From: Phoronis australis
Lineage: Eukaryota > Animalia > Phoronida
Assembly: GCA_002633005.1 (NCBI GenBank)
Contig: NMRA01000428.1
Span: forward strand, 118,900-182,899
Reading direction: 5' to 3'
Length of the DNA: 64,000 bases
Shown here: positions 1 to 64,000 of the stretch, one piece after another
Numbering within the stretch: the stretch's first letter is position 1
Layout: each line of letters opens with the position of its first letter
Position numbers and translations under genes: made by a program
The notes under the pieces: generated by a model
What the model was told of the DNA's origin: nothing
The model's input: the letters and a program-made list of their open reading frames with translations, nothing else
Database searches by the model: none

Positions 1-1566
1 GCAACAGTCAATCGCCGTTTGAGCGCAAGAGGAATGTACTAAAATAACTACTTTTAACTAATGTATGCACTCACTCAGTTTTTAGCACCTACTTAATCTC
101 TTTCCATTCCTTTAGGTGACGTGATTTGAAGTAACCGTCTCTAGCACGAATAATATTTTACTGCAAATTTCAGCAGCACATTTTTCAACCGCCTTCGCAT
201 GTAGGCAGTGCCATCTATTTTTACGCATACGAATTAAGGCCTGCGCAGTAGAACGCGCCATCTATTTTTACGCGTGAGAATTAGGGCCTGTGCAGTAGAA
301 CGCATTGCAAAATTCTAAAGTGTATCACTTAACAGAAACGACGTAACTTTGGTCTTGAAATGGGAACATTTTTATCATGGCCATGCCTCCGGTCTTAGCT
401 AAGACGTTCTTAAGATTTTCACGGGCACTCGGTTGATGAAAGTCGAGTGATCACTTGTAGTAAACATCCCACTACGTCACTGATTGGAAGGACAGTCTTG
501 TCTGTGAATTGCTACCAATGACAGTTGCAAAGTAAGGGAGAGCGACGTAAACTTGAAGTTGTTACATTTTATGCTCTCGTCAATATTATGCGGTAAATGC
601 TTTCAGTCATCCAGTTGAGTAAATAATATGTCCAAAATCGACCTCAATCCTTAAGTCCAGTAATTGATTTCATTTTGTACATATTACGTCACTGTTATGT
701 TGCCAACTAAATATTCATTTCTCAAAGCGAACGCAATGACGTTTGCTTGATCTTCATCAGGCGGAGTTATTATTTCAGTGTGAATGTAAAATGTCGAATT
801 TCCAGACTTTTCTATGATTAGACGTACGCGCGACTTTTGTACGAGGGTAATAAAGGTTTGAAGATTTTGTCTAGATAGTTTTCAAACAAACACATGTTTT
901 GCGGAACAATATGTTATTATTATTTTAGGCATCGATGCTGTTATTCTATTATGAAATTGTTCATTATTTTAATACTACTCGTCGTATTTTGTACTTATCA
1001 AATATTTTTCTATTTTTTGACAAAGTAACCGTCAGGTCCGCTAGTCGTGACGGAAAATCAAATTGAAGCTAATACTCAAGATGTTCTAATTTTTGCTCCT
1101 TAGTTGCTTGCCATAAAAACTGGAGTAATCATACCGTTACATAAGTACGGTGACTGTAAAAGGACGGCACGGAACCTTTTTTCTCCGTTGCTAGCTCTGT
1201 CGACAGGCTTTACTTACTCTAGCGATATATTTATTAATTCTATTGATAGACTTACTAACTCTATCGATAGACTTACTAACTCTATCGATAGACTTACAAA
1301 CTCTATCGATAGGCTTAGTTTCTCTGTCTATAGACTTACTAATCTCTATTGCTCGATAGCTAACAACTCTATCGATATAGATATTAAGTCTACACATGTA
1401 AATAGAGTTGCTTTGCAGTCCTTTTACAGCCACCGTATTAACCAGTATCTTCCGATAAGGAAATGTTTCTTTAAAATATTCAAGGACAGGCAAGTGTATC
1501 AATTTATCGCGTGTACACGTGGAAACTTGCCGGCAAAGCGCTCTTTTTAAAAGCAACGCTTCGTCT
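1..1566. repeat. Copy 1 of a ~1.55 kb direct duplication (truncated by window start)
   Basis: Near-identical to 5791-7339 (gcaacagtcaatcgccg... to ...aagcaacgcttcgtct), with scattered SNPs and small indels. Confidence 0.95.
1240..1380. repeat. 21-bp minisatellite with palindromic core TCTATCGATAGA
   Basis: Unit tctatcgatagacttactaac repeated ~6 times with decay; produces the spurious (NSIDRLT)n ORF. Confidence 0.9.
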
Positions 1567-2183
1567 TAGTCTAGACGCATTTCCTGCAAATAGCCCTGTA
1601 TAAGGTTCTAGAAGCATTTTTTAGTAAAAGTTGGGAACAAGACTTTTTCACACAATCAAGGTATGGCGAATTCAACTAACCCTGTTCCCAAGCCGAATTT
1701 TGCATTTTTGACCATCTAATTTGCATAAACAAAATGGCGGCCAAATAGTCAAGTTCAGTTGTATTTTTGTAATAGAAATCACCATATACCATTTAAAATG
1801 GTGAAATGTCTCACCTGTATACTTCTTATAAATACTTCTTGAGCAATAAATCACTTATGAATACTAAAAAATGCAACTCTGAAAACTAATTATGCAAATT
1901 AGGTGCCGCTTTTACCATACAATGTAATTTGCGTCTTAAGTTTGTGTTCCTGCAGGCTAACTTGAAAAATGAGTTGTTTATACTTATATTTTCATGGTCA
2001 ACAAACATGCTAAAGACATTTTTGGAGCAATTTATTTCATATTTATTGGGTTATAGATGTATACTTACAGAATGTGGAAAAAATAGTCTTTAAGCTGCAA
2101 TGCTCGTCAAGCAAGGTGTCACTATTTTGATGGAAAATAGGACAAATGTTCACACTATCCCGTTATCTTCCATTCTTAAAAAA

Positions 2184-2239
2184 NNNNNNNNNNNNNNNNN
2201 NNNNNNNNNNNNNNNNNNNNNNNNNNNNNNNNNNNNNNN
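2184..2239. other. Assembly gap (56 N)
   Basis: Run of n characters. Confidence 1.
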
Positions 2240-3779
2240 CAAAAAAGGTTGGGGTTTTAAACGTCGGATTTTGGCTCAGAGTTATATCGCAACACGAGGT
2301 TTTTTACCAAGACAAGATTTGCGAGAAACATATCTCCCTCCACCTACCTTGGCCAAATATATCATAATTGATGTAGGTGTGCGGTATACTAAGTAAGTAA
2401 TGGAAAATGTTCGATATCAAAACTTGATTTTGACTTTATTCAAGGATTTAATGCCTCTTTAATGTGTCCCCCTTGAAAGTCTCGGTCACACCTCCCGTTG
2501 ACCCCTCCACCCCCTTTGACTTGCATAACGATAGTGTTGAGGCTTGTAAAGAAAATCCGGCGTCAGTGCATCACCTTATTATGTATGAGTTGACGTTTGA
2601 GTGAATGTACTACTACAAAAATACTAAATAGAACGTTGTTTTTTTCAAGAGCCCAGACTAGACTCTACAGTGTTATTTCCCCTAAGCGTAGTTAGCGGCA
2701 AGTACTCGAAGTTTGGTATAACTCTCCATTCAAGTTGATATTTTGTGGTTTCCGAGATTTCAGAGTTTTTGAAATCGTGGACTCAAAAATAAGGCCCGAG
2801 TCATTGTACTTTCACCTTATTTTGATATTATCCGTCGTGTTTTGTAGATATATTAATTGTGTTACTCCTAATTTTTATTAACGATCAGCTCAAGTAGAAG
2901 TGGTCTAGTCGTGAAATTTTATATCGATACAACTTTGTAGAGAGGTTAATGTTCAACAAGTTTGTATCTAGTAAAAGTGATCAGACCATTGCAAGGGGAA
3001 TTATTTGTCTCCCCTTATTTTTGACATCGCCTCTTTTGCACACCGTCTAAAATAGTTTGTTCGACAAGGTAAATTAATTTCATTTCACTAAATTAGGTAA
3101 ATGCATTAGATACCCACTTACCTGAGCAACAGGTAAAATGTGCAGGAGTGACTTATAGAAACAATGTAAAACAGTAATAATGATATGTACCCATTCAGCT
3201 ATCCAAGTTATCGACATTGACGTACTTTTTTTGTAATTTACATTATTAGTATACACAGATATGTTGATAAGAAAAACACAACCAAACTTTGACGGAGTGA
3301 TTTGATTAGCAGATCTATTGTACTTCTGTATAAAGCCATGCTCACATGGAGGAAATTGGCAACTTCATTGATTGACACCATTCGGATAGTTATGAGCAGA
3401 TTCAAAGGTTAGAAACATATATTTATCAATCTCCCATGGACAATTATGGTATTATTTTGCCTTTCGTGTCTTCGACAGCCTCTAGGGTCCACAACAACGA
3501 CCAAGCAAACGACCCATGACACTGAAAACCGTGGCTGAATTATTCAGCGTTCAACAATAATATTGATCAAAATTTGTCCAAAAAATCCTTTTGTACGGTG
3601 TGTATAACTGAATGTAAGTCGAGGAATAATACATTTTTGCAAAATATTGAGGAAAATTTGGCTTTATTAATGATACAAAACTGCTATTTACCATTTGTGT
3701 TGGAAGGGTGTTCCATCTACTCAAAAAATTATTGTGGATTTAAGAATGACTTGACTGTGAGACGGTTGAACTAAGACAA

Positions 3780-5500
3780 ATGTCTTCGAACGTCGACCAG
3801 ATTTAGTGTTTTGAGCTCTGTCATTTTCAAAAGTTTTTTAATTGAATACATTATTTACTTTAGTTAGAGCTTTATGTGTTTACACAGTTCAACGACATGG
3901 CATTAACAGTTTGGACCAGTTTAGATTTCCAACTTTGTACGGCATCAGTGATGGTTATAACAGCCTGTTATTGCAGTCTGTCCAGTTGTACCAAACGTTC
4001 TGCACCTTCTGTTTGGTAAATTATGTCAGCAAAGTCAAAATGAGGGAGTACAAAGTAATACAAAATGCGCTAAAAAAGTTCAGTTTACTAGATTTAATTT
4101 CAATCAATAAGTTGGTTAAAATTTGATTTTTGCCCACATTGTGGTAAAAACGAAAGTTAATCGTATATTATAGTGACTAAATTTTTGTGTGAATGTTTTT
4201 GGAGAATAATTTCATCATTCAGGCTCATAGGAAAATGGGCCCCTGTGTAATTTGGGTATCTGGAATGAAATAGATAAAGGTTTTCGAGCTGATGTCTGAA
4301 TGAAAGGCACTGATGTAGAGCAGAAACAACACTGGCCAATATTACACTAGCTTGCCTATTTCTACGTCGACAAACCCGTGAAAACACACCGTCTAGTAGT
4401 ACTACCCGTTTGGAACGATATGATGTTAAGAGTGTGTGCAGAGTGAACGATATTCCATAAGAAAAAAGTTTGTACAAGAGGAGTTCATGGTGGTCATGTG
4501 GAACCATGTCAAACGCGCATGTCACATCTAGAAATTAAATGTAAACAAAAAATCCATTTTCAAATTGTTCGTAAAGTTTTGTTGAATAAATGAGTAGTTG
4601 TAGGAGATATATCTTTTATATTTACAGATGTAGTTTAATTATTTCATTTGTTATATGGTCGGTACTGTCATTTTAGACTGTGTTTTTTAACAAAGTCTGA
4701 TTTGTGCAAAGGAGTCTTGGAAATTTGTCAGTTGATGTGGACTGTTCGTATTCATATGGCATATGCTATATTTTTGAAGTTATCCAAGAACAGAGCACAG
4801 AGGCTGCGCTTTGTGATTCCTAGCTGGTGTTTTAATAACATTCTGTTCGTTGGTGTAATTTTGTTTATACACAGGCGAATTTATGGGGGCCCGCCACCCC
4901 CCTTAGCTGCCGCAAGCAAAAAATGAAACAGCAACAGCGTAAAACGTGAGGAAATGTTGAGTAACGAGGACTGGTAGCGGAGAAGGAAGGGGGGGCAGAC
5001 CGCAGCGTTCCTGTTTTTTCTTTAGTCCAAAGGCAAACACAATAACACTTTGCCCAATTCCCCGAGACAACATCTTCGGATGTTGGGGTCCCGCCTTATG
5101 GTATCCTAGATCCGCCACTGTTATAAATACCCAATATTCCTTTGTGTTTTGAAAACAGTATTTATATCTGGAAAGTGTTAATGCTGTTTTCGTGTTTATC
5201 TTGAATTACAAATTACTAGCTGTACAGTTACATGTACATACAGTTTTTATATCGTTGAAAAATCAGCGGATTTTATTTTGTTTTCTGGTTTGATCTTTGT
5301 AATCGAACTGATTTGTTTTGCTTATCTATCATTTGACGTTGTTATTGAACCAAAGTTTGTTTTTAGGTTGATTATTTTAGCAACCCTGTCCATGTGGCAA
5401 ATTTGTCAGTTGATCTGGACTGTTCGTATTCAGACGGCATACGGTATATTTTTGTGTTATCTCTTGTAATTAAGGTACCCATCTGGTACCTTCTGTGAAA
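3780..5500 (-). mobile_element. Decayed non-LTR retrotransposon (CR1/L2-type reverse transcriptase relic)
   Basis: ORF 4157-4525(-) AFDMVPH..LLLYKLFSYGI...LLTSY..RVVLLDG matches the LINE RT motif KAFD.V.H..LL.KL..YGI; many stops and frameshifts. Boundaries approximate. Confidence 0.75.
4870..5120. mobile_element. MITE with CAGTGGCGGATC-type TIRs and 5-bp TSD
   Basis: Left end cacaggcgaatttatg, right end cctagatccgccactg; flanked by ttata at 4865-4869 and 5121-5125. Confidence 0.75.
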
Positions 5501-5790
5501 TAATTATTTGTAGAGTTGTGACCCTTAAATTCCCAGTACAACTTAAAATATTTTTTATTCTTGTGTTGTTTTATTTGTCCCCAATAATAATATTCTCCGG
5601 ACTTACATTAATGTATTCATTCAGCGTGGTAGACAATTGACGTCTGTGTCGTGACATCAGACGAAAGACTCGGTCCGGCGATTAATATGTGACCCAAAGT
5701 GTCCCAGGTGCCAAAAATCGACACACTATTTTGACGGTTGTGACAGTTACGTAATACCCTTCAAACACCTTGAATGTCCGTCGCAATGGC

Positions 5791-7339
5791 GCAACGGTCA
5801 ATCGCCGTTTGAGCGCAAGAAATAGCAACTTTTAACTAATGTATGCACTCACTCAGTTTTTACTTAATCTCTTTCCATTCCTTTAAGTGACGTGATTTGA
5901 AGTAACCGTCTCCAGCACGAATAATATTTTATTGCAAATTCCAGCAGCACATTTTTCAGCCGCCTTCACATGTAGGCAGCGCCATCTATTTTTACGCATG
6001 AGAACTAAGGCCTGTGCAGTAGAACGCGCCATCTATTTTTAAGCGTGAGAACCAGGGCCTGTGCAGTAGAACGCATTGCAAGATTCTAAAGTGTATCACT
6101 TAACAGAAACGACGTAACTTTGGTCTTGAAATGGGAACATTTTTATCATGGCCATGCGACCGGTCTTAGCTAAGACGTTCTTAAGATTTTCACGGGCACT
6201 CGGTTGATGAAAGTCGAGTGATCACTTGTAGTGAATATCCCAGTAGGTCATTGACTGGAAGGACAGTCTTGTCTGTGAATTGCTACCAATGACAGTTGCA
6301 AAGTAAGGGAGAGCGACGTAAACTTGAAGTTGTTACATTTTATGCTCTCGTCAATGATATGCGATGAATGCTTTCAGTCATCCAGTTGAGTAAATAATAT
6401 GTCCAAAATCGACCTCAATCCTTAAAAGTCCAATAATTGATTTCATTTTGTACATATTACGTCACTGTTATGTTGCCAACTAAATATTCATTTCTCAAAG
6501 CGAACGCAACGACGTTTGCTTGATCTTCATCAGGCGGAGTTGTTATTTCAGTGTGAATGTAAAATGTCAAATTTCCAGACTTTTCTATGATTATACGTAC
6601 ACGCGACTTTTGTACGAGGGTAATAAAGGTTTGAAGATTTTATCTAGATAGTTTTCAAACAAACACATGTTTTGCGGAACAATATGTTATTATTATTTTA
6701 GGCATCGATGCTGTTATTCTATCATGAAATTGTTCATTATTTTAATACTACTCGTCGTATTTTGTACTTATCAAATATTTTTCTATTTTTTGACCAAGTA
6801 ACCGTCAGGTCCGCTAGTCGTGACGGAAAATCAAATTGAAGCTAATACTCAAGATGTTCTAATTTTTGCTCCTTAGTTGCTTGCCATAAAAACTGGAGTA
6901 ATCATACCGTTACATAAGTACGGTGGCTGTAAAAGGACGGCACGGAACCTTTTTTCTCCGTTGCTAGCTCTGTCGACAGGCTTTACTTACTCTAGCGATA
7001 TATTTATTAATTCTATTGATAGACTTACTAACTCTATCGATAGACTTACTAACTCTATCGATAGACTTACAAACTCTATCGATAGACTTAGTTTCTCTGT
7101 CTATAGACTTACTAATCTCTATTGCTCGATAGCTAACAACTCTATCGATATAGATATTAAGTCTACACATGTAAATAGAGTTGCTTTGCAGTCCTTTTAC
7201 AGCCACCGTATTAACCAGTATCTTCCGATAAGGAAATGTTTCTTTAAAATATTCAAGGACAGGCAAGTGTATCAATTTATCGCGTGTACACGTGGAAACT
7301 TGCCGGCAAAGCGCTCTTTTTAAAAGCAACGCTTCGTCT
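5791..7339. repeat. Copy 2 of the ~1.55 kb direct duplication, including the 21-bp palindromic minisatellite at ~7010-7150
   Basis: Near-identical to 1-1566. Confidence 0.95.
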
Positions 7340-8356
7340 GGCCAGACCACTGTCTCGTCGTTTCAAGTCTCATTAAGCCTACAACAGAGCAATTGGCTGT
7401 TTGGATTTGTATCGAAATGGAAACTATATGATTGATCGATTTACAGGGATCTTGATCAGAAAAAAGGTTTTGGTAAAATGTGTTTCAACATGTGTTAATT
7501 TTGTAGTGTTTATACCGTGGCTGTGATCCTAGTCATTATTGCACCCAAAACCAAACATTGCCCAACCGATTTTCTCCTGACATATTTTGATATCCTATTC
7601 TGATATATTAACCCTGTATTGATGTTCTCTCTATTCCAGTTTGTTCCTGAGATTCGTTAGAAATTATTTTGGAACTCGGAAAAAAGTGGCATAAATTTCC
7701 AGTTGCTTGAGACTGGACGTCATGAGCTAGTTTGACCATGGTTTTCAATTGATGCCCCCGGCATGGATTGGTCTTGAGTAGATTTACTGATAAAAATAGG
7801 TTTAATCGATATAATCGCATCTTTCATGTATAGCCTACACAGTACATGTACTGAGCATATCAACAAAGTCGCTTATTACCTCATATTATTACCAAAAATG
7901 ATTTTCTGACAAACTGCATTTCGAACTGTTTAGGTGGCTAAAATCCAAAATTGAATTTATTAAACCTTTTACTCTTATGAAATCGTCCTCGTAAAGTTGA
8001 TTATTAAGTGTGAATATCAAGGTCACGTTTTCGTCAATAACAGTCAGCTCGTTTTGGCTACAACCAGTCGTCCGGACTTTGATAAAAGTTTTCATATTAT
8101 AAAAGAACATGCTGCGTCTTCACTCTGAGAATTACTACTGACATTAACAAAGGTACTACCAGTACGACGTAACCTCGTTCTTTAAAAATGATGATCTATT
8201 CCAACCACGTCTGTTATATTACCTCTTAAACACTGAGTAGATTTGGTAATTTCATTTGCAAATTTGTTATTTAAAAGTTTCGGTGATGAGTAATTAAGAT
8301 GCACGGTGAAGTTACTGATTGTGAAGCTTGTTATAACTTGTTCATTGTTTCTGCAG

Positions 8357-8455
8357 GACCGCGAGACCCCACTACACCAAGCAGCATGTCGGGGCAGCAC
8401 AGAGGTGGCGAGGGTATTGTTACAGTGTGGGGCCCATGTAGACATGCCAGACAAG
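8357..8455 (+). CDS. Ankyrin-repeat exon 1 (99 bp, phase 0-0)
   Basis: ctgcag|DRETPLHQAACRGSTEVARVLLQCGAHVDMPDK|gtaata. Confidence 0.92.
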
Positions 8456-11400
8456 GTAATAGAAACTACTTGATACAATTTTGATATTAAGACCATGTTA
8501 TCTTCATTACAAAAGCTGTAGGGTATATGAAGTTAAACTAATTATGTTGTGCATAAATACACATTTTATTTTTCCTGATTTCGACATGTATTTTCAATCT
8601 GTACCCGGTACATGCATGTTAAGAAACAGTGAGGTTTGAATCGTGTCAACAATATATATGTCAACTTAACGTTGATACTTTTTTATTCTTCATGGCAATC
8701 GGCCATTCAACATTACAACTTTATATTAAACAGGAAGCCACTAAACCGGTGTATCAACACCACATGGAGGGGTCACTGTCAAGTTATGGAGGCGCTCAGT
8801 AATTTCTGGCAGTCCACGTCTGCACCATGTTATTATTGCAACGTTTTAAAATCACCTGTAAAACTTGACTGTTGAAATCGTTACAAGTATTATAGCCTTC
8901 TTAGAGGGGTCAGTAATGTTTCATTTATGTCACCTTACAAGTTCACTTTCTCCCGTGTATGTTAATTAGCTCTAAACGTTGATCGTCCATTCACACATCT
9001 CCATTATATATTACATAGGAGGGCTGGACACCGCTGCACTGTGCAGCACTGTATGGTTATACACAGACAGTGAAGTGTCTAGTTGAACACAGCGCCACAG
9101 TGAATGTCACTAGTAAGGTAATTAATGACACACAGGTTGTTTGGTTGATCTAGTTGATTGCACAAACGATGTTTAAAACTGAAGAAGAACAAATTTTGTT
9201 TGTATTTTTGCAATTTAATGCCCCTAAACAATGTCAAATTAAATGTCGTCTGCTTTCCGTTCATGAACCACCAAAGCTTGGTAGACTGAGTATGACTTAC
9301 CTGTGTTACCTGTTGTTTGGTTGTAAAACTTAACATTGTCATGCTGATATCATTACAAGTATTATAGCCTTCTTAGAGGGGTCAGCAATGTTTCATTTAT
9401 GTCACCTTACAAGTTTACTTTCCCCCGTGTATGTTAATTAGCTCTAAACGTTGATCGTCCATTCACACATCTCCATTATATATTACATAGGAGGGCGTGA
9501 CACCGCTGCACTGTGCAGCAGGGTGTGGTTATACACAGACAGTGGAGTGTCTAGTTGAACACAGCGCCACAGTGAATGTCCGTGATGAGGTAATTAATGA
9601 CACACCGGTTGTTTGGTTGATCTAGTTGATTACACAAACGATGTTTAAAACTGAAGAAGAACAAATTTTGTTCGTATTTTTCCAATTTAATGCCCCTAAA
9701 CAATGTCAAATTAAATGTCGTCTGCTTTCCGTTCATGAACCACCAAAGCTGCGTAGACTGGTAGAGACAATGCATGACTTACCTGTGTTACCTGTTGTTT
9801 GGTTGTAAAACTTAACATATTCTTGTTGACATCAATACAAGTATTAGCACCTTAGAGGGGTCAGTGATGTTTCATTTATGTCACCTTACAAGTTCACTTT
9901 CTCCCGTGTATGTTAATTAGCTCTAAACGTTGATCGTCCATTCACACATCTCCATTATATATTACATAGGATGGCCGGACACCGCTGCACCGGGCAGCAC
10001 AGTGGGGTCATACAGCCGTCGTACAGTGTCTCCTCCAACACGGGGCCAACGTGAATGTCCGCAACAAGGTAATTAATGACACACAGGGTGTTTGTTTGAA
10101 CTAGTTGTTTACACAACGATGACTAAGCAGAATCATTCGGTGATTTAATTAATCAATCACCATTTATAATTTCGTTGTAAATTTGATATTTCTCCTTGCA
10201 CTCCACGTGACGTGCACGTGAAGTAACGTGCACGCGATTTTAACTAATTAGAAACAGTTTTCAGGTCACATGGCGTTGTACAATGAGTTTGTTATTTACT
10301 TGCATTTTCATAGCACTCACTAAATGAATGTCGCTCTGTTGTATAACATCAAGTTGTCATACTTTAAATTATCTTTTCAATGCGCGGCTACAACACATCA
10401 GACGAACATTTAAGGAATGTCGCTCAAATTGTGTGCAGTTTAAATGTCAGGTTGTAGTCACACTCTGTTGATCCACCCACGTCAAGAATATGCAAATGAT
10501 GGTGAAGTTTTGAATTTGAAAAATATAAAACGTGACGCCCTGTTGAGCCACCCATTTCGCTATATATAATTCTGATCAACTTGCTGTAGTGGGGTGACAC
10601 ACCGCTACACACGGCGTCAGAGGGAGGACACGCAGCGGTGGTGAAGCTTCTAATCATTAAAGGCAGCTGTGACGTGACTGCCGTAAAGAGAGTTGTACTC
10701 CGTGTTTGATTCATACTGCAATAAATGTGTTTCACATGAACTACGAGTTCGAGGAATTATTCATTGAACATAAATATCTCATCAATAATGATCTACCTCT
10801 TGGGTGAACCTATACATGAAGTTGTTTCTTTACTGCAGGTACCTTCCCATAATTCTCGGTAATTAAAAAAGTCACTGGTCTGATCCTAACATTGCGACGC
10901 CAACTAAAAACAGACCAGGAACGCCATGAGTCGCCTACACTGGGCACAAATTTAAATTTTCTCATCATATTGATTATAAAATATTCAGGTTTTAATCAGA
11001 ACTGTGCAAGGAATTAGAAGTGCATTTAGGAAATCTCCCTAAAGGTTTTCTAGTCCTGTTTTCTTTAATACAGCGGTTATTTAACAATTCATTTTGAAAG
11101 TTTTGTTACCCATTTAATCCGACTGTATAACTATGTATGTTCCTGCCATGGGTTGATTTATATATTCTGTGACGGGGTAATCTAGGGCTAAATTGGTCAA
11201 AGTTCAACCCTTCAGAAGGAAAAGTCGTTTTTTCACTATACAAGAAGCCTGCGCGTTCTAAACCCTTAGAAAAGCGTTGTAAAACTATTTTACGAGCGGT
11301 AATCTTCTTTTCTGGTTCACTGCAAATCCAAGATATGTGTGTAGGTTATTTTAAATGGTGTTTAGAAGCTAATTTGTTAATGATTATTGCGTGAATTTAG

Positions 11401-14400
11401 TTGTCACATCTTCTTGTAATGTTAAACAGTTTGATCCGTTAGTTGCGAACACTTCTAAAGTTATAAAATTGTATTTCACCTGTTTGATTGAAAACAAAGA
11501 CCGTCGATGTCCTTTTGTCGTACAAGGTGTTTTTTTGGCAAATCTTGTTTTTGTCTGGACTAAATGTGTGTGGACGGCCACGTTCTCAGAAATTACCTGT
11601 GTCGATCATATCACTCCAAATATTTCATTTATATATATCACATACGATATGACCAAAAAGAAGTTCAAGTTATTTAGGAACGTTTCCAAAGTTGCCAACA
11701 TTGGAGAATGAAAAGACGGGGCACATGGAAATGAATATACAGTTTTGTGAGCAGTAGTCACAAGATACATTGAGTTAGAGGAAGTATTCATTCAACCGAA
11801 ATATTTCATCAAAGATGTCCTACTTTTTTAGAAACCACTTCGAGTCACTTTTATTTTCACCTAATTACTGGACAAGTCATTTCGGCCTAAAAATGTTATT
11901 CATGAAATGGGTTGGTTAACGCAGGTTTCATTGTGACTGATGTTTCTGTACCATACACTGTTCTCGATGTTAATTTCGCAAAAGTGACACTAGATGTATT
12001 GACTTGGGACCCGTTCACTATCAACCGCTACACTGACAGATGGTTATATGCTGGCTGGTTTATGTGAAGTCATATACTTACACCAGATTTATAAAACAAG
12101 TTCTGTTTTTGTGAATTTTTGACACACTGTCAATTCTTGATAGTACTGATATACAAACCAGCCTCATCAGATCACCTGTCAATTGTACGACTGAAGCTTC
12201 ATCCAAACGCAGGAAAAAATAACTATGATCTACCGCGCCGGTGCCTGTTGCGCGCTCCCAATGCGCCGCCCCTCGATCATGCCCTAGCTGTTGGTGACAT
12301 GAACATGACCCAGATTGTGATTTTTTTGAAAATATTATCGATTTAAAAAAGCTGCCCCATTACCACAAGTACAGTTGTTGATCTTTACTGTTTCGGTTGC
12401 TGCCTATGCGGGCATTTAGGCGCACGTGACTTTGTGTAAAGTTCACTTTTCCGCAACAAAGTGGAAGACGTTGAGGTGTATTCAATTAAAAGACTATCAA
12501 ATGGAAAGTACTGAGCGAACTAAGAACATCAAGTTTAAGAAGGGATAAGCACCCGCACCTACCAGTTAAACTATTAAGCGCATGCACCTAGAGTGTATGT
12601 GCGAAACATTTCAATAAACGCAATATTCCACGGCTTAGGATGCATGGGAATAATTTTGCGCATGTTATTTTTGATGTGAGAATCAAAGAAATTGCACCAG
12701 CAGAGGGTAAGATAGCGACCACGTGTGTTGAAAGTTCAATGGTTCCAAGCAGAGACTTATCTAAGAAAATCTCTTTTCTCATCGATAGTGTATCTTTAAA
12801 GTCGCTTTTAAACTCGGTGCTGCGGTTTTTGAGATGTTGGAAGTGAACTAGAACTACAGAGTACAATTATTCCTATTCCGATGCTAATTTTGTTGATTTT
12901 TACTATCAAAAGAACAATGTTAGTATTACAGAACTATTATTTGATTGGACAGACGTCATTAGCTTTGACCTGAATTATAAAACAACTAGATCCGTTATGT
13001 TTGGGGTTTTTGAAATCAATTCTAAGTCTAAATTTATGTGTTTGCGATTTTATTACAAATCGTGAATTTCGCCGTTGTCTGGCTAACATTCGCTTAAAAT
13101 ATTCTGACAAGGTGTGGTTTAAATCGCCTGCAAAACACTTGGCTGCTAACACCATGGTGCTAGGCAGTCTGGAGCGTATCTCAGAAAATCACATTTCTCA
13201 CCAATAACGGTTCAAATACCACACCACGAATGCACGAACAGTAACTTGTGTTAGTTATAGTACAGTGATTGTAAAACAGTGTGGATTTTTTAAATTCACC
13301 ACTGTGATGAATGAATTATCTCTAAATAAGTTAGGTATATCTGCTTGAACAAAGGGAGGGTAGGATCATATCCGATGACAAGTTTATCGATATTTTGCGC
13401 CAAACACCGATTTAAAGAATAATTTAATTTCATCAGGCGAAGTTGTTGGGAAAGCAACATGAGTGGACGAGGTTAAAACCGCATCATAGCGTTGACAGGA
13501 ATGGGAAAGTTTGGCAAACTTGAAGACTATGTGTGAGGTAGATGTAGACGATATACCTGGTGAGAAAATTAATGATCAAAAGATCAAACAATGGTATTAG
13601 TATAGTTTATTTAAGATTTGGTTCAACGCAAAGCGTTCTACTTTTCACAACAAAGGTAGTCACAGGATTACAACGTGTGTGTCCAATGAACTGCTAATTG
13701 GATCATTAAGGGTCGTGACATTCCTAATGTCTCGAATGCGTGTTTGATTAGAAGCTCGAGCATTTATTTCCAAAACACCCTCATATTCTCGCAAATCAGT
13801 TAAGGGCAAGCCTTTTGTGCCTGGAGTAGAACACAGGACTCCATACTCATCTGGGCGATGACAATGTATTCCGCGAATAAATTTGCTGGTTTGGCAACTG
13901 CCAGTGAAATACGAAATAATCCTCACACCAAATGTGTTGATCAGGATCAGTCGAAATGGTTTTTTCGAATATTTGACTATTTAAGTATTCCGTTGAAATG
14001 TCAATTCCTATTCACAACTTCAATGGATGATGATTTCCAAGAACTACCAATTGTAGATTTTCGTCTTAAAATTTGGATGCAACCGTTGTCAATAAAATGA
14101 AACTTATGCAATGAACGTTTTGGTCAAAGCACACCTCTAGTCGTGCCTTTCCATCGGAATAGGAATAGAAAACAAAAAAGCCAAACGCATAAACAAAAAT
14201 ATTCATATCTTCAAAAAGGACGATTCAATGTCATGGTTCTCAACATTAATCCATGTTACATAAAAATCGAATCGTAAGGATTTTGGCACGTTTGGTGTAA
14301 TTCAATGATGTGGTGAATAGTACAGTTTTGGGGTTTCAAAGTGTGAGATTTTGAATTATTGAAAATAACATTTTCCAGCATATTTGCAGTGAATTTATTC

Positions 14401-17400
14401 TACAAAGGATGTGGACGTTCTAAATCATTTTCGGTAAACAATAAAACATGCACACTGACAATCACGTTTGGGAGATGTCTTGTTATAAATCATTTTTACT
14501 TGCGTTACATTTTATAATCTCTAATGTATGATCTTAATAGACGGACAACCCTTTTGGTATTTGTCACTTCCTTTATACTGTTTTTAATTTAGCTAGTTTT
14601 CTTTCCTACAGCAACGTGGTTTAGGGGGAACGTGTACTGGGGGGGGGGCTACTTAGTTTTAATTTCAAGGTGATTATGTAGTGGTCAAGATGTTCACAAG
14701 ATGACAAAGGACTGAACAAATTACTTGGAATTTCAATTACTTCTCTCGAAGTGTTGTAACCCGGTGGCTTATTTTTAATCCGACTGCACGACTGTGTATG
14801 TTCTTGTCGTGCTTTGATTTATATATTCTGCGAGGGTCTAATCTCGTGCGTAAATTATTTTTCGCTGTTGGCAAGGGAAATTCCACTGAAAATTATAGTC
14901 GTCCTATTCATTCAGCAGTAAACACCATTGAGCCTGTTCATTCTTCTTTATGCACAGTAAGTCTCGTCGTAATAATGCCACGAGAGTGTGCAGGGAAATT
15001 GTCATTCTGCGTCCAAAGTATGCACACGAATTTGAGTTTTATTTTTCATGTCAAACTTGCAATGAATGGTAGCGTGAAGGACAATTCCCACAAATTGCGT
15101 CACTTCGGACTGCTTTACCTCAAAGATGGTAGATCAGGTTTCGGTGGAGCAGCATCACAAACGTTATGAATATTGATAAATTTGGACAATTTTCTAGGGT
15201 CTCTCAGAATCCATTGTGTTTTTTGTGATTTTGTTACAAGTCCCAAAGTCTCTCAGTGGTGTCCAGAGATTCGCTGAAGTCAGAGACAGTGGCTTTTTTC
15301 AGTAAAAGCGAAATTGGGATTATAGCTGTTCGCTTTCATCATAGCTGTATAACAACAAAAGGCTGTTCTGTGATTTTATTACAAATCTCGAATTCTCGTT
15401 GTTTTCTGGCAGACATTCGCTGAAATTGTGACACTCTTAAAATACTAACTAAATTTAGCTAGTGGGACTTAGCTCAATGGCAGAGCGTTGAACTGCGACT
15501 GACGAGCAATTGCTTTCGATTTCTTGCTGCGACTATCGTCAAAAAATACCTTACTCCCCGGTAATGTCTCTTTTAATATTCTTAACGTAGTCCACCATTC
15601 ACGGAGAATATTTTTTTCCGACAACATTGTTGGACTGCAACCGCGGGGTTTGAAGGTTGATTCCACTCTGAGGCTCAAATCAGATATTTTTGCACGAAAC
15701 AGCGATTTAAAGAAAATGTGACTTGCAACCCAACATTATTGCAAAATATTGCCACATTATGTTTCTCGTTAATTCTGCTCGATGTGCAACATGACTGAGT
15801 CAACTACTCAACCACCAGGTGGCAGTGTTGGCATGTTTATAAAGACTTTGTTGGCAAACTATGCTATCTGTAAGATTTACAACAATAAAAGAAATCGGAA
15901 AGCTAAAGGTTTTTTGTGAAGTACATAATATAAGTTTATTGATTAATGTTACTCAGCAAGTTTTATTTACACTCTAGTGTGAAAAACTAAAGACAAAGGC
16001 CGCAGTGCATTTTTCAATGTAACTGCTCTTTAAGACTCATGCGTGCAATACAAAGCTGTAGGAAACCGTGAGTTCAACTCTCCTTGACAGAGTGTTCACT
16101 ACATGTATCCTCTACACGCAGATGAGTTGAGTCTACTGAAAACATTGTTAACCATAACGGATAGAGCTGTTGAGCGTGTGTTGGCTCCAGTTGATGATAT
16201 CACACTATGGGATCCATACGCTTACAATTCATCGAAATGTGTGACATGAACAAAAAGTTGTTCACACCCTGGTCTCTCCAATAAACTGACTTAAGTCTCA
16301 GATTTGTCTCAACTCCCAAACTTGCAGAAACGGCGAAAGGTATGCACTTTGCTTGTATCCATGAATATGGAGGTCACGTGTTTTGTGTAGTGCAGGTTTG
16401 ACTTAAAATTAATACCCATTTTAATTTTAATTTTTAATCTGAATTAAAACACGTATTTTACAGGATGGAAAAACTGCTTACGATGTCTGTGGGAAAGAAG
16501 CAATAAAGAACCTCCTTAAGGTACAAAGTAATGAACCAGTTTATGAGTGTTGTTATACGCAGACGATATCATCGTTGTTAATAACTTGGTTGTTTTTGTT
16601 ATTGATATCACGACCACATTGTCAATATTAGTCCTCATTACTACTAGTACTGCTATTATCAGACCACCCAAAGAAACATGTCTCACGTGCAGAGGTAAGA
16701 ATAAGCGTTTTAGGAAACCATACCACATCTAAAACAATATCCACAGGGTCCAGGAGTTTCGTTTCGTAACTTAAACAATGCTCGTTGTTCTAGTTGGCGG
16801 GGTAGTAGGGCAGATAGTCTTGCCATATTCAAATTGATTGTAATCAGAGCAATCAATAGATCATGATGATCGGTAGAGGTTTCCGAATTGTGCTTGAATG
16901 TCACTTACATGCATTTGTATTTCAAGAGACGAAAAAACAATATCGTTTCCGTTTCATGACGGTCAATTGCGTTTGCATCTCTAGTACTTCCTGTTGAAAT
17001 GACGCGCCCTAACGTTTGTAACATCTAACACAATTTCACGACGTCATTGCAACAGTCCAACAGGTACAGTAATCGAGAATGTTGACCTAATTTCCAATCT
17101 ACACTTATGGAGCACCGAAAGATTCTTAAACGAGCATGTTTATGCGCGTTGAATTAAGCTTAATCAACGCGTCAACGTTTGGTTTTGCTTAATCAACGCG
17201 TACATTTATTTCGTAAACCACCATTGTTCTGCCGTTTTTCAACGCGCATTTTAGCTTAACCAACGCTTAGTTTTCTTATATCAACGCACATTTTGATTAT
17301 TCAACGATACTTCTAGTCAATTCATATAGTCCAATCAAACCCCAACTCACAAAATCTCAAATTGACGGACGTAAGACTTTCTGCACGGCGCAAAGCAACT

Positions 17401-20338
17401 TTTGAAGAATGTACGTTGCAGACTTCTACCAAATGACCACGTAAATGTTAGGAACAGGTATATTTCAATATAAACTTGTCTTTGATTGCATGTGACGAAC
17501 TACTAATTCACTCGCTGGTTCCCTGCGTGTCCCCTAGGGGGAAGAGGACACGTAGGTATAATTCAGCTGCACGTGATTTATCACTGGTTGATGTACTTGC
17601 CACCTCGGCAGTCTTTGTTTAGCTTTACAACATTGAAGAAAGATAACGATAACGGCGAATTGTGACCGATTTTTAGCTTTGCGTACATCTTCATGAACCA
17701 GGTTTTCTCTATACAGTGTCAATAACGTCTTGAACAAATCTCCATTAAGCACCGATTTATCTACAGCAGACTATATCCACATTTATATTTCCTCCATCAT
17801 GCCGGTTTGTTTGCGCATGAAGCGCTTACTGCTGACAATTAGACCAGCTAATCAGAATCGCCGGTGTAAAAAATTTCCCGGGGAATATTAAATGATACCT
17901 GTGGCGCTCATCCCCTAGGGGACACGCAGTAAACAGTGAGAATCAACCCAGTCCCTTAACTTTCGAGGTGAAAGTTATCTGAGGGCGCTGTTAACGCTCA
18001 AACCTACTTGCACCACTAGGCATATGTGTCCTTGAAACCCCTTCCCCTTTCGATAATCAAAGTTGACGAGGTTTCATCTGAAACCCTTACTTCAGTCCTG
18101 AGGTAATGATTGGGAATGCTCGTTGTTTGAAACTTTTGAAATGTAGTGGTTACAATCCATGAGAAATATCCAATTACTTACATTTAACAATGTCACTTGC
18201 AGAAACACATGAAACAGACTCCACGATCCAAAAAAATGAACCGAAGTGTCGAGTGTGCTGAAGAAATGCGACCCCGTGTGCCTGAAGGAGCGACTGCGGG
18301 TTCACCCGATCAACGTCTGGGAGCGAGTGCTACCCCGTCTGAGAAGCAGTTTAGTTCAATGCTCGAACGTTATGCCTACTCAAAAGGCAAAACCATCCCC
18401 GACAGCGAGGCGGAAGTCAGCTTTACAGTAAAAAGGAGAAACGACAGTGACTTGGACATATTGAAGTTGGTTATCAGGCAGTCAGGTAATTGTAAAGTTC
18501 AAGGAAGGAGTCAAATTTCATAAACGAATTCCTGTTCCTATTCCAGTTTCCACGTAAGAGTTTCTACATGAACCAACTCTATATTTTCCAGATTACTTCC
18601 CACTCATACAGTCTCCTACACAATTAACTGGTTCAACGACACAATTCCATGCTCCTGGTAAGAACGTGATGTCGGCGGAGTTACACAAGTCTCTTGCTGT
18701 TGAGCTCCAATCAGTTGTGTTATTGGCAAAAGCAGACGGCACAGGAGTGGGATCTGGGTTCCGTGTTGGTCCAACTTACGTCATGACAAACTGTCACGTA
18801 TTAAAAGGACTTAGTCATGAACGTAAGTACGAACTTGCAAGTGTTTGAACTGAGGCATTTTGTTTATAAATAAGCATGTATAGCGATCTGGTGGTTTGAA
18901 ACTTTTAGGGCTGAGGCTTGAATTATGTTGTTACTTCTCTGGCTAGTGAGAGACCAGTGTAGTCAGCATCAAGACACTCGGTGACTGTTGCCGTACATAA
19001 AAGCTGGGTTATTTTAAAGTACCATCATTCCAGGTTTGTAATCTAAAATATTTTTGCACAAGAATCACCGAATAAAATTTTGTGGCCTAATGCATCACAG
19101 TTGTATAAAAGGCTACGTACACTACAACTTGTGGTCACAGCCTACTTCTACCATGCAAAAATTCATAAGGTAGCTGTTAATAAGTTCTTGATCAAATTGA
19201 AGAAGTATAACAAACTAAAGTAAGAAAATTCATTACCGTGCTGATCAAGTTGTTCTAGATGATGATACATTGCATATGTTAACACAGTATGATGAGAATT
19301 TCTTGCAATGTGATTCTTACAAAAAGAAAATGACAAGTAACTACTTTTTTCAAAAACTTTATTGGTGCTATTTGCTTAGTTTTCAATACATTCATCAGTT
19401 GGTCAAAATAGCTAAAGCAATGCTAGGACCAGTGTTCCACTTGTAAACAGTAAAAAATGGTACTGGTTGGGGGGTACGTACACTACGCACAGTAAATCAA
19501 CGTCAAATTTTAACTAATTTACAAATGTATGGGGTGGTCTTGAGTTTTGTGCTGCCGCTACTTGTTGGTTTGTTGCAAGTTGTCTTGAGAGATAGAGAAC
19601 CTGCCTCTGCAACATCAGTTGTCACGTGACATGTCTTCTAGGATTTTAAGTACAAGTTCTGATCCCCAGCCATTTTGTTTTGAAGTCCAGCCGACTGGTT
19701 TTCAAGTCCGCCTAGTCCAACCAATTGTTCAAGGCCAAAAAGTTTTTACATGTTAAAGTGGAGTCATTTATTGTGTTAAATACTCCATGAGTGGGTTGAT
19801 ACACGGTATCACATCACATTCTAATCCAACGAAAAGGTTTTGTTATGTAAGGACACAGTATATTTACGCTTAGAACTAAGCTATAGTACAGAAAATTGCG
19901 GCCTTATATTGAGTATGCGTTTTTTGATCGACACAGTCGTGTGGTCGCAGCGTTCCTCGGCTCTCCTGGTATTCTGAAATGTACTTTTTGCGGTCCAATC
20001 CTACTGCCTCGAACACAGCACAGTTTTCACCGTTATTTTCCGGTGCTGTCATCAACAGGAGCTAAAGCAACACACTGTATTTTCTATATTCCTGGATGGA
20101 TTCTTTTTAAGTTCCCGAAGAACTTTTATTATTAATGAATTGTTCATCGTGAGATATTCACAAACTGAAATTTCAATATGAAATGAAACTTTACAAGTTA
20201 TTAAACATAACGGATTATCTTATCACTTTTCTGGCGCCTGTATGCTTGATATAGATATGACGTCACACGACAACAAGCCAATGCACATAACAATAAGGTA
20301 CATGTATAGCCGCGAAGCAAATATGTTCATATATATAG

Positions 20339-20427
<89 letters not shown>

Positions 20428-20432
20428 TGAAG

Positions 20433-20469
<37 letters not shown>

Positions 20470-23400
20470 TTGTGTGTATTTATCCTATATACATTAGAAT
20501 ACTACTATAATACCTTCTCTTCTTGAATTCATTTCATCCGGGACATCCCCAGATGACATTATTATACCCATGTATGTGGGGTAATCTATATAGCACGTCA
20601 AGTGGAGTCATTTAGTGCATTCTATGATGCATTAATACATTAATAAGCTGATACACTTTATTATTGACAGCCATCAGAGACTAAGAGACGAGAAAACATG
20701 TTTCAATTTGTATGTTCAGCTTCCGTTGTCAGGCATTATAACCACGCCCAGTGCAAGTGAAACTGTGTTGCACTACACAATATCAGCTTCTGTCAATTAT
20801 TATCAGGAAACAAACTGTTGATCATTTCCAATTATGTACTTTACAGCCAAGGATAACGTGGCAGTGTTCAATTTTGACAAGCCTCGTCGCATGGACGGTG
20901 TCGGAGCAGCGCCTATCCGCGCCATATTGGCTCATTGCGAGGACCTCGATGTGGCCGTCCTAGACCTTGATTTCGACGCAGTACTTCCAATAGCCTTTAA
21001 CGAGTGTCAAAGGATCAACAAGTTCTCGCTTCCATCGCCTGTTACTGATTTTGCCACTATCGATGCGCAGGAATATATTCATTTTGTTGGACATCCAACT
21101 GGTGACGGGAAAGTTTTGGATACTCAGTGTACAATTGACCGTACTTGTACATCGCCACACAATAGAGAAAAGGTGCTATAATATTCTCAATGCAGGCCCG
21201 TAGCCAGGATTATACGAGGGGGGGCTCCGAATTTCTAAAAGGTTGGACCTTTTGACGGCATTTCGCTAGAAGTAGCGTCGACCCTCTCTACTTTTCTGGT
21301 TAGCGCCCTTCAGAAGCTGACGCATAATAAGCGACGCAATAAGTTTTCAAAGCTTTAATGTCAAGAACATTAATAGTTGAACAAAAACTTAATACACTTG
21401 ATTCAATGTACATGTAAGTTCCACAGAAGATACACATCAGGTTAGTACGCTATCAAATTTCATCTTCCTGGGATTTATTTGCTCAAAACGCTGGACAACT
21501 CTGTCAATTTCTATCACTTTGTTGTAATTAACGTGCATCAGCGCTAGGGATGACATTCTGTCACCACTCATACTTGCTCGCATGAACGTGTTGAGTCTGC
21601 GTAATGTGCTAGCTGATCTCTCGCGTTCACACGACGTCACCGGTAGTGTAGCCAAAATTTTTAGCCTTACACAGACGTTCGGATACAAAATTTGGCCACA
21701 GTCTTGTATAGTCTGGGAACATGTCGACAGCGCATTCTGCTGGGATTTCCAATTGTGCCTCCATTGCATCATTTCCTGTTGAAGTAACTCGGGTCATCGA
21801 AGACTTCATCCACAGTCTCGTGAAGTTCCTGGTACAGGGTTTGAATCTCATTCACCATTCCGTAAGCTTGTACAATATCAACTGTTGTACTCTGCAATTT
21901 GATTGTAATGCCTTCTAGATGAGAAAGTAAGTTATATACTATGCAGAATGTCACTATAAAATCAAAGGAAGTGATACCAGCTAGCAACCCACTTGCTTCG
22001 GATTTGTACTTCCCTGTCCAGCCTGAGGTCACGTCGGTGCTGTACTCGTGCTTGTGTTGGTCATATGCTATAACTTCTAGCGAAATTACAATACACCCGT
22101 ACGACTGAAAAAAACCTCGAATAAGCATCGTGACGAGCCGCCCAGCGAGTGCGGCAAACATCAATGAGGGGCTTTTTAGCGATTCGGGGTCTTTCTTTTT
22201 ATGCATTTCATTCAGGAGGTGTTCTGACTTTGGACGGCTCATAAAAAAGTAAACAACGCATTCTAATTTATTCAAAGTATTTCTGATTTCCTGTATCGAA
22301 CATGAACAGGCTATCACTAAGTTTAGACAATGACTGCAGCAATGTGTGTATAAGGCTAAAGGGGAGTGTTCACGCAGGATTGCCATGACGCCAACGTTGT
22401 CACTACTCATATTTGCTGCGCCATCATATCCCTGGCCTCTGCAGTTGGCAATGTCGATCCCGAGCCTATCTAAGGTGCCCATTATGCATTCCGCTACGTG
22501 TTTGCCGGTTATCCGCGCAAGACTACAGATTACCAGCAACTCCTCTCGAATGTTGTCATCGGCGTCTACAAATCGTATACACAAGGGCATGAGTTCTTCA
22601 TTGTTGGACGTAACCTCATCAGCCATAACGGAACAAAACTTGGCATCTTTTATTTCCTTTACAATATCGGCTTGTATGAGGTGTTTTCCAATAATCTCGA
22701 TAATTTCATTCTGTATTTGAGGCGAAGTGCACATGGCGTTCTTCATTTTTGGGTGCTGTAAGTGTTTCTTTAGAGTTTCATCACAGGTACTCGACAGTTT
22801 CAAAAGAGCAAGAAAACTTCCCGGGTTACCGTTATCTTCTGTCAAACTTTCAGAATCTCCTCTAAGTGCAATACACTGGCGACCGCAATAAGGAATCGCT
22901 TTAGTTATTGCCAGGAGATTGTGCCTGTTTTCCTTTATTTGGTCTTTGACTTTACTGTCTAAGACAGCGTCAACACCTTTCTGCGGATTTTCCATCATGC
23001 TAACAAATGTATTAGCATCATTTAATGCCTCCATGTCATATCTTTTTTTGAAATGCTCAGACAGTATTTTCGTTTTATGATGCCATTGCGTGAATTGCCT
23101 GTTCACTAACTTGGTTGGTTGCCTTTTTACGTCACCTTTCGAAAATAAAGCACAAGAAACGCAGAACGCACCATCAATTTTTGAGCTATACACCAATGAA
23201 TTCCCAAACTCTTTAAACCAAGCGTGTCTGAATGAGCGGTTACACCCCGCTGCATACTCTGTTGGAAAAATGTAGTCAGGAGATGGTTTGTCGTGATTTT
23301 TGATAAGATTGTATTTTTGCACGTCACTTAATTTGCTTAAGGCGTAGGAAACCTCTTCTATCGAATCTGTTGCTCGGACGCATGGAACTCTGCGAGGTGG

Positions 23401-25122
23401 TGTACCATTGCCACTGATTTGCTGTCAACACCACGCTTTTCTTCATTGACTGAAGATTGGTTAGTGGACCTAGGCGTACATGTATATATTCCTGCCTGTG
23501 AACAGGCACCTGTGTCCATATCTGAGTTTTCTGTCAAAAACACGGTAATTAAACGTCTGTTTTTAGGAGCAGGGGCTATACGTAAGCTGAATTTAAAGAA
23601 TGGAAACGCGTTCAATTATGCGCATCATTATGCATGTCAATCAAACGATCCACAAGTACAGTGTACATTGTAAGTCGCAACAGAATCCGCGATAGCTTTC
23701 GATATGGAATTTCGAAAAGCGTGCTATACATTGTCACTAGCAACAACCGAATGCATGCGACAAACCTGGCTCCCGTTCAGTAACACTAGGTCCTCGCTAA
23801 AAAACAAAATTGCGCGAGATTACGTGAGATATTGCTGTGTATTTTAAATACAAACACGTGACTTATGTTAGATTTTAGCTAGGTCCTAGCGTCTACTGAA
23901 CGCACACCTGTTTTCTGCTTCTTCGCCCATTGGTTGATTTTAAGACACCCACTCGCTGCTTTTTTGAGAGCTCTCTCTCTCTCTCGATGCTGTTTACCAC
24001 CAGGCATGTTCGCTAATTTAGAATGACCCTCGTACCTCATGGTGTAGTCATCACGAGAGCACGTGCGTTTGTGGTTAGTCGGTGTCTTTGAAACTGTCAA
24101 TGTCTTGAAGCGTCCTGTGGTCGTCTGTAGGCCTAAGATGCCGTTACCTACAAGAACTATCAGGCGAAGTTCTTGCGGTCTGATGTCGCTATGCAAAGCG
24201 GTTTGAATCAGATGAGCAGTGAAGATTCGAAATCATCACTAGTTTTTTGATCATTTTAATTAATAGTGGCTGTAGTAATTTCTGTTGGTGTCCTGCTACA
24301 TCCTTATCGTAGCCCGAGCTGGAGGTTTTCGGCGGGGAGGGGGTTCGATCGAACCCCCCGAACCCCCCCTGGCTATGGGCCTGCAATGTCACTCAGAATG
24401 AGTTTGATATGAACTAGAATGTACCTTTGTTCAGTTTTAAATACAACCAATTAAGCGAGTTCTACAGTTCAATGTAGGATGAAAGATGTTTTACATACCT
24501 AGAAGTTATATCAGTAGGATTACTAGACATTTGCCAGCTGGCCTTAAACATATGATTTGTTTTATTGAGTGAAGAGAAAAGATGGCATTTAGGCGAATGG
24601 CTGAAATTCTTCCAGTTTCTTTAGAAACAAGGTTGAGATTTTTATGCCCTTCAACATATTCTTAAAATTAAACCGTACTTCATAGGTAGAGTGTTGTTTT
24701 ATTTCAATAGTCAGCAGTCATACATGTAGTTTGCTTACATCAGTGACCAACACGTTATGTGTTCTTAACCTGTTTACGAAATCACGTTGTTATACTTACA
24801 GCTCCTTGGGCTACACAGGAAATATAACAATGACGTGTTCAAGAAAATAGCAGACAGACGGCGAGCACTTTACCAATCCAGCGAAAAATTCGGCAACGGC
24901 AGCTCAGGAAGTCCAGGCTTTGTAGCTGACCATCAAAAACGGGCGTGCGTGGCCGTCATGCACTCGTGCGGACATTTCATAAGGGTGGCGCCTGGGGAAT
25001 TTCATCTCGATGCTATTGAGCAGGGAGTGAGGATGGAGTGTGTCTACGAGTTCTTGTTACATAATTATGCTGAGTTGTGTACGGACATTTTCCGTGGAAG
25101 AAAGCCAGCTCGTGTAGTGTGA
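8357..25122 (+). CDS. Spliced gene: ankyrin-repeat array fused to a FAM111-like trypsin-fold serine protease (~570 aa visible, 5' end not found)
   Basis: Exons 8357-8455, 9019-9117, 9491-9589, 9970-10068, 10590-~10691, 16464-16520, 18203-18485, 18592-18822, 20847-21172, 24802-25122. All are AG/GT flanked with compatible phases (0,0,0,0,0,0,1,1,0) and no stops until TGA at 25120-25122. Joining of the ankyrin and protease halves is inferred from frame compatibility. Confidence 0.72.
9019..9117 (+). CDS. Ankyrin-repeat exon 2
   Basis: acatag|EGWTPLHCAALYGYTQTVKCLVEHSATVNVTSK|gtaatt. Confidence 0.92.
9491..9589 (+). CDS. Ankyrin-repeat exon 3
   Basis: acatag|EGVTPLHCAAGCGYTQTVECLVEHSATVNVRDE|gtaatt. 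Confidence 0.92.
9970..10068 (+). CDS. Ankyrin-repeat exon 4
   Basis: acatag|DGRTPLHRAAQWGHTAVVQCLLQHGANVNVRNK|gtaatt. Confidence 0.92.
10590..10691 (+). CDS. Ankyrin-repeat exon 5 (donor ambiguous)
   Basis: ctgtag|WGDTPLHTASEGGHAAVVKLLIIKGSCDVTAVKR; candidate GT donors after 10682, 10691 or 10694 are all phase 0. Confidence 0.85.
11000..15800 (-). pseudogene. Probable decayed cadherin-repeat coding relic, antisense within an intron
   Basis: Broken minus-strand frames contain cadherin-like motifs: IRVHTLDA/NDNFP (14993-15037, with a 1-nt shift), INIHNVCDAAP (~15150), VISENVAVHT (~11580), RIDFKNP...FIIQVKAND (~12955-13030). Internally repeated diverged segments are present. Many stops. Confidence 0.4.
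16464..16520 (+). CDS. Ankyrin C-capping half-repeat exon (57 bp, phase 0-0)
   Basis: ttacag|DGKTAYDVCGKEAIKNLLK|gtacaa; resembles the usual terminal ankyrin motif G.TA.D.A....I..LL. Confidence 0.8.
17506..17943. mobile_element. MITE-like element with ~45-bp imperfect terminal inverted repeats
   Basis: ctgcgtgtcccctagggggaagag (17523-) is the reverse complement of ctcatcccctaggggacacgcag (~17907-17929), with one mismatch and one extra g. Confidence 0.65.
18203..18485 (+). CDS. Linker exon of the ankyrin-protease gene
   Basis: ttgcag|KHMKQTPRSK...LDILKLVIRQS(G)|gtaatt; open frame, phase 0 to 1. Confidence 0.75.
18592..18822 (+). CDS. FAM111-like protease exon carrying the catalytic His
   Basis: ttccag|...LAVELQSVVLL...GSGFRVGPTYVMTNCHVL...|gtaagt. 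Confidence 0.9.
20341..20468. repeat. (GT)n followed by (GTCT)n microsatellite
   Basis: Directly visible. Confidence 0.98.
20847..21172 (+). CDS. FAM111-like protease exon carrying the catalytic Asp
   Basis: ttacag|...AVFNFD...EDLDVAVLDL...IHFVGHPTGDGKVLDTQC...|gtgcta; GHP.G..K..D.C is a FAM111-type motif. Confidence 0.9.
21193..24383 (-). mobile_element. hAT-superfamily DNA transposon with 16-bp TIRs and a 5-bp TSD (CAATG)
   Basis: TIRs caggcccgtagccagg / cctggctatgggcctg (one mismatch); caatg at 21188-21192 and 24384-24388; internal transposase. Confidence 0.93.
21437..23322 (-). pseudogene. Frameshifted hAT transposase (TTF-type Zn finger, DUF4371-like region, DDE core, C-terminal dimerisation domain)
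   Basis: Motifs LVYSSKIDGAFCVSCALF, IALRG, SVMADEVT, GQGYDGAANMS, YTHCCSHCLNL, LPVTSCERERSASTLRRL. The expected DVCRTRW motif lies in a different frame near 22140-22165, and the C-terminus (21437-21772) is out of frame. Confidence 0.88.
24802..25122 (+). CDS. Terminal FAM111-like protease exon carrying the catalytic Ser
   Basis: ttacag|LLGLH...LYQSSEKFGNGSSGSPGF...VAVMHSCG...IEQGVRM...*. Confidence 0.92.
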   Translation, partial: LLGLHRKYNNDVFKKIADRRRALYQSSEKFGNGSSGSPGFVADHQKRACVAVMHSCGHFIRVAPGEFHLDAIEQGVRMECVYEFLLHNYAELCTDIFRGRKPARVV

Positions 25123-27300
25123 TCTATGATGATCTTGGTCAAGCCACCTCGTGTAGTGATCTGTGATAGTCTTGGTCATCAACTCACTTCATCTGGGTAC
25201 ACTCACAGAGTTGGTATAAACAGGTTACATGTATTTGTTATTCTGTGTAATGGTTAACCTAGATTATTGAGAATGACAATCCATTTGTTGTACAAAGTCA
25301 TAGTGTTCAAGGCAGTCGAAGTGATCAGTGTTGGGAGTTTGTGGTGGGGTGGTCGTGTTTCTGCATGGTCGGTTACATGGTCTAGTGAACTTTCCATGTT
25401 TCTAGGTCAACAGCGAACACCAGTTGGTAACTTGTCCTATCAGGTTCTCACGGAGTTACGTCATTAGGACGCAACAGTTAAGTGAAAGGGGTTCCATAAG
25501 CCAATTTGCAAGTCTTGGCAGTGAATTGGCTTTAGTGTACGCGGACCAGAACCCTCTTGACATTTCACTGCAGTACTGGGGTGGTTATACTGTTTTTTTT
25601 TTGTTTTTTGTAAACTTTACGTAAACTTTGATCTCTTCAAGTTGACCATCAAACCAAAAGGTCATATTTTCAACAACAGGGGCCTGTCTTTGGCCATGTG
25701 TGTGTTGGGGTGGGTTGCCGGGAAACTATGCTGTAGTACCCACGTTCCTAAAGAGTCGGTATGATGAATACCGTGCGTCGAGAAAGAACGAGAATGAGCT
25801 TCTATCAGTGAACAAGTGTTCCTTTTGTCGATTTTTATTTCATGAGATTCGTTTTGCAGGTGTTTTAAGCTCAACAATGTCATTATTTAATCCATACAAA
25901 ACCTTTCGGTCTGTATACTTTTAAGACAATAAAACTCAAAGAAATATAAAACCTTCTCTTAGTTCGGTTGCAAGGAATCTGTCCTTTAGAATGACAATCC
26001 AGATTTGAGACATAAGAATCCATTAGGCAAGTTAACATTAATCACACATTCATGTTTGGAATGTCATTGTGCAATGCAGTTTAGTGTTTCTGTATTGGCG
26101 CGACAGCAGCGAATCAACGGTAGCCAATGAATGTAAAGTGTCCGAATGCCGAGTTCAACACAATGTAGACTTACTGTGTGCTTCTGAACAGGTTTTACTT
26201 AAATGTTTTATAGTTAATTTATTATTACGATATATATTTGTGTAAACAATATGGTATCTGCAATGTTGGGATATCCATCAAACGACAGCTGGCGTCTCAC
26301 TCTAGTGGGCGAGTTTAGCACCAGATCTACTATTTCTATTTGTTCTCAGCAGTGCCACCATTGGGAATTGTAGGACATCAAATGTATGTCATTGTACATA
26401 TGTAATAACTGTCTACACATCACGTGATTATATAGTTACCCTCTTGCCACATTTCCTGTGCTTTAACACTAAACGTTTCTTTAATTTTCTTCATTCCATC
26501 TTCGTTGTTAATGTCGTATCATATTTGCTTACATTTATACAACTTACAATTGTTCAGTTTTGTTCCAGGGTCCAACAGTGTAGTCATGTAGACCAGGCAC
26601 CCTCCCGAAAATTGTCAAACTAGCGTAACTTGTCACAACTTGTTCTCGCAATTTTATGAATATAAGATGTCGCAAAATATTGCCAGGCTCAACTATTAAA
26701 ACAACACAGTCGCAATAAATGTCTATAATATGCATGATTTGCAAGGCGTAATCATAAACCCTATTTTAATCTGTATAAACTCTTATTTTATTGTTGTGGA
26801 AATAATCAAACCGTTACTATTACTCGTTAAGCCACTGTCTACTGAGAGATATAAACACTGCGGTCTCAAAGCACATAATTCACCTGTATGCATGTGGATC
26901 GTGCCACCATCGTCATCATATATGTGTTGGCAAGTCGTAAAATGTTTGTAACAATAAAAGCGTTTGATCAAATCTCTTGCGTTTACAGCCATAACAGAGC
27001 TTGAGTTTCGTGCACACATGTACGTACGTGCACAGATAATGTTATCATTATTATAACCATGTATGCGCGTATTTAGGCCCATTGCGCCTATATCTTAAGC
27101 TGTGCCTTTATCGGTAACTCTGCCCATGCGAACCATGTGTGAAACCATGCTTAGGATATGGGTGTACCCTTTCTATTGTCAAGGCAACTGTATAAGAAAC
27201 CAACTTGTTATTCACACCATTAACATCGGCACTAGAATACTGGTGTCTATTTATTCCTGGTTCAAACCTAAAGAGAGAAAAACTGTCTCCGTTGGTTCCT

Positions 27301-27400
27301 GACTGAAATAGGGACTAGTTTATGTGACTGAAATAGGGACTAGTTTATGTGACTGAAATAGGGACTAGTTTATGTGACTGAAATAGGGACTAGTTTATGT
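27301..27400. repeat. 25-bp perfect tandem repeat x4
   Basis: gactgaaatagggactagtttatgt. Confidence 0.97.
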
Positions 27401-28304
27401 GATTGATAAGAACTGACAGTGCATTATTGTTGAGCGAATATATTCGGCCCTTAACAAAGTTTAAAGTTAGGGTCGAGTTTCACAGAAGCAAGATATCGGG
27501 CGAGGGGATTAGCTTTGGTGCCAAATTGTGTTTTGCTTGTAGTGGTGATATTTGGCTTGATCTTGTGTTTTCGCGAGCTGCTTGCGTCTCCGGGACGCTC
27601 ATCTGTTCGGCTGTGGTAGATCTCCCTTTTCATGGTGGTGGCGGTTACACGGAAGGACCGTAAACGTCACACGAGTATCATACAACATGAAATCTAATTG
27701 AAACCAATATGGAAACGCCAAAGGAAGTTAGTTTTATTTTACAACCACTGGTAAATACACAAGTGCAGAATCAAATGTGAGGGAATAACAAGACATCGAC
27801 CGTAAAAATGTGGATTAATCAAGTTGTTGTGAGAATAGTTCAGAATGACACAACTATGTCAAGTGGGGACATCGGTGGTGTTTTAAACTGCCTCTTTAGA
27901 TGGCGCTGCTCAGTTAACGCTTCCCTTTGCCTATGGGTCCATTTACGCGAAAGTGACGTACCAACTACTTGTACATCAACATCGTAATCTCTAATAGAAA
28001 CAAATCTCCAAAGGCAAGAGACAATTATGTTTACTGTTGCTGTCGTCACAGAATATAATGTGATAAAACCGAAGAGTAAGAACTATCAGCTGTTCACAAT
28101 GTCCAATGTCTTCTATTGGAGTCTAAAACAAGTTGATTCTGAGAAGAATGCCGAAACATTATGACAAGTATTGATGCGGAAGTTATTTCAAAATTCCCAG
28201 TTAGTTGCACTGATAGCCGGAATCAAAATTGACAGACACAAGTTTAACACCAGAATCAACGGTAGCACCAACGCTTAAAAACTATGGCCGAAAGAACATA
28301 TAAA

Positions 28305-28536
28305 CACTCACACTTCACTAACAGCGAACTCCATCCTTTAGGTGCATGCAAACCCACACACTTCACTAACGGCGAACTCTACCCTTTAGGTGCATGCAAA
28401 CACACACACCTCACCAACAGTGAACTCCACCCTTGAGGTACATGCAAACCCACACACTTCACTAACAGTGAAATTCCATGCTTTAGTTTAGATACGGTAC
28501 ATATGAACATACACACTTCACTAACGACGAACTCTA
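28305..28536. repeat. ~48-bp imperfect tandem repeat, ~5 copies
   Basis: Unit cacacacttcactaacRgcgaactcYaccctttaggtgcatgcaaac. Confidence 0.9.
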
Positions 28537-31269
28537 AAATAGGGTCAACTTGATGTAAATCATGTACTGAGGAACATCAATAACCTGAAATTTCACCAAA
28601 GTACCAAACCATGCTGTAGTATCCCATTGCGCTGTTGAACCGTAATTGGACATTTATCACGTTTTGCTGACCAGCATATTCGATGTTACTTACGTGACAT
28701 TCACCTTACTTAATTTAATAAATAAATAAATAAATATGAGATTCTACGGCAGAAAGTAAAGTGACGTTCACATGGTGTTTAAATGAAAAGTGGATTCCAG
28801 AGTGAGTGCATTCACAAATCTTGGTGACGTGGAAGATTGACATGGTCATTGGAGTGATCTGACTTAGCTCGTCAACGCATAGCCATCAGTGTGCGTAATT
28901 CGTGGCTTTTTCTCGGTTCAGTTTACACGTCCATTCATTTACATGTCAACTTTCGTGGCTGAATCGTCGTTTTTAAGAAAACTTTCAAATCGCTGCTCAA
29001 ACGCACAACCTGTCCTGACATTTATATGCAAACGTGTTCGCGTAAGTCGTCACCAAAGGACTTGTAATGTCACGCGTATTCATGTTAAGTATGACAGGGA
29101 CATCTTGAGTCCATGCAAAGTAGCTCTCGTTCTAACAAGAAATGTTGCAAAGATATGTCAATCAAACTCATACTCTACTCCTCTCACACAGTATATGTTT
29201 TAAAGATTCACGTTTTAATACTACAGTCGCTAAAGGATCTTCAATGGCTAACCCCAACGATTTCTACTTAGACATAGAATGGTTTTGATATTTTTTACTA
29301 GCGCCCAATTGTGGCGCTGCGACTAATTTCCGACAAAAGAGAATATATGTAGTGTATCTGTATTTAAGATGGCCTTGCGCATATTTGCATGTACAAGGAC
29401 ACTAGCACGTGCCCACTAACTGAACTTAGGGTATTAGACTTATTTCGCACTTACCGTTCAAATCTCATTCTGTATGCTCAGATTAGAAGTCATTTCAGGT
29501 CAAATTGCAATGGGCTGACAGTTTGTTTTTTAAGTTTAAAGTCAATGGAACTACAGTGGAGTAGTAATTTTAATGAAAGGCTGTTTTTTAAGTAACTCGT
29601 GCTCTCCGTCAAAAAGAAGGTTAGTTTTAGGCCAGTTGCAGCTATAAAATCTGTGTAATCCTGTTCCCTACTAAGTGTCAAGTTGATCTGTGACATCTCC
29701 TCATTTCGCCAGACGTAGCTCATAAAATGTCAGGACACGCCGTGACAGGAAAATGTGTGAACACTCCTTGGCGTCTTGATGTTTGGTGACATATCATGAT
29801 TATGGTTACATCATTCACCAACTACATGGTAGCAAAAATCAAAAGACTGGGTGGTTACTTCAGTGTTTGGCAATGGTAACTTTACAGCTACTCTGAAGAC
29901 TCGAACACCGGCAAGAGGAGAGATGACTACATGGTTTTGGAACCTACCAAAATTCCCATTCGTTTTACGACCAATGCGCCAGCTCAGAGTGGATATAAGG
30001 GGTTCCTATCTGGAATTCTTGTACTTCTGCATATAATGTCGCACTTGGAACCTCTTGTCGCCCCCCAAAGGGGGTCACTGTTCAGTGGTCAATTGATTCT
30101 AAACCAAAGCGCTTTGGGGTTTAAAACCACCACCGCCGCATCCATCCAATCTTGAGTTGTAGACCTATGAAACGGCAACTTGAGCCAAGGGAATTGTGTA
30201 CATGCGCCATTTTTAACTTCGCAATTCTGACGTTGGCCTATCTCAGCAAGGCTTCTCAATGGAATCTCTCGTGCTCCTTTGGAAACTTGAGGAAAGCAAT
30301 TTGTATCATGCTGAGGGATAATGCGTTCCCAATTATATGAGCGCAAGTGACAGGAGACAACATTCCTGTTTTGTTTATGGCCACTAAAATACTGACAAAT
30401 ATTTTTTAAATGCAGACTGCCCAACATTTTTAAATGGAAACTAAACCCTGCTTTGATGATCCTGTCACCTAATAATGCGTCACTGGCGTCAATGTTGAAA
30501 GAAAAAAGCAATAATCAAGTGAAAGCTCTTACCCCCTTTCACCAATTGCATATTACGGCCCTTGCTGGGCGCTCTTTGTTGCTGCACCAGCTGTAGAACA
30601 TGCTTGCCAGTTTAGCAGACTTTCCACGGAGTTTTCAAAATTTCCTACAAACTTTTGATGGTTTTACAGGTTTACAAACCATAATTTCGTTTCAGAGAAC
30701 TGGACGGGTTGGAGGCCAAAACCGGGTTTGGTATCCTTTTTAGAAGCCTCCACTAGAGTTTGATCAAATCTTCAAGTCAAACTTTGACATAAATTTAGAA
30801 TGAAAAATGGGGCAGGTGAATTAAATGTAAGAAGTGAGTAAATGATAGGAAGTTCGCACTATACGACTGTCACTGTATCTGTTTGCCACCCTTCTGTTGT
30901 CGATATATCAAACTGCAGTGAATAAATATGACCACGCGGGTAATTTGAGGTCTGTGATACGGAAATCGTGTAACAACCCTGAATTTCCTATCAGTCTCAC
31001 TGTTATACAGTAAGTGCTCACTGTTAGAGTTGGGTATTTTATAAACCACATCGGTGTTAATTGTTGACATGTGCCAGAAAATTTCAAGAGCATTTTGACT
31101 GGTTAGCAGCACTAGAAATGCTGTAGGATTTCATCACACCCTGGTACTACTTTGTGATCCCTTTTACGTGCGGTAATCGTGCACTCCTGATCGTGTCCTC
31201 CTTCGATGGTATACACCTCAAACTCCATATCTTTCCGAACATTGCAAAGATATCTGAGGAACACCCTAT

Positions 31270-31570
31270 CTACAGTTACCAGAATCGAGCTTCGCAGTCC
31301 GTGTGCCACACCTCAGCAGTCACTGATCAGTTTAATCATGTCATCGATAGTGACAGGCCCAAAAGTTTGTTACGGGACACGAACAGAAGCACAAGATCTA
31401 TACAAGAAGCTCTGCCCATTATAAAACAGCACTCCTACATGAGTAGAGCTTTGGGTACCAGATGTTACAACGCAGACGTCACACGTCCCAGCCTCTAACG
31501 TCATCATTAGTTTAGGTAAGGCCTCAGAGTGAAGGCTGAAACCGTTAGCTAGGTACGTGTACTAAGAAGT
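31270..31570 (+). mobile_element. Penelope-like element relic (GIY-YIG endonuclease C-terminus)
   Basis: SAVTDQFNHVIDSDRPKSLLRDTNRSTRSIQEALPIIKQHSYMSRALG resembles the PLE motif SA..H....H.ID....L..E....R.I.EA..I......MNRD.G, followed by a degenerate aaggc...gctgaaac segment. Confidence 0.65.
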
Positions 31571-33442
31571 TCATTTGAGTTATGATATATCTAGTCAAAT
31601 GAACCTGTTTCATCACTTTACTTCCCGGACCTTGCAAATGATATCACGGCGCAAAATTGCAGTTTCTGAGGGTGAAACTGTTATCTTCCAGGTGGCGCTA
31701 CAACTCGCTAGAGAAGATGGACAGTCCCTGTCAACAAGGAGCTATTTATATTTTAAGACTGTCTAGCAGCCTATAAAGCTCCAACCCAAGATTAACTTTA
31801 GTTGTGTCAGGGTCTGTGTATTTTATTTATTTATTTTGTGTAAATGAGCTTAATAATTTGGAAGACTTGATTCAAGTCTGTTATTAACTGACTTTTAGGT
31901 GATTCCCATAGACATGTGCGCAGATACTTGACGGGCAACCAATGAGGGGTTCAAGTGTTAATGTGAATTCTGGTCCAATTCGGTAGTTACTAATGTTATG
32001 AATCAAACTTGCACTCCAACTTTCGGAGAAATATTTGTTTACGAAGTCCACTACACGTGTTTTGGGTACTGGTATCCGTACATTTGTCATGTACACGGTA
32101 CAACAATCTGATGGTGTGAGTTTCCTACAAACAAATCTGTCTCCATCAACAATACTTTTACAATAACAATCTTCAAAATAAATACTGTCGATTTTTTGAG
32201 AAAAAGCATCCCCATATTTATAGTTACAAAATCATGGGGAATGTTGCCTTGATGTAATTTAAAAATAATCATCTTCATTAGTATTACTTTAGGTGGTGTG
32301 ATGCAGGTGCACTTCACACCGACATCTTCATCAACATGTTTTGTTTCACCAATAATAGCAAATTCTAACCACTTTACTCCGTGAATAGTTGACACGGGCT
32401 TATCGATGGTCTAAGTGGCAGTTGCCACAATCCGCCACTCCAAAATAGGACACGCCCGAAAGGAGCTCTTTAACATTAAAGGCTATATTTAAAAATGTTG
32501 GGAAAGATTGGCAGTTCAATCCATCATGGGATGGCCCTTCAAGTGGTAATCTTTTTTAAGCTGTGTAAGACGTCATGGGCATAGTTATAATCCATTATTT
32601 AGTGGCTCTCTAAGTGACAACCTTCCTTAAGTTATATAAGACCTTATAGACATAAATAAGTCCATCATTCGGTTGCATTGTAAATGGAAACCTTCGTAAA
32701 GTTATGTAAGACCTTATGGACATTTTGGTGTGTTTTGCCAAATATCAAAACTATATAAATTTTATATCAGTTTATTTACTGAAATTAGAGAGCTACTAGA
32801 GATCAATTTATTACTTTTTACCAATCTTTCATTAGTTTGGTCACGTGATCATGTGTTTTCAGTACATTTTTTTCCAAATTGATACATTCATAGCAAAACA
32901 ACGATGAAAATAATGTCAACAAATTTTAGTTTACATAAATACTTAACATAAAATCTAAAAAAAACGTGTTACGTTTTCTAGATTATTATTTTCATCTTAT
33001 GCAATTTTTAAATTTTTTCATAAAAATGAAAAAGTTCCATTTTGAAACAACAGATAATGTTTTGTGGAGTAATTCATAGAAAATAGTATCTGAAAGTTTG
33101 ATATGAATTCGATCAGCCTATTTATTCTAAGATGTGATGTTCCAAAGTTATACAAATATGACATTTTGAGATATGTTGTTCCAAAGTTCCTATAAGCCAT
33201 TTTTCAGATAAAATTTTCTTAAGTTATACAAATGTGCCATTTTGAGGCATGATGTTCCAAAATTACATAATGTGTCATTGTTCTAGGGTCCTACATACAC
33301 TGTAACCTTGCCATAAAAGGTTGTTCTACTTAACAACAAAGAACAGGAAAACTGAGTAAATTGATTTCATCATTGTGTGAGTGGAAAATAATAGAAATAT
33401 AAAACAGGAAATAGGTGGATATGGGTCAATGGCCTGCCCCGC

Positions 33443-33563
33443 CTTAGGGCTGGTACCCATAACTATATTACATTTAGGGCTGGTACCCATAACTATATTA
33501 CATTTAGGGCTGGTACCCATAACTATATTACATTTAGGGCTGGTACCCCATTACTATATTACA
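33443..33563. repeat. 30-bp tandem repeat x4
   Basis: ttagggctggtacccataactatattacat. Confidence 0.95.
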
Positions 33564-33825
33564 TAGTTTCAAAAATGAGGCAAATCGTAATGTTACTACA
33601 CAGACACATCTCCTTCAGGTTTCTAACTGATATCAAATGAAATAGGCCTACAGTTTCAATAAAAAGAAACGAGAGTAACATGTGAGTCCATTATTCTTTG
33701 CCAGAGAGGTTCCCTGTTAACAAGAGTTAAAGATGATCGGAGAAATGATCGACCGAAAGGTCGGGCCTTTGTAAAGGCACTAGGAGCCGGTGTTAGTAGA
33801 CCACTAGGATTGTAAAGCGGTTAGA

Positions 33826-34059
33826 GCTGGTGTCAATAGACAGGAGGCTGGTGTTAGTAGACCGGAGGCTGGAGTTAGTAGACCGGAGGCTGGTGTTAGT
33901 AGACCGGAGGCTGGTGTTAGTAGACCGGAGGCTGGTGTTAGTAGACCGGAGGCTGGTGTCAGTGGACCGGAGGCTGATGTTAGTAGACCGGAGGCTGGTG
34001 TCAGTAGACCGGAGGCTGGTGTCAGTAGACCGGAGGCTGGTGTTAGTAGACCGGAGGCT
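33826..34059. repeat. 21-bp minisatellite, ~11 copies
   Basis: gctggtgttagtagaccggag; produces the spurious ORFs (PASGLLT)n and (VDRRLVL)n. Confidence 0.96.
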
Positions 34060-34164
34060 ACCACTTAATTTTTATGGATGACGTCACTACGTCACCACTT
34101 CAAAGTGGTTTCAAAAATCGTTTCACGGCACAGTTTTCTTGTAGATATCTGTCAGTCTTCTGAG

Positions 34165-37100
34165 TTAAACAACGCTTTCTCGAAGATCCTGTGCCACGTC
34201 GTTTTCTTCCGTTTTGATCATTGCGCCGGTTTCTTGATTGCTCTCGGACACAGAGCATTTGTTTTCATTATCGTTGGTAGAAACGGGTTTGTATTCATGT
34301 TCTTCTCCCACGAAGCCAGATTCTTTTGACTGACTTTCGATGGATATTTCGCAGTGGGCAGGTGACTTGCCGTCAAACCTGTTGCCATGACGACTTGCCA
34401 GTATCTGTAGATATATCACGGACATCATCCCCAAACTAGATAATCCCAGACAGGCGTACATCAGGGAGATCTGACTGATATTCTGCAATAAGTATCCAAT
34501 AAGATTGTCTGAACCAATATCGATAATGCTGGCTACAGAAGCTATCCAGCCATTTAAAGCCACGGTTATAGTAACATAGTTATTCATCCAGGCAGCCATC
34601 GTGGCCCACATTGGCGAGGAGAGAAATTTATACGAACATAGATAAACCCATAGTGTTGCGTGGGTTGTCAAACCAAACGACAGTAGGGCACATGACACTG
34701 TTGTTCCGACAACCTCGATAAATAGCATGACTTGTATTGGAAGGAACAAACTGCAGACAGTAGCCACTACACGGGATACCAAGCGCATGATGTTTGAAGT
34801 GGATATCAGGTACGCTGCTTCATCTTTATCAAACTTCAAATCGTTTTCAATTGCAAAGGAAAAGCCCCACATTCCAAGTGCAGAACCGTGACTACGGAGA
34901 CATCCGAAATATACAATCAGTCCAATTAGCATGAGCAATCCGAATCTAAAATCCCCGTCAGCCCATCCCTTTGGTGAAATGAAGTTCAACACGTTGCCCT
35001 TTGCTTTAGCTAATTTTTTGCCAAAATTGTTCGGATTGGTTTCTGGAATCGGGATTTTGTGGTGCTCCAAGACATCGAAAATTATATAACAAATGGAAAA
35101 CATCACCGAGGGTATTGAAAATACCAAAAATGGTATCTCAATTTGCGACGTTTCCATATTGGAGTTACCAGCCGACGACCTTTCTGTGAAGTTGAACGAG
35201 AGAGAGCTAGATGTCGAGTTATCGTCGTGCTGAGACATGTTGAACACGCTTTCGTCGTACGTTTGAGGAGATGATATGAAGGATTTGCTTATCAGTGGGG
35301 CAACAGCTCCACCTATTGGAAAACCCAACGATATCAGATGCAGCGGAAACGTTGCTTGTCTTTTCCACATCGAGCTGGTCAGAGGTGGTATGACTGGAAT
35401 AGAATTTCATTTTCTTTATTGAAATCCTCCCTTGGGCGTATGTTTATTATTTTGGATGGATTAATCAGTGCTTTATCAACAAAGGGGTGCCACGTGAAGT
35501 AGCGTATTTGTGCCACATTTCGCCAGCCATATTGCGCCACTGCCAGAAAACTATCAACAAGAAACGACCAATACCAGTACCCGGTGTAGAAATGCGGTTG
35601 TGCTGCGGGTACCATAGTGTATTATGTGTCGTTCTTAGATGTTTGGCTTAATTAAGTATTCTCCCGGTGACTTTTAATCAGATTTTAATCCTAAGTGTTC
35701 ATTTTATTTGTCAATTCCTGACTTCAATGTAGTCTGGTTTTAACAAAATGCAGAATCTTGATTTACTTGTGTTACAGTTCACACTAGGCTTAAACAAGCT
35801 CGTTTTTTATACTCACTAGATTTTAAACACAAATTACGTCTCAAACTTTCCTGTGCCACTACAAAATGAATCGACGCTAAGCGATTTTCAACCCACAACG
35901 CATCAACGTGCCAACGAGCATCGATCAGTTTATGCAGGGTTGGCCAACCCGTCCAAACTTTGTCGGCTTTTATCAACTATTAGTGATTGTTCAACCACTT
36001 TGAGGATAGAAAAAAGTTGTTGCAGGAAGGACAGCTGAAAAGTCCAGTCTATGGTTAGGCGTCGTGTGATAAACATCAGCCTCGCGTCTGTGAAGATCCG
36101 TTGCCAGAAATAAAAAGGAAAATTGGGTTGGAGGAAATGGTTATAAGACTTAACAATGATAATAATACAAAATGCAGTCATTGGAAACATGGACATAGAC
36201 ATGTGCTAAAATATGTCTTACTTGAATCCCGCTCAGAGGGACATCATTTTTAGTTAGAATCCAGTGTAGGAATACAACGGAAATCGCCCTCGTCCATGAA
36301 ATCAACTTTCGTTCGTTTTGTGTAATCGATGAGGTAACAATCAGCGTACACACGTTAGTGTTGACTTCTGTCATAAATGAATTGTCATATCAGACTTGAA
36401 CCACTCGACATAAGAAAGTGCTGAGGACTATCTGGAGTTTATGACACTCAACCTTGTACTTGCAAGTCCTTCAGTGTCAACTTGGGGTCACAAAATGTTG
36501 AAGTTCATCATTTAGTAATTTTGATTATACTCCAGTCGTTCGTTATTTCTAATGAAGGCAACTCATTGGATTTCAAAACGTGCAGGAAATTTGATACCAA
36601 TAGTGACATTCACATTTTTTGGTCGAGAGGTCTAATCAAATCAAATTTAATGTTATTTTTGACGTATGGCATCCTATCGCGCATTGAAGTAAAAAAGCAA
36701 AAATTCGGCATTAGACTCGACATTTTTGCTTAAAGCTACGGTCATTAAATTCGAAGTACGGTCATCCATGTAAATTATGATATAATTCAGCACAGAAAAA
36801 TAGACAGATTTTTTTTTATTTCACAAAGGAGTAGAACAAAAAAATGGCAAAGAATACGGAATCAGTTCGAGTTCAAAGATTAGACCCTGGACCATGGAGA
36901 TTGGTGTTTATGTCTGCCAACCAACGCGCAATTTAGATTACTAATCACGGAAATTGTATCTAAACAAACCCAATGTTTGATGGCTTAGAATTTTCAAAGC
37001 CAGTTTGCTTACGCGTTGTCTTGGCGCTCAAACACGATGAAAGATAACATGACCCATCTCTCCCATTTGCTCATGGTTGATTCATGTGGAGAATCGGACG

Positions 37101-40100
37101 TTCTGAGTGACTACATTTTAGAGCAATATGATGAACCACCTTTGCAATGAGAGGTTTCTGATTACAAGGATAAAGTTGAAAAATGCTGGTCCGATCGACG
37201 GCCTTCGGGGGATTGAATTTCGACTAAGCTTTATTGAAGTACAGCGCAGTTACAGTTATGGACAACACCTATACCAGCTGACAATGTGTTGGCTTCTTTT
37301 GACGCAGTATATCACGAGCCAACTCTCTCAAGCGTACTTGCTTTGTGCGTTTGCCTACACAGGAACTGGCTTGGAGGTCCTATCAGCTGTCATCTCTGAG
37401 CATTTCGGTTTCAGGGATTTGTGAATTTTATGGTAAAGATGGTATATGGCAAGGTCGAAAACTGGTGTATATCGTCGACTGTGACTTTGTAGGCTTGCTT
37501 AACAACTAGGTACATGTTCTCGGTTAGACTTTTAATTTGATTGGATGACTAAAACCTCAATAATGCAACTCGTAAAGTTTACATGACCTCGAATACTCGT
37601 GTGACGGAATCCTGAAATATTGGAATATCTTGTTTTTCTACAAGCATCTTCTGTAATCGAGCATGAGCAAAGTTACCCTAAGCCTCATATGGCTGAGGCT
37701 AATCGCCCATTCATACGTCATGAACAAAATAGTTCTTAGCGGAATTTGCGTATTTGCTGGAAAAATTAGGGCAATATAAAAAGTTACCATCAAATCTCTT
37801 AGTTTCTCATTTCTTTAGTTTCGTTTTGGTTAGATGAAGAACACAAATCCTGCCTTCCAGCAGAAGAATACCAAAACATGATTGATCTATTTGAATAATG
37901 GCAGGAGGTCACGCTGGACTCGTCACATTTAAATATTTTTCCTAACTGAATTTTATGCTTGCGACGAATCTGAAAATGTCTTCAAAGGCTTGGTAGTTCT
38001 TGTGTTGTTCACTGGCAACGCTCACAGAAACGTTACATGCATTTCTTATTTACCCTGACTTCTACATCAACCGCGTGCAGGAGACGTTCAGATACCCACT
38101 ATAGTGTGCGCAACGCTAGACGTTGCGACCATAGTCATAAAACGTAATAAACAGACCTGCCAATGTAAAGGACATTTTCTTGTAACAAAGGCTAGATCTT
38201 ATCAGTATTGTGGCTTAAATGATATGCATCATGGTGCGCCAGAGTCACGCACTAAAGTGCCCCCCATAGATCATAACAACCTCACTATCGATTGTGTGGT
38301 AGGCTTCCTGTGGAAGATCGTTGGCATTCTAAGTTTTAAAAAATCACTATAATAGAGACTTTTTGTTTTGCAAGTAGAAATTCGGATCACAAAGTTTGTA
38401 AAAAGAAGAATATGAAAGATCCAGAAAAGATTAAGGTAACGTGTCTTTCGAATACTAATTACCACTAGTAGTCAAGTCTGCCTCTTGGTGATCTGTTAAC
38501 TCTTGTCTCTGCCTGTTATAACAAACCGGAATTCCAGCTCACTTGACCGCATTCTCCACGTTGGAGTAACATCGTTTGCTGTAATGATTGAAGTTCGCCC
38601 ATGCGCAGCTATGAATAACGTGAAGTAAAGCTTCGATTCTAAATGAAAGGCCATAAAATGGTGAACTATTGCAAATATAATGGTAAGATTATGTAGAATA
38701 TTACACTTACGCGTGAAGAGAATGCCAAAAGAGGCGATCATGGTGAAATGGACTAGGCCGAAGGTCGGGACGGATGGCATGAAAGGTTCTGTGAGGTGGG
38801 ACAGACCTCCAATAAGACAACCAGTGGCAAGCATGATGTTACTCCTGAAATGACGTAATTACATCTTATAACGTCAATATAGTCACCAATGTAATCGCCA
38901 CTTTAATTGACATTAGCAGCATGAGAATTTTTTTTAAAGCTATGAAACCAGTCACCAGGTGGCGAGACCGTTTTGTGCACTGGTCTTCAACGACTCACAA
39001 AGAACTGTCAGACTTGCCAGCTGGCCAAAACTTAGCAATTTCAGGTTTGATGCTAAATTCAGGTGTCGAAAAGGCAACCATGCTCAATTTACATATAGAA
39101 AAATGATAGTTCCTTATCGGGTTGCTATGCAGAAATATCTGTGCAGAGTTGTCATGGTAACCATGTATATGTCATGCTTGAAAACAAGACTGTAATTTTT
39201 GTTTAACAGCTTAATACGTACGTGCTCGTAGACCAAGCTGCCAAACAGAAAGTACAGTCGTATTTGCGTCTACCGGCTGCTACCGACCCATACTTTTTCA
39301 TCAGAAAATACGCGTGGGGGATTTTATAACTGGGTTTAATACAGGCTCTGGACTTGGAATGCGAAGTGAATGGTTATAAGTCCAATAAGATTATGAGGAT
39401 ATAAAAGGGCAATTTATGAAAAGTTCGTAACTAATTTGTCGGAAATTTCCATTTCTGCAAGGTCTGTGCAGAAAATGATAGCGTTAACTCCGTCGGATAA
39501 TGGCGTATCTGGGCAGTTCATAAGACGGGATGGTTCACAGCGTCAGTAGAAAAGTACACATTGTAAGTCTTATACGGCAACCGACAGCGTTCTTTAATTT
39601 TTGATCGCACTTGTAAGGAGGTTGGAGCGCTGACCAACAAAATGTGTCTGCGGAAGAACTATTCGTGCCTCTTTATTTTTCATACTTTGGTGTTGGAATT
39701 TTGCTTTCCAATGCGGCGAGGTTACGTTTCCAATAGTGCATGACAAAACGATGTACCGAACGGAGTTCACTGTATGCTGTTTTGATTTAGACCATTCACA
39801 GCTATAAAATTGGTCTAAGATCGTTTTCCAGATGAGATGTAAATTTTTGTCTAGCTAGGACCTGTCCATGTTAAGCAAATAAAATGACCTGTACTCTAGT
39901 CTAAAGCGATATCGACCTGTTTTCAGTTTTGTCAAGCCCAGGAGTCACACCTATTCTCAATAAGAAAAGTTTGAGGCCAATTTCATTATGATAAGTGCTA
40001 TTAACAAAAATTCTATTTGACGGAAGACTGGTTTAAAAATTCGCTAACCCGTGACTTCGTTTATTCCATCTGAAGTTTGAGGTTTTTGTTTGACAAACGG

Positions 40101-41091
40101 AAAATTCGGGTTCATAACTGTTACTTAAAACAACTTTTGACGTGACTGCAGGAGATGTCCCGAAAGAGCGCGCAGCATCACTGATCACTTCAGATCGTGC
40201 ATTACTTTCGGACAAAGTCCGGGACGATGCAGAATGCAGACATGACTTCTGCAGTAGTCATCAGACGGCCAACGTGAATCAAAAGCCAAGCATTCCAAAG
40301 TTGTCTTACCGTTTAGGATATCTGTCCGTTAAAAAAGCCAAGATCGGTGACACGATGAAGGTGCTGAATGATCCAACAGACATTGCTGTAGCTAAGGAAG
40401 CATAGTTACCATTAGTTCTCCTGATTATGTCTGGCAAGCAGATACCTATGTTCGCCATTTGACAAGCCTGCAAACCATAGAAAAGACGTACGTGTTACTG
40501 ATGGAATGTTTGTAGTAGCAAGAAACTTTCTGATTAGCCACATTTTTTATTCGTCATAGACTGCCGACATTTTTAGTTTTGCATTGTGATGAATCGTAAA
40601 AACGGAACATAGAGGCGAGATTTCTGAATTATCGGAGACTTTCAACAACCCCTTTTCGCCATTTTTGCACTGGCTAGGCTAAGCTCATCAAACCATAGGC
40701 GTCACTGTCTTAATTCTGCTGAATCAAGCGACCCGTTTATTGCACTCTGCCACAAAAATGGTCAAAACGCAATTACACAGAGGGTCTTAGATTACGAATT
40801 GTTTCCTTTTAAGTGCCATTTTTGATGCTATTTTTTTCTAAACTACCGAAACAACGAAAATAACATCTTTTAAGTTAGCCGCACCTGGGGATTCATGTCT
40901 TAGATTATTACGTGCACGTGCTCCTCACAACTTACCGTAACAAAGTACGTCAGAGTGTAAGCCAAAGATTTACAAATGAAGTAATTTCTAATTTTTGGCG
41001 GAAGTTCTGGTTCCGTTTCCTGTTTGACAGAATCGTCCTTGTCCGACCACAGCATCTTCTTGCATTTCGAAAACTCTTGCAAACACGTCAT
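34165..41091 (-). CDS. MFS transporter paralog A (MFSD4 / sodium-dependent glucose transporter 1-like), 558 aa
   Basis: Exons 41091-40936 (156), 40467-40310 (158), 38844-38711 (134), 35393-34165 (1229); GT-AG, open frame. Multiple hydrophobic helices and motifs IGICLPD and LHL..GFPIGG.VAPLI...F. Confidence 0.9.
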
Positions 41092-43080
41092 TGGAAAAGT
41101 TATCTGTTATGAGATGTCCTACTGCAAATTTCCACCTGAATGACTTGCATTTCTGGTTGAGACAAATAAAACTGTAGACAGTTAGCAAGAAGGGCCTAGA
41201 GAGCTCAAACAAACACTTGAATAGCGAAGAAAGTAGGTTGCCCAAGCCACACACAGATAAGCAAACTGTGTTACGTATTTATGTATCCCGCGTACGGTAT
41301 CGTGCAAATGACCTCTGATGTAAGACCGCACACCGCATGAAACAACGTAAAAGCTTAACAATATCTGAATGATCTGTTGTGTTACTGAAAATAAATCCCA
41401 AGCAATATGAATGAATATTGTTGCTTTGCACTATTTCGTTAAAAAGTCACTTTCATATATTCTTTTGAAGAAAAACCACCATTCTCTCAAGGGAAACCAT
41501 TCTCGTTGTGGCAGGATAGGTGGCGCTCTTCCACTATTTGTGACTAGGCGTATTACACCGAGAAGGACATCTTGGTATACAGTATCTATGCCTTTTCTAT
41601 AACATCAAATAAATTCATTATCAGTCCTTGCAGGATTCTATTCACATCCAGTCTGTTCTGCGACCGGGATGAAGGTGTCAGATTTTGTTCGAAGAAACAG
41701 AATAAAGCCCAGGGGCTTTGCGGGATTTTTTTGAAAAACCATCTTTAAAGTGAAACAAGCACCCGAATCACGAAACCTGTACAGATGCAAGCCCTTTCAA
41801 CTTGATGCCTTGGTATTTGCAATCGCTATTTAATTTTGACTAACCTCAGTATGATGAGGAAATATACGGTTTAAATTTTATTTTCCCGATATGTTTCTGG
41901 AGACGTTGCTGTCCAACTTTTCCTATTTGTCATTATAAAGTTGTTGTTTTTTACCGAAGTCAATACACGTATGTTGGTTTTCGGACTTCAAAAACCTGAT
42001 AACAACCGAGGCGAACATTGCATTTTAAATACAAGTCTGTCCTATTGGCCATTTCTAAGATGAAAGATTTATTATTTAAGATAATAAATAATTTAAGCTA
42101 TGAATCCACCTTAAAATGTTATACTTATGTAAAATATCAGCCAGGTACTTGTTAGCAACTCGTAAATGAAAAGAGAATGCCGACTGCACGAACTTCTAAT
42201 GTTGCACGTCGCTAGATGTCAACTTATAAAGCACGGTCTCAAGACATAACGAAAGGCCAGGTTTGTCCAAGTCCAGAAATCACATTTATTTCGACTAATG
42301 AACAATTTGATGCCGATTTCATTCCGATGAAAGACCAAAGTTGAACGTTTTTTGTAATGACTGGTAGGTTTACTGCCGTTACTTAAAAACTTTCTCTCGA
42401 TTGAGCATTTTACCAATCAATGTAAATTTACCTTACCCGTCGCCAGTCGTCACATATCATGCCGACAACAGGATAGGTGACTAAAATTTCGTGGCACAGG
42501 TGTGTCTCATCCAATTTAAACTTTCAGGGCCCCTGCGCTTGATACTCGGGTTATCTAACTTCACAATGTAGGATGAGTAATATCATCCCATAGGATCAGA
42601 AAACGGACAGTCGCCGCACAAATAAAAAGTTCATATTATTTTGACGTTTCGTCTATTCATTAAACATCATCAGGTGATAAACAATAAGACAACAACAGCC
42701 GATTTTATAAAGGTGGTTTCAAGTTAAACCTGTTTTAAACTGGACTTCGACCAGGTTTAAAGACAATCTGCATTTCATGAAGGTAGTTTAACTTTTAGAC
42801 CAGTGGTCTAGTAAAACCTGGTTTACTTCCAGTCTAAACCTGGTCTACATGTAAGTCAGTTTTCACTTCACCAACGACGTCTATATTCCTTAGACCTGTA
42901 TTAAGATCTTAAACCATATGCTTAACTTTAGACTTGGTCAGACCCAGGTTTAATACTGTTAAATATGTCAGACTTGCACGTTATAGGTGAATGATGCCGC
43001 GGTGTGCATTTACGACGTAGTTTTAGATAGAGAATGGACTATTTTCAATATTCAGTTTTACGACACAAGATCAAACATAG

Positions 43081-43230
43081 CAAAGGCGGATCCAGGATTT
43101 TTAAAAGGGAGGGGGTCGAATCAAGGATTTTTTAAAAGACGGACCAAGTCAAAAAATTTGAAAATTATAGATTTGTTATCACTAAAATCAATTGGAAAGG
43201 GAGATCCCGAATCCCTTGTATCCGCCTGTG
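43081..43230. mobile_element. Short MITE with CANAGGCGGAT-type TIRs
   Basis: caaaggcggatccagg ... cttgtatccgcctgtg; flanks catag/tgtag form an imperfect TSD. Confidence 0.6.
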
Positions 43231-44749
43231 TGTAGGCCAGTACGTGTTGCAGGTTGTCCTTCGGATTCCTCAGCACATGACTGGTCGAACAGAGTGTCAT
43301 TGTCGTAAGCAGCGCTACGGCTTTGACTGAAGACGGCATCTTCTGATTCTTCTGACCGAATTCCACCTCCACTGGTCACCTATTTTCATTGGTCCCCGAT
43401 TTAATGTTGCTGGACATGGGCCCTGCCCCCCTTTCGGCCGCAAAAAATAACATTACAATTACACGGACAGTCATAAATTTGGCCATTTGCAGCTAATCGT
43501 GAGCATGTACTTTAATGTGTGCACGTGTGTTGGCCACAGACATTACATATCTGTTCGTGAGAAAAGCTTTTAGACCTTTTTCGCAAATGTCAGCACTGAT
43601 TCTACTAGTGTGTGCCATCGTATACCCACATGACCAAGGTTTCATTGAAGCACCTTAAATTTTTTTGTTGGCTTAGAAACCTAGCACTTCGAAGCGCATG
43701 GAAGACATACAACCCGTATTGGCGTTTCAGTGTCAAGGTTGAAACGTGGAATTACATTGTATGTCGAGTGGGATGTTTCTACATCTACACTGTGCGCCAC
43801 TCTGGATAGTTTTTGGGTATATCGTACAGTCAGCACCTGACGTATGAACCAGTTGTTGACGGGTGAAAATGATTGCTACTATTTTAAGTGCCTGGTAACG
43901 AAGTGCAAGCTATACTTGATAATGCAGTCTGCAATCAAGGTTTCCTGTGACACCTAGATAGGTTTGTACCACACGGTCAATGCCAGGTGAGGTCGGATCA
44001 GAAGTGTCTGACATCTCTGAAATATTCGTAGCGTTAGCTGCACATGAAAATAACTGTTATGACTTGACTTAGTGCGATTGTAGACGAAATTTCTCTTGGG
44101 AATTCGATTGTCTCTTCAGTGTCGCACACCGCTTTCTCACCTTCTAATTCTGATACTGGGACAAATCTGTGAGTCGTGGTAGTTGGCTGCTACGACCCCT
44201 ATCACACACCGTTGATGCAAATACTTTTTATAATGCGAACCTCAGGGGTCCTCCCAGGAAAAAGAGGGCTCTCTGAAATAGTGGCCCCCTGGCGTAGAAG
44301 GTCGGTTCGTTATGCCAAAGGTCTTTAGGAACCTTAACTTTGCGGAGATTTTTTAAAGTATTTCATTCAAAGGTGATCCGAGATGAGTGCCCGCTTTGCC
44401 TTTCCTATTAAACCGGCACTGGAATCATTTGTGGCGGATTGAGGGTTTGCGCTGCCATAAACTGTCAGAATTAAGGTATGGAGACCTACATACTCCAGTT
44501 CTCGTAACTAAATACCAAACGTAATGAATAAGCAAATTGAACGTTGAAATAACCAACGTATTTCTAACGGGAAAGTTTTCATTACATTGTAGTACGGTCA
44601 ACATTACCGAATGCACATAATCAACTTGTGTCCAATAAACGTAATAGGGCAGTTTTTTGCGCTTCTTGTGATTTTGTCACTGTTTTTTACATTTTATCTT
44701 GGAAAACTCTCCAATTTTATCTTCGTAATCAAGACTTCCTATTTCCCCT

Positions 44750-45700
44750 TCTGACGTCATAATGCATGTAGCTTATGCACACACTATTTTGCGTGTATCA
44801 TTCTTTCTCGTGTACCTCAGGATATTTTTATGTGAAATTGACATTCACCCTAGGCAATTAATGTCCATGTGACTCGAAAACATTCTCAATACAGATTAGT
44901 AGTATAAGAAAGCCGATACAATCCCATCTTTGTGGACTATTTGATAGAAGTCTTTGGAATCTTCTTGGCCAGCCCCGTCAGGGTTATTCTGCTCCACGTA
45001 TGTATGGAAATGCTGCAATTTATCAATACGATTTTTTTCAACGTCAACTGGAAATACCTTCCGCCAAATTTCAACTGAGACCAGGGTTTCACTTATGGAA
45101 AAAGCCGCTTGTTGCAAACGAATTTTTGGATTTTGAAAAATCTTGCAAACTAAACAATAGACACAGCCACTTTTTGAGGAATACAATAACCACTCTCGGC
45201 CACACATTTTCCCATCAAGCTTTCTGGATTGAAAGATAACACTTTTAAGCGATGCCAGTCCTAGATGTTGAACGATCGCTTTGATTTTTCAAATGGACCA
45301 TCTCAAAGATGGCAATCTGAAAGGCCTTTATGAATCCAATTCGTCATCTGGTAACGGTTCTCACTGTACAGCATCATTCATGAATGCCTGAGTATTAATC
45401 GTGCCTGTGAGTGATAAAGTCTAAACAGTTTTTTTGGCTTGCTGTCAGATTTTTGCTTATGATGTGGGACACTCGAATGATTCAGTAACAGAATCTTCAT
45501 GTAATAGCTGAATAATGTTGAGACTTGATATGTGCTTTTGTTTTTGAGATTCTGATTTGCTTTTCGCAGCTAGTGAAATATAACTATTAAATTTGGGATG
45601 TTTCTCAAGTCAGCAAACTGTCGTCTCTATCTTCTTTTCTGAAGAATGACGTTGCATGTCTGTTTAACATCGATACAAGGGGAAGTATAATTAAATATCC
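44750..45700 (-). mobile_element. Old internally deleted hAT transposase relic
   Basis: REWLLYSSKSGCVYCLVCKIF (TTF-type Zn finger) in ORF 44896-45207; boundaries approximate. Confidence 0.65.
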
Positions 45701-46081
45701 AACTTAATTTTCTGGACCCATGTTTATCGAATAAGACGTCTCAAATTCAAGTTCAACCGAATTTCCACATTAGTGATTTTTGATCCCAGAGAAAAAGACA
45801 CTCAAAGTCTCGAGTCCTTGCATTTTACAAAAATAAATGTGGAAATTTAAATCACAAATCTGCCATGCGATTATTGTTTGAATATGCAAGGATATGCGAC
45901 TTTGGAGATTTTTATACCAACCTCAACGACAGTAATTCGTTTCGATGTACAAAAAAATGTATAACCGCGGGTAACGCTAGTCTCTTGCTGCTTGCTACGT
46001 GATACAACAACAGTATGATACCACGACAAGTTTATTAAAATCTAACATAATAGACGTATGCTGACAGTCACCCCATTGCGG

Positions 46082-49000
46082 CTACATCACAGTTTCTCGT
46101 TGTCCTGACGCCACAGTATGCTTGTTGACCCCGCCACCTTTAGGCAAATGTACTTCGTGTTTGTCAACGAAATCAAATTCCCCATCATCATCATCTTCGA
46201 GAAAAGTTTTCAACTCTTTTGAAGGACCTTCTTCTAATAGTGTATCCTGAATCCAAACCTTTTCTCGAAGTTGAACAGTATGGTGACTTGCAAGGATCTG
46301 AAGTAATATTGCAGACAACAACCCCAAACAGGACAGACCCAGACAAACATACATTAAGGACATCTGACCGATATTCTGCAGTAGGTATCCTATCAGATTG
46401 TCCGTACACAGGTCTACTAAGCAGGTTATAACAGATGCCCAGCCAATCAAAACCACGGTAAGACTGACATAATTATTCAGCCAGGACATCATGGTTGCCC
46501 ACATGGACGAGGCGAAAAGTCTGTAAGCACAAAAATATACCCATAATGCCGTACGGGAAGTGAGACCAAATGATAAAAGAGCGAATGACAGGGTTGTTGC
46601 AACAGCCTGGGTGAAGAGTATGACGTGTACAGGAACAAACAAACTGCACAACGAAGTGACGACACGTGACACCAAGCGCATGAGGTTTGCAGTGGATATC
46701 AGATATGCGGCTTCTTCTTTTTCAAACTTTAAATCGCTTTCAATTGCAAAGGAGAATCCCCAAAGAGTAACTGCAGTTGCGTGACCACGAAGACAAGAAA
46801 AATATACAGTCATCCCAATAAGTATAACCAATCCAAAGGTGAGATCCCCGCCAGCCCAATTCCGTGGGGAAATAGTTTCCAGGAAACTGACTTTTGGTTT
46901 GTCATGCGTTGTGCCGTTGCTGTGCAATTTATTGTCGGGAATCAGAATTTTACTTCGTTCAAGAAAATCGAAAATCAAAAAACAGACGCCAATTAATGAC
47001 ATCAGACTCGCAATGGTTATGAAGGGTATCTCTATCCTCGACGGTTGAGTGTTAGCGGACCATTCCGTGATATTGTCGGTGTTCATTTGCTGTAAAGACA
47101 TGTTGAACATACTTTGACTTTCATTAGATACCCGTTGTGTCCGGTGTAGGGAAATGAAAGACTTGCTTATCAATGGCGCGACAGTTTGGCCTAAAGGAAA
47201 GCCCACCGAGACGAGATGCAGCGGAAACGCTGCCCGACCTCTCCACATTGAACTGATTATTTGAGGTTCCACTGAAACAAAACATTGAGATACATGAAGG
47301 TCTAGTGAATGCTGAATAATCCATTCAAGGGGTTAGCCACAGGTTATCAAAAATCCTGAGAACACTCGAAACCCCTCAGCTTAGGGCACCAGGCACAGTA
47401 AAGACCCTGCCTCGTTGCTACAGGAGTTCGTAGAAAAAGGGAATCGATATGGTGCCGTGGGTAGCTAAAAGGTATAGCGACTGACGGGGGGGGGTGAAAA
47501 TTATAAAGACTCTTGGAGGTGAGTAGGGGTGATTGTCACGAAGTTGGGGAAACTCAAATAAGTTAGACGCCCTACACTTCTTTGAAACTGAGTACTCCTG
47601 TCCAGTAAATCTTAACTCGTCACTGATTAAAATTAATGATGCATTCACTATCCCCTGATTACTTAAATGTGACATCAACAATTATGCTTATTAAACATAA
47701 AATTTAGGGGCTAAAAGTTGTTTGCGAGATAACGCTCGTTTCAAAATTCAGTTGAAATTGAGAGATAAATTTGAAGACAACACATTTTGGAGGGATTTGA
47801 CTCGTATATAGGCCTACTCTGGAGAATCTTGAGGCAACAGTTAGTTACGCAGGTTGCCAATCCCATGCACGTGTGGCTTTGGGTAAATGCCGTCAAACAA
47901 TATCGGTAAAAAGTCAATGACGGCACAAATAACATTTTTCATTTTCTAAGGACGATTAACCCACGTGACTGCACTCGTCAATAGCATTTCGCATTTGCGA
48001 GACTGTTTGACAGACCGCAATTTATATCAGCAATACCTCAATTTGGCTCAACTCTTATTTCAACGAAAACAGAAGAAGATTAGACCGGCTTTATAGCAGA
48101 AAGTGAACTTGTTCAAAATTTGCTTGTTGAGGTGTGGCGTGAACCGAATGCTCGAAAAACAAACCTTTTTAAAAGTAATTTTTTAACTTTGGTCGTTCTT
48201 ATAACACATACGACAGGGTACTTTACTAAACACCTTTTTGAACGCGGTCGTCGTGTTGACACATGTAGTCAGGCTCCAATTTTCAAAAAGGCCTCAGAAA
48301 GTAGTGTCGTGGGCATTTAGGGTAAAACAGATCTGCTCATTGATTTTTAACTAATCTGAGGGCACTGAATCAAAAAACTGTATGCCTCACTGGATTTTCC
48401 CCTGTAACCATCAAATCCAGCGGCCATTTTGAAATTGGAAAGTTCCAATAAATGCCTTTTAAAATGAGTATGCTACAACAAACTATAGGTTTTCAGGTGT
48501 AATAAACTCATTTTGATACTGTTTTTGTGATTGGAGGTTAAAGTCACGCGAAAAATTCAAGGTCAAACTGCACCGCACATGCTCCATTGCAATTGCAATA
48601 AGCTCAACTATTTTGTGCATCTTCACACATAAGCTCAAACAAGTTATGTAGTGTTTCAGGCAAACTGAGTTTTGCTTACGCCATCGATAAATCTAAGATG
48701 GCGGCCTGCCACCATCTTGGAATGGTAATGCCTAAGTAAGTGTTCTTAGTTCTCTAGTGATATGTTAATATATTAGGTTTTCATGCACTGGAGGCTCATT
48801 TTAAGCACCATTTTCGTAATTAGACGTCAACATTATGCTCAAAGGTTGAATTTTGCCAATGTGTAATGACTTGAAAACACGAAAATGTCAGTTGCAATCG
48901 AGTGCCAGCAAAGAAGCCACTTGTATTCCATTTTCATTTTTATTACAGGTACACGAACATCGTTTGCTACAATAACGTGTTTCTTATGAAGATTATAGCA

Positions 49001-52000
49001 AGTCAAACAGAATGTTTTCGGTTAACACGATTTCTTAGAACCTTAAATAATGAAGAATGCGTGACAAATGTGGTTAATCATGGAGAGGTCTTGCTTTTTG
49101 AGTGAAAGTGCCAGAGTCGAAGTCTTCTTGTTTCATTACCATTATTATGAGATTAGCTTACAGGCAAAAGCCTGGAACACCCTTTGGTGCACATACATGC
49201 AGGATTCTGGAATTGGTGGTAGCGGCATCAGCAAAGATATTATGAGCTCGCCTACAAAGATCCGACCATAATGAGCACTGTCTGGGAGTTCCTGTGTGCT
49301 CTTGTCTTCCTTTCTCCAAACAGCTGATTGGTAGTTAGGTCGTTGTATGTGCCACTGGAAAGCGTCAGATGACGGCGCAAAGGCTCATGTGATACATCTT
49401 TGCCAAACAAGGCCACACAAGCGTTATCGCAGACAGCTTGATTGCGCTCACCATTAAAATGACAAACCAACAATCCAACTTGAGATTCTGCCTGTGGCGT
49501 ACGTATTTTCCTCCCGAGTTCTAAAAGAGCACAATGTTCAAAAACACCTTCCAAGTGATCTTCTTTCCGTGTCCGTGAAGCTGGGAAACTGTGTCACAAC
49601 CATGAAACACCGGTAGGCTTACAACCATGGAACTTGACATGTTGTAAATCTCATGAACTAGTATGCACGATGGCTTCTTCATAGTGCCTGATTTCATCCA
49701 AAGATGAGAACATTTCATTTTCTCAAAGTGGTGCACCAGTAGAACAAGCACGTCTGTGTCACGCGAGGAAACCACTGCGGTGACAACTTAAACATTTACG
49801 CGGTGTAAGACAATGCATGTGCCAGCTCTTTCATGGTTTGCCTGTAATGCTGAAATGTCGAATTGGGGTTTAGATGGCAATACTTTGCTTTCGTCGTGAC
49901 ATCCCCCACTCTCAGTCATTGTTTCTCCAGGAGGACAATTTAGCACTAGCTGTTGAGACAAGAATTCTTGCAGGCCTTGTTTTTTTCTGCCAGCTCGGTG
50001 AAACTCTGCGGGACAGACAAGCCTTTCACTTGACGTCTGATCGGATGAATACCATTTGCTTGTCTTTTTACGTGCTCCATCTTTAATCGAGGGCTGCCAA
50101 TATTGATCTTATGCTATATCTAGTCATTCGAAACCGACTCCCATAACCAAAATGGACTTCAGAAACGACTTCGCACAGTCTCGAAATGCCACGGCTTCAT
50201 TCGACTTCCCATAGATCTAACGAGAGTTTGTACTTCGATAACTAGGGCTGATGCTCCTCTCAGACGTGTTATGGATGCCCTGTCAGTGGTGTCTGCGAGC
50301 AATTCAAGTTGTGCAGATTTATTTCCCGGATGCAAACTTCCATCAGTGGATGCAAGAGACAGTGGCACTGACTTTAATTCGTGTTGGGAAATACTTTCTA
50401 CGCTCATTGGATGCCCTGTCTTGTATACAGTGAGAAGACACTTTGGAAACGTCTCAATTTTAATTACTTTCTTCATGTCTTTTTCCTTACCTGGATTTGG
50501 AACAATTTAAAGCAATGGAAATGTGATAACTTTGTTTTTGGCTATTGGATCCTTGGCGGCTGCATACGTAACAGTTTGTGACGAAACAAAACGGGTCTTC
50601 ACAAGGTCTGTTATCTTTTCTTATCCAATACTTTCAGGTTCCAGTAGTAATTCTTCAAATTACTTTGTTGCACCGTCTTTGGTTATGGTGTTTTGCAGGG
50701 CACGTGAAAGGTCCTAAAATGGATTGGCACGTTGAAACACGGTTACCAACAATTCTTCATCGTCTTTGTCCTTTCTAACTCTTCTAACTACTGATTCGAT
50801 GACTTGCATCCAAACAGTCGCCGTGTTTCTAAAGAAATTTGACTGCGCAAGTTGTAGAATAGCGCCCATCGACTTAGTGCTGATGACGTTTTTGTGATCC
50901 CAACTCTTCCTCCAGAAGACTTTCCAGTGGGGTTCAACCACTCCAGTGTATGACCAGGGTTCACGTGGTTGAAGAAGCCATCTACGTCTTTAACCAAGAC
51001 ATTCCCGTTCTGACATTCCGAGTAGACATTTTCTGGCAACATATGCACTTCAGCAAGATATATGGCGCCGGATCTGGCATAATTATGGTGGTAGTAACGT
51101 AAGAAGAATGAGAGCATCTCCGCAAAGGCTTCACGATGCAGATTCCTAGTACCTTCTCGCTGGGCTCTGGTATGCTGCAAAAGCACTCCAATCATCTGCA
51201 TGTACTACCATCAGAACGTCCCAGTATGGTTCCCTTGACGTATCTTCGTGGCGAACACTTCGAAAGTGTTCTTGAACCTATGTAATCCCAAAAGAACGGT
51301 CACTTCTTCAAACCCAAAAGCTTGGTAATTTTCTACATCTTCCTTCATCACACTGTCAAAATCATTGAGAAAGTGCAAGAATTTTGTAACCAACATCTGT
51401 CACAAAGCTTGGACGATGAGTTTGTGAACGCCAATAGCTTGTGAATATTGTTGATCTTCCATAATCCCATCAGCAACATTCGGTCCAAGAACCCCCCCCC
51501 CAATCAGACCAAACATCATTCAACCCTGAGTCAGCCATTTGTTTTCACAAAACTCTCAAAAATGACAATAGAATTGGGTAAACTGCCAAGTCAAGGAATC
51601 AAGACATCTGCAAAGTCTGGCGTTGACGATTTAAGCTCTCTGAAGGATCGCGGAGAGGGCTTCGTCTACTTTTCATCGACGGAGCGTGTTATGTGAATCA
51701 TTCTTTGGACAACGGTGTTTAAGATGTCTTTGACGTGCGCTGTCACGTGCATGATTGGAAGGTATCCAACTGATGTGCAAGGAGGATTGTTGTCCGCATG
51801 TGCTTTATTAAAGGCAGTTTAAGTAGGCTTGAGATGGTCTGTATTCCTTGACAGATGGAATGCGATAGCATTTGCTTGGAACTGACGTAATGGCAAGCCT
51901 CAGTGTGTCTTGCAAAACATTCTTCCTTAACTTGATCCCTGAAATTGGGATGATTTCTCCATCTTGTAATGGGAGAATTTCATCCACGACATTTGGAACG

Positions 52001-55000
52001 TTAATCTTTTCCATTCTTATGGCGCCATTGTGGATAGAACCTATAATGGGGTGGTCTTCTTTTCCAAGCGGCATATTGAGTGGCATGAAATGTGTTATTT
52101 CCGTCAATACTTGCCTCATTCATGTCGACCTTGTGTGCAGAAAATGTGTAAAGCGCCCATCTACAACATTAGGAGAAATAATTGCGTCATCCTCATCCAT
52201 GATTTCAAGAGTCTTCTCATCAAGAGCGGTGTATAGCTTCAGATGATCTTTATAGGCCATAACATAATCTGCAATATGGAAAAGGTGCAAAAGGGCTTTG
52301 GAGCTTGTTGACTGGTGAAGACAACTTCCCAGTACAACATTTTTGGGCGTGAGTCTCCCACTGACGACTAAGACCAAGCCTTGGGCCATGTTAAAAATTC
52401 GTGTACGCCTTTGCTGTTGTTTGCTGCTATCACGGTCAGCATCCTGATTTCTAAGAACATCTTCGCCAGCTATCACTAGGTTCAGGAATATAAAGAGGCT
52501 GTCTGGTACACAATTCATAGAAATTTTTCAGACATATCTACTCCTTCATATGGAGGATTACCTAAAATATCAGCCCTCAGTTTTAGTGCTACATGGGCAA
52601 TATCATGATAATCATCCCTGAAATTCTCAGGGCTGTATTTTGGGATGTCTGATGTGCTTTGTACTTTTTCATCTGCAAAGTGATGTCGCATAATTGAAAC
52701 TGGCATATGGGCATATGTAAACGGAACACTGTTGTCGGCAATAATGATGATGTCGTAAGTACCAGCCGAGACAGCTGGTCTTTAAACGTTGCCTGCCGGG
52801 TAATGGATGAGGATGGAACAATAACTAGACAGATTTCGCTGATGTTGCAGTGTCATTTCTGCACTGCCTGTAGTTCTAAGACATTTCCATTGTCGGCACA
52901 CACTTTAAAGGAGCATGCCACCCAAAAATCAACCTAATTTGTATCAATTTAGATCGAGTAGTTCTACTCGATAACGACACGCATGGTTGCGTGACCTGAC
53001 CCCTGACGGCAGACGGAGGTGTTGGAATTATCCAGTGACGTCATCGGTTTCACACGCAGTCTGTTCAGCAGTTCTCAACATGGGTTACTGGTGTCAGCTT
53101 ATCGCTTTAAGTCATCGTTTAACACCAATAAATCGTCAAACTTCGATGTAAAACCCTTAAAAATACACCGAGTTCTTATAAAAACGCGTTGTTTTTTTCG
53201 CTCTTGCGGATTTATTGGTATTTGGACACACCGTAGCCTACAAAGTTCGGCAGGCCAATAAGGTCCGTAGCTGGAGTTTGGGGTCTGTTCGGAGATAATT
53301 TCGAAGTATTTTCCTTGAGATACAGACAGGAGAACCTAGATCTGTGTTGTTTAGACTTGTGATTTTTTGAGTTCTAAACACAAAACGCTTTAAGTTATCC
53401 TGGCCAGTGGCTCGGATTCCGATCAGGCCCGTGGCGCCGCTCGGATTGATTCGTTATCCCGGCCAGTGGCTCGGAAACTGATCAGACATCACGAACATAA
53501 ACCAGCCAAAGTTCAGTGGAAACTAAACTTCCAGTCGAGAAAATACTATACTAGTGAGCCAAAGTAATGTGCACGTGATTATGTTGGTGAATTAGCCACG
53601 AAACTGCAAATCTACTTACTCGTCGGGGGCCGCGAATTCACGTTCCGCTTTGGCCACAGCACCGTCAGGACAGAAGTTGTACAATGACAATCGTTATTTG
53701 AGAAATGCAAATGTAACACCTAACACCTGGCCGTGGGATGGAAATCGAATTGTTTCACAACAGTTTCTGCCAGCAAACACTAAATTAGCATGAGCTCACA
53801 CGGCCTCGGTGTCCCGTCAATTAGTTTTATTGCACCTAAAGCCGGTAACGCAGTGATTTATCCATTGCTGGCTTTTCAAATAATTTGCACTCACGAACAC
53901 TCCAAAGGCATCACAAATTGCATCTAATGAGACAGACTTTGTTTCAGTTTTATATAAGTATTGGTTAGGGTGAGAATAATTCATTTTGAAAAAGAACGCT
54001 CAGTAATGAACGCCAACATGGCAACTCGAGCAGACTGTTTTAATGTACTAAAGCCACTTTCAGTTTTTGCTTGCGTCATGTTCATCGAGTTTTCTTTTCT
54101 ATTAAGGCACTGCTTTACTGCCAAGACTTTGGACACCTAAATAAAATTTTTACTTTTTGAGACAATTTCCGATGTTGCAACGCATTTGCTAGAACCGGGA
54201 ATTTCCGAGAGTATTTTGTATGAAAGTGACATAGTTTAGGAAATCTATTATTGGAGACTGTCCAAGTCATTACTCCGACAGCTTATTACTACCATCATAG
54301 ACTTATCGAAGAGAGTGCCCCTCCATTTCTCCACTAAGACCACGACCTAAAAGTTAAAAGCATATCGATTTTGAACGTTGGGCATCTATTTTCATTGTGA
54401 TTTCCCACCTTCTTGGTGTGTATTTTTTGTGTCAGGAGCGACACTTCCATTGTCATTGTGGGAAAACTTCAGAATAACTAAAAAAATCACGCTTTCAGAA
54501 ATTGCCAGTGGGGTCTACCGTATATGCGAGCATCTGTTTGCATGCGTCTGTATTCTACTTATTACGTACAAATAATACACCTGCGCCTTAATTTCCAGGC
54601 GTAATTTTCAATTTCTAGGCGTATATTCTACGTAATACACCTGCGGCTAGCTACTATTTCCTTGTACGCCTATTACGCCTGCGCCAAAATTTCCAGACAC
54701 ATTTAAATCTTTCTAGGCGTATTTGCGTCCCTGCCGGCGCTAATTATGAGCCCTTCATGTACGTTCCATGAAATATTTACAACACGCATTGTTACTTACT
54801 ACATCATTTGTGTTTCACGTCATATATCAACTAATCACATCTACTTGAAGTACATATTAACAAATAAACAATTCATGACTCCATCTTAAAACAGTGTTTT
54901 ATCGTAATTTATCAAAGTTTTCGTTTCATCGAGACCTTGAATGTCCAGCATTGCTTTTGCAACCAGAAACTTTAAAAGAGCCTCACTGCTATGAGTCCTG

Positions 55001-58000
55001 CTGTGAAGTGGTACTATAGAAATTTTACTCTTTGAAACTATGTATCAATGCCAAATAAAAAATGGAAAAGTCCATAACAATGAATAAAAGGGAAGATTAA
55101 AACTGTACAATTTGTTGCAGTGCAGTAACATACCATATTTTCATTCATCACGTTTGATTCAATCTATTATCAACAGCCATTTAATTTTTTGTTTATTCCT
55201 TTTTGAGCATTACAATTTCACAATAGATTGTAGCAGCCATCTTGGATTTAGTGATGGTGTAAGCAAAATCTATTTTGCCATACATTGTTGTTCCTGGAAG
55301 ACTCCAAAACTAGTCTGAACTTATGTGTAAAGATGCCCCGAAATATTTGAGCTCACAGTCTTTCCAATGGAACATGTGTGGCATAATGTGACCTTGACTT
55401 TGACCATCCAGTAACAAAACTAGTATCTGAAAAGATTTTATCAGCCCTAAAAACCTACAGTTTAATGTATCATACTCATTTTAAAAGGCATTTATTGGGA
55501 CTTGCCGATTTCAACATGGTCGGAGGCGGCCATCTTGGATTTAAGGGTTATGCCGCCAAAATCCAGCCAGGCATACATTTTTTGGATTCAGCTCCGTAAA
55601 ATTATTAATATCAATCATCAGATCTGCATTACCCCGAAATGCCTTCGACAGTCACTTTTGCCAAATTGGAATCTGGATAGTCTGGATGTACATGCGTGTG
55701 ACAAACGCATACCTTCACTCGTTTAAAAGGATTTTCCTGTCTTACACTTACGATTGTGGAAAATTGTGGCAGAGGTAACACTGAGGAAGCGTAACACACC
55801 AAGTATCTCAACAGATGGCGCAACAGGAATTATTGCGTAAAAAAGAGCTCCAAGAGTGCAGCCAACAGCAATCACCAAGTTGCTCCTGAAATCACATAAT
55901 GCATTTGAAGCTTCCGTGTGTACATATGTGAGTGTGAGTGTGTGTTTCTGTGTTTTGCCTCGTGTGTGGTTACGTAATAGCATTTTAATATGTAAATTGC
56001 TTAATAAACGGCATGTGGTTTTTAAACCACATGCCGTTTATTAAGCAATTTATTAAAATAACCACCTGCAGCAATGACGCTGGCGTGTGAATGTGCGTGC
56101 GTTTGCGTGTGAGTGCGTGTATCTGTCTGTCTGTAAGTTTGCATGTGTGTGTGTGCGTTCGTGTGCCGCTGCTTAATAGCAATTTTACTTCAAAATTTGT
56201 TTAATGCAGGACACACACGGTGTAATAAACAACTGCATCTATGACGTTGGTTAGTTCCTGTGGTCTAAACACTGTACTCAAAACTCGAAAAAAGTTATTG
56301 AATGCTCATAACGTCATAGCCACATTTTTCACACGTGTCGATTCATTACTCACACCCTGTCTTGTGAGTGACACGATCGGCCTCTTGTCGAACACGAGTC
56401 GATGTTCTTGAAAGAACCAATGTGTTGAACAAACCAACCAGCCTCCCGTTTAGTAACGCTATGACCTCGCTAAGAAGCAAGACCTCGGAAGATTACCTTA
56501 GATATTGCCGCGTGTTTTAAATTAGAACACGTGTCTTTGGCTACATTTCAGGTAGGTCTCAACGTAGGTCCTAGCGTTACTGAACGCTTGCCAGATCGCC
56601 ATGATGGAACGAAAATGACAGCTGCAAAGGCTGTCGACCATGACATCAACTAAAACTTAAAAAATATTGACTACAGTTACAATACGTGTACAACACAGAG
56701 TGACTTTAAAAGTAATTTGTACACCGGACAATTCGGATGGCCGGTACGGCAACGAAAGTAACTGATATATTTCCTTTAGTGCCTTTTTATTGCATGCGTT
56801 GAATCAAACATGGGCGTCACCTAAAATAACAAGTGATCAGAGTGGACCGAGTGAAAAACAACTCAACCAACATAACGGAACTTTGTAGTAACTACAGCGC
56901 AGAGTTGTGTGAATTGATGTCACGATGTCGGAATTTGTAGACAATTGCAAACGTTCATTTCCGAAAAATTTCGAACATGGCAAGTGGCAGTCAGATAATG
57001 ACTCTGTCAAATACAATGAGTGTGAAAGTGAACTTGTCCCTTATTTTGGTCAATTCGAAGTGAAAAGGTAGATGACGTTTTTGGGTGATCAGATGTCAGC
57101 TCAGTTTCCCGTTAACTAACTGACATCGGATCATGCGCCATCACTGAACAAAACACATCGTCTTAAGGTCAAACAGGAATGGGGCGGAACTTGACCTGCT
57201 TAGGAATTATTTTTCGAGTCAACTCTGACGCATGTAATTGCTCACTTTCGACATAGCCGTGCCATATTGAAATTCACTAACCCGCCACTATGTCGACGAT
57301 CTGAGTAGTGTTCAGTAACGCCGAGACCTCTATAAAAAGCAAAACTTGACAAGATTACTTGAGATATTGCAGTGTATTTTAAATGAGAACACGTGCTTTG
57401 GCTAGATTTTAGCGAAGTACTAGCGTAGGTCCTAGCGTTAGTAGACTCTACCCAGGTCCTTGGCGGAAAATCGTTCAGCGCCACCGATGTACAAATCCCA
57501 AGTAATGTGGTTTCAACCTTCTGGTACAGAAAGCGATTTATTAAACATATGAAAATGAAAAATCAATATACATTTAAACTTGTGCATGTGTTGTGATGTT
57601 GGCTTAAAGTACACTGTTGCAATATTTGCACTCAATGAACTTTGGTTACCGACTTTGGTTACCGAGTTATGACCCATTTGGCTATAATAGCATATTTTAC
57701 GTTTTTTCATGACTGTCAGTAAAACTGTATTCTTATTTGGCAAAAAACAGAATTGTGATAAAGTGTGGTATTGGTGGTCGTAAAAATCACGAAATGTTAA
57801 TAACAAAAATTATATTTGCAACTCGCAGATAAAATTAAATTTCCAGCAGGGGAAAAAATTCCGAGAGCAATTTTCAGGCCAGTCACAAGTGGCAAGATGT
57901 TTCTTCATCTGCGTGCTATATCGAAAAATAGTTGAAAATCGTTGTATAAACTCTTCGAGTCCCCGTAGTGGCAGAAATATTTTAGACTTACATTCATTAG

Positions 58001-59186
58001 GTGGCCACAGGTGTCGCGCTGACCAGAAGATGATTGCTAGTGGTGAATGGCTTACATAGAAAATGAGAAAAGGGATCTGACCCCCCAAGTTGCGAGCTTG
58101 ATCAGACAAACCTGTATAAAGTCGACTCACCTTTTAGGGAACTTGGCCATCACAAAAGCTAACACAGGCAAAACCACGGCAAAATTCAATGATGCGATTG
58201 ATAATGCAGTAGCTAGAGATGAGTAGTTGCTATTGGTTCGTTTGATGAGGTCTGGTAAACATATACCAACGTTCGTAAATTGACAACCCTGGGAATAAAT
58301 ATGTACAGGAATGAGAAAATGGGAGAGTTAACTAAGCTCTGGCAGGTCGAGAATCCTATGTGCTTCCGACTATCAAAATAGAGACGCGCTATGCATTGAT
58401 GGTGTAAATTTAAAACGTCCTTTGCATTTGCATGTATTTTTACGCTCAATTATTAGAGAAATCTTCATTTTCGTGAGTCCCCATGGAGTACTTTACTAAA
58501 ATTGGTTTGCTCATGTTTGGCTGTTCTTGAGAACAGAGGGAAGGAGTAGAACATTACGTCATGCCAGGGCTATTCAATGATTGTAAGGGATAGACTAGAC
58601 GATTGCCTGAATATTTCACAGGAATTCAATGCAATTGTTTCGCAATTTGCACTCTCCTTCACACTCTAGAAGGTTAAAGGGCCCAAAAATATTTTTCGTT
58701 TATTTTACAGAAGCCATGTGTTTTTTGTACCATTTAACACAAACATTCTTACCTCATATTGTCTCATGTTATCTTATGTTAAATCATCTAATCCATTATG
58801 TTAACACATTACAATTACATTATATCACTGTTTAGAATGGTAATATTGCAGAAAACGTCTGGTTTTTGAGTATACAAATTGTTACTCTAGAAAACTGAAC
58901 GTGTTGAATTAATTGAAATTTGTGAAGGGATACGACCTCATCTGACCACAAATCACACTAAATAAAAATAATTACTCAAGCCTGGGGTCCTCTTTTGGCC
59001 TAAAAGCAGTAGAAATGCCAAAAAATTTACCGTTACGAAGAAGATTACAGTGATTGCCAACGATTTACAGACGAAGTAATTTCGTGTTCCCACCGGAAGA
59101 TCTGGTTGCAGTGTTTCCTCAATGGGTTCTCCTTCGTCAGTCGTCCGGTCAGTTCTCGCATTCTTCATAATTTGTAAACAGCGCAT
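46082..59186 (-). CDS. MFS transporter paralog B (MFSD4 / sodium-dependent glucose transporter 1-like), 545 aa
   Basis: Exons 59186-59031 (156), 58288-58131 (158), 55885-55752 (134), 47271-46082 (1190). First three exon sizes and all phases match paralog A, and the proteins are clearly homologous. Confidence 0.9.
48266..55690 (-). mobile_element. Decayed Academ-like DNA transposon with long imperfect TIRs, in intron 3 of MFS paralog B
   Basis: 48266-~48510 is the inverted homolog of ~55435-55680 (e.g. ccaataaatgccttttaaaatgagtatg / catactcattttaaaaggcatttattgg). Left terminus is TAG. Fragmented ORFs (49250-52900) have REG..NLH...F.EML.FF..Y.H.NYAR, SRDTDVLVLL and FHGCDTVS..G.GK (XPG-like). 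Possible TSD catg at 48262-48265 / 55691-55694. Confidence 0.8.
52905..54760. mobile_element. Nested insertion(s) interrupting the Academ-like ORF
   Basis: Transposase-like translation stops at ttaaaggagca (a TTAA-start, Kolobok-like terminus). The right part (54575-54755) has repeated aggcgta/tacgcct subterminal motifs ending in attatgagccct. Class uncertain. Confidence 0.4.
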
Positions 59187-60882
59187 TTGGATAGTTTCAG
59201 TTTTACAAAGCAATGTTCCCTGTTGTCACAGAATTACAAACTGAAACACTTAATATGAAGAAAAAAACAAAAACAGAATTTCCACGTTGGTCATGAACTT
59301 CACTCGTCAAGTACAACATGGAATATTATGACTGTTTTAATACACTCCACCCATATTTAAAGATTGATAAATGTATAATGCGTAACACAATGTGTGTTCT
59401 TAAGCATGGATTTGCTGTTTTGATTACGGATGAGCAAAAACACTGCACGCAGGAGAGTGAACGTGTACATGTAAACGAGTTTTCACCACAGCGAAGTGCA
59501 TCGTTTGATGAATTCCTAAGGCTGCTAAAGTACCCATTCAGTTCACAAAGCATGGCACGACTGGACATATTGTGCATTTTGAGTTCAAGCATCAATGCAC
59601 ATGATTACCAAAACGACATTGTTTGATAAAAATGTTGGGCCGCATACAAATGTACTTGCAACAAAATAGTGCACACTTAAGATAAAATTTAAGCATGCAA
59701 TCAAACATTGACGGAAGCGGTAAATAGTTTTCAGTCAAAATGTTTACAAATTAAATTTTCTTCAAAGTCACATGATCTTTACAAACCGACACCTCTTCCA
59801 TAATGAATTAGAAAACCCACACTAGCGTTTCTAATTGCGTTGGTGTTGCAATACAAACAATTCCCAAATCCCGACTTATTTCAGGGTTCTTGACAGCTTA
59901 AATATACAGAATCATGTACAGTGAATTTCAAATCACTGATCGCGGTGGGAAAATATGGCCAAGGAATGATGATGTCATAATGGAGACTTTTATTACCACC
60001 CATATTATTAGCTTCGTTCCGACTACATAATAACCGCTGGAAACGAGAAGTGATAAAACTTACCTCATTCCCGACTTGATGTTTTAAGACCCGTCCCAAA
60101 ACAAAAAAAAACAAGCGACATTGCCACTGAGAGTAATCAGGGCGCCGAGACAACATACGTCATTACGACATAATGTTTCAAGGCTAAATTGAAACACTCG
60201 TCACCGAGTGCTAGGGGTTTTCCAAGGTAGCAGACAGATTATGGTACCGAAGTACCCGGAGTATAGAGCTCGATATCAGTTTGACAGAATATTACCTTCA
60301 ATCGCACTGCCTATGGCAAATCAAAAACATGTTAACGAATGATACAATCGACATTGGGTCACTGAAGTCCATGCAACGATAGAAAATAGATGTAATAGAT
60401 GTGTACCTCGAACTGCAGTCAAACTGCACGAAAATAGAGTTGTGATGACGCATTTCCGCCATATTCTATAGATCTGTTTGGCTCTCTGGTAACGGACCTC
60501 ACTTTACGGCATCATTCATTAATCCCCGACTGTTAATCGTGTCTGTGAATGACAATTTTTCAATAATGTTTTTTGACTTGCTTGTAGACTTTGGCTTACA
60601 TAATGTGGGACACTCAGTTACAGAATCGCCATGCAATAGGTGAGTGTTGAGACTTGTCCTTTCGTTTCTGAGATACTGGTCTGTTTTACGGAGCTAAGTG
60701 AAATAAAATTATTTAATTTTGAAATTTCTTTTAGTCATCAGCAAACTGTCGTCACTTTTTTCTGCCAAGATGACCGTTGCTATATATTTGTTTCATTTTA
60801 ACGTAAAGACAACGGAAAGTACAAATTAAATGACCATCTTAATCGCTGAGACAGTAGCAAACATGTTGCATATAGATAGAAA

Positions 60883-62410
60883 TTATTACATGACGAAATC
60901 GTTGTCCCTCGTAATCTAGAGCCCGAGTGGATTTTGGAGAATTCTGCAAAATCTACGAGGGCTCTAAGATAAGGGGATAACGACTGAGAAAGTGTAATAA
61001 TCTATTTACACCACATACTGAACGAAAAACTTTGTAATGAATAGATCTACCTTTGTCGGCTCGCCTCAACTTTGTAACTACTTTCTATGTCATAGGCCAG
61101 GGGAAGGAGCTCGTGACCTTTTAAGAAACGCCAAGTTATTCCTGTTAAGATAACGCTTTCACTCAAACCAATTGAAAATTTAAACAAAATAAAAATAAAG
61201 TGAACATATAAAAAGTTTTAAGGAACTAGTCTATTTTACTACACATCTTATCGTAGTAAGCTTCCTCCGTGGAAATATTGTCTGTTAAAGTAGGTTACCA
61301 TTGGTTACTAAGTATAATGTCCAAGTCAAAGAATCCCGACAACATGTTACCAGCCTTTAAACTGGGGATCGACGATTTCCAAGTGAGAGAAGTGAAAGAT
61401 AAAATTTACTGAATTTATAATGCCTTTTTATTGAAATTATGCGTGTTATTTTTCACAGAGTATGGATGTCAATACAATGCCGTTTGTTGAAAATGTGATT
61501 ATTATGGGTCCTCACTTAAATACTCTAGTTTCTCTCACGATGACGGTATATGCTGAATGACGCAGCGGTTAAGTCGAGGGCTCGGAATTCTAGCGAAGCG
61601 GGTTCGAAACCGACCGCTCTTTCTGCCAAAATAAGTTCAACACGAGTTGCCTAACTATATGGGTTATTCAACAGTTCTATTTTTCATATCAGGCTGATAA
61701 TCTGGTATAAGTATATATTATTACAAAGCGAAGATGTTAGCTTCCGTAATCTAGAGCCCTCGTGGATTTTGGAGAATTATCGCCCTCGGCGCCAACTATA
61801 ATTCTACAAAATGTACGAGGGCTCTAGATATGGGGAAAACGACTAGGACATGTAATATTCTATTGATACCACATACAGAACGATAGACGTTGCAACAAAA
61901 CGATCTACCCGTCTCGACTCGCCTCGTTTTTGTAACTATTTTATAGGTCAGAGGCCCGGGTTCTGAGGTCGTGACCTTTTCAGAAACGCCCAGATATTCT
62001 TGTTAAAATAATAATTTTATTCAAAACAAAAATTAAACCCAATAGAAATAAAGTAAGTCTATTAAAAAGTTTTAAACACCTTGTCTAGCTTACTACGCAT
62101 CTTATCGTGTTATGCTTCCACCGTGAAAATGTTGTCTGCTAAAGTAGGTTACTGTACCACTGATTTCTGAGTTCAATACCCAAGTCAAAGGATACTGACG
62201 ATATATTACCGCATTTATACTGGAGATCGACGATTTACAAGTGGGTGAAATGAAAGATAAATTTTACCCATTTAAAAATGTCGTTTGCATTGAAATTGTG
62301 CGTGTTATTTTTCATAGCGTATAAATGTCTCTGCAATGCTGTTTGTTGAATATGCGTCATTTAAGTATTAGTTTTCCTTTTCCACGTTCGATGACGTCAG
62401 CTCTTGAGTG
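60883..62410. repeat. Two diverged tandem copies (~835-bp period) of a unit starting with a fold-back hairpin
   Basis: 60883-61560 aligns with 61718-62400; each has atctagagccc..gtggattttg ... caaaat.tacgagggctcta. Confidence 0.85.
61552..61620 (+). other. tRNA-derived Pol III promoter-like segment (SINE head or tRNA pseudogene)
   Basis: A-box-like tgacgcagcgg (61558-61568) and B-box ggttcgaaacc (61601-61611) at tRNA-like spacing; no intact cloverleaf. Confidence 0.5.
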
Positions 62411-63071
62411 GCGTAGTATTTAATCTATGGCGTAGCCACACACAGGCATACACAGGTGCGCGCGCAGACACACTCACCTTTAGGCGACCGCTGCCTATAT
62501 TACTATTTACAGCGCTACAAAGCTCATTCAAAAAGTAAATTAACAACATAAAAAATCATGCAATGTTATTTACGTACTGCATGGCAGTGACAATTTTTCT
62601 TTATTGCTCTCGTGACACAATTATTAATTTAAAATTCCAAACAAAATTTCCTTTGTGGCCACGTGCCCGCAAAGTTGTAAGCTGTACCTTACTATAGCTT
62701 AATGGATAATGCGGCATTTGCACTTGTCGCACCACTTCAATGGCAGACGTGTTATTCATCACCCACATTTTCACCGTCCCTCACTAAAGGAAATCTCACG
62801 TTTTATGTTGCAGTGGCGTTGCGAGGGGGGAACAGGGGTAATTGCACCCGGGCGACTTTAGAAAGGCGAAGCCGTTAGATCCCCGAAAAATAAAGATTGA
62901 TATAACTTGGTCGGTGACAAAATGTTAGCGTACGCCCACCTTCGCAAAGACCGGTTTAAACCTGGCGCACTGTCGAACTAACGAGGAGTAAAATTGAGAC
63001 ATGTCTCAGTTCAGTGCAAAAATATCGACACTTTGCTCAATAATTTTCAATTTTGTGTTTGGCACCGTGTT

Positions 63072-63324
63072 CATGGGCGCATCCCGGGGGGCTCAAAGGA
63101 TCCGCCCAATTTGGCGAATTGGGCAAAAAGGTCCGACTCAGCGAAACAAAAAGTCCAAGTAAACGAGACAAAAGTCCACAAGTCCACAAGAATTCTGCGG
63201 GGATGCACAATTAGCAGGCCTGAACCTAGTGGCCGGTTTTTTAGTTTTCGATGATTTTTTCTGTGAAAGGTCCACATACTGAAAAATTCGAGCCCCTCTA
63301 TATTTTAGGCTGGGTGCGCGCATG
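63072..63324. mobile_element. MITE with CATG.GCGCA TIRs and near-perfect 5-bp TSD
   Basis: catgggcgcatcccgg ... gctgggtgcgcgcatg; flanks gtgtt/ttgtt. Confidence 0.65.
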
Positions 63325-64000
63325 TTGTTCACTGCACAATGCCTCCAGGTTACGCACCCCCTTACCGGTCGCTAACAACTTCGTGATGGTCCCCAGTTAA
63401 ATGTCTGTGGCTAAGCCTGTCGACAAGTGTGGCAAATGATCAGCACAATTTGTCCGTATATGACCAAAGATGTTATTTTAGAGTTCACATAATTCCTTCA
63501 AAAAGTGACTCTTGTTCGTCCACTTGCCACGTACTGTACGCCACTTCATCCAGTCGCAGTAACTGGCAATGATGTTTGTGTTCTCAGTATTTTGCTCTTA
63601 GACATAGTGAGGTTTGATTATTTTTCACAAATAATTGTGTAGCGCCACACTAAATTTTAGACCTAGATATAACTCGTAAGTCAGTTTCATCAAAACAGAC
63701 CCCCCAGTAAACGTACATATGTAGGGCTTGTAAAAGTATTATGCGGTATGATTGGTTCAGGATTAAAGGCGAAGGCAATCTTTTTCCATGTCATTTTGAG
63801 CTAAAATAAGGTTGGTTGGTTATCCTAGACATATTTTCCACTTAATTACAGTTTTTCGTAATTTTATAGATTACTCGTCCGCTACTCCGGAAGTGACGTT
63901 TTAGGAGGCAAGCGTTTCCCGCCACTTGGTTTTTCGTTGACTTTACCGTGCGAATCTGCTCTATTCTACTTTTGTTTTGTGCTGTTTTTCAACAATTGTC

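What the first reader, a model, noticed from the sequence alone, without database searches (positions are those of the whole stretch)
8357..25122. Ankyrin-repeat array fused to a FAM111-like serine protease: candidate intracellular sensor-protease
Seen: five 33-34 aa ankyrin exons and a capping exon (DGKTAYDVCGKEAIKNLLK, 16464-16520) are all phase 0. They run in frame into a linker exon and three exons encoding a trypsin fold with an intact triad (TNCHV, DLDVAVL, GSSGSP) and FAM111-type motifs (SV..L, GHP.G..K..D.C, MH..G, IE.G..M). No signal peptide or TM segment appears in the visible exons. Known: vertebrate FAM111A/B carry ubiquitin-like N-terminal domains rather than ankyrins, FAM111A restricts viruses, and trypsin-like proteases act as effectors in repeat-sensor defence proteins in microbes. 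Inference: this is a ligand-gated protease in which ankyrins recognise a target and the protease is the effector. I do not recognise this architecture as a described animal family.
Basis: partly seen in the sequence, partly recalled or inferred. Interest (0 to 1): 0.85.

Follow-up and report, generated by a model that had tools for sequence, protein, structure and literature searches.

The report
Ankyrin array fused to FAM111-like protease
An expressed, intron-containing gene splices a fast-changing ankyrin binding module onto a protease related to the human antiviral enzyme FAM111A (RNA reads reach the first protease exon, the last two joins are predicted), and the protein likely works as an inside-the-cell immune sensor that would cut proteins once it binds its target.

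Summary
The fusion is real. RNA reads from three runs join an ankyrin exon to the cap exon, linker and first protease exon. The last two protease junctions and the start codon are untested.

The protease is FAM111-like: a family profile hits FAM111A structures at E 1e-17 (next 2e-4). Triad, oxyanion Gly, two S1-pocket residues and a Phe at the FAM111A autocleavage position are kept. It is not a FAM111A/B orthologue: no UBL domains, and dimer residues V347/V351 differ.

None of 11 relatives (25-30% identity) carries ankyrins; six carry ZAP-like zinc fingers, Rel-homology, HEPN or Roc-COR domains instead. Two recently duplicated ankyrin exons differ at 11 bases, none silent, 8 in binding-surface codons, while their introns are 96% identical.

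Best reading: an immune sensor-protease from a protease cassette shuffled onto varied recognition modules (0.5). No ligand or activity is shown. The scan earlier noted an analogous ankyrin fusion with a different (NAL1-like) protease in another genome. New variant of a known kind; interest 0.6.

The parts
8357..8455 (+). Ankyrin exon 1 (33 aa, phase 0/0); first visible exon, no start codon
   Evidence: Pfam Ank E 6e-09; splice ends; not covered by the RNA lay
9019..9117 (+). Ankyrin exon 2; unit of a recent ~470-bp exon-plus-intron tandem duplication
   Evidence: Pfam Ank E 1.3e-09; self-alignment 8857-9643 to 9322-10121 at 89%; not covered by the RNA lay
9491..9589 (+). Ankyrin exon 3; differs from exon 2 at 11 bases, none silent
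   Evidence: Pfam Ank E 8.5e-09; not covered by the RNA lay
9970..10068 (+). Ankyrin exon 4; spliced directly to the cap exon in RNA
   Evidence: Pfam Ank E 1.6e-13; joint 10068>16464 in 3 of 3 raw-read runs
10590..10691 (+). Ankyrin exon 5 (34 aa); skipped in the fused transcript; weak donor; read-through stops after 6 more codons, so it may end an ankyrin-only isoform
   Evidence: Pfam Ank E 2.9e-08; low depth and run-on reads; read-through translation; donor
16464..16520 (+). C-terminal capping half-repeat exon (19 aa)
   Evidence: joints on both sides in 3 of 3 raw-read runs
18203..18485 (+). Linker exon (94 aa), no known domain
   Evidence: no Pfam or NCBIfam hit; no similarity to 11 relatives; joints on both sides
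18592..18822 (+). Protease exon A: Phe at the FAM111A autocleavage position (18645-18647), alpha1 helix, catalytic His (18795-18797)
   Evidence: Pfam Trypsin_2 E 0.0024, under cut-off; joint 18485>18592
20847..21172 (+). Protease exon B: catalytic Asp (20948-20950) and GHP motif
   Evidence: alignment to relatives; Atlas trypsin-clan neighbours at 0.85-0.91; junctions predicted only
21193..24383 (-). hAT-like DNA transposon inside the last intron, 20 bases behind the donor; transposase split over two frames
   Evidence: Pfam DUF4371 and Dimer_Tnp_hAT; terminal inverted repeats
24802..25122 (+). Protease exon C: oxyanion Gly, catalytic Ser (24904-24906), MH and IEQG motifs, stop codon
   Evidence: only hit in 1.84 billion representatives is a bivalve-type FAM111-like protease; junction predicted only

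Best explanation
This is one expressed gene that joins an ankyrin-repeat array to a FAM111-like serine protease (last two exon joins predicted), and it likely acts as an intracellular immune sensor-effector whose ankyrins would bind a foreign protein and bring the protease to act. Shown: splicing from ankyrin exon to first protease exon; intact triad; FAM111 kinship; recent repeat duplication with change focused on the binding surface. Inferred: the protein is intracellular. The ankyrin groove binds a pathogen-derived (most likely viral) protein. Binding clusters the protease or relieves an inhibition. The enzyme then cuts itself after the conserved Phe that matches FAM111A F334, and cuts the bound target or host factors, which restricts the invader or kills the cell as over-active FAM111A does. 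The gene is one product of a wider pattern in which this protease cassette is attached to different recognition modules in invertebrates.
For: Splice joints in 3 of 3 raw-read RNA runs. Profile of the family hits FAM111A 8s9l/8s9k at E 1e-17 and 2e-17, next family at 2e-4. The spliced model scores 94.7 bits on a profile of 10 relatives against at most 5.2 for 1000 shuffles. Triad, oxyanion Gly and the E573 equivalent are the same in 11 of 11 rows; the H556 equivalent is kept in the window protein. A Phe lies exactly 23 residues before the first-strand Val in the window protein and in 7 of 10 relatives, 25-26 before in the other 3; in FAM111A this place is F334, the autocleavage P1 (numbering from the chain with PMC10920703 and PMC9798293). 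Of 10 full-length relatives, 3 carry ZAP/PARP12-like CCCH fingers plus a Rel-homology-like domain, 1 a Rel-homology-like domain alone, 1 HEPN_DZIP3, 1 Roc-COR (ZAP structures at E 1e-18). Exons 2 and 3 differ at 8 of 18 bases in six binding-surface codons, 3 of 81 elsewhere and 16 of 369 in the adjacent introns (Fisher p 2e-6), with 0 of 11 changes silent (p 0.047). FAM111A restricts SV40 and poxvirus mutants (PMC9798293) and its activity triggers apoptosis (PMC7534640 abstract).
Against: No ligand, substrate, activity or induction by infection was shown. The selection signal rests on one pair of repeats; the other five pairs are weak or null (p 0.049-0.30), and the six surface positions are recalled DARPin positions that the two papers opened describe but do not number. 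FAM111A needs dimerisation through V347 and V351 (PMC10920703); the window protein has His and Ala there, and only K348 is kept, so activation by clustering is not supported by sequence. 0 of 11 relatives have ankyrins, so the fusion may be young and local. 4 of 10 full-length relatives have no recognised N-terminal domain, and 3 of 4 Rel-homology hits lie under the Pfam cut-off. A 3.2-kb transposon sits 20 bases behind the donor of the last intron, and that junction is untested. Reads come from other individuals (most 90-95% alike) and may include paralogues.
Confidence: 0.5

Rival explanations
1. The ankyrins are a substrate or localisation adaptor for a protease with a non-immune job, for example clearing protein obstacles from DNA as FAM111A does; they replace the UBL/PIP targeting part and do not gate activity.
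For: FAM111A also acts at replication forks (PMC9798293, PMC10920703). Ankyrins are general binding modules. A basic stretch follows the cap and could direct nuclear import. Expression is seen in 3 of 3 raw-read runs, whose infection status is unknown.
Against: A housekeeping adaptor should be conserved, yet no close relative exists among 1.84 billion representatives. The newest repeats differ only by non-silent changes focused on the binding surface. Relatives carry immune-type domains.
Confidence: 0.22
2. The gene is a recent, nearly neutral product of exon shuffling between a multi-copy ankyrin exon family and a FAM111-like gene; it is transcribed but has no fixed role and may be decaying.
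For: Phase-0 single-repeat exons shuffle easily. The cap exon is also joined to an unrelated downstream sequence in one contig. One repeat exon has a weak donor and is skipped. A transposon lies in the last intron. No ankyrin-bearing relative was found.
Against: The frame is open over 1614 coding bases with all catalytic residues kept at only 25-30% identity to the nearest relatives. The same joints recur in three runs, and a variant cap exon of the same length keeps the frame into the linker (4 + 1 reads). The exon 2/3 pattern is not neutral.
Confidence: 0.15
3. The ankyrin transcript includes only the first protease exon; the Asp and Ser exons are not joined in this allele, so the product is a catalytically dead or ankyrin-dominated protein (a decoy).
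For: Junctions 18822>20847 and 21172>24802 were not covered by RNA here. The transposon lies close to the last donor. An ankyrin-only isoform ending in exon 10590-10691 is suggested by run-on reads.
Against: Both junctions have canonical AG/GT ends and matching phases. The three exons align in order along one protease domain, and no other copy of these exons lies in the window.
Confidence: 0.08

Closest known systems
Human FAM111A/FAM111B serine proteases (PDB 8S9K, 8S9L; PMC9798293, PMC10920703)
   Same: C-terminal Trypsin_2 domain with His-Asp-Ser triad, oxyanion Gly, H556 and E573 equivalents, a helix before the first strand, Phe at the autocleavage P1 position, no TM segment.
   Different: Ankyrin array in place of the PIP box and two UBL domains; F538 is Asn; dimer residues V347 and V351 are His and Ala. 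No direct pairwise hit of single exons to FAM111A; the link runs through the family profile.
Invertebrate 'FAM111A-like' proteins without UBLs (Paramuricea A0A7D9LSX1, Branchiostoma A0A6P4ZC58; PMC9798293 section 10)
   Same: FAM111-type protease in a marine invertebrate setting with no UBL pair.
   Different: The review names no replacement domain and never mentions ankyrin (0 occurrences). These two proteins were not examined here.
Uncharacterised bivalve FAM111-like proteases (Ruditapes XP_060583283, XP_060552617; Mercenaria LOC123563543, LOC128549418 and others)
   Same: Nearest relatives found; same protease clade at 26-30% identity, same conserved Phe, variable N-terminus.
   Different: N-termini are ZAP-like CCCH fingers, Rel-homology-like, HEPN_DZIP3 or Roc-COR; none has ankyrins. 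Leu replaces the H556 equivalent in 8 of 8.
Bacterial trypsin-like effector domains of conflict systems (EAD1-trypsin, bDLD3-trypsin; PMC8195603 passages)
   Same: Trypsin_2 protease used as an exchangeable effector; EAD1-trypsin clusters are structural neighbours of the clam relative (TM 0.59-0.61).
   Different: Bacterial, operon-based, recruited through homotypic adaptor domains; lower structural match than FAM111 clusters (TM 0.70-0.72); no PADLOC hit for the window's exons (0 of 3).
Ankyrin + NAL1-like protease fusion noted earlier by this scan (e1-9953082; unchecked AI note)
   Same: Ankyrin array N-terminal to an intracellular trypsin-fold protease; cassette also joined to other modules.
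   Different: Different protease clade: no Nal1 Pfam hit at E up to 1 for the window's exons and no NAL1 chain among the 31 PDB matches of the profile.

Membership tests
FAM111 serine protease domain (clade) | C-terminal Trypsin_2 domain with intact His-Asp-Ser triad | tested here: met
   H, D, S in the same columns in 11 of 11 rows; Pfam Trypsin_2 is weak on single exons (1 of 3, under cut-off)
FAM111 serine protease domain (clade) | FAM111A is the closest solved protease | tested here: met
   Profile of 9 bivalve-type rows plus the window's 3 exons: FAM111A E 1e-17, next 2e-4. The signal comes mostly from the relatives; the window model joins them at 94.7 bits. Atlas TM 0.72/0.70 to FAM111A/B clusters for a relative.
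FAM111 serine protease domain (clade) | Phe at the autocleavage P1 position (F334) ahead of helix alpha1 | tested here: met
   Phe 23 residues before the first-strand Val in the window protein and 7 of 10 relatives; cleavage itself untested
FAM111 serine protease domain (clade) | Chymotrypsin-like S1 pocket (F538, H556, E573) | tested here: inconclusive
   H556 and E573 kept, F538 is Asn (residues from PMC10920703 passages)
FAM111 serine protease domain (clade) | Dimerisation through alpha1 (V347, V351, K345, K348) needed for activity | tested here: inconclusive
   K348 kept; V347 His, V351 Ala, K345 Glu; helix weakly amphipathic; no dimer model was made
Vertebrate FAM111A/FAM111B (orthologue) | Two N-terminal UBL domains | tested here: not met
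   Visible N-terminus is ankyrin; the 113-aa linker has no family hit and no similarity to relatives. Unseen 5' exons remain possible.
Vertebrate FAM111A/FAM111B (orthologue) | PIP box and replication-fork localisation (mammalian FAM111A) | not testable with these tools
   5' end not in view; localisation needs cells
Ligand-gated repeat-sensor plus protease immune protein | Repeat domain and effector in one translated chain | tested here: met
   RNA joints from ankyrin exon to the His-bearing exon; last two joins predicted
Ligand-gated repeat-sensor plus protease immune protein | Diversifying change on the binding surface of the repeats | tested here: inconclusive
   Strong for exon 2 vs 3 (p 2e-6 against intron), weak or null for the other 5 of 6 pairs
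Ligand-gated repeat-sensor plus protease immune protein | Activity switched on by a non-self ligand | not testable with these tools
   needs biochemistry
NAL1-like protease | Nal1 Pfam domains or NAL1 as nearest structure | tested here: not met
   no such hit

The most novel reading that the evidence does not exclude
The FAM111 protease domain is an ancient, mobile immune effector of animals. In invertebrates it is swapped between pathogen-sensing modules (ankyrin arrays, ZAP-like RNA-binding fingers, Rel-homology, HEPN, Roc-COR). This gene is a ligand-gated member whose ankyrin array diversifies by exon duplication and surface change, and an ankyrin-only isoform may act as a decoy or regulator. 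The antiviral role of human FAM111A would then be the ancestral one and its replication role a later add-on.
Probability: 0.3. Interest if true: 0.85.

Novelty: new variant of a known kind. Interest (0 to 1): 0.6.

Why it matters
FAM111A is both a replication factor and a virus restriction factor, and which role came first is open; the one evolutionary review read here only notes that invertebrate members lack the UBL domains (PMC9798293). This gene and its bivalve relatives show what stands in their place: ankyrins and other domains typical of innate immunity. If the sensor-protease reading holds, invertebrates have an undescribed set of intracellular immune proteases, and the modular proteins give direct tests (swap the sensor, mutate the catalytic Ser or the P1 Phe). 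A natural binder-plus-protease fusion is also a model for targeted proteolysis.

Tried and rejected
No whole genome is held, so paralogues could not be counted. Word-index search with exon 20849-21169 found 0 of 126 candidates at E up to 0.01. Profile search for proteins of 542-2000 aa scored only the 7996 best candidates and gave 7 hits, none with ankyrins; this is weak evidence of absence. Single exons against the PDB gave no significant hit. The AlphaFold model of a clam relative was poor (pLDDT 49, 8 sequences); its fold search put FAM111A first but at low TM (0.39) and close to HtrA, so it is not used as main support. The tree of 11 domains places the window protein on a long branch (2.31) with no vertebrate row, so it says nothing on orthology. 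No dimer or ankyrin-protease complex was modelled. No listed run is a holder on record as RNA by the word index; the raw-read lay was used instead. An ankyrin profile and a protease profile found no further exons in the window, so the 5' exon was not located. PADLOC and NCBIfam gave only generic trypsin matches. A first join with the exon B donor one base early gave false stops and was corrected. Earlier-finding look-ups by place, by sequence and by a second word set returned nothing.
Full report
Gene structure. The six ankyrin/cap exons are phase 0. With all ten exons the frame is open for 571 aa, and without 10590-10691 for 537 aa. 5 of 5 repeat exons pass the Pfam Ank cut-off; of the four later exons scanned, one has a weak Trypsin_2 match. 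There is no start Met. Profiles found no further ankyrin or protease exon in the window, and no whole genome is held, so the 5' end is unknown. No 19-residue window is hydrophobic enough for a membrane helix (maximum 1.27).

RNA. Four runs of one species label were laid on 9650-20300; about a fifth of each of the three raw-read runs was read. They are stranded and place the RNA on +. Joints with GT..AG ends: 10068>16464 in 2, 3 and 14 reads (plus 9, 4 and 0 reads with a variant exon end), 16520>18203 in 6, 4 and 12, and 18485>18592 in 19, 13 and 22. An ankyrin exon, the cap, the linker and the His-bearing protease exon are thus spliced in a chain. The shorter side of the cap joints reaches the full 57 bases of that exon, which fits reads crossing both joints, although no single read was displayed. 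Exon 10590-10691 has low depth, an atypical donor, and 11 reads that continue into the intron behind it; read-through stops six codons later. It is skipped in the fusion and may end an ankyrin-only isoform (inference). Limits: most reads are 90-95% alike, so they come from other alleles or paralogues. Exons 1-3 and the last two protease junctions were not covered.

The protease. Single exons find nothing in the PDB. The last exon finds one protein among 1.84 billion representatives (E 7.5e-4), whose cluster mate is a clam protein, XP_060583283. That protein led to 7 more bivalve-type proteins and a profile search to 2 unnamed ones. The window's three exons align in order along their protease domain. 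The profile hits FAM111A (8s9l, 8s9k) at E 1e-17 and the next family at 2e-4; most of this signal comes from the relatives. The spliced model scores 94.7 bits on a profile built from 10 relatives alone, against at most 5.2 for 1000 shuffles, at 25-30% identity. One of the unnamed relatives hits only FAM111A in the PDB. The Atlas model of the clam protein matches FAM111A and FAM111B clusters at TM 0.72 and 0.70 and bacterial EAD1-trypsin clusters at 0.59-0.61. Triad, oxyanion Gly and the E573 equivalent are invariant in 11 of 11 rows; H556 is kept in the window protein and F538 is not. A Phe sits 23 residues before the first-strand Val in the window protein and 7 of 10 relatives, and 25-26 before in the other 3. 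Counting on the FAM111A chain shown with the residue numbers of PMC10920703 puts F334, the autocleavage site (PMC9798293), at that place. The dimer residues V347 and V351 are His and Ala here, so the FAM111A activation route is not clearly kept.

What the relatives carry. None of the 11 has ankyrins. Of the 10 full-length proteins, 3 have ZAP/PARP12-like CCCH fingers (ZAP structures at E 1e-18) plus a Rel-homology-like domain, 1 has the latter alone, 1 has HEPN_DZIP3, 1 has Roc-COR, and 4 have no recognised N-terminal domain. 3 of the 4 Rel-homology hits are under the Pfam cut-off. The protease behaves as a cassette placed behind different modules, several of a kind seen in innate immunity (ZAP from the structure names; HEPN RNases and ankyrins in invertebrate immune proteins, PMC8195603 passages). 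RNA hints at the same shuffling in this species: in one contig the cap exon is joined to another ankyrin exon upstream and an unrelated sequence downstream, and a variant cap exon of equal length is spliced to the linker in 5 reads.

The ankyrin array. Exons 2-4 lie in ~470-bp exon-plus-intron units. Exons 2 and 3 differ at 11 of 99 bases, none silent (p 0.047). Eight of the changes lie in the 18 bases of six binding-surface codons, 3 in the other 81 bases, and the adjacent introns differ at 16 of 369 (Fisher p 2e-6 for surface against intron, p 1.0 for the rest of the exon). The six positions (2, 3, 5, 13, 14, 33) are recalled from DARPin design; PMC8229355 and PMC8683736 describe the randomised surface but the passages seen do not number it. 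The other five exon pairs give weak or no enrichment (p 0.049-0.30). This is a sign of selection for new binding specificity from a single pair, not a proof.

Mechanism. Shown: the fusion up to the first protease exon, an intact FAM111-type active site, and surface-focused change in the newest repeats. Inferred: an intracellular protein whose ankyrins bind a foreign protein, after which the protease is clustered or released from inhibition, cuts itself after the conserved Phe and cuts the target or host factors. FAM111A restricts SV40 and poxvirus mutants (PMC9798293) and its excess activity kills cells (PMC7534640 abstract). I put this at 0.5. Rivals: non-immune adaptor-protease 0.22, near-neutral shuffle 0.15, incomplete or dead product 0.08. 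A 3.2-kb hAT-like element with terminal inverted repeats lies 20 bases behind the last donor and makes the last junction worth testing.

Known or new. It is a member of the FAM111 protease clade and not an orthologue of FAM111A/B, since the UBL test fails for the visible exons. Searches for FAM111 with ankyrin gave 1 and 13 papers, none on such a fusion by title or abstract start. 'FAM111A-like' gave 6 papers; searches added none. Only listings were seen for most of these, and subscription journals are largely missing. What I saw of the cited papers: PMC9798293, first of six parts, section 10 in full and a word search; PMC10920703, abstract and 12 passages; PMC8195603, 12 passages; PMC8229355 and PMC8683736, passages; PMC7534640, abstract and outline. 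No supplements were opened; the 866-sequence network of PMC9798293 could hold ankyrin-bearing entries. Automatic annotations with ankyrin plus Trypsin_2 may exist in databases that my word-limited searches did not reach.

Verdict. A real, expressed and apparently undescribed ankyrin-FAM111-like fusion; new variant of a known kind; interest 0.6. The boldest reading, FAM111 protease as a mobile immune effector across invertebrates with this gene as a ligand-gated member, has probability 0.3 and interest 0.85.

Noticed in passing
window 21193-24383 (-): hAT-like transposon of 3191 bp with terminal inverted repeats, transposase split over two frames, flanked by a 5-bp direct repeat rather than the 8 bp recalled as usual for hAT; inserted 20 bases behind the donor of the last intron.
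   Followed up: partly
window 1-1566 and 5791-7339: Two copies at 96% identity with an N gap at 2184-2239 between them: tandem duplication or haplotype artefact. The missing 5' exon of the gene may lie in or beyond this region.
   Followed up: no
window 10590-10710: Skipped ankyrin exon with weak donor; run-on reads and an early stop suggest an ankyrin-only isoform.
   Followed up: partly
window 9851-9970: Intron sequence ahead of ankyrin exon 4 is deeply covered by + strand RNA (up to about 150 reads), and 14 reads go back 461 bases, as expected from unspliced tandem ankyrin units elsewhere or in other alleles.
   Followed up: no
window 34165-35406 and 46082-47332 (-): Two related large exons of membrane-transporter-type genes in tandem (74% identical over 574 bases); the second has a weak MFS_1 match.
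   Followed up: partly
P0002, P0003, P0005 (bivalve proteins): ZAP/PARP12-like CCCH zinc fingers plus a Rel-homology-like domain plus a FAM111-like protease in one chain: a candidate RNA-sensing protease, annotated only as uncharacterised.
   Followed up: partly
P0009 and P0007 (bivalve proteins): Roc-COR GTPase plus FAM111-like protease (1194 aa) and HEPN_DZIP3 plus FAM111-like protease (681 aa).
   Followed up: partly
P0010, P0011 (unnamed ENA records): FAM111-like proteins whose N-terminal halves are 36% identical to each other and have no Pfam hit; by eye they hold a motif recalled from the FAM111 UBL region, which would argue against UBLs being vertebrate-only. Not tested.
   Followed up: no
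window 50124-52527: Fragmented open frames on the - strand that look like a decayed transposon-derived gene.
   Followed up: no
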